From: Raillietiella orientalis
Lineage: Eukaryota
NCBI GenBank assembly: GCA_036172245.1
Contig: JAYWIR010000034.1
Coordinates: forward strand, 1,240,001-1,304,000
DNA length: 64,000 nucleotides
Direction: 5' to 3'
Position numbers and translations under genes: made by a program. Of the stretch, positions 1-64,000 are shown piece by piece; position 1 is the stretch's first letter, and every line of letters begins with the position of its first letter. The notes beneath the pieces were generated by a model. The model ran no database searches and was not told where the DNA came from. It saw only the letters and a program-made list of their open reading frames with translations.

Positions 1-851
1 TCCACCTTACTTTCCTTCTTTCCTTCACCTCTTTCCTCGATGGCTCTGTAGGTCACGTGATGAAGGGCGGACAGTTACGACGACTGCGCTCGGCCGTCTT
101 ACGGCCGCAAATGAGGTCTTCCTCGAATGTGTGCTCAGGAGGTGGACGGATGAGGGTCCCCGGAGATCTTTCGAAACCTACGCGCTTTTTGAGCCGCATG
201 CTACCCTTCGAAGCATCTCCGGATCTGTAACTTCCTAAGAGTTGCTGTAGAAGGCGGTGCAATGCACGGCGCTCCGCCGACGACTGCTTGACTCAAAGCA
301 CACGTGACCAGTGGCAGCACAAGATGCTGGCGCGAAGAACGTCGCTCTTTCGCCACCCGCTCCCGAATGTTCAGGCTCCGTTCGAGACTCTCCATTGTCC
401 TCTTTCCGTTCGATCGGGAGACCTGGAATTGCTCCCACCTCTGCAGGGAAGCGCTTCCCGTTGGCAATCAGGTGCTGCGAGGAACAGTATCCCGATCCAC
501 ACTTGAGGACGGACTATGGGATGCAATGATCTCGGTGCGCGCAGCTCTAAGACATCTGCGACAGAAGAGCCGGGGTAGAAGGGGGAAGGAGGTTCTCTAC
601 TGGAAGGGATGACTCTCCTCCACTATGGGAGAAGGAACGGACGCCCTCGATGAGTACTCAACCTCGAGGAAACGGCCAACCCTTAAATAGGAGGTGGCGA
701 ATTGCGACGTGCATTAGGGTAGTCCGGTTCGGAGTTTTCATCGGGTGGCGACGGTGTGCTTTCCGGCGAAACATTGGGACTCGCCTGTAGTTTCTTCTTC
801 CGCCACTGTTGACGCTGCTGTCCACCGTCACTGTTTTTTTGTCCCGTTCAG

Positions 852-3800
852 CTGCAGTTCCGCACCTTCGTCGTCGTCGGACCATCAGGTGAACTCTTTC
901 GTCGATCCCTACAAGCCGAGGTCGCAGTTTCTGAAGACGCAGAAGAATTTCTTCAACCAGAAAGAAGCATCTCGCATCGACGTAGTAAATCCTACTCACT
1001 GCTCCAGCTTTGCGTCCCACATGCACCATTACAAGAGCGAGTACGCAGGTACGTGGAGTTCCTGGAAGACTGCAGCTGCCGTTCTTCCCGCGAAACCTCT
1101 CTCGCTCCTCTTCTTCAAGCAGTGGACATCCCACACATCAACCCGATGGAGTACCCTGGCAATGACTACAAGCAGAGCTTCAACCAGTCGGCCTTCTCCC
1201 ACAGGAGTCTGCCTCCCTCTTTCTTCTACAATGACTGCCTGAAGACGGCGGCGGGCTCCAAGTCTTTCCTCGGGGAGAGGGAGGACCGGTAAACTCAACT
1301 GTCCTGGGGGGAAACGCACGGTTTAACTCATTCAATCCCCATCCTTCCTTCCCCTTTCCCCTCCTTGCAGCAACCACTACCAGCGATCGAATCGAAGGGA
1401 CGGGAAGGAGCTTCTCCAGTGTCCTACTCCCGGGTGTGATGGAATGGGCCACATAACAGGGAACTACGCCACTCACAGAAGGTAACTTTGCGATCAGTGG
1501 CGTCCGTCCCCTCCATTCCTGGGGCTAACGTCCTCCGTTCCACCCAATCCAAACAGCTCATCTCGAAGCAGTCGAGCACTACGCCGAGGTCCCGGCTTGC
1601 GCGGATGATCTGACCTTGGACTTTTAGGAGTTCTTTTAGGATATCTTTCCACTCCTTTTCATTTTTTTTGTGGAACTTTTGATGATATCTTCCTTGCATC
1701 ACGTGGCAAGAAATGGGGCACTGCCTCTGGATCCCTTCTTGGGTGGACTCCGTAGATTCTGAATGAGGACATTGAGTATCCAGAAATTCTTCTCGAGTTT
1801 AGGCTTGGAATATCGAAAAGATTCCAGGACTCTACGTTTCCGTGAGGAGCACATGAAGAGGTAGTGCACGTGCTAAGTGTGCACAAGTCACGCAGACAAA
1901 TGCAGTCAGAAAGGGAAGGAGGACGGAAACATTTAGAAGAGAGCACGGAGTCCTCTTTTCCTTCGCTCCTCACATCGGAGGAGCACTGAGGCTGGTCCTG
2001 AAGAGGAAACAAGAATTCCCCACTTTGAAAACCCTCAAGATGACGAGAAGGAGGAAAGAAGTTTCCTTCTTCTGCCCGTGGCTCGAGGGTAGAAGAAATA
2101 CGAGAAATTCCATCATCAAACATACATGGAGGCTCCTCTGGACCCAGAAGCGAAGATGCAGTTCACGTGCCAGTCAATCACATCTCGGTCATCCCTCTCC
2201 CCTCCCCTTCTATCCCAGAAAACCATAGGATCCATTCAGGATGGCGTTTTTCTGATCAGATGAGTAGATCGTTCGAGAAGACGTTCGCTTGCGATCCAGA
2301 GAGAATCTTCGGATGAGCATACGGAATCCAGATGAGTCAGCAGAAAGGAAGGCACTACCACACTGTACGCTCAGTCTTTGGCAAAAATGCAACTCTCAAA
2401 AAAAAGGAGGACAAAAGCGAAACGGCCAGCCTCTTCACTCCTGGAAGATGCAGACGTTGCTGTATATTCTAGGAAGAGCGCATTTTCAAGGAAACTCACT
2501 GCTGATTACGGAGGGAATTTCCAGGAACTTGAGAAGTGATTTTCCCGTTCCTCAAGTGAATTCCAATGACAATCCCTAAATCAAGTTGGTCCCACTTTAT
2601 CTTGAAGCCCCTCTCATCAATTTCGGGGAACGTTCTTCTCCGTTGAGTTCGCGGATTTGGTGGTCGTCTCCCAAAGGCGGAAATGGTGGAGGACAGTAGT
2701 GCGTGGACTTCGTGAATGACGTATCGCGTTCTTGTTTCGCAAGAAGTTCTGGCTTCACGAATCACGAAATGGACTCTAAAGTTCAAGAACCCTTTCCTGG
2801 CTGAGGAAATCCATTTGCCTCGATGTCCCGCAGGTCATTCCTTTTGGTAAGCTAATTTTAACTGGATCAACTTGGTCTGATCAGAAAAAATTCAAGTGGG
2901 CATTTTTACGGCGAAGACACACTCGGGAGGTTTTAAGCCTTGAAGGGCTGCTGCGATGGCATCGAAATTGAGATGCTCCATTGCTGCTTCAAGAATTCCT
3001 TGGCTTAACCTCGAAAGATCGGAGTTGTAATAAAACTGCCTTTCCTGAACCTCCTGGATTTCGGCACCAAATCCATTCCACCGAATTGGGGGTTGTGACG
3101 ACGTTGTTCTGTTGTATCTGCAATGACAAAAGTAGTCACTGCTGCTTGCCCCCTCTTTGCGTGTCACTCTGATGGAGGCAGAGTGTGAACCCGAAGGCAT
3201 AACCACCACCAGTGGACATAGTACGCTCGCAAGCATATCGTTGGAAACTCTCCAGCTTACATTTCAGCTTGTTTCTATGGATATTTTTTTCCTGAGACGG
3301 AAGGAGGAAAGTGAAACGTCAGCTCCTCAGGTTCGAGTCCCTGAATTCTTGCGTCCCGATGGAGTATACTCTCCATAACTTTCCTGTTACTATCCAGAAG
3401 AAAATCCAAAGAGAAGAATATGGGACGACCATTAACCTACGGATGAAGAAGATGGCAAAAGATGCACTAAGCTCAACAGGCCAGCTCTAAAATTTCTGTG
3501 ATTTCGGACCAAACGCTTTGCAGTTCGGTGCCACCACTTGGCGTGTTGCTGATGCATTCGTTTCCTCTCCATCGCATATTGGAGGCTAAGAAGAAAAGGA
3601 AAGAAAAACACTTTCGTAAGATTCGAAAGCAAACACATGATTATACAAAAAAAAGGCACCTAGACAAAAACTCACCACAAATTGGATAGACTCAGGAAAT
3701 TTTCTTTTATGGCTTGAATTTCCTTGCTTCTTCGAACAAGCTTTGAATGGATGCTAACGAATCCTGTGCAATTTAAATCTGCTTAATAGCAGTAGGTGCA

Positions 3801-6800
3801 GAGGCAGACTAGGAATCGGTACGGATTTCTACTTCCTTGATTACTTATTTAGATGTTTATAATTTGTTTCATCCATGTTCTGAGCTCTCAAAGCCAGTGA
3901 TTTTCTTTAGCCTGCCTTTCTTCGATCTGGAATGCTTCATTAGCGAACACTGTGAATGTTTATCAAACCAATGCCCAGATAGCTCTGCTTCACTCAGTTC
4001 TCAAAGAAAACGTTTCCAATGAATCTCCTGATGAACTTTTCCTCCTGTCATGTTCCTGTATAAGACAATACTCTGGACAGCTTGGCCACTTTCTTGTGTG
4101 CCTCCACGCCCTGGGGAGGATGATCCAGCTCCGAAAAAACACTCATTTCCCTGAATTTCGGAAAACGCATCGATTCCCGCTTGTACGTTCGTATCCGCAC
4201 CTCTTCTCCCAGAAGGAAGAGAGAACATATCCCAATAGTCGACATCAGCAGTGTAGTGCAGGAAATTGAGGAAAGATTTTGCTCATTCCTGGGACTCTTG
4301 ACACTGGTCCGGACGGACCTGTGGCATGGTGATCTGGCGCGGAAGTGGGGATGGGAATACGGGCAGATTCCAGCTTTTCGACTCTTACGGATACTCCGTA
4401 ATGACGAAAGAAAGCCAAGATAAATTTCCTTCAGAGTCCGGTTCAGTGAAGTAAGCTCACTGGAACGATGGCTGGCGTGTGTCTTGTGTGTTTGTGTTTG
4501 CATCCGGAATTGATCTATGCAGTCGCGTAAACTTTTGCAGTCTTTCAGGATGCCCCCGCGCTGACAAAGCCCAGGTCCAGGCTCAGCAGCAAGAACTCAA
4601 GTGAGTATCCTTCAGGATCTGTTGTGACAAAGTGTGAGTGTTTGTTGAGCCTGGACAGTTATTTGGCTCGGTTTTCGCTACGGGAGGTACAATGCATACC
4701 ACTCTCTGCGTCAAATAACACAAGATGGCGGGCGCCCTCAGTACGGGCCGATTTTCATAGGGCCCATTATCCACAAACTATGGCTCTCGTGTAGGGTGAC
4801 CGAATTTTCTGTGGAGGAGACGAAAGGTAGATGAAATCTACAACCAAAGGAAACGGGAAAATCCCTCTCGTAATGGTAAGACGTGTCTTGACGGTCTCTC
4901 AGCTAAACAGAAGACGGATTTTATTTAGAATTAGAGCTTTTCGAGCGCCCTCAAAATCTGGAAGGGATTATTAAAAAAGGGGGAGATATAAGGAACAGTT
5001 TCGATCAGAGGCAGATGGTGATTTGATCGATTGTTTCATCACTCTGCTCTCGGACCGAAGAGCAAACGACTTGACAAAAATCGGAAGGACGGCAAGAATC
5101 TCAGTCACATGTCATAACCGACTGTTTGCATTTCATTCATTCGGCCTCTCCGAGGTCTAACCTGATGGAAGGTCTCTTTCCGCTGCTTCTCCTTTTGCTC
5201 TCTTTTTTCTTTTTCTTACTCTTTTTCTTCAAAGAGGTTCCAGAAAATAGGATCCAAGAGAATGGGCAGTCCGGAAGAATCGTTACCATGAGCTCAGAGC
5301 CTGGCGCAATCTTTCTTCTGCAGTCTAACATGATCCATAACTCTGGACAAGAAGACAAAAGGTCTAGATGAGATTTCGGAAAAGGTCCAACGGAACTCGG
5401 CAGCATTTTTGCACCTCAGGTAGCTCTGCCTTAAGGTGCTCTAAACGTTGGTAGAAGAGACACACTAGCAAATTGTATTCTTTGGTTGCGTTTGCCCTCA
5501 AATAGGTAAGCATTCCGAAGGTAGTGGTCCTCTAGTTCCTCTGAATACTCTGGTGTAAACCTTGCGTTCTCCAGACTAGCAGCAACAGACTGGCAAAGTG
5601 CATACGCTGCTATCAAAGAGGAAGATTTCCTCCTCCTGCGAGATTTAGATGCAAACAAGGAAAATTGGAGAGGGTTTTGAATCTCTGGCACGCCTCTGAA
5701 ATGATGGAGCAAGCACACTAAACGGAAGACATTGCCGCTAATGAAATGCATCTTATATGGTTTATGTGCCCCGACATAAAGACGGGTAAACTCTTCATCA
5801 CCAAGTGGAGATTCGCTCAAAGGAGTTTTGAATTTTCACTGCCATTTACGGCTGTTGTAAGAAAATAGCTTAGCATACTGACTGGGCTTCTGAGGAGATG
5901 CTCCTTTGTAAAAGTTACTACGGCGCAACTCCCTGGAAACGCCACTTGTCACCACCCTACCAAATTTTTGTTCCTGTATGAGCAGGGGAAAGCGACAACG
6001 ATTTGCTCGTTATTAGCTGAAAACTGTATGTGATTCCCATGTGATCATCCGAGATGCTAGTTTTGTTACGCAGTATGTCTTTTTCTACATGGATATGTGT
6101 AATTGCATCGTAGTTTTTCGTATTCGAGATTAATTACTTGCTTGTTTCTTGAGTGTTCGTTTATGGGGGCAACAAATGTATTTGTGCCAAATGAGCTTAA
6201 TCGCAAATCGTGACAGATTGTAAATGGTGGCGCTTGGCGCAATCTGTGCTGAAATAATCGAGTAGGAGATGACTGTCGCAGCCTTGGCATTTATGAAAGC
6301 CACGGCACAGCTTAACCTTAAACAGTACACTGTCCAGGTTAAAGCTCTCACCTCATAAGATTCGTCGGCTCCTCAATTCCTTGATCTTTTCTTCTTGGTC
6401 CTGTTCAATCCTGATCAACAGAATTTCGACTGAATTTTGTACGTCGTTTACCCTTAAAGGATCATTAGGTGCTCAAAAGGTGCACTCAGAGAAGCAGAGG
6501 TCCACTGTTTTTCTTGTTTCCCGTCAGTGGTCCAATGACCCCTACAGCACTTCCTCACAGTTGCTACGATTGTTAGGTGAAGGATATGTTGAAAGGGGTT
6601 TCTTCGAATCCTTGAGAGGAGATGGAAAGTGAGTGAGTTTCCTGCCTGATGTTACGATCCACGCCACCCTGTCATGAGTGAAGAAAGTTCTTCCTTCGAG
6701 CTGTTGATAAGTCCAGTGAGATGCGAAATCAATGGTGTTGCAAATTGCGCTCTCCCAATCCAACCAAAACGAAAACTTTAACTCTTCATCAAGAATAACG

Positions 6801-9800
6801 GAAGTGCGTGAATAACCATTAAGTTACCACAAAGTTTTTATTTTTATTTTTTTCCTTTTTTTTCTTCCTTTCCTTTGGGAAATTAAGATATCCCAAACAT
6901 TGGGGGTTTAAGGGGAATATGAAACGGAGCTACGCGAACACGTTCAAGTATTTACCATGGAGTTCCCAAGATTGCTTTGGTTGGTTCCAGCTTTCAGTGC
7001 TCGTGTGGTGCTGGGACGAGGCCATTGTGCGCGTCTCAAAGGGATAATCATTACTTGGCGCCAACGTATGGGTTTTGCGAGCTCCATCAAAAAGGGAACC
7101 GCGTGCGCCGTGTTCTCAGGGAAACACAGAAACACTTGGACAGAGAGGATTGAATCTTCCAAGGGGGAGCGGGCGTCATGTCTGGATAATCGGAGAACAC
7201 ATGCATTCTTGTTTCTACGAACCATTTGTACTAATAGGTGGTTCCTGGAAACGCAAGTTCCGGTCCCAGTTCGAATCGTTTCGACGTGCTTCAGATTGGA
7301 CGGAGATCGCGACCCTTGGAAAAGTCTGGGTCGCCTGCATGAAATGCAAGATTCGAATAAAGCTTGCGAGTCGCGCAGGCATGTTATCAAGGGATATAAA
7401 CGAAACGGTTGCGGCAGCATGAAGGAATTCCGACTCAAAAGAACCATCAAAAAGTAAAAGCAGTTGGAAAGCAGTGGCAAAGCTGATGACCACACTGCTG
7501 CATTCGGAAGCAGATACTCTAATAAGGAAAACTCTGAAGCAAATACGTCAATAAGTCTACAGAACACGAATATGGTTCTTGTGGAACTACTACCATGAAT
7601 TCATAATATGGATGCTGCGAGATCATGTCTGGATAATCTCAGGTAAATCGCTACCTCTGTGGAAGCACTCCTCCAGCATAATGAATGTGTGTTCGGCATT
7701 CCACGAGGATCAGAAGATACGAGCTCAAGTATCGTTTCATTAATCCTCATCTTAACTTTGTACAAAAGTGTTCTCCAAGAATGCTGTGCCTGATGATATT
7801 GCAAGTGCTTCAAAGCTTCCAGGAAGAATCTCTGGAGCATCAGAAACCCCCCAAAGGCTCATTTAAAAGATGCAGACGTAGGGGAAAAAATGCAATCATT
7901 TGCATCGATAGATAATTTACCTCCAAGATGGTTTCTCGACCACACTCGCACTCGAGCATTCTCCCAATTAGCGGGAAGCATGTAACTTGTATTCTAAGCT
8001 AACTGGCTCCTCGTCTACAAAATCAGTTGACTGATCGACTTGTTCCAGTTAGTGGTCTCGTTTTTGTACAGCTTCAGTCTCATTGCAACTGTCCTAGTTC
8101 TTTGATCTTGTCTTGTTGTATGAGGAAACCGTCATGTGCAAACAGTTACTGTCATCAGAGCTTTCGGATGCTGTGAGCGAATTTCTGCCGCATCCCATTC
8201 CGTTTTGAAATTGCTACTGGCACAGCATAATTTCGAGATACTTCAGGTCTTCCGGTATTCCATGAAAACATGTTTCTTCGTTGACACCTGGAAGTTTCTC
8301 GGTGCCTTGATCACGAGAAGCCATCACTCTTGCATTTAATTCGGCCGCATCCTTGAGACTAGAAAGTTCCGTAACCAATAGCTGGTATGTCATCCCAAGA
8401 GTTTTGTCTCCCGTGTAGTCTGTTGGGAACATTTTCCACAGGGGTAAAAGGATTGCATAAAGAATGTATGGAGACCATTTGTGAACCACCCACTTTCACG
8501 TTTCATCTGACTTCCCAGGCTCTGAAGCCTTTGTGCCGAGCTGACTCGCGACGTCTCCGTCAAGCGAAGTGGTGAATTCTTTCTCATCTCTTTGCCCAGT
8601 GAACAAAACCAGATCTTTCAAAACCTATAATGCATCTCCTGACACTCATCAATTGAACACTCTATTCACAAATAGATCGATTTGCTTATAGATTTCATTA
8701 AGTGAAATTTAAAAAAACAAAACAAAACGCTTTTGATCAGACACAAAGCAATTAGACTGTGTAGCGAATTTGTTGAGAGCCCTTCTTAAAGGCCTTCAAA
8801 GATATTATCCTTGAAGCAATCTTTTTTTATCCCTGATGTTCTTCAATTATTCTTTGAAGAGACAAAATGGATGTTTACATATGCAAAATGATGGCTCATC
8901 TTCCCTACCCCATTTGTAAGAGTGAAATAGGAGTGGGAATTCAGGAGGACACCATCCAGAATTGATTCGATGTTTTGCCTTCTCATCATTGGAGCTATTT
9001 ATCTCATTCTCACGACCAACTCGACCTATCTCGTGGAAGTTAGCTCACAGAACTGTTTCAAGAGTCTCATCAAAGTTTCATGCTCCATTTGGAAAGGGGG
9101 AAGAACGTTTTGTTGGATCCTAAGCATGGAAAAGAATGTTGTGCTGTTACCACATCACCGTGACACTTTTCCATTGCCCATTGGGAAATTCACTCTGTAA
9201 GCAACCAAATCGACAGTTCTTACACTGTTTTGGTTACTCGAAGACTTTGGTGAGTTACATCAAACCTTAGGAAAAGAGCATACCAGTAAATCTCAAGAAC
9301 TAAAAGACTCAGTACATGCATAATATTTTGCTTGGATCTCAGCTGAGATCATCAGAATTGATATTGAAAAGTTAAAATGAAGCAGTCAGCGAGGGCAGTG
9401 ACCTAGCCGAGTGGGGCATAACCCGAACACGAAGGAAAAGAATCACCCCGTAAGAAAACACCAACCCAAGAAGGATCCTGGTAGACGTTTATCCTACATC
9501 GATGTTGCGATTCCCCTAATTTGTTGCCTCCACGAAAATGGGGGCTCTTCACTGTTTGTTCTGATAAGCTTTGAACGAAAATTTACTCTTGCATCCTAAG
9601 TATCATTTATTAAATGCATTATATGCTAATTATATGATAATGGAATGCTACTAATTCTCATATTATTTGAAGATGGAAAGGTCCTCCGATTCGAAAACGC
9701 CCTCCGTGTTCTCAAGGAAAGATTTTAAAATACCATCAGGAGTAAGATAAAAGGCTTTTTTTTTTTCGTTTCTGAGGGAATGGAGAACAAAGGTAATGAA

Positions 9801-12062
9801 AGCCAGAGCATTTTTCACCGGTTCCTATCCGTAAGTAATACCTCCATGAGACAGATTAGAAAACATCGATAATTAATAACATGAGCCGTGATAACCGATG
9901 TATGATGGCATTCTTCCAGCACCTTTCATCCATTGAAAGAATCAGAAAGCAGAATGAAATGAAATGAAAGGGGTTTACATTCGAGGAAAAATGGAAAGCT
10001 CAATGCGGATACGCGTTGATCGGATATGAATCTCTTTTCCAGAGAAGCAGTATGCGTTGCCATTAGCGTGGCCATTGCTTCCGGGTATGTTCAGAGAACA
10101 CACACGGAAGCAATCTGTGAGAAAGTTCAACGGTGCAGGTGATATCGCATTATCACAGTGTGGGGAGGAGTCATTTCCACTAAAGAATGAATGGATTAAT
10201 TGAAGTTCTCCAAATGAAAACTGAGTTTCGTGGTTAATGATTCTTGAATGCCAAAGATTCGCACTAGAAAGAAATCGAAGTTCGTTTTCTGATCATTGGG
10301 ATACTCTGTACCAGGCGTACTGAGGAACTGCGAAAGAGACTCTTTCAGCCTTGCGATAGTGATTCAAAGCCCTCGTCCTTGTTGACTCACTATGTTTTTC
10401 TTGAAGTGAGTAGGAAGTTTGAAAGTACAGAAGGTTCGATGGTATCTTTTCTAAATAGAAATCGGTGAATGGGACCCATCATCCTGATATTCATAAAAGT
10501 TTCCTTGTTGCTAATTCAGCGATTTCATCAATGATTCATTTGATTACGTGTTCAGATGCTATGAATGACTGATGACTACCGTCTCTTGGATATTGTCTTT
10601 CCGCGTCAGTGAAATGAGCTCATCTCACTATTTTGTTTACGCGAGCACTGTTCTTCGATGAATTTGGTGTTTGGCTGATTGAGGAGTATGTTCGTGGTTG
10701 AGGCAAACTTGGGATCATCTCTTTGACCACAGAGAATCGTGTTTTATGCGATCGACATGTGCATCTGAAAATGATAAATTCTTCTACACTAGGTGTCCTA
10801 CGCAAGGGTGTGATGGATCAGGTCACGTCACAGGGAACTACTCATCCCACCGTAGCTTATCTGGATGTCCGAGAGCAAACAAAATGAAAGGGAGGTATCG
10901 AGACTGTCAGGATAACTCGGCATACAAGTAAGAAGTTTTCCTTTTAAACTGTTGAATATAGGCTTTAAATAAGGACAAAGTTACCCACACGTGATTTCTT
11001 GGTGCACGTAACTGCGTTTGCTCACGTGGCAGCTCCATTCAGAACACTTCACCCGTGATATTTTTCGGTGAATTCCACCAGCTGCGAATTAACGACGAAT
11101 AAATTTGCACGCGGTCGCATACAATCTAACATTTATCCTCGAGTTGTAATAAGGAGGGTTATAAGCATTTCATCGAGCTGTATCCCTCACTCATATATCG
11201 CTCCTTATCTTGCCGTACTATTTTTCTAATATTTAAAGCGGCATTCAATCCATATCCCAAATGTAAAAGACAGAATTGAGCAGCCATTCATCAAATTCCA
11301 AAGACAGAAATTTCTAAATTGAAATAAGAGCTCCTCTCAAAGTGAAATTTAGATCAAAGAACAAGAAATGGATTTCAAAAACAACTGAACCCTAACGAGG
11401 AACTTTAGGTACACAAACCCCAAATGGGATAACGTTAGCGTGGCAATGTGAGCAATCCGATGAGCTCTGGATAGCCACGAGTTTGTGTTTGGTGAAAGAT
11501 TCATTGTACTTTCGAATCAAGGATGATCTTGCTTCTAAAATGATGTTGACTTCTTTGTGGTCACTCAGTAAAGAAGAATACCTGATATAGTTAATTTATT
11601 TATTTTCAAAATTCACTACAATAGTCGTATGTATATATGTGTATATATATATATATATACTTCAAGTATACGTATACGACTATAGTAAATTTTGAAATCT
11701 CTATACATACTTCAAAATTTACTATGGTAAAACGGAACTATGGTATTTTATACGTAATGACACTTACGTGAGTTTCTGTGACGGAACAAAAGAAAACCTT
11801 CACTTTCATGGAACATGAAAAGAAAACAGTAGATATCTTATATATTCTTGTTCTAAAAGCTTTGAACCAGTTTAAAAGGAATTTCTGTTTTAACATGAAG
11901 AAATGAAAAAGATTTCGATCCATTTTATTAGAGTGCCGAAGGGAGCTTGAAAAGATCGTAGTGGCGTGACCTCACCGTCTGACTACATAACTACAAATTG
12001 CCCATTGAAATCAAATGTACCCTCGGAAGTGTATTTTCCTTCAAGCTGTAATTTAAGCTATC

Positions 12063-12099
<37 letters not shown>

Positions 12100-15000
12100 T
12101 TACGGAGATTTCTTGTCACCGGAGTCTCAGTGAAATTTTTGTTGTTGTTTTTAGTTCCCGAAGGAGAACTTGTGATATGAGTGAGTCACATGAAAAAGTA
12201 AGTTCGTCTACAGATGTGAAACGAAAATCAACACCTTCAGAATTACCTGTTAAATCCAAAACATTCGATTCACCACCTTTAAGCTATTTAACCAATACAT
12301 CCTATTTGGAGCCGCAAAAGGCGAGCAGTGAGTACAAACGAAAAACGTTCTCTGTAACTGCGTTTCTCCTTTCGGCGTCGAAATTGAGGGTATTTTTTTT
12401 TTCCCCGCTCTTGAACTTTGAACCCTCTTCAGGCGCAGTCTCCGTTCCAGCCATCCACTCGTTAAATATGGTCACTGTGCCGCAACTTTCCATCAGTTTA
12501 ACGAAATGAGTGTCTGTCAATACCCTTAATTTCTTTTGAATCTTTACGATTCCAGGATTTCTTTTTTCTGAGTAAAAATCAATTTTTCGTACACAATTTT
12601 ATTTGCTTTCTAACTTTGACTTTCAAGGTAAAATGTATTTTTCGTTTGCAGACAGTTTACAATCTAGAAAAAAAAAAAAAAAAAAAAAAAAACAACCCTG
12701 TAAGCTTACGTCAGAGGGGAGCTAAGAAGTACTTTACGTATATATGGATATACATATACATTTCAGTTTCAGTTCTTCAGCTGATGAGTTATTTCCCTTT
12801 TGTTCCAGCAGAGTAGCCGTAAATGTGTTGGCGTGTTTGGATGTAGACACACGTGAAACGATAAACGAAAACTGGAGTTGCAAATACGACGAAGAATGTG
12901 AAATGATTTTGGCTTTTAGGTCGGCAATAAACTGAACAGAGAGTTCACATGTTCCGGAAATCTGTATGTTCATGTAAGAAAATATATTTAAAAAAAAAAA
13001 AAAAAGAATACATAAAAACAATATGAAACCAAGCGCAATTACTATGGGAATAGAAAGAGAAACAGCTGCAGCTCGCAGATGCTTTTAGGAGCATGAAACA
13101 GGCAAAAAACAAAACAGAATACACTCAACGTGTACCTTAGTGAAGATCTCACGTATTCCGACTGGGTATGCTTGAAAGCAGAATTTCCGAATTGAGAAAT
13201 CAGATGAAGTCTTAATGTATTGTTTTTTTCATGTGAATGGAAGGTGTCGAAATAGAGCACTTGTCTCATTTTCACGAAAATACCCCCAAAGCAGCGACAG
13301 TGCTGCAATGAAACGCATCTGAGGATTGCCTCTTTCACCCTGGGACAGGAAAATTTTCCTTTCAGAACTTGCTAGAAAGCAGCGCCCTTATTTTCATATG
13401 AGACAAGGGTCACTCAATAGAGAATTTGACAGATTGTGTAATGAGGACCACGTCGCCGTTTCCGCCCTCGACTACGAGATTGCCATTGGGCGCGTCAATT
13501 ATGACCTCTGAAGTTGGATTACTTACTCTTCTATCACAATTGACAAAGCTGGATGGTCTCTGACCAAATGAATAAACTGAAAAAATTCCCATCCAATTAG
13601 ACAATAGGTAATGTAAGTTATGCTTGTTTAAGGAATGGAAGCTGCTTAGTTTCTAAGGCGAAGAGGAAATTTCCAAGAAGGATTTTTGGCAGTTCACTGA
13701 ATATGCTGAAGCTGAAGACCTGGAATCACATGGAATGCAAATCGCAGAACGATTCTCAGCCCACCGTTATTCCGTTTGTTTCAAGGAAATGCATTCAAAA
13801 TCTTAGATGTATTTTCGAATGCATGTTTTCGAAATTACAAAAGGAATATCTTCCCAATAATTTGCTTTTCGCTCCATCTTATGCCTTTCTTTAAATTTCT
13901 TGTTATTCCTTACATTTCGCAATACAAGATGGTCCGATAATTTAGCAGCAACAGAATACGGTTGCTAGAGAATCGGGACAACGTTGAATTGAAATACTTT
14001 ATTTACAAATCAGAATTCATTTACATATGCTTTCTGGTAAAGTATTGCTCAAATACGCAGAATTATTCGGATCCCACTACTGGGCTTCAATCAGTGGCGT
14101 CCGAGCCGTGACCGAGCATTTAGAAAGCGCTCTCCCTGAGTCATGGGACACCACAGCTGCGTCGTTGGTGTCGCCTATTCCTAAGGTCAAATTCAAACGG
14201 TTTTCTAGAGAGAACCATGAGTTTTCAAATATCCGAATGTCATCCTCGTGTTTCCGTCTGTACGTTGTTTTTTTCCCTCGAAGATGGAACGCCAAGTCAA
14301 CATCACTTGCATCCTCAGGTTGTCGTATTTTGCACGACCGTCAGTGTTTATAAAGCCATTTTACAAGCGAAAAGAAGTTGCCATAAGTGGGTCTGTGACA
14401 AGAGCCGAGATCTCGCAAATGACTTATGAGGGTCTATGCTACGGACAAAGTTCGGTCAAAGGCATTTTCGAAACATCCGCTGTTCTGAAAATGCTTTCCA
14501 CTGAACTTTTGGATGCAAAACGCGTTGTTCAAGTTGACTTTCTTTCACTTCACTTTTTTAATTCCTCTATCCAGCTAATGCCTCAGTTGATGATCTCATT
14601 TTTTTTATGGATTACTTAATTTTTATGTGGATGTCATACTGATTTATACAGGAATGATGGAATTACATAACATAGGAAACCAGTCCTCAAAAACATTAAC
14701 TTACATTAGATGATGATGCAGCGCCTGTTTTCCATTATATTCTTTTCATATAATGAAATAAATGCTATAACTCAATGTGCCCTCGGAGAATCGGTCTCTG
14801 TCAACAGATTCGACCAAATCGCCAACGTTACCACATCTCCACGCAAACTTCGGAGGATTTCAAGATCAAAAAGCAACACCGTTGCTAATCGGTCATCAAC
14901 AAAAAATCATGCAACAAAAACGCCTGCAGTTATTTAATTTGCATTTCTCTCCTGATTTTCAAGTGGCAATTTAATGCGGTTATGTGCTGACATTTTATCT

Positions 15001-15879
15001 TTAGAAACAGTAAAACGCAGACAGAGCGTTCCCCATGAAATCAGGAATAGCAGTGTGTTTGTATTTCGTTTTAAGTGTGGCAGCTGACCAACTGACAAGG
15101 AATTAAACGTTGATAATGAAACGTCTATGACACCTTTCTTTCCATAGAGCAAAGCAGACTGCATGTAAGTTAAAGCAAACGATTGTGCGAAGCATTATAC
15201 CGTCTACAAATGACCCCTTTCATATGCTTATATGAAAGAGTAGAAAGAAATGTTAACTATGACAACTACCTTATCTTTTTCTTATTCGTATTTTCTTTCC
15301 GGATTTTTCCTTGCTATGAACGGAATTTGTCTTTTTCAAAAAAAAAAAAAAAAAAACATTCTATGGAATAGTATTTCTGAAGGAACTTTCGTTTAGAGAA
15401 TTGGCATAGAAATGGTGAAAAGATACTCTAATAATGCAAGAACGTTTCAGTGGTTGGCGAATGCCTTAAGACTGCAATTAAAATAAACGCACTGCTCTTT
15501 TACTCAGTTTGTCATGTTGAAATTCCAGGGAAAGCAGTTCCTCCTCATGCAGCACAAAGAAACTCAGTGACAGAGACGCTGGAAAGGGAAATCAAGCGTC
15601 ATGATCAGATGGTGAATAGCACATGGTAGATAACTATGGGATTGTGTTCTTATACTCCTGTTATAGATTAATGAGAACAGAATTGAAAAACCCTTCGTTT
15701 CTACAATGCAAAAGAATTCGTTGTTTTTGCAGCAGTATCTCACAGCGGATGAAAAATTCATTGCTGATGCGTATCAAGAAAAACCACAAAACATTGATTT
15801 GGATGAAGAAATACAACCAGTGTATGATTCCGTTAGAATAGCTCTCCAGACGTTGTCTCCCCCTCCTACTCCTAACTAA
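852..15879 (+). CDS. MYT1: Myt1/ZTF-11-family C2HC zinc-finger transcription factor (3' portion, multi-exon; 5' end unresolved)
   Basis: Phase-consistent GT-AG exons ~852-1049, ~1120-1288, 1371-1481 ([29 protein letters not shown]), 4541-4600 ([21 protein letters not shown]), 10793-10927 ([28 protein letters not shown]) and probably 12155-12327. The terminal exon ~15733-15879 (..[24 protein letters not shown]) resembles invertebrate Myt1 C-termini. There are two canonical [26 protein letters not shown] fingers. Exons between 12.3 and 15.7 kb are uncertain. Confidence 0.85.
7601..8500 (-). mobile_element. Degenerate Ty3/Gypsy-like integrase remnant in a Myt1 intron
   Basis: Minus-strand translation with stops shows decayed rve-like motifs: [53 protein letters not shown]. 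No LTRs identified. Confidence 0.4.
12065..12098. repeat. (TG)n microsatellite
   Basis: Directly visible dinucleotide run. Confidence 0.95.
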
Positions 15880-18800
15880 GTATTAGATGTCATGAAGATT
15901 CCCTAGCAGGGTGGTCGTGTAGTTCTTCAGTAACTGAACTTCGAATTGTGAAATAAAATTCAAGGATCCGTTTCGATCCAAGTAACTATACTCATAGTTC
16001 TCCATGTCGTCGCCAATACGTTTCCTAAGTCCATGCAATCAGAATCTTTACACGAATACTCGATTAACCATTGATTTTATGTTTTAATGCATTGGGGATC
16101 CAAAAAGGAAAAAAAAAAAAAAAAAGCCGAGCTCGTGATGATTTCTTGCCGAAGATTTCTTTTCTGTGCAAAGGGACATGTAAATAGCTGACGGCGAAAA
16201 CGAACGGCCTTGCAGCACCTCTTTTGCTAGACAGTGCACAACTTGTGATTTTCAAAATCAAACAGGAAAACGAGGAAAGAAGGTAACATACGTTTGAAAA
16301 GAAATTATGTATAAGGGAAAAATTCATTTCGAAACTCAGTTGTATTATTGTATCTCCAATTTTGAAAACCTTTCGCTGCAAAAGCTGCATATGAACAGTA
16401 ATCAAATCGATTCCATAACTTCCATTTGCGACTCGATTACATTTGTACCGATAATTTGATTAGTTGCATAAGTACTTATTATTCCCGAAAGGGCTCGCTC
16501 GCTATAACACTAAAAGCCCCAGATGAAATGCCGTCGGATTTCTCATACAGCGGTAATTATGTAAGGAAAGTTAATTAAACTTCTTACAATACTTCCACGG
16601 CAGCTGACAACTGATTGATCGGTGAGCAACTTCTACATTCTATGACTCGATCAAAAAGGTGTGAAAGTGGTGGTGACGCCAACCGTAAGAAGCTGGGGCT
16701 CCTGCCGTGGGCTGGCTTCTCCAAGAAACTTGGTTGCCTGCACTTTGATGAAATGTGTTGTCCTGTATTCCATGCTTCATTTGGAACACAAGAATTCTGC
16801 ATTATTCTGCGTGGAGCAAACGAATAAGAGAATCCAAAATGATTATGTGCGCTGCGCTGCTCCACCAAAGAGGGTAAAGTGCACAGAGCAGAAGAGATGA
16901 CTGCAGATGACTTCCTCAGTTTGTATTGAAAACATGGCAAGCACTTGCCGAAAAGAAAAACCTAATCTTTGCTCCCCGCAACTTCATTCTTGCCCTTGGT
17001 TTTCCTTATACAGCATATGGTGAGGCCTATTGAACGTGCACAGAAACAGCAGCACGAAACAACGTTGAAAACTTTGCACTTAAAAAAACGAACCCTTTCA
17101 GTCAAAAAGAAAAACACACAAAATAGAGCAAATAGAGCAATGGCAAAAAGCTGAAACCCATGGAGGCCAACCAACATCCTCTAAGGGGAGACGGTCTTCA
17201 GGGGTTCGTTTCGAAACCCACCCTTTTCGACTAGCGTTGTGCTAAATAACTGAAAAATTTCTGCCTTCTTTCAGTTCACTTTTTGTCTTGTATACCTCGC
17301 ATCGATTGTGAATCACTACTATTTTTCAACGAGCAGTCACGTGCCAAAGGTACCCGTTCTTTCGCTTCGTTTTTGCTGAACCTCTTCAGTCAAATTCACC
17401 CATGAAACACTTTTCCATTTTGCCGTTTTTCCTTCAAATTGCTGTTGAAGAGAAACGATCTCGAGACAGGACCTTTTCGTCTCCAACTACTCACTTTGCA
17501 TCAATTACTTTTGTGAATTTCCACAAATATTCTTTGACCTCCACTTCCAGTGTTTAGAAATTCACACTGGAATAAGTTCAACAGAATGGCAGTCAAGATA
17601 ATTAAAGGAATCCACGTATCTTATGTGCCACTTGCTAATGTACTTTTCCTGTGCCAACTAAACATGCACTGATATTCTCTAAAAGGTATTTCCAACTTTT
17701 GCTGGTTTGCTGATTCCAATCTTTATTTTAGCTTTCAATTTACATGCAAATTTAGTCTCTAATTAAATCGCGACGCTCGCGAAGACATTTTTCTTAGCTT
17801 TCCCGTGCGATTTCCCCATTCGTCATAGTTTAAATTGGGGTCGACAAATACTTCTGCCCCGCAAATCGTTCCAGGAACTGCAATTTTACGTGAGATGGTT
17901 AGGTTCGGTTTACAGTTTCATGATCCGTATTCGTCACATATCGTTGATGATGACGACGTGTTCCTTTCCTTTTTCTCCTTCGATTTGATGGACCTTCTGG
18001 TACGATCGGCAAGCTCTGACAACTGTCAACGCATCTTGCTTTTTGCTCCGTTTCCGGAACAAGCTTGATTTCGTTTTGAACTTTTCAATGCACAAACAAA
18101 GTCCATCCGGAAACCTGGTAATCTTTTCTACAGTGTGATCTTCAAGAAGGAACCACGGTCCAGATGCACTCTCCAAACAGTAAGTTGTTGTTATCACGCT
18201 AACCGCATGTGCAAGAAGTCTTCATTTTCCCATAAACAATTTCCTGAACATGAGTGGTTAACAGTTGATATAATTTCGGGACCCAGCAGCTACGTAATAA
18301 CAACGTCATGCTTTACCATTCGAACACCTAATCTTTGATTTGACTTGACTTCAAGAAGAAGAAAAAGTCATGCCCTAAAAACGCAAGTTCGCGCAAGCCT
18401 TTGCTTGCTCGTAGAGAAGACAACATGCCGTCGTTTCCCATTTCCACAGACTCCGATTAAAGCAAAGATGGGAGAATGTAATGCGAATAGCCTCGTTTCG
18501 ATAAGTTCCTATCAGGGCTCGACAGTTTGGTTTAGAGCGTATGCCACGCTTTCTTCTTCCAACTTCCGGGGAGAGTCCACTTCCTCTGCATCACGAATGG
18601 TACCTTTACTTACGATCTGCAGCGTTGTCAAGAAAACGCACTCTCCATCCAAACTTTATCACAAAACTGTAAGCTGAAGATTATCAGCTCAGAATTGCGC
18701 CAAGCTAGCAGGGACATGCAATCTCACGAACCGCTCTAATCATTTCGTAGTGGCTTTGCCTTCTACAATCGTTCTATTTTCGTTCAATAAACATAGAATA

Positions 18801-21343
18801 GTGTTCTTCCGCGAAGAAGCCACGAGAATCCGTTGAGCCATTCTGGGAAGAGGAAAAGAAAAAAAAAAAAAAAAAAAAAACGAGACACACACACACTTAC
18901 ATAGATGAATTCCATTTTTGGCTTTTCGATCCAAAATTTCTGCTCCATCGCAAGCAGCCTTACGTTTCAAAGGAACATCACGGCAATTATTTCGATTTTG
19001 TTTTACGTTCTTTGGAAGATCAAGTCAGCAAGAAAAAGAATCTTCATAGTTGCACTGTCTGTGCTGAACATAAGTATCACATATTGGCAATGCCAAGCTC
19101 TGAAGGAGCCTAGTAGTTAAATAAGCCAGTTAAATAAGAAACTACGACAAATTATCGTCTGTATTTCGAAAGCGAAAGTAAAGAACACGTCTGCTAAAAT
19201 AATACTTTTGGATATTCGGTTCGCACTGAGAGTTCTCGAACAAAAGACTGTTATTTTTATAAAAATCAAAGGTTAAACAAGATCGTGGAAAAAAGTGTTC
19301 TGCATGAATTCTGTGCGCGTTTGTTCCTAAAAAAAAAATGCACTCTTAGGTCAATCCCGACTCCGATATGCATTTTCCACACACAATTTGCACGTATTCA
19401 GCAATCTTGCGATTGTAAATTGGATGATTCCGAAGATCTTTGTTCCTTCAATATAAGAGATTGCTCGAAACACAAGATCAGTGGAAATGTGTCGCAAACG
19501 ACTTCAGTAGAAACCCAAAAATAAAATTACTTGCAATCCAAAAAAAAAAGAAAAAAAGTGAAATTCGGTGTTGCATTAATTTACAACTTCGCACAATCCC
19601 TGTGGCTCCACTCGATCAAGTGTTTTTAATTGACGTACCAACTTTTTCAATTGAGGATATACCTTTTGAGCTGTACACTATCTTGTCACAGGCCAGTGCT
19701 TATTTCTAAGAATTGTAAGCGCAAAATCGTAAACACTTTCCTCTTCAGATAATTTTGCCACGCACGTCTCAGCCACCACACTAAGTTAAGCGACACTTCC
19801 TTGAAGTTCATTAATTTCTTCTCCATGCAAAAAGGAAGGAAATGCTGAAAAATTCATTCTAGGATTTCCGATAGAGAGTTCCATGCAACACTTACTGAAT
19901 TTAGAAATGTACGTGCTGTTCGAATCTTTCTTTAAATGTAGGATTGAATGAAATATGGAGTTTGCGATGTCAACTAAGTTTCTCTTATCAAAGAAGCCAT
20001 CCACTTGAGATCCGCTGGACCGTTACGTTACTTTCAATTTCTTTGAGAGTATAGAAAACGTTGAGATCTTTTTTTTCTGGTCATTCAATTTCGTTCCGAC
20101 TAAATGAAACGTTAAATTTTAATATGAAAAAACGTTTTTGCATAATACTAGGGACAAAGTGACGACAGAAGAGACTCCGAAGAACAAAACTTTGAAGAAG
20201 AACTTCTTTTGAAATCATTCGTTTACACTTTATCTAAGTGTAACAAAGATGGTTAACTTTTCGTAGACATTTGGATCCTTCCCATCTTACTGTATTGCCA
20301 ACATGTATAATATAATATGTATCAAAACGATTACCATTTTAATACCCTTTCGAACTGTATACTCTACTCCACACACATACTGTGTTTTCAATTATGTATA
20401 CTATATATCATATCAGATTATTTTATTTTATTTTTTTGAAGAATGTGATGTGATTGGGCTCACAATTGGAAAGATCATTGGTATAACCCATCAGTCGAAG
20501 AAACAAGGATAAAGATCAACTGAAGAGACGATACACAATATTAGAAAATACTCGGATACTGTATGAAAATATATTCATAAGATCATGAAGGGAAGTACAA
20601 AGCGTGGTGACAAAGAATGTCACCACACTTTGTGCACACATTTTGAATTTCATGACTTCAAATGTGCTCTCTGCTTTCAAAGGCAACGTTTCGACTCCGT
20701 GATGCTTCTTCCAGGAAGAAGGTCAGAGCTACGAAATGTAAAGTACTGAAGACTGAGTTTTGCAAATGTTGAGAACTCCGAAACCGTATCTCACACAAAT
20801 GGTGAATTACTTCCGTTCGTCAGTTCACGAAATACACCTGGAGACGGAGTATCTATGAAACACATCCGAAACCTGCACGGATCAGAGATGTTTTCCTACG
20901 CACTCCATGTGGTTATAAGTACGAAAACAGAGTCTTAAAAACATGAAAACAAATAAGTTCTCTTCCCTTTCTCCGGAAATTTTTTTCGGTCGCTGTAGAA
21001 CATCGGGAACACGCACGGTGGAAAGAGAAAAATCAGGATGCCCTTCTCTTTCCTAACCCCACGTAAAACCAGATGCTCAAAAAAGAGAGAAAAATTCACT
21101 CGGTGATACGAAATATCAGTGCAATCTGTATGATGAAACACTACCAACTTAATAATTTATTGAGACATCTGAAGCGAGGAATCAAAGAATTTACAGCCAG
21201 ATTTGCAGACGAAAGGACTTCTAAGATCAATTGCGCCAATGTGTCGGTTGTTTTCGGATGCTGGATACACTAAAAAAAAAAAAAAAAAAAAAAAACAGAA
21301 CGAAACAGACACACTGCAGTCGGTAAGGAAGCAAAAACCCACC

Positions 21344-24300
21344 TTAAACGAGCAGACGCTCGCGGACGAAATGGCGGAGCTGCCCGTAGGCCTCTTCTAC
21401 GGAATTGTTGACGACGATGCAGTCGAAGTTCCCTGCCTGTAGGCCTGGAATTAACCACAGAGGAAAGTCAGAAAGTGTTCTGAAGGACTGCTGAGAAAGA
21501 AAGAAAGTACGCGACATTGAAAGTGCACAGTGTGTGGTCTCTTTTTTTCTTCTTTTGCCCCTAATGTGATGCCGACGTGAACGTGTTTACCCAGACGGCG
21601 ACAAGTTCTCTTCTGAAGGAAACACTTTCGAGCACAAACAGATCAAAGAGTCTGACGAATGTGTTGGCTTCTATAAAATGAACAGTTTTTTCAAAATCGC
21701 ACACAGGTCATTGCAATGCGTGTAATTTGCAAGTTATACGTGCAACTTTTTTCTTTCCACTGCCGACAATAAATAAAATAATTTGTCATACTAGTTACGA
21801 TGTTGAGTTTTAAATAATACGTGCGTAGCAGACTTTTATTTCAAAAGAAAAAAGAATTCATTTTCTAGAAGCCAAAGCATTCATCAGAATCTTCGATCCG
21901 TTTGCGTTCGAAAGTATTTATCAAACTGCACTGCAATTTTAACCCCTGCAGAGTCGATGGTGATAAATGATAATTAATTAGAGTGATAATATATTCCTGT
22001 GTACCATCCGCATTCTGAGATGTATTCTGTTTAATGAATCTTTCTCTAGTTACCAATTATGATTTACTTCTCGATTACTTAATTATTTTACAAAATGGAA
22101 GAATACTTTCGAAAATAACTCTTGCTTATTAATAATCGTTGAAAGATAACCGCAAGTTCGTAATGATTACAGGGATTTACTCATCGATGCAGATTTCAAA
22201 GCACTTGTCTTTTTTTTATCCTCTTTTGATTCCTAATATCTCGAGAAACTCGAGAGAGTTTTCAAGTTATCCACGCAAGATAATTCCCGCATATTATGGA
22301 TAGGTCATCGTGTCGGAACACCTATCGACTGAACCTGAGGATTATGCCATCATCAAAACGTGGTTCTTTAATTACAATATGTGTCAATTGTAATATTAGG
22401 ATACAATTAATTCTCGGTCCTATGAATTCCTCTATCGTTGGAATGCCTCGTCATCTGACGGGAATTCAAAGAAGTGTACTCTCACCGCACTCTCAGCACA
22501 ATAATTTGATGAATATTTAAACACTTAAGTTTTCGCGATTGGTGCCTATTGGTGCCATTTGTAAATCAGCTGTTTACGTTTATTTGCACTTTTTCGCTCA
22601 GTTGGAAATCAATTCATCCATTCTGCAAGATGTACACAACAGCACATACAGATTCCACGAAAAAAATTGTAATTACTGCACCAGTGCCATCAGAAACATT
22701 AAGATCCAGCTGGTTTTCGTATTTTCAAACTCAAGGGTCCACATTACCGCATATGTAAGCAAGCACAAACACACAAAATTACATTTGAAATGATAGGGTG
22801 AAGTAATCCGATGCATCCTTTTGAGATTACAACTGCCCATCAAGACAGAACAAAATGCATTAACGTGGTGTGCGCCAGTTTTGCTACACTAAGGCAAAAA
22901 GTAAATAAGCAGTAACCAAGACAGTGATCTTATTAAATGGGAATAATTGCCTAACTGAAAGGAAAAAAAAAAAGAATGCATGCGAACAGAATGAGTGAGA
23001 AAAATTGTAAATACAGGCTCTGCACTTTTTTAAAGAAAAAACTGTGGTGACTGTTTCTTTTTGTTTTCTTCTTTTTACATGCCTAGCTCATGACTTATGG
23101 AAAAAGTGAATCCTAGTACTGTAATGAATGTACTCAAAATATATGAACTCTGTTAGAGTCTCACATATTCAAATCGTTCATCAGAAAAAACGGGTATCAG
23201 TACTGATGAAGGACAACATTTTCTTCACATGTAAGTTGTATAAAACAGCTGTAAAAAGAAGCTGCCACAAGAACATTAGCACTAAAAATGATTCAATTAT
23301 GAGGTTTTGAATAGACAGAATGTACCATATGCTATCTCCTCTTTAGCAACTTGCAATCTTTTTTGAAGACTGTTTTCAGTTTCGGTTCCACGATCCTTCA
23401 GTCTTTGCATTAACACTTCTTCAGAAGGAGGTCTGATGAACACATAAACAGCTTCCAGCCCGGACTCCTTTAGTTGTTTTACCCCTTGCGTGTCGATATC
23501 CAGCAGGCATATTTTCCCGGAATTCATTATTTCTTCGACGTGGTCCTTTCTGAAAATGAGATACGAATGAGATAAACCTTTTATCTGCAAAAGCTACTGC
23601 GACGCCAACAAGTGTTTGAAATTCCAACGTTCGATTTGGTGCTGATGCATCAAATGTAAATTAAATGGAATAATATGAAAAAAGCATGGAGCAGTAACAT
23701 GCGACGATGTAAAATGACACCAGAAGAAGACGGGAGCAAGTAGGCAAAGATGAGATTTGAAAAATTTCCGTAGGATCAGAATAATACAGAGCATCACCCA
23801 GGAAAAGTAAAGCCACGTCTACTGGGTCCGACCCACAAACTTCTGGATAGGTCGGATACGAAACAACTTTGATGTAAACAAAAAAAAACAAAATCCTGGG
23901 ATGAAAGTAAAAACAAACCGCCGTTCCCTTGGATGTCCAATTTGCGAAGGAAAGCAGCAGCACGCTGTGGCAAACTGTCTGTGCTGAAAGTACCTCAAAA
24001 CGGAAAGACATACATTTGGGTAAAAAAATGTACACATTTTTATTTCGTCCCCTTCCTCCAAAGACGAAAAACGAACTGTGACCATCTGCGTGTTGAGACT
24101 GCGAACGGAGCATTGGATGCTTCCTGATGGAAAACATTCGCAATTTTGAGAAGCACAGATTGAGAGGAAAATCGTCAAATTCTGCGATGAAGTGCACGTG
24201 AACCGGCCTTATCAACATAGCGTAATCACAAAGGAAAAAAAATGTGTATGATGAGCACCGTGTACAATATGAAAAATAAGTGCAAACGATGTCTCTCAAT

Positions 24301-25111
24301 AACAGTTTCTGAGAACGAAACGGAAAATAACGTAAACGGAATGAAAACAGCACGGAGGGAACGAACGGAAGGATTCTCCGTAAAGTTCAAACCGTAAATC
24401 AATGCTCACTTTGAAAAGGCAACTCCTGAAGAGCACAAAAACAACGCGTCTCGAATGTTTTTTATACGGTCAAAACGTCGACTGCATTCATAAACAGACA
24501 GATACGTTTATGGGTCAGAGGCATACGTTTTTGTATTATGCATGCTACTATTACATTCACATTCGTATCATTAACGTGAAAAATGCAATTTCTTTCCAAC
24601 TCTTATGCAAACATGCGAAGACAACGTGTTCCTACTGGGAATGAGAATAACGAAATATATGCACTTTGGATTACAAAACGGAAAACAAAAAAAAAAAGCA
24701 CATACAAATGAATGGCAAGGGGAGACTCTACACTCGTGAATTTGTTTGAACAGCAAACTATTCGCCTTCCATCAATTATTAGGACAACATCGATTGTAAT
24801 CACATTACAAAGAAACATAAATGATTTTCAAGTTTAGTGAAGGTGAAGTCATCTCTTTACCTTGTTCCATATAAGTTCCCAGAAAATTCAGCATACTCTA
24901 AAAACTTTCCACTTTTGATTTCCTGTTCCATAGTATCACGATTTAAGAAGAAATATTCTCGCCCATGCTCTTCGCCACTCCTAGGTGGTCTGCTTGTGCA
25001 AGAAATGGAGAAGGAGATGTGTTTTTCAAATTCCGAGAGAAGGAGTTTTATCAGGGTGGACTTCCCAGCTCCCGACGGCCCACAAATAACCAAAGGTTTC
25101 AACTTGTTCAT
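21344..25111 (-). CDS. GUK1: Guanylate kinase
   Basis: Exons 25111-24861 (MNKLKPLVICGPSGAGKSTL P-loop, TSRPPRSGEEHGREYFF, FLEYAEFSGNLYGT), 23549-23326 (LLDIDTQG, VFIRPPS, RLKDRGTE) and 21444-21344 (GLQAGNFDCIVVNNSVEEAYGQLRHFVRERLLV*). All introns are GT-AG and preserve frame. Confidence 0.95.
21620..21919. mobile_element. MITE-like element / 63-bp imperfect inverted repeat in the last GUK1 intron
   Basis: 21620-21682 matches the reverse complement of 21857-21919 at 53 of 63 positions (hand count), with an AT-rich spacer. Confidence 0.65.
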
Positions 25112-27682
25112 TATTCGAATGCGCGAGATTGTATTGTATAATGATAGTAACCTAGAACAACAAAAATTGTAACGCCATTAGTACAGAATTGCAAACGAAT
25201 GTTACAACACAAGACAAAAATATAATTATTAGTAGTAGTAGTGAATAGATATGGAGGAGACAGGTGAAAAAACGGATTCTTGAAAAATTCAGATTGCCCC
25301 ATTTATTCACGTTCACAATATGGAATGAATCAAATTCTGATCAAACGAATTCTTACCTTTTGACTTTATAGAATGCAAGCAAATAGATGCAGCTCACACA
25401 AGATGAGATACATGTAACATTCCTGAACTAGCCAGCATGTGAATGATGAATAGCGTGAGATTAACAAGTCAAACAATTATCGAGACTTTTCTCAAAAATC
25501 GATAGAGTAGATCCAAGCAGATCCCGTTTTCCACGTAAAATCCCGTTTTTTCTTTTAGGAGAGAAATTCTGAAACTGAATTTTAGGAAAGTCAGTATCGG
25601 AATTTCATCTTATGGTACGCAACAACTTAACGAGTAATCTTTGATTCGAACAAGAAACAGCCCGCGAGTCACCTTGCAGTTTCGTGTCTTTTTATTACTA
25701 CTACTACTACGACTACTACTACGAGTGTTTCAGGTGCTCTATGGGAGAACGACTAAATCAGGTGAAACATACGTATCTTCAGAACATAGTGTAAAAAAGT
25801 GCATAACTAAAAGTACATAAGTAAAACAAACAAAAAAAAACAAAAAATGGAATGGAGTGCGAGAATCTTTTGCATTTTATCAGACCGTAACCGACGGATT
25901 TTGGAGCACAGACGGATTTCTGCAACCTCAGTACAGATCACGCAAATGGGATCTTAACGATTGCTGAAATCGATCGACACCGCTAATCCCTTCGTAGGAA
26001 CACGTAATTCCCTACTTGGGTAGGGAATAGGAGAAGAACTGCAAAATCCTTAAATAATTGTGCTTCAGGTAAAAGAGAAACGAGGAATCTTTTAAGGGTT
26101 TCACATATTCCGAGATCAGATGATGCAAAACCACGCACTGAGAAGAGTGCTACGTATTTACTCAAATCTAGATAGAATCTTAGATACTAACTTGTGCACC
26201 GCAAAACGATGCTTAATAATACATATGAATAATAGGAACGCTGCAAAAAAAAAAAAAAAAAAGAACCCAGTTATTACTGTTGTTCCGTATTCGGGTCGAT
26301 TTCGATTCCTTAGCAATCCCAATGTGGCTTTCCTCGGGGCACTTTTAATGAAATACACATAGCCATGCATCGAGTTCAAGATATTCACACTACAGTACAG
26401 TACAAGAAATAAATTGCGTTCTCATGACAATGCTTCTTCATGAATCCAAAAATGATCATTACACTCACACTCATTGGAAGCTTACTTGTAGATGCTGATG
26501 ATGCTCCAAACCAGAAAATGCTTATGTTTGATAAAATCGAATACAAATTGTGAATGGAGTTCAGGTATGCAATATCCTCAACACAAAACAGACAGAAGAA
26601 ACACAAAACGGAGAGATGAAACACAGACAAAAGGGACTGATTACGATCACGAAATGTTTTCACTCTATACTACGAGAATTCTACTTTTATACGATCAAAA
26701 TCATAGTTTGCAAAAATAGAGACGGATTCAGAATCGTTATAAGAGACTTGGAGAGAAAACAGCTTCCATCACAGCGGTCTTCCACTCTACCTCGAAAAAA
26801 TAAAAGGAAAACCATGCAAAATTAGAAGGGAAAATGCAACGATGACAACACACATAATGTTTCCATGAAGTTGACATTTTTTGTCATTCAAGGTAAAGAG
26901 AATATACGAACATACGAAAATTAATCATTCGGCTCACTGTTTCGTTAACCAAAATAAAAAGCTCTGTTCAAATCATTCATTTTGAAACATCACAGAGAAA
27001 CTGCCTCTCTAGCCCAAAATGAATCCAGTTTACAAGAGCACGTTATGATGAATCCATCGAAGAAAACTTCCGCAGCATCAGCTATTTTACTGTAAAAATT
27101 CTCAGGTGTGAGGAATGATAGCATGTGTCTGCTGTTCAACATAAAAATGTGAATTGCTACAGCTCATCCAGCCTTATAAAACCAAAAGCTTTCTTTAACT
27201 CATGCTTTCCTTTATGCTTACCGAATAAATTCCATTACCGAAGAATGAAAAATTTTCAGTTTCCGACAAAGCCGCAGAAATTATCGAAAAGATATAAAGA
27301 AAGGAGGAGGGGGGAAAATTCGAAAGCTGGATGTTTACTCATCTTATTGACTGATAAAATGACCCAAGAAATGAAAAAACAGAACTAATATTGCACAACT
27401 TCCTCGCTACACTTCATTAAAGGAGAACACGGACGAGCACTCTAAGGGGAGAAGTTTCGACAACGAAATGGAATGCTACGATAGAACAGCAGCTCGTGTG
27501 ATGTATCAGCTCGTGATGTATCAGCTTGTGATCGGTGTCAGTCCTGTGGATCAAGAAACATACACACATCATGTATTGTGATTTATCACATCAAACAATT
27601 ATTGCGAGTCTTGTGCTGAACAATTTACTGAAAACGAAGTTTGTGAATTTGCATTCTACAATCAGACTCCACATCAGAAATA

Positions 27683-30600
27683 TCAAAGGAATTTCACTCC
27701 TTCCATGTCATCGAATAGCATTAGTTCAGCTTTCCCTTCTGCTTGAAGAACAGTTATAACTCTTATTAAGAGTTGTCTATCAATACCATGGAATTCTGTA
27801 AAAGAAACCAGAGGTAGTACAATTATCAAGGGAAAATACAATTAAATTTGCGTTTTTTTTTTTTTTTTTCCTATTCGTTCTTTTTTTTTATTGTTATTAT
27901 TATTATATATAACCTTGCTCTTCTGTATCTTTTCCAGATATAAGTTCATACAACGTACAAACAGTATCTGTAAGACCATTCTCCTGAACGTACTGTTGCA
28001 AAAGATTGGCCCATTCATTTAGCGTACGCCAGTATACAAAACATCTGGAAAACAGAGACAGTTCATAGTTATATATTCCTTGCACACGCATCATATGAGG
28101 GGATGCTCAGATTTTTACCTAGTCTTGGATTTGTTTATCCATTCCAATCTATTATCGTTCTTTAGCTCATTAAGAATTAAGCAGACTCCATCTTTGTTTA
28201 GATGTCCTGATGAAACAAAAAACTCGTTTTCAAAATCGAACAGACAGAAACATCAAAAATGTTCATGCATTCTTCCTGATCGTTTGTGTTGAAAAAATCA
28301 AATAAAAAAAAAAAATACTCCTCAATCGAAATGATTTTCCATAACCCCGGTATTCGTGTTCAAATTGGAGAACATATTTTGTGGTATCTGAAGCTCACAC
28401 TCTTTCTTACCTCTGCTCCACGAAATACTGTGACGTCACACTTCATATCTCGCAATTTCCAAGCATTAGAGTGTACACGCTGTGAAATGAAAACAGCATA
28501 CTAGGTCTCCCCTTGAAGGAGGGATGCTCTGATTTTTTCTTTTCGAAAAGCTAGGGATCATAGCACTCCCTCCCTGTGCTCAGAACAGAAAAGGGAGCGT
28601 TGAAGCGAGAAAAGTTAATGACTATAGAAACTTCCGTTAAAAATAATAACAATTTCTGATAAAAAGATAGCTGGCGTGTACACCCGCACTGTTAAGTGCA
28701 CGATTAAGAAACCGGCAAAACAAAACTGGAGCCAAAACACGATTCGAAATAAACACAATTGGCAATTGGTGTTGTCAAAAATGCTATACTCTGCTTCCAT
28801 AAAGTAAAGGAACGCAATAGTTGTAATAAGGCTGATATACTATGATGTCCTGCCGATGTTCCTTCATTCAACAGAGCACAAAAAAAAAGAAAAGCAACAA
28901 CGCAAAGATCCATTGCAATGAAGGTGTAATGGTAGTTGACTTTTATGGAAGATCTCCATAAAAACGAACTGCACAACAGCCAACTTGGATGCAGACCAGC
29001 TCTGACGGAGGCAAACTGGCGCCGATAATTCGACTTTTATCCAGAAGGAAAGATGAGCATCAAGAGAGACAAAACAAGAACCAGTACACTTGGTTCTGGT
29101 GATTCTAATGATTTGCAGTAGCACAGTCTGGATGCTGTGTTGAAACTTTGCTGAATGGGATTTACTTATCCGCTCTCCCATTGTGCTGGTTTTTTGAAAC
29201 ACGAATCCTTTTTGAAATGAATTTATTCATATCGTATAGCTTTCTATACAATTACAAATACAGTACAACAATCATCACGAAACACAATGCTTTCTTTTTT
29301 TAAAAAAAAAAAAAAAAAATTGAAATAAACACAGCAACACACATAATCTTCCTCGTTTTTCGTTAATTTACTACTACTAGTTTTAAAAGAGAATGATACC
29401 AACAACTACTCTAATCATAAATTATGAAACAAATTCGGATGTTGATAATCGAAGTACTCTGAATGTGCAGATATTATTTCTTAGTGTCAAATGAAAGCGC
29501 GACAGACGGTGAGAACACAAAGTGCAGAAAACACTGAAAGAAAGTGCAAACAAAGTGTGAATACACCCAAGGTACAAGATACATGGCATATACAATACAA
29601 ATACATCTTAAAATAGATAAAGTAGAGCAACTTGGAAAGCAAGTTGAGAAAACGATATTACATGAACCTGCAAGCATGGAAGGCTACCACGATGTAAAAC
29701 GATCCCGTACGAACGGAAAACCCACGCTGTGTGTATTCAGATTTGTATTCAGATTACACACATGCAAAGGAGTGTTGGACATTGCACCTCACCAATTTTC
29801 AGATCTTTTCCCAGCATTCAGAAAAACACGGATCGGACGGATGTCGCCACATTTCGACGAGTAAAGAAAAACTGCAACACCGTGAATTGTTAAACTCCTA
29901 TGGAACACAAATAATCTTTACTCAAAGCAACGTGTTCAGCCACTGTGTTCAATGTACATTGCTAATTTTAGTTGGTTTAAGAGCCACCAAATAAAAAATA
30001 GCTTTATACAAACACAGTAAAATGTACAGAAACTCGGTTGACAGTTAACGCGGGGAATGTATAGAAAGAACGAATTGTATGCCATTTCAGAAAAGCTTTT
30101 AGCATGCTCTCGTTAACCGTTTTTACTGGAGAACTGTGTTCATACCGACAAAATTGATTCCATCACAAATTACTTCTCAGTGGTAACCACTAGAAAGCTT
30201 GGTTTTCGGTGACTGATTTAAAAACCACAGTATTTAGTTGATTAGCATGTCTTTCAATGATAATTAATAATTTCTCATAATGAATTCTCCCCCCCCCCCC
30301 CCCCTGAATCTCTCCCATTCCTCTATTTCGGCTCAGTATGACTCCTTTTTTGGACTCTTTTCCATGTCGCTTATGCAGTGAGTAGAAAGGCATCTGAAAA
30401 GTAATCACGAAGCCTTGATTACTTTTCCAGTGCTTTTTATGCTAAAAGGTAGAGCGGTTTTACTGAAAGTATAGTAAAATGACAGTAGGATTTAGCAGAA
30501 ATTCTTTTCGTAGCATAGTTAAACTCCTTTATTATAATGGCTTGTCTCAAAGTTTTAACTGATTGTTCTTCTAAATGTTTAACTAAGTTTTCTTTTAATT

Positions 30601-33600
30601 CCTTTTTCCGATAAACATAATCTAATCTGTGTCCAGGGCCAAGACTGAGCCACACTGTGTTGATGTAACCTATTTTAAAGAAGCGCAATACCCTAAATTT
30701 AATCCAAAAGTTTGTAGTTGACTTGCAAAAAGGATCGACTTTATAGTTTTAAAACAAGCGCATTCGTTCCGCAAATTGGAAAAGTGATGTCTTATTCCTT
30801 TCCTTGGCTTTGTTAAATTACGTTATGTACTTCCCGTTACACCTAATTATGCCACCTAATTATGATCCATATACGTCAGTACATTAAACTTACTAAAAAA
30901 AAAAAAATACCACAAAATTCTTATTATATATAATACAAAATCGAACACTGTCAAAATATAAAATCACATCTTCGATCCACAAAAAGGAAAAAAGCTACTC
31001 TGCGGAATTATATATAGAATCCGTTTCGCTTTTTTTATATTATGCCTTATCGAAACTTATCCAAGTCGTATGGAATTGCGATGGATAAATGTTCCTTGCA
31101 TTGAATCCCAACATTGAATCCGACAACGACCGAAACGAAAGTACCGAAATTTAAAACCCTTCGCGCAGTTATTTTGCTTGGCATTTTGTGAACCACTTTG
31201 TGGCAATGAAGCAACAAATTCACACTTTTCAGAGAAGATTAGCAAATACATTAAGTAAGCAATGAAGCAAACACGAATACACTGCCACGAAGAAATCCAC
31301 GAAGTCATTTGATGTTTCGCAGTTTCATCTACATCAGCAAAGTTTTCGTTCCTTCAATGAAAAACAGAATTCAATGAAAAACACACAAAAATTCAAAAGG
31401 GTTCCGTCAAAGACTATGAGCACCACCGCGGAACAACGGAAAGCACCAACACATGGTGGCGACTCCGCCGCATTAGCCTACTCGCAGGGGAAATGTTCTC
31501 AGGGCTTCGAAAGAATTTAAACATTTTGAAAAATGCAGATTCGAGGGGATCGTGAGAAGAACTTGGAGAAACAAACCGTGGTCCAAACACCTACTTTCTA
31601 CACTTGCACACATCACTTCGACGTAGTGACACACATATCCGACAAGAATTTGCACTGAATCTTTAAGGCATGCTACAACTGAATACAACACCTCAGGCAA
31701 AATTTGTTGGTTTCCGTGAACCAACAAATTTCTGCATATTCTAGAAAAGGAAACTAAAGAGCAAAAAACCCTTCCCTGTGCAGACCAAATGCAATAATAA
31801 ATAAACGTCATTATTGATATAGAAAAAATTAAAAGTCTAATTGGTGCGAAAATCTAATTAAAGAAAAAAGGGTGCTTCAAATTCAGGGGCGAAAGATTAA
31901 ATGCATCTATTTTCTTCCATTCCCAATGATTTTGAGATGACACTAATAGAAACCTTGACCTGGAACTTTGAAGTCACTTCCCATTCATCACAGAAATCAT
32001 TTTGATTTTCTCATTCACCTTGATGTATCGTGAAATCAAAGACTTATTCATGTAATATGACTAGTGGAAAGGCAAGAACTTACTTTTCAAAGTCCGACTT
32101 TTCCTTAATAGTTCACCAGGCACCTAAAAGGAACTTCTTGATTCGATTTCGAAACTGTTCGATCCTGTATGTTCTGACCCTTACAGTTATTAGATTTAAA
32201 TTCATTTTTACGTAATAGACGTTGGGCCCTTTCAAATCAAGGTATTTATTGAAAGTCTCCTAAAACTCCACAAAATGACTGCGTTCATATGGAATGGTAA
32301 CCACCTGCATGCTTCGCTTTTTCCCACTGATTCCCGTTTCATTTATTTCACTTGATGCAATTCATAACGCCGAAAAACAATGTCTCTACATAATCCTGGA
32401 TTTATTTTTTCCTGATTTATTTTGTCTAAATTAGACACTAGCTGGAAAAAAATCATGAAATCAAGTGTTATTCTTTTAACACTTAATTTTAAAGGAATAC
32501 GTAACAAAACTGAAACAAGCGTAAAAACAAAATGGTGGAACGGGAAGAACTGGAATGATGCTACTGCTAAGACGGGAAGATCAGTTCGATGAAACTTGCG
32601 AGTTGAACATTCGTATTATGCAGGAAACAAAAAGAAATCTGCACTAAGGAATTTTAAAAATAATTGCGCTAAACATCGGGAACAGGAGACGATTCTTCCT
32701 CGTAATAAAATGTGACAAACAATAATATATGATTGAACAAACGATTGCAAACACACTTCAGTACGCATTTGATGTTTTGAAACAAATGATGTAGCTTCTC
32801 ATTATCATTACGTAATCGATTTCAATGTAAAAAAAATGATATGAAGAAAATTCTTTTCAATCCTATCAGCATTACATAAATCAAAATACAATGCTTTCGT
32901 TCCAGATAAATAAGTCTGAAATGGTCAATATGAATTTGTTAAATGCATAACAAAACTCTAAAAAGCAGAATGATAAACATTAGAAGGGAGCATTAATTTG
33001 CAGATAATTCTTTACAATAATCAACTTGACTCTTGAAAATTCCACTACAAGGAACCTGTGAAGATCATTATAAAACTGGATTTTTAAGATACTGACTATA
33101 AGACACCAAATGCAATTATCACTACAAAACAAAAAAGGAGATTAATATTACACTTGAGAATCGGAGCAATCACACAAATATAAGCAGTCACCTGCAAGTA
33201 TATAGTAATTACTACAAAGAACATATGAATGGATGGAGCAAAAGGATCAAAAGAAAATTCTCATCTTTGGCAATTCTATGTGCATCATAGAAAAACATGG
33301 TGAAAACCAAAGATGGAACAGGCTTGGAATATGAGAAACTTCAATCTACCAAACTCACATAAAGGGAATTCTCAATTGAAACACACAAGCAAAACAAAGA
33401 AATAAAATAACTTGCACTTACATTAGGGAACAACATAGGGGATTCACATAGGCTCATTCCACATACATATGAGAATAGCCACTCTAAATAAAATAATGGA
33501 TGCAATGCTACATTTGTTGGGTCAGGTTAAGTGCTATAGTCAATTTTATACTCAAAACTTGATTTTAGAAAATGATGCATGATTCTCCACACTGAACACT

Positions 33601-34536
33601 GGTGTGAAGACTCGTGATAAGAACACTTATGATATGAAAAAAGCTATAAATGAGCTTCACATACTGCTGCAGACTCAAGAAAGAAATTTTCACTAATAAA
33701 AGTATGAAAGAAAATCAGTATAACTTTGTATAGCAAAGAAAGGAATATAATTCATAATTTATAATGAATGTATTTACAGAAATGTAATCATGCATGAATG
33801 AATGCATTTAATATCTATTTTCTAAATGAATTTTAGAAATTGTTCTAATGTTTCCAGAAATTGATTCAGCAAATAAATATCTATGGTTCTGCATATGATT
33901 AAGTACACTGCAAAAATCGCTTTTCTGCATCAAAATCACAAGACCTAAACAATATTGCACATATGTTTAAAATTCGATTAGGAGACATATTTTAGATGAT
34001 TCAATAAATGTTTCCAATATTCATACTCATTCTTTGGAGAGTGAACTGATATTCATGATAATGTCTTAAAAAAAAAAGGGAAAAATACATACTCATCCAC
34101 TAAAACATTTCCACTTGCTTCCATATTACTTCAATGCAAATATTATACCTGTTACCTTACTCTACATTCATATACCCAGAACAAAACAATTTGTATCATA
34201 CAGTTTGCATCACATTCATAAATTTTAGTCCACCAAATTAAAAGCACCTTATGAATAAAAAATTTTCCATTTACTTTTTAATTCTTTATTGTTGAATAAT
34301 TCAGATTCGCAGATTTCATCAACATCCACAATAAATATTCTTTTATCTTTACAGTAATTCAGCACAACTTTTTTCCAAATTTCGATTTGTTTCTCACGTG
34401 TAGTTTGGTTGGGCTGTATACTAAAAATAAATAGATATGTAAAAAGGCATACGTATATATATGTAATACACATATACAGATATACAGATATATATGCATA
34501 TGTGTGTATGTATGCATGCATATGTATATGTATATG

Positions 34537-34589
<53 letters not shown>

Positions 34590-35322
34590 TTTGCCCAATG
34601 AGTAACTACAATACAAGATGTGTGCTATAGTTACTCATGAGATAGCATGAATTTTTTTCGAGGTGAACTTAAGTTTCATTTATAAAATTTACAGCTTCAA
34701 ATGATGGTAGGGTTTTACTGTTCTAACATCCAAGATGTAATTTGTTATTATCATCAAAAACAAAAACAATACAGTCACTCAATCAAAATCTTCACTTACA
34801 TATACACAAAACTGAGAAAAAAGTGTACATTAGAAGGCAAGCCCCATGTGATTTCCGAAACGAAATCTGGTTGAGGAAATATCACAGAAGAAACTGAATT
34901 TACACTGCAGCAATTATTAACATGTATAATAATTGGTGCCAAATTCATAAACGGTGTCACAATAGTATAGCTGCCATACACATGGTGAAATGAATTGGTT
35001 TCAGAAATGTACCCTTCTAAAAGGATGCTTCCAAAAGTGCTTGAGGGTATCTGTTTCAAGGAACACACAACATGGAACTATAAAGTTTCCTATGATCAAT
35101 GTTGTTTTCTATTTTCAGCATTTTTCATGAGAATTATGAAATAGATAAATTTTGATACGCAAAATTCCACGCAAAACTAAAATGAAACCTACGTGTCACC
35201 TTTGGAATTTGTATTTGGACTTCAGTCCATTTGTTTGATAATCTCAATAAATAAAACATAGCTTACGTGTAAAAAGGAGGAAAGTTATACTGCCATGGCC
35301 ACTCGAATGAGTCAACAGACAT
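27683..35322 (-). CDS. VPS25: ESCRT-II subunit VPS25
   Basis: Exons 35322-35267 ([19 protein letters not shown]), 34420-34275 ([24 protein letters not shown]), 28206-28119 ([24 protein letters not shown]), 28044-27914 ([21 protein letters not shown]) and 27795-27683 (EFHGID..EGKAEL..EGVKFL*). Phases are consistent and the PPFY motif and GVKF end are diagnostic. Confidence 0.95.
34450..34588. repeat. (TA)n / (TATG)n microsatellite in VPS25 intron 1
   Basis: Directly visible; it explains the spurious IYIYIY ORFs. Confidence 0.95.
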
Positions 35323-35519
35323 TTTAACAGGCATGCAATTTTCCTCTAACGCTTGATGGATTGAAACGGATAATTGAAATGAGAAGCTGAACCAACACGA
35401 CAGCAACTACAGATGGATTTTGCATCCTTCGCGGATGTTTCCACCAACCTCACATTTCGACCGGAGGACTCACATTTCGCGAATCAACTAAGATGCGTTC
35501 AGAACACGACTCCCGCGAA

Positions 35520-35601
35520 GTCGTGATGGCCGAGTGGTTAAGGCGTTGGACTCGAAATCCAATGGGATTTTCCCTCACAGGTTCGAATCCTGTTCACGAC
35601 G
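35520..35601 (+). tRNA. tRNA-Ser(CGA)
   Basis: GTCGTGA/TCACGAC acceptor stem, TGGCCGAGTGG A-box, TTGGA-CT-CGA-AA-TCCAA anticodon arm, long variable arm GGGA/TCCC, GGTTCGAATCC B-box, G73, downstream TTTT. Confidence 0.97.
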
Positions 35602-38600
35602 ACGGTTTTGTGATCGTGTTCGCAGCGGCGGTTTTTGCACAGATTCGGAAGGTTTTGCTTTGCCGTTCACAGTTTTACGATTTTGGAAGTCGACACGGAA
35701 GTGTTTTCGCTATACGCACATTCTCGCTGAAGATTCGATAGCATTCGCCACAAATCCGACGTTAGGTTTGAATTCATCACAAACGCAACCGCAGTAAGGA
35801 GTTCATGAACCGTACGAAGGAGCAAACGGGATGCATTTCCCCCCTTTTCCATTTTCTCATGAGGTTTTCACACAATTATCTAAAAGGTTGAAGGCAAGTA
35901 CGTAACCCCACGAGATTCAGTGCTCGTGTTCCAACACAGGCAACGGAAGACTTGTGTTCCATAATAACCCCTTGCCTTGAAGGGGGCGACTGCCCCCGAT
36001 TGGGTTTCGGCGAACCCATACGTAACCTCCACTGACATTCCCTCTCGTTTACGTTCTTCCTCGGAGCGGTGCTTGGGTAATTTTTCAGAAGAAAACTGGG
36101 GACAGATTCCACCGCTTTGACAAAGAAAGTTCAGAGACGGATTCCACGATCACTGATGATCACAGCTTCCCCTCGCATTCAATGATTAACGAAACAGTTT
36201 TATCCGCGATTACCGTGAGCGTGCCAAAAATCTCACGATGAAAAAACAGGATGGCATCTTCCCTCGAAAAATGTCAACTTTGAGAGAGAGAGTGTGCACA
36301 ACGACGAGTTGTATTATGATGAGTAATTACATTAGGAAAAATAATATAAAGATTCTACCTTCACAAGTTCGTTAGGCCTTGTAGATGACTTTCACGGATT
36401 ATATCTCGAACGACATTTCACAGCATAAACTGAACTTTCCTCTGCATTAGAAGAACCCTTTATTGGCATGAACGAGGGTGGGCAGACTAGGGCGGGGAAA
36501 AGTAGTCGCTCCCATCGGTCAGATTTCAGGGGAATGCAAAATCGACTGGAAATAAACATCCAGAAATTATAAATTTGCCATTTTGTTTTCTGCTCGTGGT
36601 TCATCCTCTTTTAGAGAATAGCAAACAATTGAACAAAACAGAGGCCGTTGGTAAATTCTGATAAGGAACTCAAAAGATTATACGTACAGGGGAGGAGGAT
36701 AGGACGTTGTAGAAGCAGGCAGATCTGTTCTTGCGTCGGGAAAAAAAATGAAAAATAAAGCTAGAAGTAAAGTCGTATTTCCTCGTAAACGAAGATAAAC
36801 GGAAACCAATTCGAAACATTTGTTCGCATCAACCGAAGGTTTTGGCTTTCCTCCAGATGAAGGTCTCTCGAAAGAATAAAAATATGCATCAAATTAAAAG
36901 TGCCAACGAACGAAATATCCCGGAATTCCACTTTTTACATCATCATTTCAGGTCCTATATAGAACGGATGTCAGTGAATCACAAAAATCCAGTTATTTAT
37001 GATTATAGACCGGAAGAGTTACCGACACAGTGTTGAAACTGTGATAGTGGGCATTCTTTTTTAGTGATATCAATGAACATAGCAGCTCGAGAAATTGAAT
37101 TTAATCGGAAATATAAGAACTTTTACTGACGCAGTGCGACTTCTAAATGTTAGCATTTTTATTAATTGATTCACAGCTTTAACTGTGAAACTGTAAAAGG
37201 TTGATTTGCCGCCATGAAGGCATAAAAAGGAAACCACAAGTCCTTATTATACAAACGATACTTCGCGAAGAATTAATAACGGACTTTTAATTAATATTGA
37301 AATAAAAGAGAGAGAATCTAATCTATGACGGTTTTGCATCTTCCAGTAAAAGATCTCCCTGTTCTTCTTGTGGGCTCATTCACTTTATTGTCTGTTGTTC
37401 ACTTTTGTAATTGTTAAATGTAGTTTACCACCATCCTCCAAATTATCAGAATTCAAGTAATTTCATCCTAAATGTCAGAACGCGTAGAAAATGTCTGAAT
37501 TTCCTTCCAAGGAAAACTTCAAAGCGTGAAGTAAGTGGTAAAAAGCATATTTGCAGTGGTTTCCTAATAACCCAAATCAGTAAAATGTATTTATTTCTTT
37601 ACAATACTAAATCTTTGATAATGTTATGGTGAGCAATATCGAGGATTTTGTATGTCAAGGTATGTTTCATGTGTAATGCAGGTTAATGCTATTGATGGCA
37701 CAAATGCTGTTCCTATTGCCACATCATAAAGTAATGATTTTTTGTTGCAAATAGGGATCCAAATCAAGTAAATTAAGCCATAGCAACAGTCTGATAGTTA
37801 GAGCAAATTGCTTAAAGATATTGATGTTGCTGTTTTTCTAGATGACAAGCTGATGCTATTATTCCTTTCTCTTCTTTGTCTACTTTTGCATGGTTTTTAA
37901 GCGTGGCAGGCATACCTTGTCTCTTTTATTGGGATTCCATTAGAGTTATGATGGCTCTTTCACTTATTGCAAGCCGTTGATTCAACTTGCCAACATTCAG
38001 TGACATGCCATCTTTGCCTTAATGTCTACTGGCACTGGATTTTTGGAAAGAGCTTCACATTCGTATTAAGACTTCGTATCATGACACAAGTCTGGTCCAA
38101 GGTTTTCCCATGAAAACTACTACGAGGTTTCGTTCAATCTGCTTGAGATTTCATTTTGTTATGTTTGGATTCATAAATGCCTTTATGCTATCCGCTGAGC
38201 AGTACTTTCTTTAGGAGGAAAATAGGCTGTGATTTCCTGAAGGAGTTCGAAAGGACATAGCAGCCCACTCTTGACTTTCGTTCATCGAAACGTAACAGCC
38301 TTGACTTACGTGAACATCTTTCATCCTGTTCTAAAATCCACACTTGCCAACTAATTCTGAGAAACCAATTCCACTGTCGGGTCTCTTGTGTATAAGAAAA
38401 AGACTTACCCAAGGTTCTAGAATATCTTCAGTTTTTATGCCCATTTCAGCTGAAAATTGATTAATTATTTTTAAAAAATCGATTACTTAATTCGTGATTT
38501 ACTTGAGTAATGGATATTTCATTTATACCTAAGCAGACTGCATGCGATCTTCTTTTTTTCATCTTTTAATCTTGAAAGCGTTCAGAATTAACAATTCTAC

Positions 38601-38699
38601 AACTTGCATTCCCAGAAGATATCAGCAAATTTGCAAACGAGGTAGATGTTTCTGCTTGTTTCCACAAATCTTACCTAGGCCCAACGGAGAGTTCATGCT

Positions 38700-39300
38700 C
38701 CTTATTTGGGAACATTAGCGAGCATCTTAGAGCTAAATCATCTATGTGCCAGAAAACATGCTGATACTCAGAGCTTTCATAATTGTTCTTATCGTTTATG
38801 CTTTTTTTTCACCGCTACAAGAATGTCCATGACTGCCCAATTAAAGAACAACGTTTTTCATGTAAATCTGTGGGCTGTAATCTACCCCAGATTCAACGTG
38901 GATTTTCCTCTAGGAGTTGTTCATTCATGCTTTTCGATCTCTTCAATCTACTATTTTGCAATATGCCCCTTTTGCAAAATAAAAGTCTTCACTTAGTTAT
39001 TTAGAAACACACCATGATAGTGATATGAAGTGATAGGAAGATACCAAACACATTTAGGTATCTTCAGTTCCACTGAATTCTGTTCTGCTATTCTTGCATG
39101 CTTTTATTTCATGAGCAATTATAGTGTTGTGGCCATGTTTGGTAAACAAGGGAACCACATGAACATTGTGAGCAATGTGAGTACACAGCATGATACATAA
39201 ATTTGTAATGGCCCTCTAGAACACTTTCTATGGGTACCCTGCCCGAGTACATAAGAACATTTTCGAGAAAACAGAGCATTTTTTATTCATAATCCATATA
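38700..39300 (-). mobile_element. Possible highly decayed LTR-retrotransposon pol remnant
   Basis: Weak resemblance only: NVHVVPLF..II (protease-like) followed by ILVAVKKK (RT N-terminus-like), with many stops. Confidence 0.2.
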
Positions 39301-42300
39301 AGCCATCAATGTAATGCACAAATACGCCGAAAGTACGTATACTGAAATAAGATAAATAAAGTTTGGTTTTTATGATTCTGAGATATCAAATTCTCTGGTA
39401 ATTTAATGAGCAGTTCTAGTTGCACCATTCACAACTAAGACTGCTCCATCTCCCTCAGAGGAGATCAGATATTCTATATTGCACCCTAGTATGGTTAAAA
39501 CAATCCAGGTAGCCTTTGGTCATGCTCTCTTGCCAAATACATATAAGCTATTTTAACTGGTGAATGCTGGAACCATCAGCAAAGAACATCAATGAATCTA
39601 TGCCTTTTCGCAAAAAGGAAAGAAATTCGAATCAATAGTTCTTGAAGGACTTTTACAGAATTTAGAAAAACGTGTCTAAAAATCTATCTTTTCTTTAAGC
39701 TGCAGACCACTACAAGGATGCCTAAGTCTTCGCTCTAAGTACTTAATGCAAGTGAAACCAAAAAAAAACGAACAGATAATAGAATTCCGACGAAATTAGC
39801 AACAACAAATCATGAAGACACCCAACTTCTAATACTTTGTGCTTTTTTATTCTGTTCCAATTCATGCACTATAAGAGTGATTTGACATCAATAAGAAAGC
39901 ATGCTTTGGAGTATGATGCTGCGTTTCCGTGGTCCCTTCAGCATGCGGCCCAAGATCACTGTCAGCATCGCTTTCCCAGCTGAAGAATGCTGTCAAAAGA
40001 CCAACTCGGGCGTGGCGCCTCATTGTTTGAGGATTTTCCCGAGCCTTTTCGGTGTTATGGGTCTCTCTCCTTTTTTTATTATGCAGCTTCATAAAGCATG
40101 AAAGCGTTTTGGAATCCTGTGTACGTGTACACCTGCTTACAAGTTTCGCAAAAATCTGGATGGATGAATCCAAGGCACCTATCCATTTATAGTGGTGTTC
40201 CTTTGTATCTGCAGAAGAGAAAGTTTCATGGTAAACAGAGGTTCTAAGACTTTTAGAAACATGTCATTCGAGCCCCTTACATAAGCCTTCTAATAACTCG
40301 AAAATCGATAAGAGGAAAAATGCTTGCATTTCTACAATCCTCTGCAAGATATCTGCTTCTAATAAATTTGGCTCCATGCTACTAGACAATGCGGGTTCTC
40401 GTAGATGAATCTGGAAAAAAAATAATTCCACTCAATCAAGCAGCTGCTTGAGAAAAGGCAGGATTAGCGCAAAGAGCCGACTGAAGAGAAAGGCATCGGA
40501 TTATCACTGAGGAAGTGTTGTTTTAATTCATAGAAAATAAGGACTTGAGAGCGGTTCCTCAATGACGGTCGAAACGTCCCAGGATTCAAGGGCATTGTCA
40601 CTTATGTCTATTTCTCTTTATGTTCCTCCCCTTACATTAATGACAAGTAAGATTTCAGGTAGCCTATTATATAGCCTTTGGCACAATATTTTTCTCTACA
40701 GAAGCTCCACAGAAGCTCATAAACACGCAACTTTGAGAGCTTTCCCATTTTCTTTCTAATCGTAAGAGCATCGCATCACGATATCTCCGTGTCCATGTGT
40801 GTGTGTGCAATACGTCTGTGGTTACGGAAGCATATGTTTGCTATCTGACAGAACTTTTTCAATTCTTTCGATGACAAAAAGTCTTTTGTTCTTTGTCATG
40901 GAGTTTATGCTTCATAGGTTTCAAAGTTGCAAGTTTTCAGTGGCCAAAATTCTTGGTTGAATCGATAAATCAAAAATTGGGGAGAATTAGATTTTGATTC
41001 CCACAGCCTCAATTCATTAAATAAAAATTGTGGGCAACAAAAAGTTTGAAACCACCCATTAGTTTTTCAATGGTCCGGAAGGATCATTTAAGAATTTCTC
41101 TTCCAAAAATATTAATAGCCTTGTAAAAATGAATAGCTGGATTAATGTTTTAAACGAGGCAATAAATCTTAAGAAACCGAATTATCTCTGTAGTCTCTCT
41201 CTCTGACTGCCTTCTCTGCAGTTTGTTTTTTTTCATCGAGAATAGCAGTCAACAGACACAATCGATTTCTAAGATTCGATTGCTTCTATTGCGCTATAGC
41301 AAAAAGTAAAATCAAGCTTTCAAAACTCTTTAGGAATCCATTTTGTTTTTCCCCTTCACAATGTCTGTTGAGCTTAGATCCAGACAGACTCCCATAAGAC
41401 AACGTGGACAATTATTGTTTATGTCTGACAGGCTCCTCTCTTCTCTCCTGATTAGCCTCAGAAATAAAACTATCATCCGGGACCACAACTTTTTATATTC
41501 TCCATGGATGCAAAAACAAAAGTTCGAAAACGTACAAGCACTCGAAACTTCAAGACAAAGTATCTTAAGTACCGACTCCCGAGCCATATTTTTGTTCCAG
41601 AGTATTTACACAAAGATTGTTTTGAAATCTAAGCAAGCTCCCTACCAAATTCCAAAGCATCTTATTAATTTTTCCATTAAATTTACATGCTTAGCATTAA
41701 GAGGCTGAAATTTGAAGGGAAGCTAAGCTTTAATGATGGGTTTATGACTAGGGATAGTGGACCAAAGAAAGGTTTGTAAAATATGTTGCAAAGTAGAAAG
41801 AGCTGGGCTCAAAGGAATCGAGTTCCTGGTCCGTTTCTAGGAAACCAGAAGAAGAAAACTTTTGAAAAATCTCATTCCTGAAAACAGTGGTCCAAAACAT
41901 GTAAGGAAGCTGAATTTATTTTACTGTTCTGAAAGTGGGATGAGCTTTATGACAGGAATACAAAAAGGAAACGATTAGAAATTATCAATGCGTTAACTGT
42001 TGCGAGTTTCAAAGAAAAATGTCATTAATGCAGCAATTTCTGAATCCGTGATTTACACGATGGCTGAAATTTCCTGAAACTTTCAGTTTCCAAGCTCTGC
42101 TTAGGGTGAGCTTCAGTGCCTAGGAAGGCCTGATAGACAGATATCTGATTGATCATCCTAAGAGACTATTGGCAGACTGCACTGGAACTTACAGAGTTTG
42201 TTGAGGTTTCCTCAAACAAAGCATCTTCAATATTAAGAAGCATTTACAACGAGGGTTGTTTCGAGAAACATTTTCTGATAAAAAAAAAAATTATGGAGAG

Positions 42301-43487
42301 AGGAAATCCTGCGTGGAAGGAGAAAGCTTTCCGAAGAGGAGCTGCTTTCATTGGACAACGTAACTGGAGAAAAAACGGAAATAATGGGGAAACAAGAAAG
42401 GGTTCGAGTTTTGAAGATAAAAGCGAGGTACTGTGCAGCTGCTCCTCCGCTTAGTAATTCCCTTTCTTCTCCTCATACGTTTCTGCTACGAAGGAGATGA
42501 CCTCGGATTCTAATGGCAAATGAAGAACGGATTTTGGATCTCATCTAAAAACTCAACAACGGACGGAGAAAACGGGGGACTCTTTGGTGCAAAAGTTTTA
42601 CATTCTTCTCCGATGATTATCTTAGCAATGTCTAACCGACATCACCTGATAACTGCGATTACATATGGCAATTACCTAATTGGATTTCACGTGACAACCC
42701 AGCTGATGACATCATCAAACGTGCATACTCAATGTTGAGTTTCAATTTTATCTGTGGTTTGTCATGATGCTTGAATCGGAAGTCGAATCTCGAAATTCAA
42801 TTTCCTATTCGTTGACCGTCAAGCCGTCTTCTCCAGGCATTGTGATCTCTCGATTTTTTTGCACGATTCGCCAATGTCCCCATAGCAGACGAGGCTTGCA
42901 AAAGGGAAACAGCCCTATTCCGTTGTCACCTCTGCCCGAGCTAAGGAAAAGTGGCACTCGAATGGCCACTGTATGGAAGCTGCTCTATTGCTCTCGAGTC
43001 TCCCTGTCATTCTGGCTCGAGGATTTCGTGATCGGCAAACACCGTCATGATGTGATGGCATGCCAATAATTTAGAGGGTGTTTAGCAGCAAGGAGATTGC
43101 AAGTGGAGATTTTTCGAATGGTGAATATAGCAATCTGTTTAGCAATTTTGCAAAATTTACGGAGGCACACTTTCATTTTTGCCCTAAAGCTGCCTACTCT
43201 CATCTCCAACACAAATAACCGTGTTCGCGTGCAGATGCAGAGTTGGCGTGCACTCTGCATGTAAAAGTGAGAGTCCGCCTTGTACTACGAGCTGTTCTTC
43301 CCGGAACGAATCGTGCACGACCGATTCAATGGCTTCACGGCTGGGCGACAGGGATAAAGCTGCCTCTCGTCTGGGAAACCAGCGCTGCCGGCACCTCTCC
43401 CTCTCCTCCCGTTGTCCCCGTGCAAACCCTTTCCTCCCCTCCGCGGGAGGAAAACGGAACTCTTCGTTAACGCGAACAAAAATCAAC

Positions 43488-43579
43488 TTCCCCAGGTGAG
43501 GCTCGAACTCACAACCCCGGCATAACTCACGGCGACTGCCTTATAAGTACCGTGCGCTAACCAATTGCGCCACTGGGGA
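43488..43579 (-). tRNA. tRNA-Ile(TAT) with 18-nt intron (43524-43541)
   Basis: TCCCCAGTGGCGCAATTGGTTAGCGCACGGTACTTATA[AGGCAGTCGCCGTGAGTT]ATGCCGGGGTTGTGAGTTCGAGCCTCACCTGGGGAA, with the intron at the canonical 37/38 position and a TTTTT terminator downstream. Confidence 0.95.
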
Positions 43580-44183
43580 ACTGAATCCGAAACCTTTAAA
43601 TAGTACACATATAGTTGGTCTCAATATGTGATATGGCATGATAACATGGCAAAATAAGCCTCAAATGTTAATGATCCTAACTTAGTCGAGGTATACCTCA
43701 GATAGTGAAAACAATTTGTCGTTTTTGGTCCTTTTCCGTTTCAACCGAGAAGCACTTGGAAAAGTTTTTTTTTTTTTTTGAAAAAGGAAAAGCATTATGC
43801 AATTGTTGTGCGCAAACACAGTTGTATGTGATGATACATTGACCTGCTCCGAAAAGGCGTGCAATCGATGGAAATTGGTGACAAATTATAAGAGAAATAA
43901 AGCATTCATGATGAAATGAGATTGTTGTATTCAGCTGCATATTTTGAAGTTGCTTTCAGATTATGAGATATTGATCCTAGTGTATTTGGAGATCGGAATC
44001 GATTTGCTATGTTGTACTTTAATGCATTAAGAAGAAATTACTATTTATGATTTTCCTCAGTATTTTCTTCGAATTATGTTGTGATGTACTTTCTGATATT
44101 TATTATTTGTACATTCGATATTTTTTAAAATTAATTTGAAACTGATGGTTCTGTATCTGTTTTCATAGTAAGTTACTTACAAT

Positions 44184-45530
44184 ATGAATAATGCTTTAGA
44201 AGCAATCAGAAATGGACTTACCTTTCGAGAAGCTCAACGGCTGTTTAATATTAATAAACATGAATTGGAAAAGTATTGGAATGAATACAAGAAAGATAAT
44301 AGTCATTTAAATAATAATTTGTGTGATGACAAAAAATATGACAGCAACAGCATTGCTTCAAATTGTCATGATGTATTGACAGAATTGACAGAAGTGGAAG
44401 AGAGTATCCTTGCTGATTATCTCAATTATGTGATTTCTCATGGATTCCCATTTTGCAAGGAAGTCATTGAGTTTTACATTAAGGAACTTGGATTCGTTAA
44501 GGATTCCTCATCAGTTAAATTTTCTTTGAATGAAGGATGGCTAGAAAGATTCCTTAATCAATATAATTTCCCCATAAACATTTGTGATAGCATAGAAGAA
44601 GCAAGGAAACAGATGTCATGCAAAAGCTCTTTAAAAAGATTTTTCGCATTGCTAAAAAAAAATCTAGAAACTTATAACTTGTTTGATAAGCAGTCTCAAA
44701 TATGGTTTAGTGAGGAAAATAGTTTTGAAGATAGGATGCATGAAAAATTTGATTTTGGTGTTGGCTTCAAGCACACTTATTTGAAAGAAGTGATGAATAA
44801 AGAAAAGATTGTAATAAATTTATCTTTGAATGCATCTGGAAAAATGTTGCCACCAATGATAGTTTTTGGCGAATTGAAAGAGGATCCTAATATGTTTTCA
44901 GGTCCTAAGCAATCTCTTTATGCATTTTGCAACAAAGGATTTGATGATATTGAACTTTGTCATCAGTGGTTCAGGCACTTTTTGCATTTTGCAAGTGAGG
45001 AACGCCCATTGTTATTAATTCAAGATCAAATGAGCTTTCATCTTGCTCCAAGTATCATTGATGTTGCAAAAAAAAACGACATAATACTATTATTTCTGCC
45101 CCTTCACTGTCATCCCATTCTTAGACCATTAGATATTTCCTTATTTATACAGACTGCAACAGTTTCTTCAGATTCTAGCTTTTGTTCAGTTTTAAGAGAA
45201 GCTTTTACTTCAATAACTCCAGAAATAATTGTGCATGGTTTCCGTAAAAATGGAATCTTTCCTTATGATCCCACACAAGTGAATCTGAACAATGTATTTA
45301 AAGTTCTTGATGAAAACCCTGTTGGTGAAAGTGAACTAAAAAAACCAAAGTTGTTACATAAACAGTTGGTTCCCACTGCTTTGCAGAATGGTAAAGATGT
45401 GTCTGACTCAGAAACAAAAGGGAGCTTTTTGAAGAATACTCAATGTAATATGGATTCTGAGATAAAATCCGATTTTACATCAGAAGATGAAGGAAAATCA
45501 AAAAACCAAACTAGTATGGAAATTTTCTAA
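44184..45530 (+). CDS. pogo/Tigger (HTH-psq + CENP-B HTH + DDE_1)-derived protein, probably domesticated
   Basis: Intact 448-aa ORF: ALEAIRNGLTFREAQRLFNI (psq HTH), LTEVEESILADY..GFP..GWLERFL (CENP-B HTH), NASGKMLPPMIVF, RPLLLIQDQMSFH, LFLPLHCHPILRPLD. The first catalytic motif (NxDET) reads WFSEENS. No flanking TIRs seen; AATAAA at 45630. Confidence 0.85.
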   Translation: MNNALEAIRNGLTFREAQRLFNINKHELEKYWNEYKKDNSHLNNNLCDDKKYDSNSIASNCHDVLTELTEVEESILADYLNYVISHGFPFCKEVIEFYIKELGFVKDSSSVKFSLNEGWLERFLNQYNFPINICDSIEEARKQMSCKSSLKRFFALLKKNLETYNLFDKQSQIWFSEENSFEDRMHEKFDFGVGFKHTYLKEVMNKEKIVINLSLNASGKMLPPMIVFGELKEDPNMFSGPKQSLYAFCNKGFDDIELCHQWFRHFLHFASEERPLLLIQDQMSFHLAPSIIDVAKKNDIILLFLPLHCHPILRPLDISLFIQTATVSSDSSFCSVLREAFTSITPEIIVHGFRKNGIFPYDPTQVNLNNVFKVLDENPVGESELKKPKLLHKQLVPTALQNGKDVSDSETKGSFLKNTQCNMDSEIKSDFTSEDEGKSKNQTSMEIF

Positions 45531-45825
45531 CAGTCATATTTTCTCATATATGTATTTGCACACAAAGTATGTTTAATAATTAAAACTATTAAGTGCAATG
45601 GTTAATCATATTCGCAAATTTATATATTTAATAAAGCATAATTATTTTCTTGACTTTTTGTTCACATAGTTTGCTGTTTGAGAAACTTTCATGTAATTAT
45701 TTTTTTTTTAAATCATTGCAATTAAAGTAAAGACAAACATGCAAATGTTTTGCATGCTGAATGTACTATGTAACAAATTAAATGCATATAGCCTTGCATA
45801 TTGTCATGTTTGGCCTATGCTATAG

Positions 45826-47193
45826 GGGCACGCAAAAGAAGAAAAAGAGGTCCAAGTGGATCATCTCATGTTGCATCACGTGCAGTTAATCATGACCATG
45901 CTTCCAAATCCAAATTAGAAAAGTTTGAATCTAGTCCTGAGTCTTTGTATCAACAACAATCTTTCAAAGAAATGCTTAAACAGTATCCTTGCCATCAGAT
46001 TGACAAAGACAATAAAACAACTTATGAAGATGTTCTTCTATACACATACAACCGTGTGTGTACTCTCAAGTGGTTAATTGATGCTAATCTAATAGCTGAA
46101 AGTAGAAAATGTGAAATTTGTGAACAAGAGATGGATTTGCAAGCAGTAAAACAGGATTCCACCTGGCAAGATGGCTTTGTTTGGGCATGCAGAAAGTAAT
46201 TTTCATTCTCCTGATCGCAGCTGTCTTGACTTATCTGATTTGTTTTTCTTTTATAAAAATATGGAACAATTTTACTTGTTGATTTGGTTTGATTTCAGAA
46301 TGCTGTATTCTATCATTTCAGAATTGCAGATAAATCACATTATATTTGTGACATCCGAAAGGGATCATGGTTGCAAAACAAGAATATCAGTTTGGAAAAG
46401 AGCATCCGTCTCACCTACATGTGGTGTACAGGTTATCCACAGGTAAACACAACATAGTAATTTTTGTCACTCATTTATATTTTGTATAGGATCTTATCCG
46501 CCATGAGTTACAGCTTCCAGCTTCCATTTGTGTTACGTGGGCTCGTCTGTGCCGTGAATATGCAGCTGATATCTGCACTAAAAGCGAAGAGATGCTGGGT
46601 GGAGAAACCACTGTCGTGGAAGTTGATCTATTGCAGGTATCAGCCAGGATGTCTGACAATGGAATAATTGAAGTAAGTGTTGATACTTGGTAACAGTATA
46701 AACTCTTTTTAGCCAGAACAATTTGTTATTGGCGGTAGTGATGTCAAGAGCCAAACAGTATTTTTGACACCACTTATTCATGATAATAGCAAAGTTATTT
46801 CCGATATTCTTAAATCATGGCTCAAGAAGGGCACTGCAATTTTCCCAGGTAATCATTTTGGTACTTTTTTTTTCTCATGTGACATTTTCCTAAGTTGGTT
46901 GGAACCATGCTGAGAAACTTGATGAGGAAGCACTAGATATGCTGGTTCATCAATACAATTTTCACTTTCTCACACAGAGTGAATACTTGAAACAGTTTGC
47001 ATCTCCTTCTAATTGGTTGCATACAAAAACAGCCCTGTTTGCCAAAGGCTCTGTGAAGGAAGAGTATTATTGGGCATATTTTGGAGAATTTTTATGGAGA
47101 CGACAGTGTCAGCAGCAAGATAAATTCCAACAATTTGTGCAACACATTGCCCAAGTGTTTCATGGTGATTTCTTGGAAGACAAGATGACATAG
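45826..47193 (+). CDS. Spliced Merlin/IS1595 (ISXO2)-like transposase-derived protein, catalytically inactive; 5' end unresolved
   Basis: Exons 45826-46195, 46322-46442, 46490-46672, 46713-46848 and 46895-47193 are joined by four frame-preserving GT-AG introns (126, 47, 40 and 46 nt). Motifs: CEIC..DGFVWACR..IRKGSW, LCREY..LGGETTVVEVD, QFVIGG, WLKKGTAIF, YFGEFLWRR..DKFQQFVQHIA. Confidence 0.85.
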
Positions 47194-50100
47194 TTTGATA
47201 GCTTTGTTTGTCAGATCTCAATTTCCAGAGATCATGTGCGTACCTGAAATATTACTCAAGTCAAAATTTGCATTTATTTTGAAAAGAAGACTGTAGTAAT
47301 AAAGAACTTTGCTTATATGGGTTTTCAATTAATGCACTATACAAGCATCGGTTTATCATCGATTTAATGTGAACTTAATAAAAGTTTGCAAAACAGTTTC
47401 TACAGCTCCTGGTTTAGGGACCTATTCATATCTGGATAACCCATAATTGACGTATCCATAAATCTATTTACGTCCAAACATGTTATGATCATATATATAA
47501 CCAATTTAAAACCTATCGTCTTTACGACTCGGAATCGCATAGACAAAATTTTATATTTATAATCGTAACCACATTTCTTCCAAAGTTACGAAATCCCAAA
47601 TAGGAAAATTCTCACATAGAAAAATACGCTTTTTGTCCTGAAAAACTGTATGCTAGGCATGTAGTGCTTCATTATTTTAAAAAACAAAACACTTTTTGAC
47701 ATTGCGCTCATACTTCAAAAACTTGAAAATTTTCTGCATGGGATAGTCTTACGTGACAACTTTAAAAATAGAGATACAAAAATTAATGTTTCACAGTATC
47801 GATGTTCATTTATCAGTAAAGAAAAGCATGATACCTAAAAGCGAGATCCCATATAATATTTACTCACAAATTCACTTCGATACGTGTTAAAAATGTAAAG
47901 CGAAAGGAAAAATTTAAATTCATCACAGGAATAGCCATTTTTCAAAATATGAACTCAATGGAGTAATAAATTTTCATTTCCTTGAGAGAGCATAAATCGT
48001 GTTGGACTCACGACTGAACGTCTATAATCAGCATAAGAATCATATCTTTAGATTTCTTTGAATTTTTGAATTTCAGTCATCAAAGATGATTCTCGAATCT
48101 CAGACAGATTTCTAAAACTGTATTTGAAATTTTCCTTGTGTGCTTTCTACTCCAGAAAGCAGACGGTAAAAGATTTCAGATTTAAATGATTCTATTACGT
48201 TCAGAGTTTACAAATATAGGAGCAGGGATTTTGAATTATGTCTACTGCTTTATTTTAGGAAAGCGTTTTAATAACTGCAATAGTAGTTATTTTATAATTT
48301 TGAATCGTAGTACAAGTTTATACAATTATTATATCAATATTATATCATGAAAATATCTTAGAGTACTATTGGATTTACTTTCGAATGTTTGTTTCATATC
48401 TGAAACTTTATGATGATTATCTAAGACAAAATAATTAATCAAAAAGAAGAAAGAAATGAAATTCCATAAAAAAACATAGGTAGATATTCGAGAATACAGC
48501 TTATAATTAAGCATAAGTCATGGATCACTGTCTGTAGAATAAATTCTAAGGATATAATCTGCAAGTTTGAAATAGCCTGACAGAAAATTCCAAATGATTT
48601 TGGAGAATAAATTACGCAAGATGCAATTTGGCTGGACGAAATTTCTCAAATTTAATGTATAAAGCCAAAAACTTCCCTAAAATGTTTCCTATCGGTTGAA
48701 TTTTCATTCCACATTCATGGGTCAACCATTTGAAGGTCAATTTCAATGAAAGAAGTTTCATAGTATCGTATAGTATTAGCAGCTGCTTTTAAAATCAAAA
48801 AGCTTAGAAAAAACTCCTATAATAGGGTTTGATTTCAGCCATTTCTTAAAGTATCATTTACACGGTTATCACAAAAGTCAAAAAATAACAGGCTTTTGAG
48901 GATGAATTGAAAATAATGCGAGAAAATAGGAAAGGATTACTGGCCTAGACAACCTTTATAAAGTGAGTGAGACGAAATCAAAAGGAAATCTAATTGCATT
49001 TAAATGAAGCAAAAACACATTGCTTGGAATTCAAAGTTATTTGCTACGATGTCATTGCATATTTATCAAATAAATCAAAGATCTGAATTCAGTCTGTTAT
49101 GAACGATCATCTATTCTTCTTCAAATTCGTTTCCCATCTTAGTAATTTTATATTTGATAAAAAGTTTACTTATCTTATAAGTGATTATATAATCTTAAAT
49201 TTACCAGCAGAGTCTATATTATTATTATTATTTTGCTGCAGACCTTTTAAACTCCGTATAATATATGTTAATGAGGATTTAGATCGGAGGATCTTATAAA
49301 AAAAATTGCCTAAAAATAATGTGTGGAAATGGCACTTTCTGAAAATAAAAAGACTGGTAAACAGCAACTTCATTCGAATTAGTAAACTTATAATTCTCCA
49401 AATTGAGAAAGGCAGAAATATATGTAAAAGCAGAAACTATGGAATACATTTATCCATAAAAAGTTTTAAAATGTATCACGAAAGTCCTTATTCGTCATGA
49501 TGTAATATTGTTTTTAAGGAACAAGATGAAAACTTGTCTTCGGTATGAAAATATATGCATCTTGTATCCAATCACAAAAACAGATGCAGCACATGCTTGG
49601 CATTATCAACACATTACTTTTTTTTAGATATATCAGTATATAGTTAAGAATACCAGCATATGTGTTTCATTTTTTTTAGTAAATAAAAGACTGAATTGAT
49701 AAAATACTACTATATCGATACAGTATATAATGAGTACAAGAAAACAAGCCTGTTTTGTAATACTAAAACCGCATCAGAATTTTTGTTCTCAAGTTAAAAT
49801 GGTTTTTATTTTGTATATGCATGACATTCTAACTGATATCCTGAAAAGTGTTCTAATAATTCCTGCTTAACTAAGAGCGTCACACTTATCTCACCATTAG
49901 CTTATATATAATTATTTGTAGATACTTTTTACATAGTTTGTCATGATAGCCACATGATTCACTGGAGAAAAAAAAATGCAGTTACCGCAAACATTATTAG
50001 AGGTAGGATTCCACTGTTTCAAGAGATTTCAGCACTTAGAAAGTTCTGGTTTTAATTTTCAAGTGTTTCGCAGCTCTCGTTAACTAGAAACAGGAGTATC

Positions 50101-50762
50101 TGTTTCAGACAATGAGGAGCAGAATTGAATGCCCAAACGTTACGTTGGTATGCAAATATTGCGAACATATTTAAGTATTATTATGCATGCATAATCCCCC
50201 ATCTATTAATGCACTATATAAGTCTTACAGTTCAAGTACTTCACAACTTGTTTGTAAAATCTTAGAATCAATAAGGAAGGAATAAACATTTAGAGATAAA
50301 AAAGTTCTCAACTTTATGAAGTTTAAGTGCACACATTTTTCATGGGATTATAGGAAATTTAAACTATTAATTATGTCTTTAAGTATGTCTTTATGTCTAA
50401 GCATGCTTTAATGCTAAGACAATATGTGTTTAGGTTGCAAAAATTGAAATAACTGTACTATGGAAGTGGAACATTGAAAGAGCCGAACTGACTTTTGTAT
50501 GGTTCAGGAAGTCTGTCCACAGTCATTTAGGGCTCTTTCCATGTGGAAACTCGTATCTGAAATGGCGTTGTCCTCATTTCGTGTGTGAATGTGTATTAAT
50601 GGTAGAGTGGAAGGCATCCAAACGTATACTCCAAAAGTTCGGTGAAAATGTTGCACAAAATAAGTATATCCCTTAAGGTTTTGTGAGTGACTTTGTTCCA
50701 TGCTTTTAAATTTTGTTACAACAAAAATGTAGCTTAGGTTGGCAACATAAAAGGAAAGCAAG

Positions 50763-51468
50763 ATGCTCGTCTCAAAAGCATACGTATATGTGTTAGTTGC
50801 CCTGATAGAAGTACGTTATTCTGTCGAAAGTATTTATTCTTTAAGTGCCATGTCAATAGATGGCGAATTAATAGAAATGAAAAAATTTTATGGCAAGGTA
50901 TGGTATTTGTTCTCTAAGCACGAAATTAAATGTACACTGCAGGTTTCTTTGATAGTTAATACTGCAAGCCAGTGCAGTTTTGCAGATTCTCACTACCGTG
51001 ATTTGAAGAGGCTTCAAGACATCCTAGAATTTGGAGATTATTTCAATGTACTTGGATTTCCTTGCAATCAGTTTGGAGAGCAAGAACCCTTAGAAAATGA
51101 AGATATTTCTGAATTTCTTCGTACGCATTATTTGATTGATTTTCCATTGTTCAGCAAAATTGATGTAGTAGGGTCAACTGCCCATCCTATCTTTCGACAA
51201 CTTTATGGTAAAAACTGTTGACTCATTTCAAGTAAACAATGAAATTGCAGAACAGACATCAGTAGCTCCTGAATGGAATTTTTATAAATATTTAGTGAAC
51301 CATGAAGGACATGCTACTAATGTCTGGGGACCAAAAATACCAGTGAGTGACATATTTGAATCTGTGGACAATGCTATACGTGTAGCCAAATCAGCAAACT
51401 TAACGGTTCCAATAATTCAGAGTGAAAACCACGTTCCAATTACATTTTCAAGTCGAGAAGAACTATAG
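50763..51468 (+). CDS. GPX7: Cys-type glutathione peroxidase, GPx7-like (ER)
   Basis: Exons 50763-50897, 50943-51207 and 51251-51468. Hydrophobic signal peptide, VNTASQC (Cys, TGC), LGFPCNQFGEQEP, FSKIDVVG, PEWNFYKYLV and a C-terminal REEL ER-retention motif. Confidence 0.92.
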
Positions 51469-51486
51469 ACTAATTTTGCAAATTTA

Positions 51487-51555
51487 TTGATGGCTCCATG
51501 CATCAGAAAAGAGGATCTGAAAAGTTTGTCCACAATTCTTCATTAAGAAGCTCAA
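51487..51555 (-). promoter_or_regulatory. Candidate SECIS element (type II-like) in the SPS 3' UTR
   Basis: Minus strand: UUGA-GCUUC-UUA-AUGAA-GAAUUGUGGA-C-AAA-CU(UUUC)AG-A-UCCUCUUUUC-UGAU-GCAU-GGAGC-CA-UCAA. This gives an AUGA/GA core, a ~10-bp helix II (7 Watson-Crick pairs plus 3 U-U), apical AAA with a mini-stem, and helix I. AATAAA follows immediately (plus strand 51483-51488). Confidence 0.75.
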
Positions 51556-51634
51556 CAATTGTTGCTGCTGATTAAGTCTCTAGGTTTTGTAATATATCAA
51601 AATTGTCTGTGCTTATGCTTAATGTCTGAGAGGA

Positions 51635-53326
51635 CTACCACAATTCAGCATCACGTTCTTTTTGGGGGACTTCAATAACACGTGGTTTGTCTATAATCCG
51701 GGCTGTGTGATTGCCTTTTTCCACAATCCCAATAATCCAAGCTTGATACCCTTCTTGTTTTTCGATATCTTTGCAATATGCTGCAGCTTGTTCTCGGGGA
51801 AGGCAAATTAAAAGACCTCCTGCATACAATAATAGCAATAAGACTTTATTTTCTCATAAGCTCTTACCTGATGTTTCAGGAGATAAGCCCTGCAATACTT
51901 GAAACATGCTACCACATGCTTTGGCAACAGCAGCCATCTTTGCAATGACTGGCAAATTGTGGATCACAAAAGATACATCATTTTTCTGATTACGAGCCAG
52001 ATTCATAGCATGACCAAGTAAGCCAAACCCTGTGACATCTGTTGCACCATGGGCATTGTATTTGTGCATTAGACGTGCTGCTGTGCTCATTAAGATTTAT
52101 GAGTTGTAACATTGTAAATACTGAAGTTCTTCTGATTGTAAGTCTCACCTGTACGATTCAGTCTAGCCATTGAATCCATTGCTCGGAGATAGGCCCGTTG
52201 CACATCTTCTTCAGTTACTACTAGCTTTACTCTGTTCCATCGTTCTGGTTGCTCCAGCCAGTGATGAGCATTGACTGCAACTTGAGTACCTAATGGCTTA
52301 GTCAATACAAGCACATCTCCAACAACAGCAGAGTCAGGACTAACAACTATCAATAACATCTGCTTCACACATGGAATATTAACTTACACAATAAATTCAT
52401 TTGGATGACACACAGATGTGGCTACACCTCCTATTGTACACCATGGATTCATAACTGTCTGTCCACCAGTAACCGTTGTTCCTGCTTCTAAGGCACAATC
52501 CTGTGAAACAATTTGTTTGACTTGGAGAACCAGTTCAGTAATGCAACAAAAGAACCTTAAATCCCTTCAGGATTAGTGGAATCACTACATCTCGCTCTTT
52601 TTCTGTCATCTTAGTTGAAACTCCAATCAGCATAAGCATGTTATCACACTCAGTTACACCCATGGCATACAAGTCACTTAGCACATTTGCGCATGCTATT
52701 CTACCTACATGTTAAGAAGGATGTAAAAAGTCTGAACTTTTCAATGGAATCAGTACCCATTATGTAGGGGTCATCTACTAACGGATAAAAAAAATCCGTT
52801 GTCTGTATCAATGAAAGTCCACCATTACGAAGGGGAGTTACCGAACAATCCATACCTATCCCTAGAAATTCACTGGTAAATTAATAAACAACTTTACCAT
52901 AAAAAATTAATGCAAACGATATTTAAATTGAAACTTTTTTTTTTAAATTATGGATGATCAAGCATTTGCTGATCAGAAAAACGGTCTGCATTTCTATTTG
53001 ATTTTTTTTTTCCCGAAGCTTCCAAACACCGGACGTTTCTGCAAAATCTATAACGGCTTACCTATTCTGGCAATATGCATTTGCATGAAATTGGCAGCCT
53101 GTTCGTCCTGGGCAGTATCATCCTGAAGTCCCTCCAGAAGTTTCAAAAGAATCTCCTGGGGGACTTTGCACCCTCATCCTTTTAAGTCAGTAAAACGTGT
53201 AAGTCGGAAATTGACATCCAACTCATGAGCCACAGGATCAAAAGGTTGCCTCATTGCTAATCCAGTTGCACTCAGCTCCAAACGTGCCGCAGACAGCAAC
53301 TCTTGTTTGAGGGCTGCGCTGTCCAT
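51635..53326 (-). CDS. SEPHS2: Selenophosphate synthetase (SelD/SPS) with in-frame TGA (Sec) at codon 51
   Basis: Exons 53326-53062, 52861-52757, 52704-52556, 52500-52388, 52339-52149, 52080-51868 and 51819-51635. The protein reads [79 protein letters not shown] is at 53176-53174. Confidence 0.95.
53126..53173 (-). promoter_or_regulatory. GGGTGC hexamer plus SRE-like stem-loop 3' of the SPS UGA
   Basis: UGA-GGGUGCA-AAGUCCC-CCAGGAG-A-UUC(UUUU)GAA-A-CUUCUGG-A-GGGACUU: about 17 bp of stem starting 7 nt after the UGA. Confidence 0.8.
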
Positions 53327-54679
53327 CTCTGCTACAGTTTATAAAAGCCGCAAAATTGCGAAATTTGCACACCGTTCCATAAATGGCGACTTTTGCTGCA
53401 CAAACACGTGCATCAGACGCGAACTGAATCCCCTCTGATTGGACCGATCAAACATTTGGAAATTCCAACTTATTTTATACATACGTCCGTACATTTAAAA
53501 ACATACATACCTCATGCTTTCCCGGTGCGAGGTGCTTTGTGCTGGGGAAGCTGTTCTCCAGTTAATTATCGATTGGGAATGGGTTTATTATTAGGAGAAA
53601 GGGCAAGGCGTTGATGACTTATCTCGAGCAACCGTAAGTTGCCCACAAATGGAAAAATCTGCCACCAAGGTACCAAGGTTTCATTTCATTTCCTAGCTCT
53701 GCACTTGGGAATTGTCACTTTATTCTGCCTTCGACCTACAGCACTCTTGATAAACAAGTGTAGAAGGATGCAAATCGGTGCATTTCCTGTCCTCCACGCT
53801 ATGCAGTTTTCAATTGGATTGACCTTTCGATCCGCCTTGTGTTTTTACAGGGAGGTTTCTGGAAAACAGGTTAGGGCGATCGAGATTTTTCAAAAATCTC
53901 ACTGCCCTTCGATCTGTTACAGTTGCAAAGTAGGATTCACGGCTGAGCAATTACTACTCTTACAAGACAAACAGCAAAATTAAGAACGAATGCAAAGCAT
54001 GCTGTTTCTGGAAGGCAAACATGATTTCCTTTACATGAAATGAGTGCATATAGTTTTATTTCCTTTTTAATTTCCTGTGTTGTACGCTCTTCGTCATGTA
54101 CTCATCCCAAGTATTAGACACGTAACGTGTATGGCTTCATGAAGAATCGAAAGGAAGGAGGCGACAGGACAGGAGTCATGTCTTTCAATGATGCTTTGTG
54201 GCAGAAAGGTTTTCCAAAGTGCAGGCTACGATTCCGAGCTCTCCTAGGCAAGGAAATGAGAAAGGAACATACTCCAATGTTTGCCTAACACTTTATGCAT
54301 CCCATTCTGCCGAACGAGTTTGTGCAGTTCTCTTGGAATACAAGGCCTGCTGAGAGATGTACGCCAATTTCTAGGACTATTGTCACTGGTAATGGAAGCC
54401 CCAATGCACATATAGTTCGTAAATCATAAATGGATCCAGAACTTGTCGTAGTGAAAAGAAAAAGAAATGAAAAGAAATCCTTAATAATAATTTGTTAGGA
54501 AGCTGAAAACTGTTCTTTTTTCTCTTCAAAACAGTCAATTGCCATATTCCGCAACACTCCAATACCCTGTAACAGCAAAGCTCAAACTATCATCCAACGC
54601 ACCCTTTAAAAAAAAAAGAAGAAGCAATTCTTTATCTACTGCAATAATTCTTTTTTGATGCAAATTCTTCCGTATCGCT

Positions 54680-55690
54680 CTAGCTCGAGTGCAGATATGT
54701 CATGAATGCGACCGGGAGGCCCAAGCGCTCCAGGAGTTCCAGAAGAAGCTCCTGGTTAACGCAATCGAATGCTTTGTACAAGAGGACTAGGACCTCAAGG
54801 GTTACCAATCCGGCCCAACCTAACCCCCTCTGACCGAGGAATTCCGGATGCCAATCTTGCCCGCTCCATGTTGGTGCTCTAACCATAGTTAGCGTAGAAC
54901 AGGTTGGAATCCGTACTTCTCTCGGAAATAGCGTAAGACTGCTCCGGGCTTACGGAGCAGACAAGCTACTTCAAACAGCCAGGTCTGGCGCTCGGCCCTC
55001 GCCTTGCACTCCGCGAGGCGCCGGACGTTCTCTCGCATGGAGAAAGTTCAGGCCTGCTACTCTTTGCCATGCCTTCTCCGAAGCCGCGCGGAGCCAGGCG
55101 CAAAGGAAACCGGCAGCAGAGCTCGCGGACCGATCTCTTCAGATCGTCCCAGTCCGAGAGCACACGTATAGCAAAGCCCCGGAGGAACTGACGAGGATGT
55201 TTTGTCAACTCCGAGTGGCTAAGCCAGTCTGCTGGCCTCCTCCAAACGTTGTTCGGAGGTCTATTGCCCGGTGGGAGAATCTTGAACTCCAGGTTGGGAT
55301 GGTCGGAGAGCACGGACAGCCCACTACCCACTAGGGTGAGCAGGTGTTCGTCGAGGAACACGTAGTCCGGCAACCCCTGCATCCCAGGTTCGCCAGCAAG
55401 TAGGTTTTGCGTGTGCACGGACGCGCATACCTCGCTCACCGGCTGCTTTTCCCTCAGGTGGGAAGTAGGTGGACCCCTGCATCGCGTGTGCCACACTGGG
55501 GCCGGAGTCGGCGAGTCATTGACTCTGCAGGCCAACGAGGAACTGGATGTCGGAGGAGCGTTCTCTCAGCGTACCGTGCACCCCCGTGCGTCGCGCGTAT
55601 ATGTTCGTGACGACGGGGTTGATCGATTCGGACACAAGTTGAGCACAAGTTGGGTCATTCGACCTTCCTCGTCGAACGAACGTTGTGGAG
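54680..55690 (-). mobile_element. Tx1/L1-like LINE fragments (AP endonuclease C-terminal half and an RT piece), decayed
   Basis: APE-like motifs DEEGRM..VVTNIYA, PDYVFL..VLSDH..W..WDDLK. The RT piece KAFDCVNQELLLELLERLGLP (54680-54780) is paralogous to ~59033-59100. Confidence 0.7.
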
Positions 55691-56345
55691 CACCCCTTGG
55701 TGTGTTTCGGCCGCCTCCTCGCCAGACGTGTATCCGGAACGGGAGGACTTGCATCTCATCTTTTATGCTGTGGAAAGAAGATAAGAAGATGTGGCCTTCT
55801 CCTCGGACACATAGCCACCCTGGCGAAGGAGAATGGGTGGATGATCTGCAGCCCCGTCAACTCCAGCGCATGGCTGGAAGAAACAGTTGGAACGTGGGCG
55901 AAGTTAAACCAGTCAAGTGGTGAATCCTGGAACCGCCTGCGACCCGGCATCTATACCCGCTGCACGCCGTGGAACATGATCGAGTGTCCTGCCAGAAGCA
56001 CGTGGGCAGCGACGACCCCACTGACCACGGCGCTGCCCTACCTGAGGAGGGCGCTCGGCAGCAGCCGGACGCCGAGGTGGCAAGTCTTATTCCGGATAGC
56101 GGGCAAGGAGAAGGAGTTAAGTGGGTGGACCATGAGGGAACTGGCTGACGCCGCGACCCCAAGCGTTCTCCCGCGAGGAATCCAGAGATGGGGCGAGCTG
56201 CTGGGCATCCCGCTGGATGACCTAAAGTGGCCCCCGTTATTTAGAGACGCATCCACCCTCCCCCTCAAGTGGCAGGAAACGGCGCTGCTGTTGTTGCACT
56301 GGGGTCTTCCCTGCAACGCGCGCCGCCACCACTGGACGTTGGGGA
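55690..56345 (+). mobile_element. Tx1/L1-like ORF2 C-terminal fragment (separate copy)
   Basis: The translation (ENGWMIC..AWLEETVGTWAKLN..WTMRELADAATPS..RWGELLGI..LPLKWQETALLLLHWGL) aligns with ~59870-60530. Confidence 0.75.
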
Positions 56346-56537
56346 ACGTGGGACAGAAGGTTTCGGCGAAGGATTAAGGAATGACGGCGCGTACCTACAC
56401 GCCCGTCCCCACTCCAGGAATCCAGACGTCCGACGCCTGGAGGAATATAAAGCTGGGGCTGAGAGACAGGCCTGGCAATCCGGGTCGGCCAGCTTGCTGG
56501 ACGCGCAAGGCCGAGAGTGCTCAGCCCCAGCACAGGT

Positions 56538-57805
56538 TTTTATTTAAGAAAATTTGATTACAATGAATACATTTGCAGGAGGGCTTTAACTTCTCTCCTT
56601 ATCTTTCAACCGGGCTCATGGATATAGATGGCTTATGGGAGTTCCCTCTGTTCTGGCATCTTGGATAGGGCGTCGTCTGGAAGATGCCCTAATCGATGCG
56701 TCCAGTAGATGTCCCTGCTGTATTGGATACATGATGCGACCATCAGCTTGCGCGATCGGTCGCAATAACGACGGGGGATTCTCAGTTCCTTGAGAACTGC
56801 ATCATTCTTTGGATCCCAAGATCCAAGAGAGCCAACCAAGATGGCACGGGCTTCCGCGCTGCATCCAATTCTTCTATAGAATTGGACGATGTCCTGGTAC
56901 TTGTCCTCTTTATCCCTTCTTGTTGTAATGAAGGCGTCCTCCTTGTTCTCAAATGGACAAGATATTTCCAGGAAAACGACCGAATTAGCCTTTTGCAAGA
57001 CTAAATCCGGCCGCAGCGTGCTAAATCCTTCTACTGTCTGGTTTGCAGACAAAAGCTTCCATTCTGCGACGTCTATTGCTGCATTCTTCATTCGTCGCAC
57101 TATTTCATCATAGCGTGCTGTATAGACACGAGAGTGCCTCATGCAGTGATTAAGTACATGAGGCAGCGTCTCATCTCGGAGGTTACACCTCCTACAGCTT
57201 CTTTCCGCTGGAGGTCTCCTCTTCACACCACGAATGGGTACGAGATTCAACCTCGCGGCATGGATGAAGCGGTAATCTGCAAAACGCAGATATTCTCCGT
57301 TGTTTAGAAAATAGCTGGATGCACGATGCAATCCTACACATCGCATGCCTTTCCCTTGGTCAATGTGCTTTTCAATAAGGTCAAGCCATGCCTGATGTCT
57401 TTGGGCATCGCGAATCGCAGCAGTGATTCTCCTGCGCATCGACGTATCAAAATTTAGGTCCATTATCTGGAGTTTAACATCTTGATCTTCAAAACTCCAT
57501 TTTGCATGCATCTGGGAAGATGCTAGGCGATCAGTGGTCCAGAGACTCTTGATATCTCCACTGGCCCTTGAGAATTTGCCTGAGCAATCTCCAGTCATAA
57601 ATCTTGCCATGTCTTCTTCCGTGGGTAGTTGCAGAATTCTTTTCTGCACTACCTCCCGTAGGGAGTCCTTGGCAAGATGTTTGACCGTTTCATCGGGAGA
57701 TGTGAGGAGCTTAAAGCAACTGTCGATCATGAAGGTGTCCGCTTCATCTAACAGTCGCATCAGCTCCATACATCCCATTGATCTTAGCCAAAAGGCCGAG
57801 AAGCG
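56538..57805 (-). mobile_element. 5'-truncated NeSL/Utopia-like (R2 group, RLE) non-LTR retrotransposon with 11-bp TSD
   Basis: Open 381-aa ORF 57778-56633: LRFADYRFIHAARLNL, CRRC..ETLPHVLNHC, RYDEI, RPDLV, EISCPFEN, KEDKY, VGSLGSW. The 3' end is AAATAAAAA. The TSD CCAGCACAGGT lies at 56527-56537 and 57806-57816. Confidence 0.9.
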
Positions 57806-58455
57806 CCAGCACAGGTGAGCCTCATCTTGCAGGATCTTAACTCCTCTTTATACGCGCGAAGAACAATAGAGCACGCCTTTGCGCAGCGATTGCTGCCGGA
57901 GGGAGCCCGCGCGTTGAAGGAGCAGGATCGCCATCAACTGCAGGAGCCTCTCTCGATGGAGGAGATCATATCTGCCATCGGAATGCTCAAGAAACGTAAG
58001 GCACCAGGGGAAGATGGCCTGCCCGCAGAGTTCTACCAACGCTTCGCGGTGGTAGAACTGGTGCACAAACTCTGCATGCTGATTCGAGAACAAGGGGACG
58101 TCCCCATGTCGTTCCGGTCAGGTAAATTACGTCTCCTGCCGAAAGGAGGAGACTCTCGCAACCTAGGCAACTGGCGTCCCATCATAGTAGTGAATGCGGA
58201 TGCGAAGTTGCTTGCCAAACTTTGGGCTGAGCGACTGGGGCAGGTGGCGGATTCCGTGGCGAGTCCGGAGCAGACGTACGCTGTTCCAGGACGATCCAAA
58301 GAGGCCAACCTCTTCCTCGCCAGTACATGGTGGCAGTTGCAACAACGCGAAGCATAGGGAGGTCAAGAGAATCCTGGATTCTCCTCTGACCAGGGAGGGG
58401 AAGTCCTTGGTGGAAGAGCCGCGCTCGGAGCGGTGGATTTGCGTAAAGCTTTCGA

Positions 58456-59031
58456 TTTTCACCCGGGTTTTGCCGAGGCGTTTATTATTACAACAAACTT
58501 TAACAAAGATGTGCTGTGGCTGGACCAGTGCTCCAACCACGCACGAAGAAACACAGAGCCTTCCGGGTCAACGGTTCGCAGACCGGTACGGTCCACAACG
58601 GCAGCAGGGAGAAGGGAGGATAAACAAAAAGCTAAACAAAATGAAAAGAAAACGCGGGAGAGTATGGGAAGGGATCACTGTTGCTGCTGGGACCGTTGCA
58701 TCCTTCTCAGGATTCCGGCAAGCTCTCTCTGCATTCGTGGATCCAGATGGGGTCATCGCGACGCCCTCTTCAAAAATTCGGCGGCATGCTGGATGGCACC
58801 CTTATCGCGAGCTCCTCCCGTAGCCTTGCTCCAAGCGGCGCCGATCCCGCGAAGGCAGCACAGGGCTGCTAACGAGACCGCAGACCGAAGGGCGTCGGCA
58901 ACGAAGAGGGCTTTCAAAGCGTCCCTGGGATTGCCGCAGGGGATTCCGATGGCCGCGAAGTAGCCAAAGGGGCCAAAGGGTAACACAATCCACAAGTAGG
59001 TGGGGGAGGGACTCCCGTTCCCCCTCAATTA
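58456..59031 (-). mobile_element. 3' fragment of a related Tx1-like LINE inserted into the host KAFD motif, 6-bp TSD
   Basis: TTTCGA at 58450-58455 and 59032-59037. It encodes HLLVDC..LCCLRGI..ELAGILRRMQRSQQQQ*, homologous to the host C-terminus, and ends AATAAACGCCTCGGCAAAACCCGGGTGAAAA. Confidence 0.85.
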
Positions 59032-60750
59032 TTTCGACTGCGTCGACCAAGAACTCCTTCTGGAGCTCCTGGAACGCTTGGGATTTCCGGACGTCTTTCT
59101 GGCTTACCTGCGCTCCTGCTGGAGCTTCGCGCTAATTAACATTACTTTCAGCGGTCGGCACGTATACGGCGTGCCGCTTCGCCGCAGCATAAGGCAGGGT
59201 GATAGTCTGAGCCTCCTGCTCTTTAGCATCTACTTCGAGTTGGTGCTGAAAGCATACGAGGAGACTCTGGCAACCCTCCCGAGCTCGTGTTCCGGCAGGC
59301 CTGCCGTGTCCGGCCTATGCCGACGACCTTCTGCTCCTGCTCCTCGGGTCCACCCCAGCATCGGCGCTCGAAGGTTTCTTTGAGCGCGCGGGACGGGTCT
59401 GGAGGTGAACAGTGAGAAATCTTCAATACTTCCATCGAATACGTCGTGGGGCGGACGGCCAGATTGGATCCGCTTGGGGATCCCCACGGTCAGTTACATC
59501 CAGTACTTTGGCGTTCCGTTGGAGGACTTCTGCGTTGCAGAAGCCTGATCCGACCGCCTCCAAAAAGTGGAATTGGCGATCGGCCCATTCCAGAACGGCA
59601 AGTTTTATTTGCCGGAACCGGCCGCGGTGTGGAGCGCTTTCTCAGCCCCCCTCCTTCGTCCTCTACTTTTTGTTTGCCCCCTTCCACCGATCTTGCAAAA
59701 AAGGACCGAGGTCCTCCTAAGAAAAGCCCTCTGGGGCAGATGAGGGTCCCGTGTCTGCTTGAAAGACATGTGCGCTTCACGCAGGGGCGGTGGATTGGGC
59801 CTTCTAACGCTGGAGCGCATGGAGCTGCGGCTCCAATTCAGAAGACTCTCCATTGCGGCGAAGTTTTGGACTACACCTTGGTATGCAAACCCGCACGACT
59901 CCTCACCAGCAGAGCGACCGGCTGCGAAGGATTGTCCTCGATCATCCTGGCCTACCAGCGCAACCTCAACAACTGTGGCCATCAGCTGCGCCAGATGGTC
60001 GCCCTGATGAGGGAGAATAACTGGATCCCCTGCCTCCCCGCGAACTGCACTGCCTGGCTTCAGGAGTCAGTTTTTGCGTGGGCGAAGATCAACGGCACGA
60101 GCAAGGCGGAGTACAACTGTCTCCGTCGAGGACCCAACGCTCGACGGCCCCTGCAGGAGATAATCAACAACCCACGGAAGTTTCTGTGGATTTCTTTGAC
60201 CCCACTTGCCCCCGTGCTGTCCTCCCTCAAGAACACTAGGAACAGCAACGAGCGAGCATTATGGGAAGTGTCCTGCCTCATCCGAGACAGGAGAAAACCG
60301 TTGAAGACGTGGACGACTCGGGAGCTAGCGGACGCTGCGACCCCGAGCATCCCGTCTAAAGGACTTGTGCGCTGGAGCGAGCTGCTCGGCATACTCCGGA
60401 GGAGGTGAAGTGGCCCCCAGCGTGTTGGGATAGTCTCACGCTCTCCTTGGAATGGCAGGAGATGGCTCTGCTGGTGTTCCATTGGGGACTCCTTTGCAAA
60501 GCACGCCTCCCCCACTGGACATTAGGGAGTGTGGATGCCAATTGTGTAGGGTGCGGGGAACGGTAGACCTTTCTCCACCTCATCATCGAGTGTGTTGCCC
60601 TTCGACCTATGTGGAATCGACTGTCGTCGATTTTGGACATTCCCGTGGGCGACCCGAAGGACACTTTCCGTCGCCTCCTGATGCAGAACGCGCTGCCAGC
60701 AGCCGCGTGTGTAGCAGTTCTCTGCTGCATACGCGGGATCCTGGAGAAGT

Positions 60751-60965
60751 TTTTCACCCGGTCACGCCGGGGCGTTTATTGAAAATAAACCGGTCAAAGA
60801 CGATGTCCTTAACCAAAGAAACGACAAGGAGCAAAGAGAAGTTACCGGCACACAGGCCTGGTTAACAAACCGCTTCCAACAACACTGAGGGAGTAGAGGG
60901 ATAACACACACAAAAAAAAAAAAAAAATCTGGAGGGAGGGGTAACGGGTCTTTGGTGAAGCTCCG
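60751..60965 (-). mobile_element. 3'-UTR-only insertion of a related Tx1-like LINE, 9-bp TSD
   Basis: TGGAGAAGT at 60742-60750 and 60966-60974. It ends AATAAACGCCCCGGCGTGACCGGGTGAAAA, and the host ORF (..RGILEK|WTASRR..) resumes after removal. Confidence 0.85.
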
Positions 60966-62910
60966 TGGAGAAGTGGACTGCGTCAAGGAGAGGCCGCAGC
61001 AGTCGGAATGCCATTCACTGGGCGGCTCTCAACATTGAGAGAGCTTCCCGATGGCCCCGGTTAAGAAGATTACGTCCAGCACTTGTCCGCATCCTGAATA
61101 GGATGCAGAGGACCACTCGGGGCGAACAGTGATCCTTTTTCAGCCCTCCCCTTCTCTGAAACATCTCCCTCCCCTTGGTTTTTGTTTGATTTTTTTGTTT
61201 TTCTTTGTGTTTTTCCCTTCCCTATCGCCTCCAGAGAGGACCTCAGCGGCCTGCGGGCCGGCAGCGGCAAGTGTGTCAAGACAGGCAGAACCACGTGTTC
61301 TGCTGCACATAATTATAAGACTTTATTGTGGAATTTTCATCATAAAAATTTTAATAATAAATTCCCCGTGATATCCGGGTGATAAACATCAGGGGGCGTT
61401 CCGTTTGCTGCCGCGGCCATGGCAACGGCAGCGAAACTTCTCAACGTTGGCGAGGCAGAACCAGAAGAGGCATGCATCTTTTTCGGCGGAGAACCGGCAT
61501 AGGAGACTGCTTCCTCCACTTTTATTACTTCCTGTGTGGACCCATTTTTTATGAAAAATGATGCAAAACACACACAAGGAAAAACGGAAATTCGAACACT
61601 CAAGCAAAGCGACACCAATACACGTCTGCACTCGCTGCTGCGTGATAATCGAACGCATGGTTCTCCTGCCAAGTTGTATATTGAAACTTTCAAGAATAAA
61701 CAAAAAAAAAAAGTAATTAAAGAATGCTGTTTAGGACACCAGTTCTTGCCCAAGTCCGAAGAATTCTGGATGAGCTGGAGACAAGTCTGGTGACTTGCCA
61801 GTGAGGTCCACCTCAGAGAAGTAGGGGGAGTGTCAAATAAAGAAAAAAAAAAGTATGCACCCTTTCATGTGGGGAGCAGAGTAAAAGCGGAAGAGTTATC
61901 AGTCTTGCTCCAGGGTTCTCTGCATCCCATATAGGATGCTGATGGGTTCCATTTTCGAATTCGTTAGGTAAGGTAATCAGTCAGAATTTCTGAAACCGGG
62001 CACACCAGATAACCAAAGCCTCAAGATGCCAACTCTGGGTTTTGGCGATAGTATGGAAGATTCGAGCTTTCAGTTTACTCACAAGTGAGCATCCTAGTTC
62101 ATCAGCCCTGGTACCTTTTTTCTAGACGCCAATACTTCAAATCAGTTCCCTAATTTAAAATTGGACAGCTGTCTGATGCATCCCATGTCATTCTGTTTGT
62201 TCCATTCTTCTCTGTGTCGAATGTCATTTGTGCAAGCAGTTCCAAGTTACTTTTCTGTTTCTGGGGCTCACTACATGAGTCCAATGGACTGCTACTGCTG
62301 GTCATCCTGCTCTTTATCAGATGCGCTATTCATCTTCCCAGTCGTGCGGAAATGATTTGCAATGGCTGCAAGGTAGCGCCTGAGACTGCAATTTGGATCA
62401 GTGTAGAGAAAAATGAGAGATAACGAGTACACAGAGAACAGCGAAGCAAGACAGGTGAACAAAATAAATAAACGAATAACAATTCCACCTGACTCTGATT
62501 CGTGCTCTTGCATGTGAGTTACAATGCAAATCATTTAACGACTGCTCTTGTCAAACTTGCCTGAAGAAAGAGGTGGAAGCAAATCAAAGTCGTGGAAAAT
62601 CTGAAAATGGACATGTAAACGTCCAACTTGTAAAAGGGGACCACCGATATGATTCCGCACTCATTTCTGAGCCTCGCATACCATGCAGTGATAAGGCAGG
62701 CAGCTAATTTTTGTCGTGTTTGTGAATGTTTTAGCGCAGCCAAAGCTGCATCTATCTTGGATTCCCAATCCATTTTGATTTCTCGACGTGTCTCCTGAAT
62801 GAACTTCACAACTGTTGGAGAAATCGCACCTTAAGAATCTTTGAAAAGCAGCTCGGTGAACGAAGTGGGAACCAAAGCACGCGTGCACCCTTGGAATCAC
62901 TTCAAATCTC

Positions 62911-62943
<33 letters not shown>

Positions 62944-63374
62944 GTGTCACGATGTGGAATTTCGCTCCCTTATAACACGAAAACAAAACTTGCATTTCCG
63001 AATACGACAGATCCCGGTAAGACGCTTCGCGCTGTGCAAATCCGCGTTATACAAGCCCAATGGGTATTCATCATAGCATGAATGTATCCTAAACATCATA
63101 ACAGCAGAATACCTATTATTTCTTTTTAATACAAAAAGAAACAACGATCAAAGTGTTTATTTATTATTTAACTCAAAGTAAAAAAGAAAAAGGCCTGCTT
63201 TGTTGATGTGTAACGAATTGAAACGGTTCTTTTCAGCTCCTTTCGTTTCTGCTCTGTCACTTTGGTTATGCAGCAGCTCAACCTGCCTTAATCATATCTC
63301 TGTATTTCCTCAGAAACAGCTGAAGGGAACTTACATCGCAAAATTAAATTTGCTCACAGAGCCATACGGAACGG

Positions 63375-63454
63375 ATTCACCGCGTTATACAAGCATCGCG
63401 GCCAGCTTTCCGTCGCGTTATACGAATGAGCGTTATACGGGGTCCTAATGTATA
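63375..63454 (-). mobile_element. Solo terminal inverted repeat of a pogo/Tigger-like DNA transposon or MITE
   Basis: The reverse complement reads TA-CATTAGGACCCCGTATAACG, resembling TA-CAGTAG..CCCG.ATAACG ends. Subterminal GCGTTATAC repeats occur three times, with another at ~63043. The partner TIR was not found. Confidence 0.45.
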
Positions 63455-64000
63455 CTTACTTTGCCGATTGATGCATCTGGCCTGGCATTCAGTCAGTTTC
63501 CATAGAGATCAGTCTCTCAGACTCCGGACTGTCGGCCATCATGTTATTGATGGAACAGTGATCTATTTTCAGTGATCTATTTTCAGTTGCCTCAGCAGGG
63601 CCCAGGTCAGCTACTCATTTCTTATGAGAGAACCACCATTTGGTTTCACGTCGAAAGGCATTTTCCACCTTTGATCTCAGAAATTCTCTCGGAACATGAA
63701 AGAAGATCTTTCGAAGCTGACGCTGATCCTTGCATCACTACCTCCGTTACTACCTCCTTAAAATGAAAATGCAAACATGTCGTTGCCTTCGTGTTCGTCT
63801 TTGGGCATTTGCATTGAAGACCGCTTCTTTTTTGCATTCCTTTCTGGATCACGGATGCAATTCTTCACGATGCTCAATTCCTGACTAGCTACTCAAAGCT
63901 TCTGTGCTTTCAAGTCTGCTCCACTCACTCTGAAACCCGTTCTGAGGAGGACTTCCAAAGTTTCTCCATCTACTCATAAACCTTAAGATGATTATCTTAA

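Follow-up and report, generated by a model that had tools for sequence, protein, structure and literature searches.

Neighbouring pogo-type and Merlin-type transposase-derived reading frames in Raillietiella orientalis

The 64-kb stretch of Raillietiella orientalis DNA analysed here (referred to as the window) contains, between 44184 and 47193, two intact reading frames from different DNA transposon superfamilies, which lie on the same (+) strand with 300 bases between them. We tentatively read them as a pair of distinct genes, each derived from a transposase, that have lost mobility and have probably been exapted for binding of DNA or chromatin in the nucleus. The upstream gene would encode a single-exon 448-aa pogo-type protein with two N-terminal HTH motifs and an RNase-H-type core, and its transcript would end after its own stop codon (45530) with the help of the AATAAA at 45630. 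Its downstream neighbour would encode a catalytically dead Merlin/IS1595-type protein with its own start, and neither product would act in transposition. Selection that keeps the frames open is deduced solely from their being open in DNA of approximately 31-35% G+C, in which about 8% of codons drawn at random would be stops; we likewise infer the choice of start site, separate transcription and the DNA-binding role.

Host exons recognisable by Pfam (guanylate kinase, ESCRT-II, GSHPx, AIRS_C and zf-C2HC) are located on both sides of the locus, in a scan that took in 114 of the 197 window ORFs of at least 75 aa. The best protein-collection match of the GPx exon beside the locus is 46% identical, and the host lineage is apparently absent from the collections. 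No terminal inverted repeats (TIRs) above chance were found, the best flank match being reached by 151/200 shuffles for the pogo unit, 175/200 for the Merlin unit and 66/200 for the pair, and neither unit has a second copy or fragment within the 64-kb window. Given the lack of TIRs, the single copies in the window and the flanking host genes, both units look immobilised and were probably exapted.

The pogo-type reading frame

The features of the upstream unit and its immediate surroundings are the following:
43487-43580, strand opposite to both units: tRNA-Ile gene
44168: acceptor-like ttttcatag, just 5' of the pogo-type ORF
44184-45530, +: intronless pogo-type ORF, 448 codons plus TAA (ATG at 44184, TAA at 45528-45530)
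44184-44276, +: HTH_psq, residues 1-31 (Pfam E 5.4e-5; 23.3 bits, cut-off 20.4)
44391-44570, +: weak HTH_Tnp_Tc5 (Tc5/CENP-B-type HTH), residues 70-129 (Pfam E 0.011; 16.2 bits, cut-off 22.2 not reached)
44799-45146, +: DDE_1, residues 206-321 (Pfam 29.3 bits, cut-off 22)
45630-45635, +: AATAAA, 100 nt 3' of the pogo stop and with T/GT-rich sequence after it, which could serve to polyadenylate a pogo-only mRNA

An in-frame TAA is located four codons 5' of the ATG. The DDE_1 match covers only positions 1-123 of the 177 of the profile. The presumed position of the first catalytic Asp, placed by a motif and not by an alignment, would read Glu (E177/E178, 44712-44717). Two further core Asp residues, D281 (45024-45026) and D317 (45132-45134), have 35 residues between them, a spacing that agrees with the DD35D signature described in the available text of PMC7386202, where 29-59 residues separate the last two Asp of the pogo DDxD triad.

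The nearest Atlas clusters of the ORF (scores 0.93-0.95) consist of stand-alone pogo-type DDE_1 proteins, with representatives of 385-602 aa among those listed and of 442-513 aa in the six rows with a two-HTH/DDE_1 make-up, so that its length is that of a stand-alone pogo transposase. The tail of the ORF (45393-45527) was open in just 127 of 5000 shuffles, and of 1500 background segments without stops 0.13% attained its codon usage score; with a tail this coding-like, translation apparently continues as far as the pogo stop at 45530. For the AATAAA that follows, the estimated chance expectation at this composition is about 0.5 per 300 nt. A word-based protein search at near lengths gave no match among 4673 candidates, a PDB sequence search none at E ≤ 1, and a metagenome scan of the ORF none; an AlphaFold2 single-sequence model (mean pLDDT 37.6) was unusable for fold comparison.

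The Merlin-type gene and its start

The downstream unit (45826-47193) is composed of five exons:
45826-46195, +: exon 1, acceptor tatag at 45824-45825; RKRRKR, 48 codons ahead of the first Met, CxxC...WxC block
46322-46442, +: exon 2, with a GT-AG intron of 126 nt before it and one of 47 nt after it
46490-46672, +: exon 3, where splicing could also use a donor at 46636; Asp codon of VEVD at 46625-46627
46713-46848, +: exon 4, whose last base opens a split codon (46848 + 46895-46896)
46895-47193, +: exon 5, Pro codon at 47005-47007 and TAG stop at 47191-47193

The four introns between these exons are 46-126 nt long and canonical (GT-AG), with their eight splice sites all intact, and the joined exons give about 370 codons without a stop; the longer form of exon 3 restores the spacing of the Tubulanus relatives, and AATAAA occurs 3' of the stop at 47298 and 47377. 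The original prediction had described both parts as free of stops and frameshifts, which holds for the 448-codon ORF as well as for this clean five-exon gene, and the pogo ATG, the acceptor, RKRRKR, the Met at 45972, the phase-1 GTs at 45390/1 and 45513/4 and the AATAAA at 45630 all lie where it had placed them.

The spliced model aligns collinearly from end to end with full animal Merlin/IS1595 transposases, including Tubulanus proteins, and PF12762 is found on five of the eight HMMER relatives of exon 1 in a search of 1.84 billion proteins, the closest of which are just 28-48% identical. The ISXO2/Merlin-like identity that had been proposed for this unit is thereby supported, if indirectly. 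Scanned one by one, none of the five exons matched PF12762 in Pfam (E ≤ 1) or any IS1595-type family in NCBIfam. The Pfam assignments foreseen earlier hold for HTH_psq and DDE_1, fall below the cut-off for HTH_Tnp_Tc5, and for the IS1595 family gave 0/5 single exons. The nearest Atlas cluster of exon 5 (score 0.95, 190 shared features) carries PF12762 on only 34% of its members and is therefore a lead only. A word-based protein search with exon 1 at longer lengths returned no match among 74 candidates. In the metagenome scan, exon 1 matched one contig of 59% G+C, by the CxxC block alone and with no pogo match, which was judged uninformative.

Alignment with these relatives shows that the catalytic D-D-E triad has become D-V-P: the first Asp is kept in VEVD, a Val encoded by the split codon replaces the second Asp, and a Pro replaces the Glu. 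Because two of the three catalytic residues have been replaced, the Merlin protein is predicted to be unable to cut DNA, and the unit is by its sequence a Merlin derivative, clearly no functional transposase; it has retained the CxxC block near its N-terminus and all of the sequence that defines the fold. The catalytic motifs of both units had been called altered. This is established by alignment for Merlin and only partly shown for pogo, in which D281 and D317 are present and the Glu at the presumed first Asp position is placed by motif. The second Asp is also missing in some krill Merlin copies, so catalytically altered Merlin lineages circulate. Krill matches of 902-1687 aa were considered as pogo-Merlin fusions and set aside, as they contain Merlin domains only, apparently in tandem copies.

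The acceptor of exon 1 (tatag/GG, 45825/45826) is in phase 1 and requires one base from an upstream exon. RKRRKR is encoded directly after it, and the first in-frame Met follows at 45972. The frame is open back to 45792, giving 60 stop-free codons 5' of this Met, 48 of them after the acceptor. The two long open frames themselves exceed chance; this stretch is only modestly unusual, staying open in 202 of 5000 shuffles that kept the dinucleotides, and among 1685 other window ATGs 4.5% have as many stop-free codons upstream. Its codon usage is coding-like, the score being reached by 0.9% of 1500 stop-free and 0.04% of 5000 unconditioned background segments, and three out-of-frame ATGs, awkward in a 5' UTR, lie within the part of exon 1 ahead of the Met. 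Together these make an upstream coding exon, and with it a start codon 5' of the 48 codons, likely. The peptide ahead of the Met resembles the N-termini of relatives no more than shuffles do (best case matched by 29/300). Met 45972 precedes the earliest block shared with the relatives by 14 residues, so that even this start would keep all conserved blocks. The AUG of a spliced leader was rejected as a start on frame, the exon needing one extra base (for leaders of the flatworm type).

A self-contained first exon is available close by:
45739-45769, +: candidate Merlin first coding mini-exon of 31 nt, ATGs at 45739, 45745 and 45754, phase-1 donor TAT/GTAACA after 45769

Its intron of 56 nt, ending at 45825, is within the size range of the Merlin gene's own introns, and its products of 374-379 aa are uninterrupted by stops. 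On a generic matrix the donor scores low (-3.4), yet it is of the GTAA type like the gene's other donors, and the 10 codons of the mini-exon carry no coding signal (LLR -0.6). Started at 45739, the Merlin-type protein would have about 379 aa with RKRRKR near its N-terminus; a start at Met 45972, giving 320 aa, would be less likely, since the coding-like 48 codons and the out-of-frame ATGs argue against it, and the separate-gene reading must lean on the mini-exon. The earlier contention that exon 1 probably needs an upstream coding exon is thus favoured by its coding-like codons, but does not imply the pogo ORF as the donor, as the mini-exon fits equally well.

One transcript or two

Three phase-1 donors in the pogo tail could be joined to the acceptor of Merlin exon 1, the second of which was absent from the original prediction:
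45390-45392, +: candidate donor ATG/GTAAAG, 435-nt intron, 771-aa fusion
45444-45446, +: candidate donor AAT/GTAATA, 381-nt intron, 789-aa fusion
45513-45515, +: candidate donor CTA/GTATGG (score -0.01), 312-nt intron, 812-aa fusion

A single chimeric gene, transcribed from a point 5' of the pogo ORF and spliced from 45513/4, 45444/5 or 45390/1 to 45825/6, is possible but doubtful. Its product of 771-812 aa would consist of the HTH domains and degenerate core of pogo, a linker that is basic and disordered, and the dead Merlin module, with a pogo-only isoform made through the AATAAA at 45630. It would have arisen by 'transposase capture', when a Merlin element inserted 300 bp downstream of an already domesticated pogo gene and was captured by it through splicing. 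Such a gene would supply the coding exon called for by the open, coding-like part ahead of Met 45972 and its out-of-frame ATGs, and would account for two dead transposases being preserved side by side; all three joins to 45826 are stop-free, and the generic score of the 45390 donor (1.49) is inside the range of the Merlin gene's own donors (-0.97 to 4.14). Phase-compatible donors are nevertheless no more frequent in the pogo ORF than by chance, with 21 phase-1 GTs across its 448 codons against about 24 expected (the last 46 codons hold three of the 21), and the intron would be 312-435 nt long, as opposed to 46-126 nt for the other four. Because the tail is coding-like after both 45390 and 45444, 45513 is left as the sole constitutive donor, and no other candidate would let almost all of the tail be coding. 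Further points against a chimera are the full stand-alone length of the pogo ORF with its plausible poly(A) site, the dissimilarity of the peptide ahead of Met 45972 to the N-termini of relatives, and the occurrence of a pogo domain together with the Merlin module on none of the eight HMMER relatives of exon 1 (among 1.84 billion representatives, in which the host lineage is apparently unrepresented). Full-text searches of the literature gave no description of a pogo-Merlin gene, the nearest being two mosaic gene models in a supplement of PMC8101967 that are not discussed there. The single spliced chimeric protein of the original prediction is accordingly unsupported, in view of the chance-level donors, the self-contained mini-exon, the coding pogo tail, the full-length pogo ORF and the lack of a pogo-Merlin relative.

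Two separate genes, our tentative preference, are favoured by the completeness of the pogo ORF, the structure of the Merlin gene, the available self-contained start, the immobility of both units and their host-gene setting. Against them stand the weak donor of the mini-exon and its want of a coding signal, and a promoter that would have to fit into the approximately 100 nt from the pogo poly(A) signal to the ATG at 45739. That two transposase genes should be kept independently 300 bp apart on one strand would moreover be an unlikely coincidence, which a fusion would explain. Domestication of both units, as proposed in the original prediction, is a reasonable reading, given the domain identities, intact frames, dead Merlin triad, missing TIRs and gene-like exons. 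That they are instead unselected relics, immobile remnants of two insertions in a permissive spot which have not yet acquired stops, is unlikely. The Merlin copy would then come from an already non-autonomous lineage, its splice sites being the element's own; the krill copies that likewise lack the second Asp agree with this, as do the annotated pogo-like/Merlin-like mosaic gene models RUS88033.1 (Elysia) and PSN37908.1 (Blattella) (PMC8101967, supplement file 2). Relics are hard to reconcile with 448 and about 370 codons remaining stop-free at this stop frequency, with four introns whose eight splice sites are intact, or with the absence of TIRs and of any other copy or fragment in 64 kb, and at 28-48% identity to the relatives of exon 1 the units are old enough for unselected frames to have decayed.

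Improbable, finally, is another form of linkage, either an operon-like pair with trans-splicing at 45825/6 (and perhaps at 44168) or a larger gene with 5' exons upstream of 44184 and the pogo ORF in an intron. The distance of about 190 nt from the AATAAA at 45630 to the acceptor, the acceptor-like sites just 5' of both coding units and the ATG-initiated open segments with phase-1 GTs in 43580-44183 are compatible with it, but an mRNA trans-spliced at 45826 would have its first three AUGs out of frame, and no spliced-leader RNA family was detected in the window by Rfam (gathering threshold), two tRNAs being the sole matches. Upstream exons would be limited in space by the opposite-strand tRNA-Ile gene, and their candidate donors score poorly (-0.58 to -8.2).

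Comparison with known transposase-derived genes

The domesticated pogo genes of vertebrates (TIGD2-7, JRK, JRKL, CENPB, POGK and POGZ) derive, according to the available text of PMC7386202, from a complete pogo transposase, have no TIRs and show a triad that is partly altered or unrecognisable. The pogo unit resembles them as described there in keeping HTH motifs and DDE_1, and perhaps in an altered triad, but its locus is non-vertebrate and it carries HTH_psq and a weak Tc5 motif, not CENP-B_N.

Exaptation of Merlin has so far only been suggested, in a few protist and animal cases. Merlin-related sequences of Spironucleus and others, proposed to be domesticated in the available part of PMC8101967, are likewise preserved without TIRs or target-site duplications; these cases are reported there to keep the DDE motif, whereas the Merlin unit described here has D-V-P and four introns, and the word 'intron' is absent from the main text of that paper. 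A Merlin gene that has introns, is spliced and can no longer catalyse transposition, at a gene-dense locus of an animal, would be a clear example of exaptation. Supplement file 2 of PMC8101967 also lists two predicted proteins, RUS88033.1 of Elysia chlorotica and PSN37908.1 of Blattella germanica, on which CD-search places HTH_psq and DDE_Tnp_IS1595 together; neither was among the HMMER matches of Merlin exon 1. Inspected by eye, RUS88033.1 has an N-terminal piece of pogo that lacks the core, then unrelated sequence, duplicated and about 500 aa long, and then a truncated Merlin core that still reads EIDES, a patchwork on which it was rejected as an orthologue, and PSN37908.1 has the modules in reversed order.

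Host-transposase fusion genes formed by transposase capture, namely KRABINER and 93 others, are described in the available text of bioRxiv 10.1101/2020.05.07.082677, in the main text of which 'Merlin' and 'pogo' do not appear. As in those genes, an acceptor lies directly 5' of the transposase frame (45824-45825, the Merlin frame being open from 45792), an upstream gene lies on the same strand, and splicing could alternate with the parental transcript. The locus differs from them in that the upstream partner would itself be transposase-derived and that the fusion is a candidate predicted from the DNA. As separate genes, the two units would be an ordinary pair of transposon-derived genes; on one transcript, they would encode a nuclear protein in which DNA-binding modules from two transposon superfamilies that are unrelated to each other are combined with a dead Merlin core, alongside a pogo-only isoform, extend transposase capture to a capturing host gene that is itself a former transposase, and provide a simple model for the assembly of multi-module DNA-binding regulators from mobile elements.

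Identity and setting of the two units

The pogo-type ORF (pogo unit) and the five-exon Merlin/IS1595-type gene (Merlin unit) lie in DNA of 31-35% G+C, in a genome whose introns are short and of the GT-AG type. Outside the locus the window has 197 stop-to-stop ORFs of 75 aa or more; 114 of them were scanned with Pfam, which identified recognisable host exons on both strands. The locus and its neighbours are:

10.7 kb: zf-C2HC exon (Pfam)
23.3-25.2 kb: guanylate kinase exons (Pfam)
34.3-34.6 kb: ESCRT-II exon (Pfam)
35520-35601, + strand: tRNA-Ser(CGA) gene, 8 kb further upstream than the tRNA-Ile gene
43487-43580, - strand: tRNA-Ile(TAT) gene, some 600 bp 5' of the pogo ATG
44184-45530, + strand: pogo unit
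45826-47193, + strand: Merlin unit
50829-51206, + strand: glutathione peroxidase exon, Cys-type (Pfam; GPx7-like by NCBIfam)
51.9-52.1 kb: AIRS_C exon (Pfam)
56636-57847, - strand: 404-aa ORF in a G+C-rich block
59416-60405, + strand: 330-aa ORF in the same block

At about 92-94 nt, the tRNA-Ile(TAT) gene is long enough for an intron, and it borders a G+C-richer stretch. The glutathione peroxidase exon has a Cys codon, not TGA, at its presumed active-site position; since its best protein-database match is just 46% identical, the source proteome seems missing from, or thinly covered in, public protein sets. The block at 54000-61000 (51-57% G+C, numerous long overlapping ORFs on both strands) looks like retroelement remains, and no Pfam family was found at E<=1e-4 among its scanned ORFs. 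Microsatellite-like runs at 34252-34400 and 12057-12100 give repetitive ORF translations, YIYIYI from a (TA/CA)-type and CVCVCV from a (GT)n run.

The pogo frame extends from ATG 44184 to TAA 45528-45530, with an in-frame TAA four codons 5' of the ATG. The stretch just before the ATG (44150-44183) includes a good acceptor-like site, ctgttttcatag, 15 nt away from it, through which the mRNA may acquire a spliced or trans-spliced 5' leader. Pfam placed the following on the product:

residues 1-31: HTH_psq (23.3 bits, cut-off 20.4)
residues 70-129: Tc5/CENP-B HTH, sub-threshold (16.2 bits, cut-off 22.2)
residues 206-321: DDE_1 (29.3 bits, cut-off 22; profile positions 1-123 of 177 only)

Neither a word-based protein search nor a PDB sequence search returned homologues. 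The neighbours of the ORF in the protein-language-model Atlas are stand-alone pogo-type proteins (scores 0.93-0.95, 182-207 shared features), and the representatives among those listed measure 385-602 aa, several of them 442-513 aa, so that in length the ORF matches a complete pogo transposase. The first catalytic Asp position is presumably occupied by Glu-Glu (residues 177-178), going by the motif expected around it. A single-sequence AlphaFold model (pLDDT 37.6) was unusable for placing this Asp. D281 and D317 have 35 residues between them, in agreement with the DD35D signature that the available text of PMC7386202 gives for several pogo families.

The splice sites of the Merlin model are all canonical GT-AG, and its introns measure 126, 47, 40 (76 with the alternative donor 46636) and 46 nt. 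Its identity rests on indirect results, because none of the five exons, searched singly, reaches the IS1595 models in Pfam or NCBIfam. An exhaustive HMMER search of 1.84 billion representative proteins with exon 1 gave eight matches at E<=1e-3, the strongest at 6e-6 and none reaching 1e-10: five, from a krill and a nemertean, carry DDE_Tnp_IS1595, and the other three are two short unnamed fragments and an unrelated repeat protein. The Atlas cluster nearest to the last exon (score 0.95, 190 shared features), with PF12762 on 34% of its members, provides a lead only. Aligned with relatives by MAFFT, the spliced model stays collinear all the way from the CxxC block through to the C-terminus, and the alignment favours the longer form of exon 3, with its donor after 46672. 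The first catalytic Asp is retained (VEVD), the second is replaced by Val (split codon 46848 + 46895-96) and the Glu by Pro (47005-47007); the predicted protein is certainly no active DDE transposase and would be catalytically dead. The second Asp is Lys in the aligned krill units (two full Merlin-like units of krill protein P0001, one of P0005). The annotated krill proteins P0001, P0002, P0004 and P0005 (902-1687 aa) each contain 2-3 separate stretches similar to the query or to the Merlin profile, and look like tandem element copies joined by gene prediction.

The features and domain assignments of the original prediction were thus borne out, by Pfam for pogo and by relatives, Atlas and alignment for Merlin. 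Of the Pfam families it named, HTH_psq and DDE_1 passed, while HTH_Tnp_Tc5 stayed sub-threshold and DDE_Tnp_IS1595 was found on none of the five single exons. The altered catalytic motifs it claimed hold by alignment for Merlin and depend on motif reading for pogo.

Preservation of the frames and the Merlin start

Multiple copies with terminal inverted repeats, named beforehand as evidence against a host gene, did not appear in the window. Inverted repeats flanking pogo, Merlin or the pair did not exceed chance (best score reached in 151, 175 and 66 of 200 dinucleotide shuffles), and tblastn and blastn found no second copy or fragment of either unit (best other matches E 1.1 or worse), the sole DNA matches by blastn being T-runs. 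Because exon 1 is only 28-48% identical to its nearest relatives, we infer that both units are old. As already observed in the original prediction, both lack stops, pogo over 448 codons and Merlin from acceptor 45825/6 to TAG 47191-47193, together about 820 stop-free codons in DNA whose random codons would be stops about 8% of the time. Selection on both frames would be the simplest reading, and that the units are unselected relics seems improbable. Both transposase genes look immobilised and probably exapted.

Sixty open codons precede Met 45972, the first in-frame Met of Merlin exon 1, which departs only modestly from expectation: shuffling the segment 5000 times left the frame open in 202 cases, and an open stretch at least as long precedes 4.5% of 1685 other ATGs across the window. 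In a codon-usage log-likelihood test, trained on the remainder of both genes versus adjacent non-coding DNA, the 48 codons between the acceptor and this Met scored +5.3, a value attained by few background segments (random, 0.04% of 5000; stop-free, 0.9% of 1500). The segment has three out-of-frame ATGs (45868, 45892, 45898), and shows no similarity to the relatives' N-termini beyond shuffles. Met 45972 lies 14 residues ahead of the first conserved block, and the 320-aa product from it retains all conserved blocks. Codon usage and out-of-frame ATGs support the earlier view that an upstream coding exon is probably needed: the segment is probably translated, and its start codon therefore likely lies upstream of it.

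Separate genes or a fusion

Candidate upstream connections for Merlin exon 1, all on the + strand and scored with a generic matrix by which the Merlin gene's own donors range from -0.97 to 4.14, are:

45390: pogo donor, score 1.49, join of 771 aa, intron 435 nt
45444: pogo donor, score -2.79, join of 789 aa, intron 381 nt
45513: pogo donor, score -0.01, join of 812 aa, intron 312 nt
45739, 45745, 45754: spacer ATGs opening a short exon to a phase-1 GTAACA donor after 45769

Donors 45390 and 45513, on which the proposed chimera was based, are present, and all three pogo-Merlin joins are stop-free; as evidence for fusion the sites are not special, since phase-1 GTs number 21 over the 448 codons of the pogo ORF, close to what its composition predicts, and three fall in the last 46 codons. 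Across the pogo tail (45393-45527) just 127 of 5000 shuffles keep the frame open, and codon usage is coding-like (log-likelihood ratio +8.0; among 1500 stop-free background segments 0.13% score as high). Both results disfavour main-form splicing from 45390 or 45444. The features offered for fusion are, at the sequence level, compatible with it, yet also expected by chance, and a chimeric transcript, as main or alternative form, is a tentative and rather unlikely reading.

A self-contained Merlin gene model fits equally well. The spacer exon (45739-45769) would splice over a 56-nt intron, inside the size range of the Merlin introns, to products of 374-379 aa; its donor is weak (-3.4), and its ten codons are without coding signal. 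AATAAA at 45630, followed by T/GT-rich sequence, could end a pogo-only mRNA; by our estimate, chance alone would place about 0.5 of these hexamers in a spacer of 300 nt. Separate neighbouring genes are a serious possibility, held at somewhat less than an even chance; another linkage, through an operon or a larger gene, is very improbable. A near-palindrome, CATGCAAATGTTTTGCATG (45738-45757), overlaps the candidate spacer-exon start and contains ATGCAAAT, the octamer motif; the near-palindrome may serve the Merlin unit as a promoter element, or may have arisen by chance in AT-rich DNA.

Comparison with known transposase fusions

No pogo domain was found on the eight relatives of Merlin exon 1, metagenome scans for the locus gave nothing useful, and a full-text literature search, which did not extend to the supplements of bioRxiv 10.1101/2020.05.07.082677, a possible source of two-transposon fusions, found no described pogo-Merlin gene. 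The available text of a Merlin survey (PMC8101967) treats chimeras in general terms only, naming a WD40 case; its supplement file 2 lists both HTH_psq and DDE_Tnp_IS1595 on RUS88033.1 (Elysia chlorotica) and PSN37908.1 (Blattella germanica). Read by eye, RUS88033.1 is a patchwork in which a fragment of the pogo N-terminus is followed by a long stretch of unrelated, duplicated sequence and then by a truncated Merlin core, and it was rejected as a counterpart on this architecture; its Merlin core is still catalytic-looking, in contrast to the dead triad of the Merlin unit. According to the available text of bioRxiv 10.1101/2020.05.07.082677, the capture site in eight of nine traced host-transposase fusions is an acceptor directly upstream of the transposase frame, and in young fusions the parental transcript persists alongside. 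Transposase capture, the mechanism that a pogo-Merlin fusion would imply, is thus well documented there, but with other partners.
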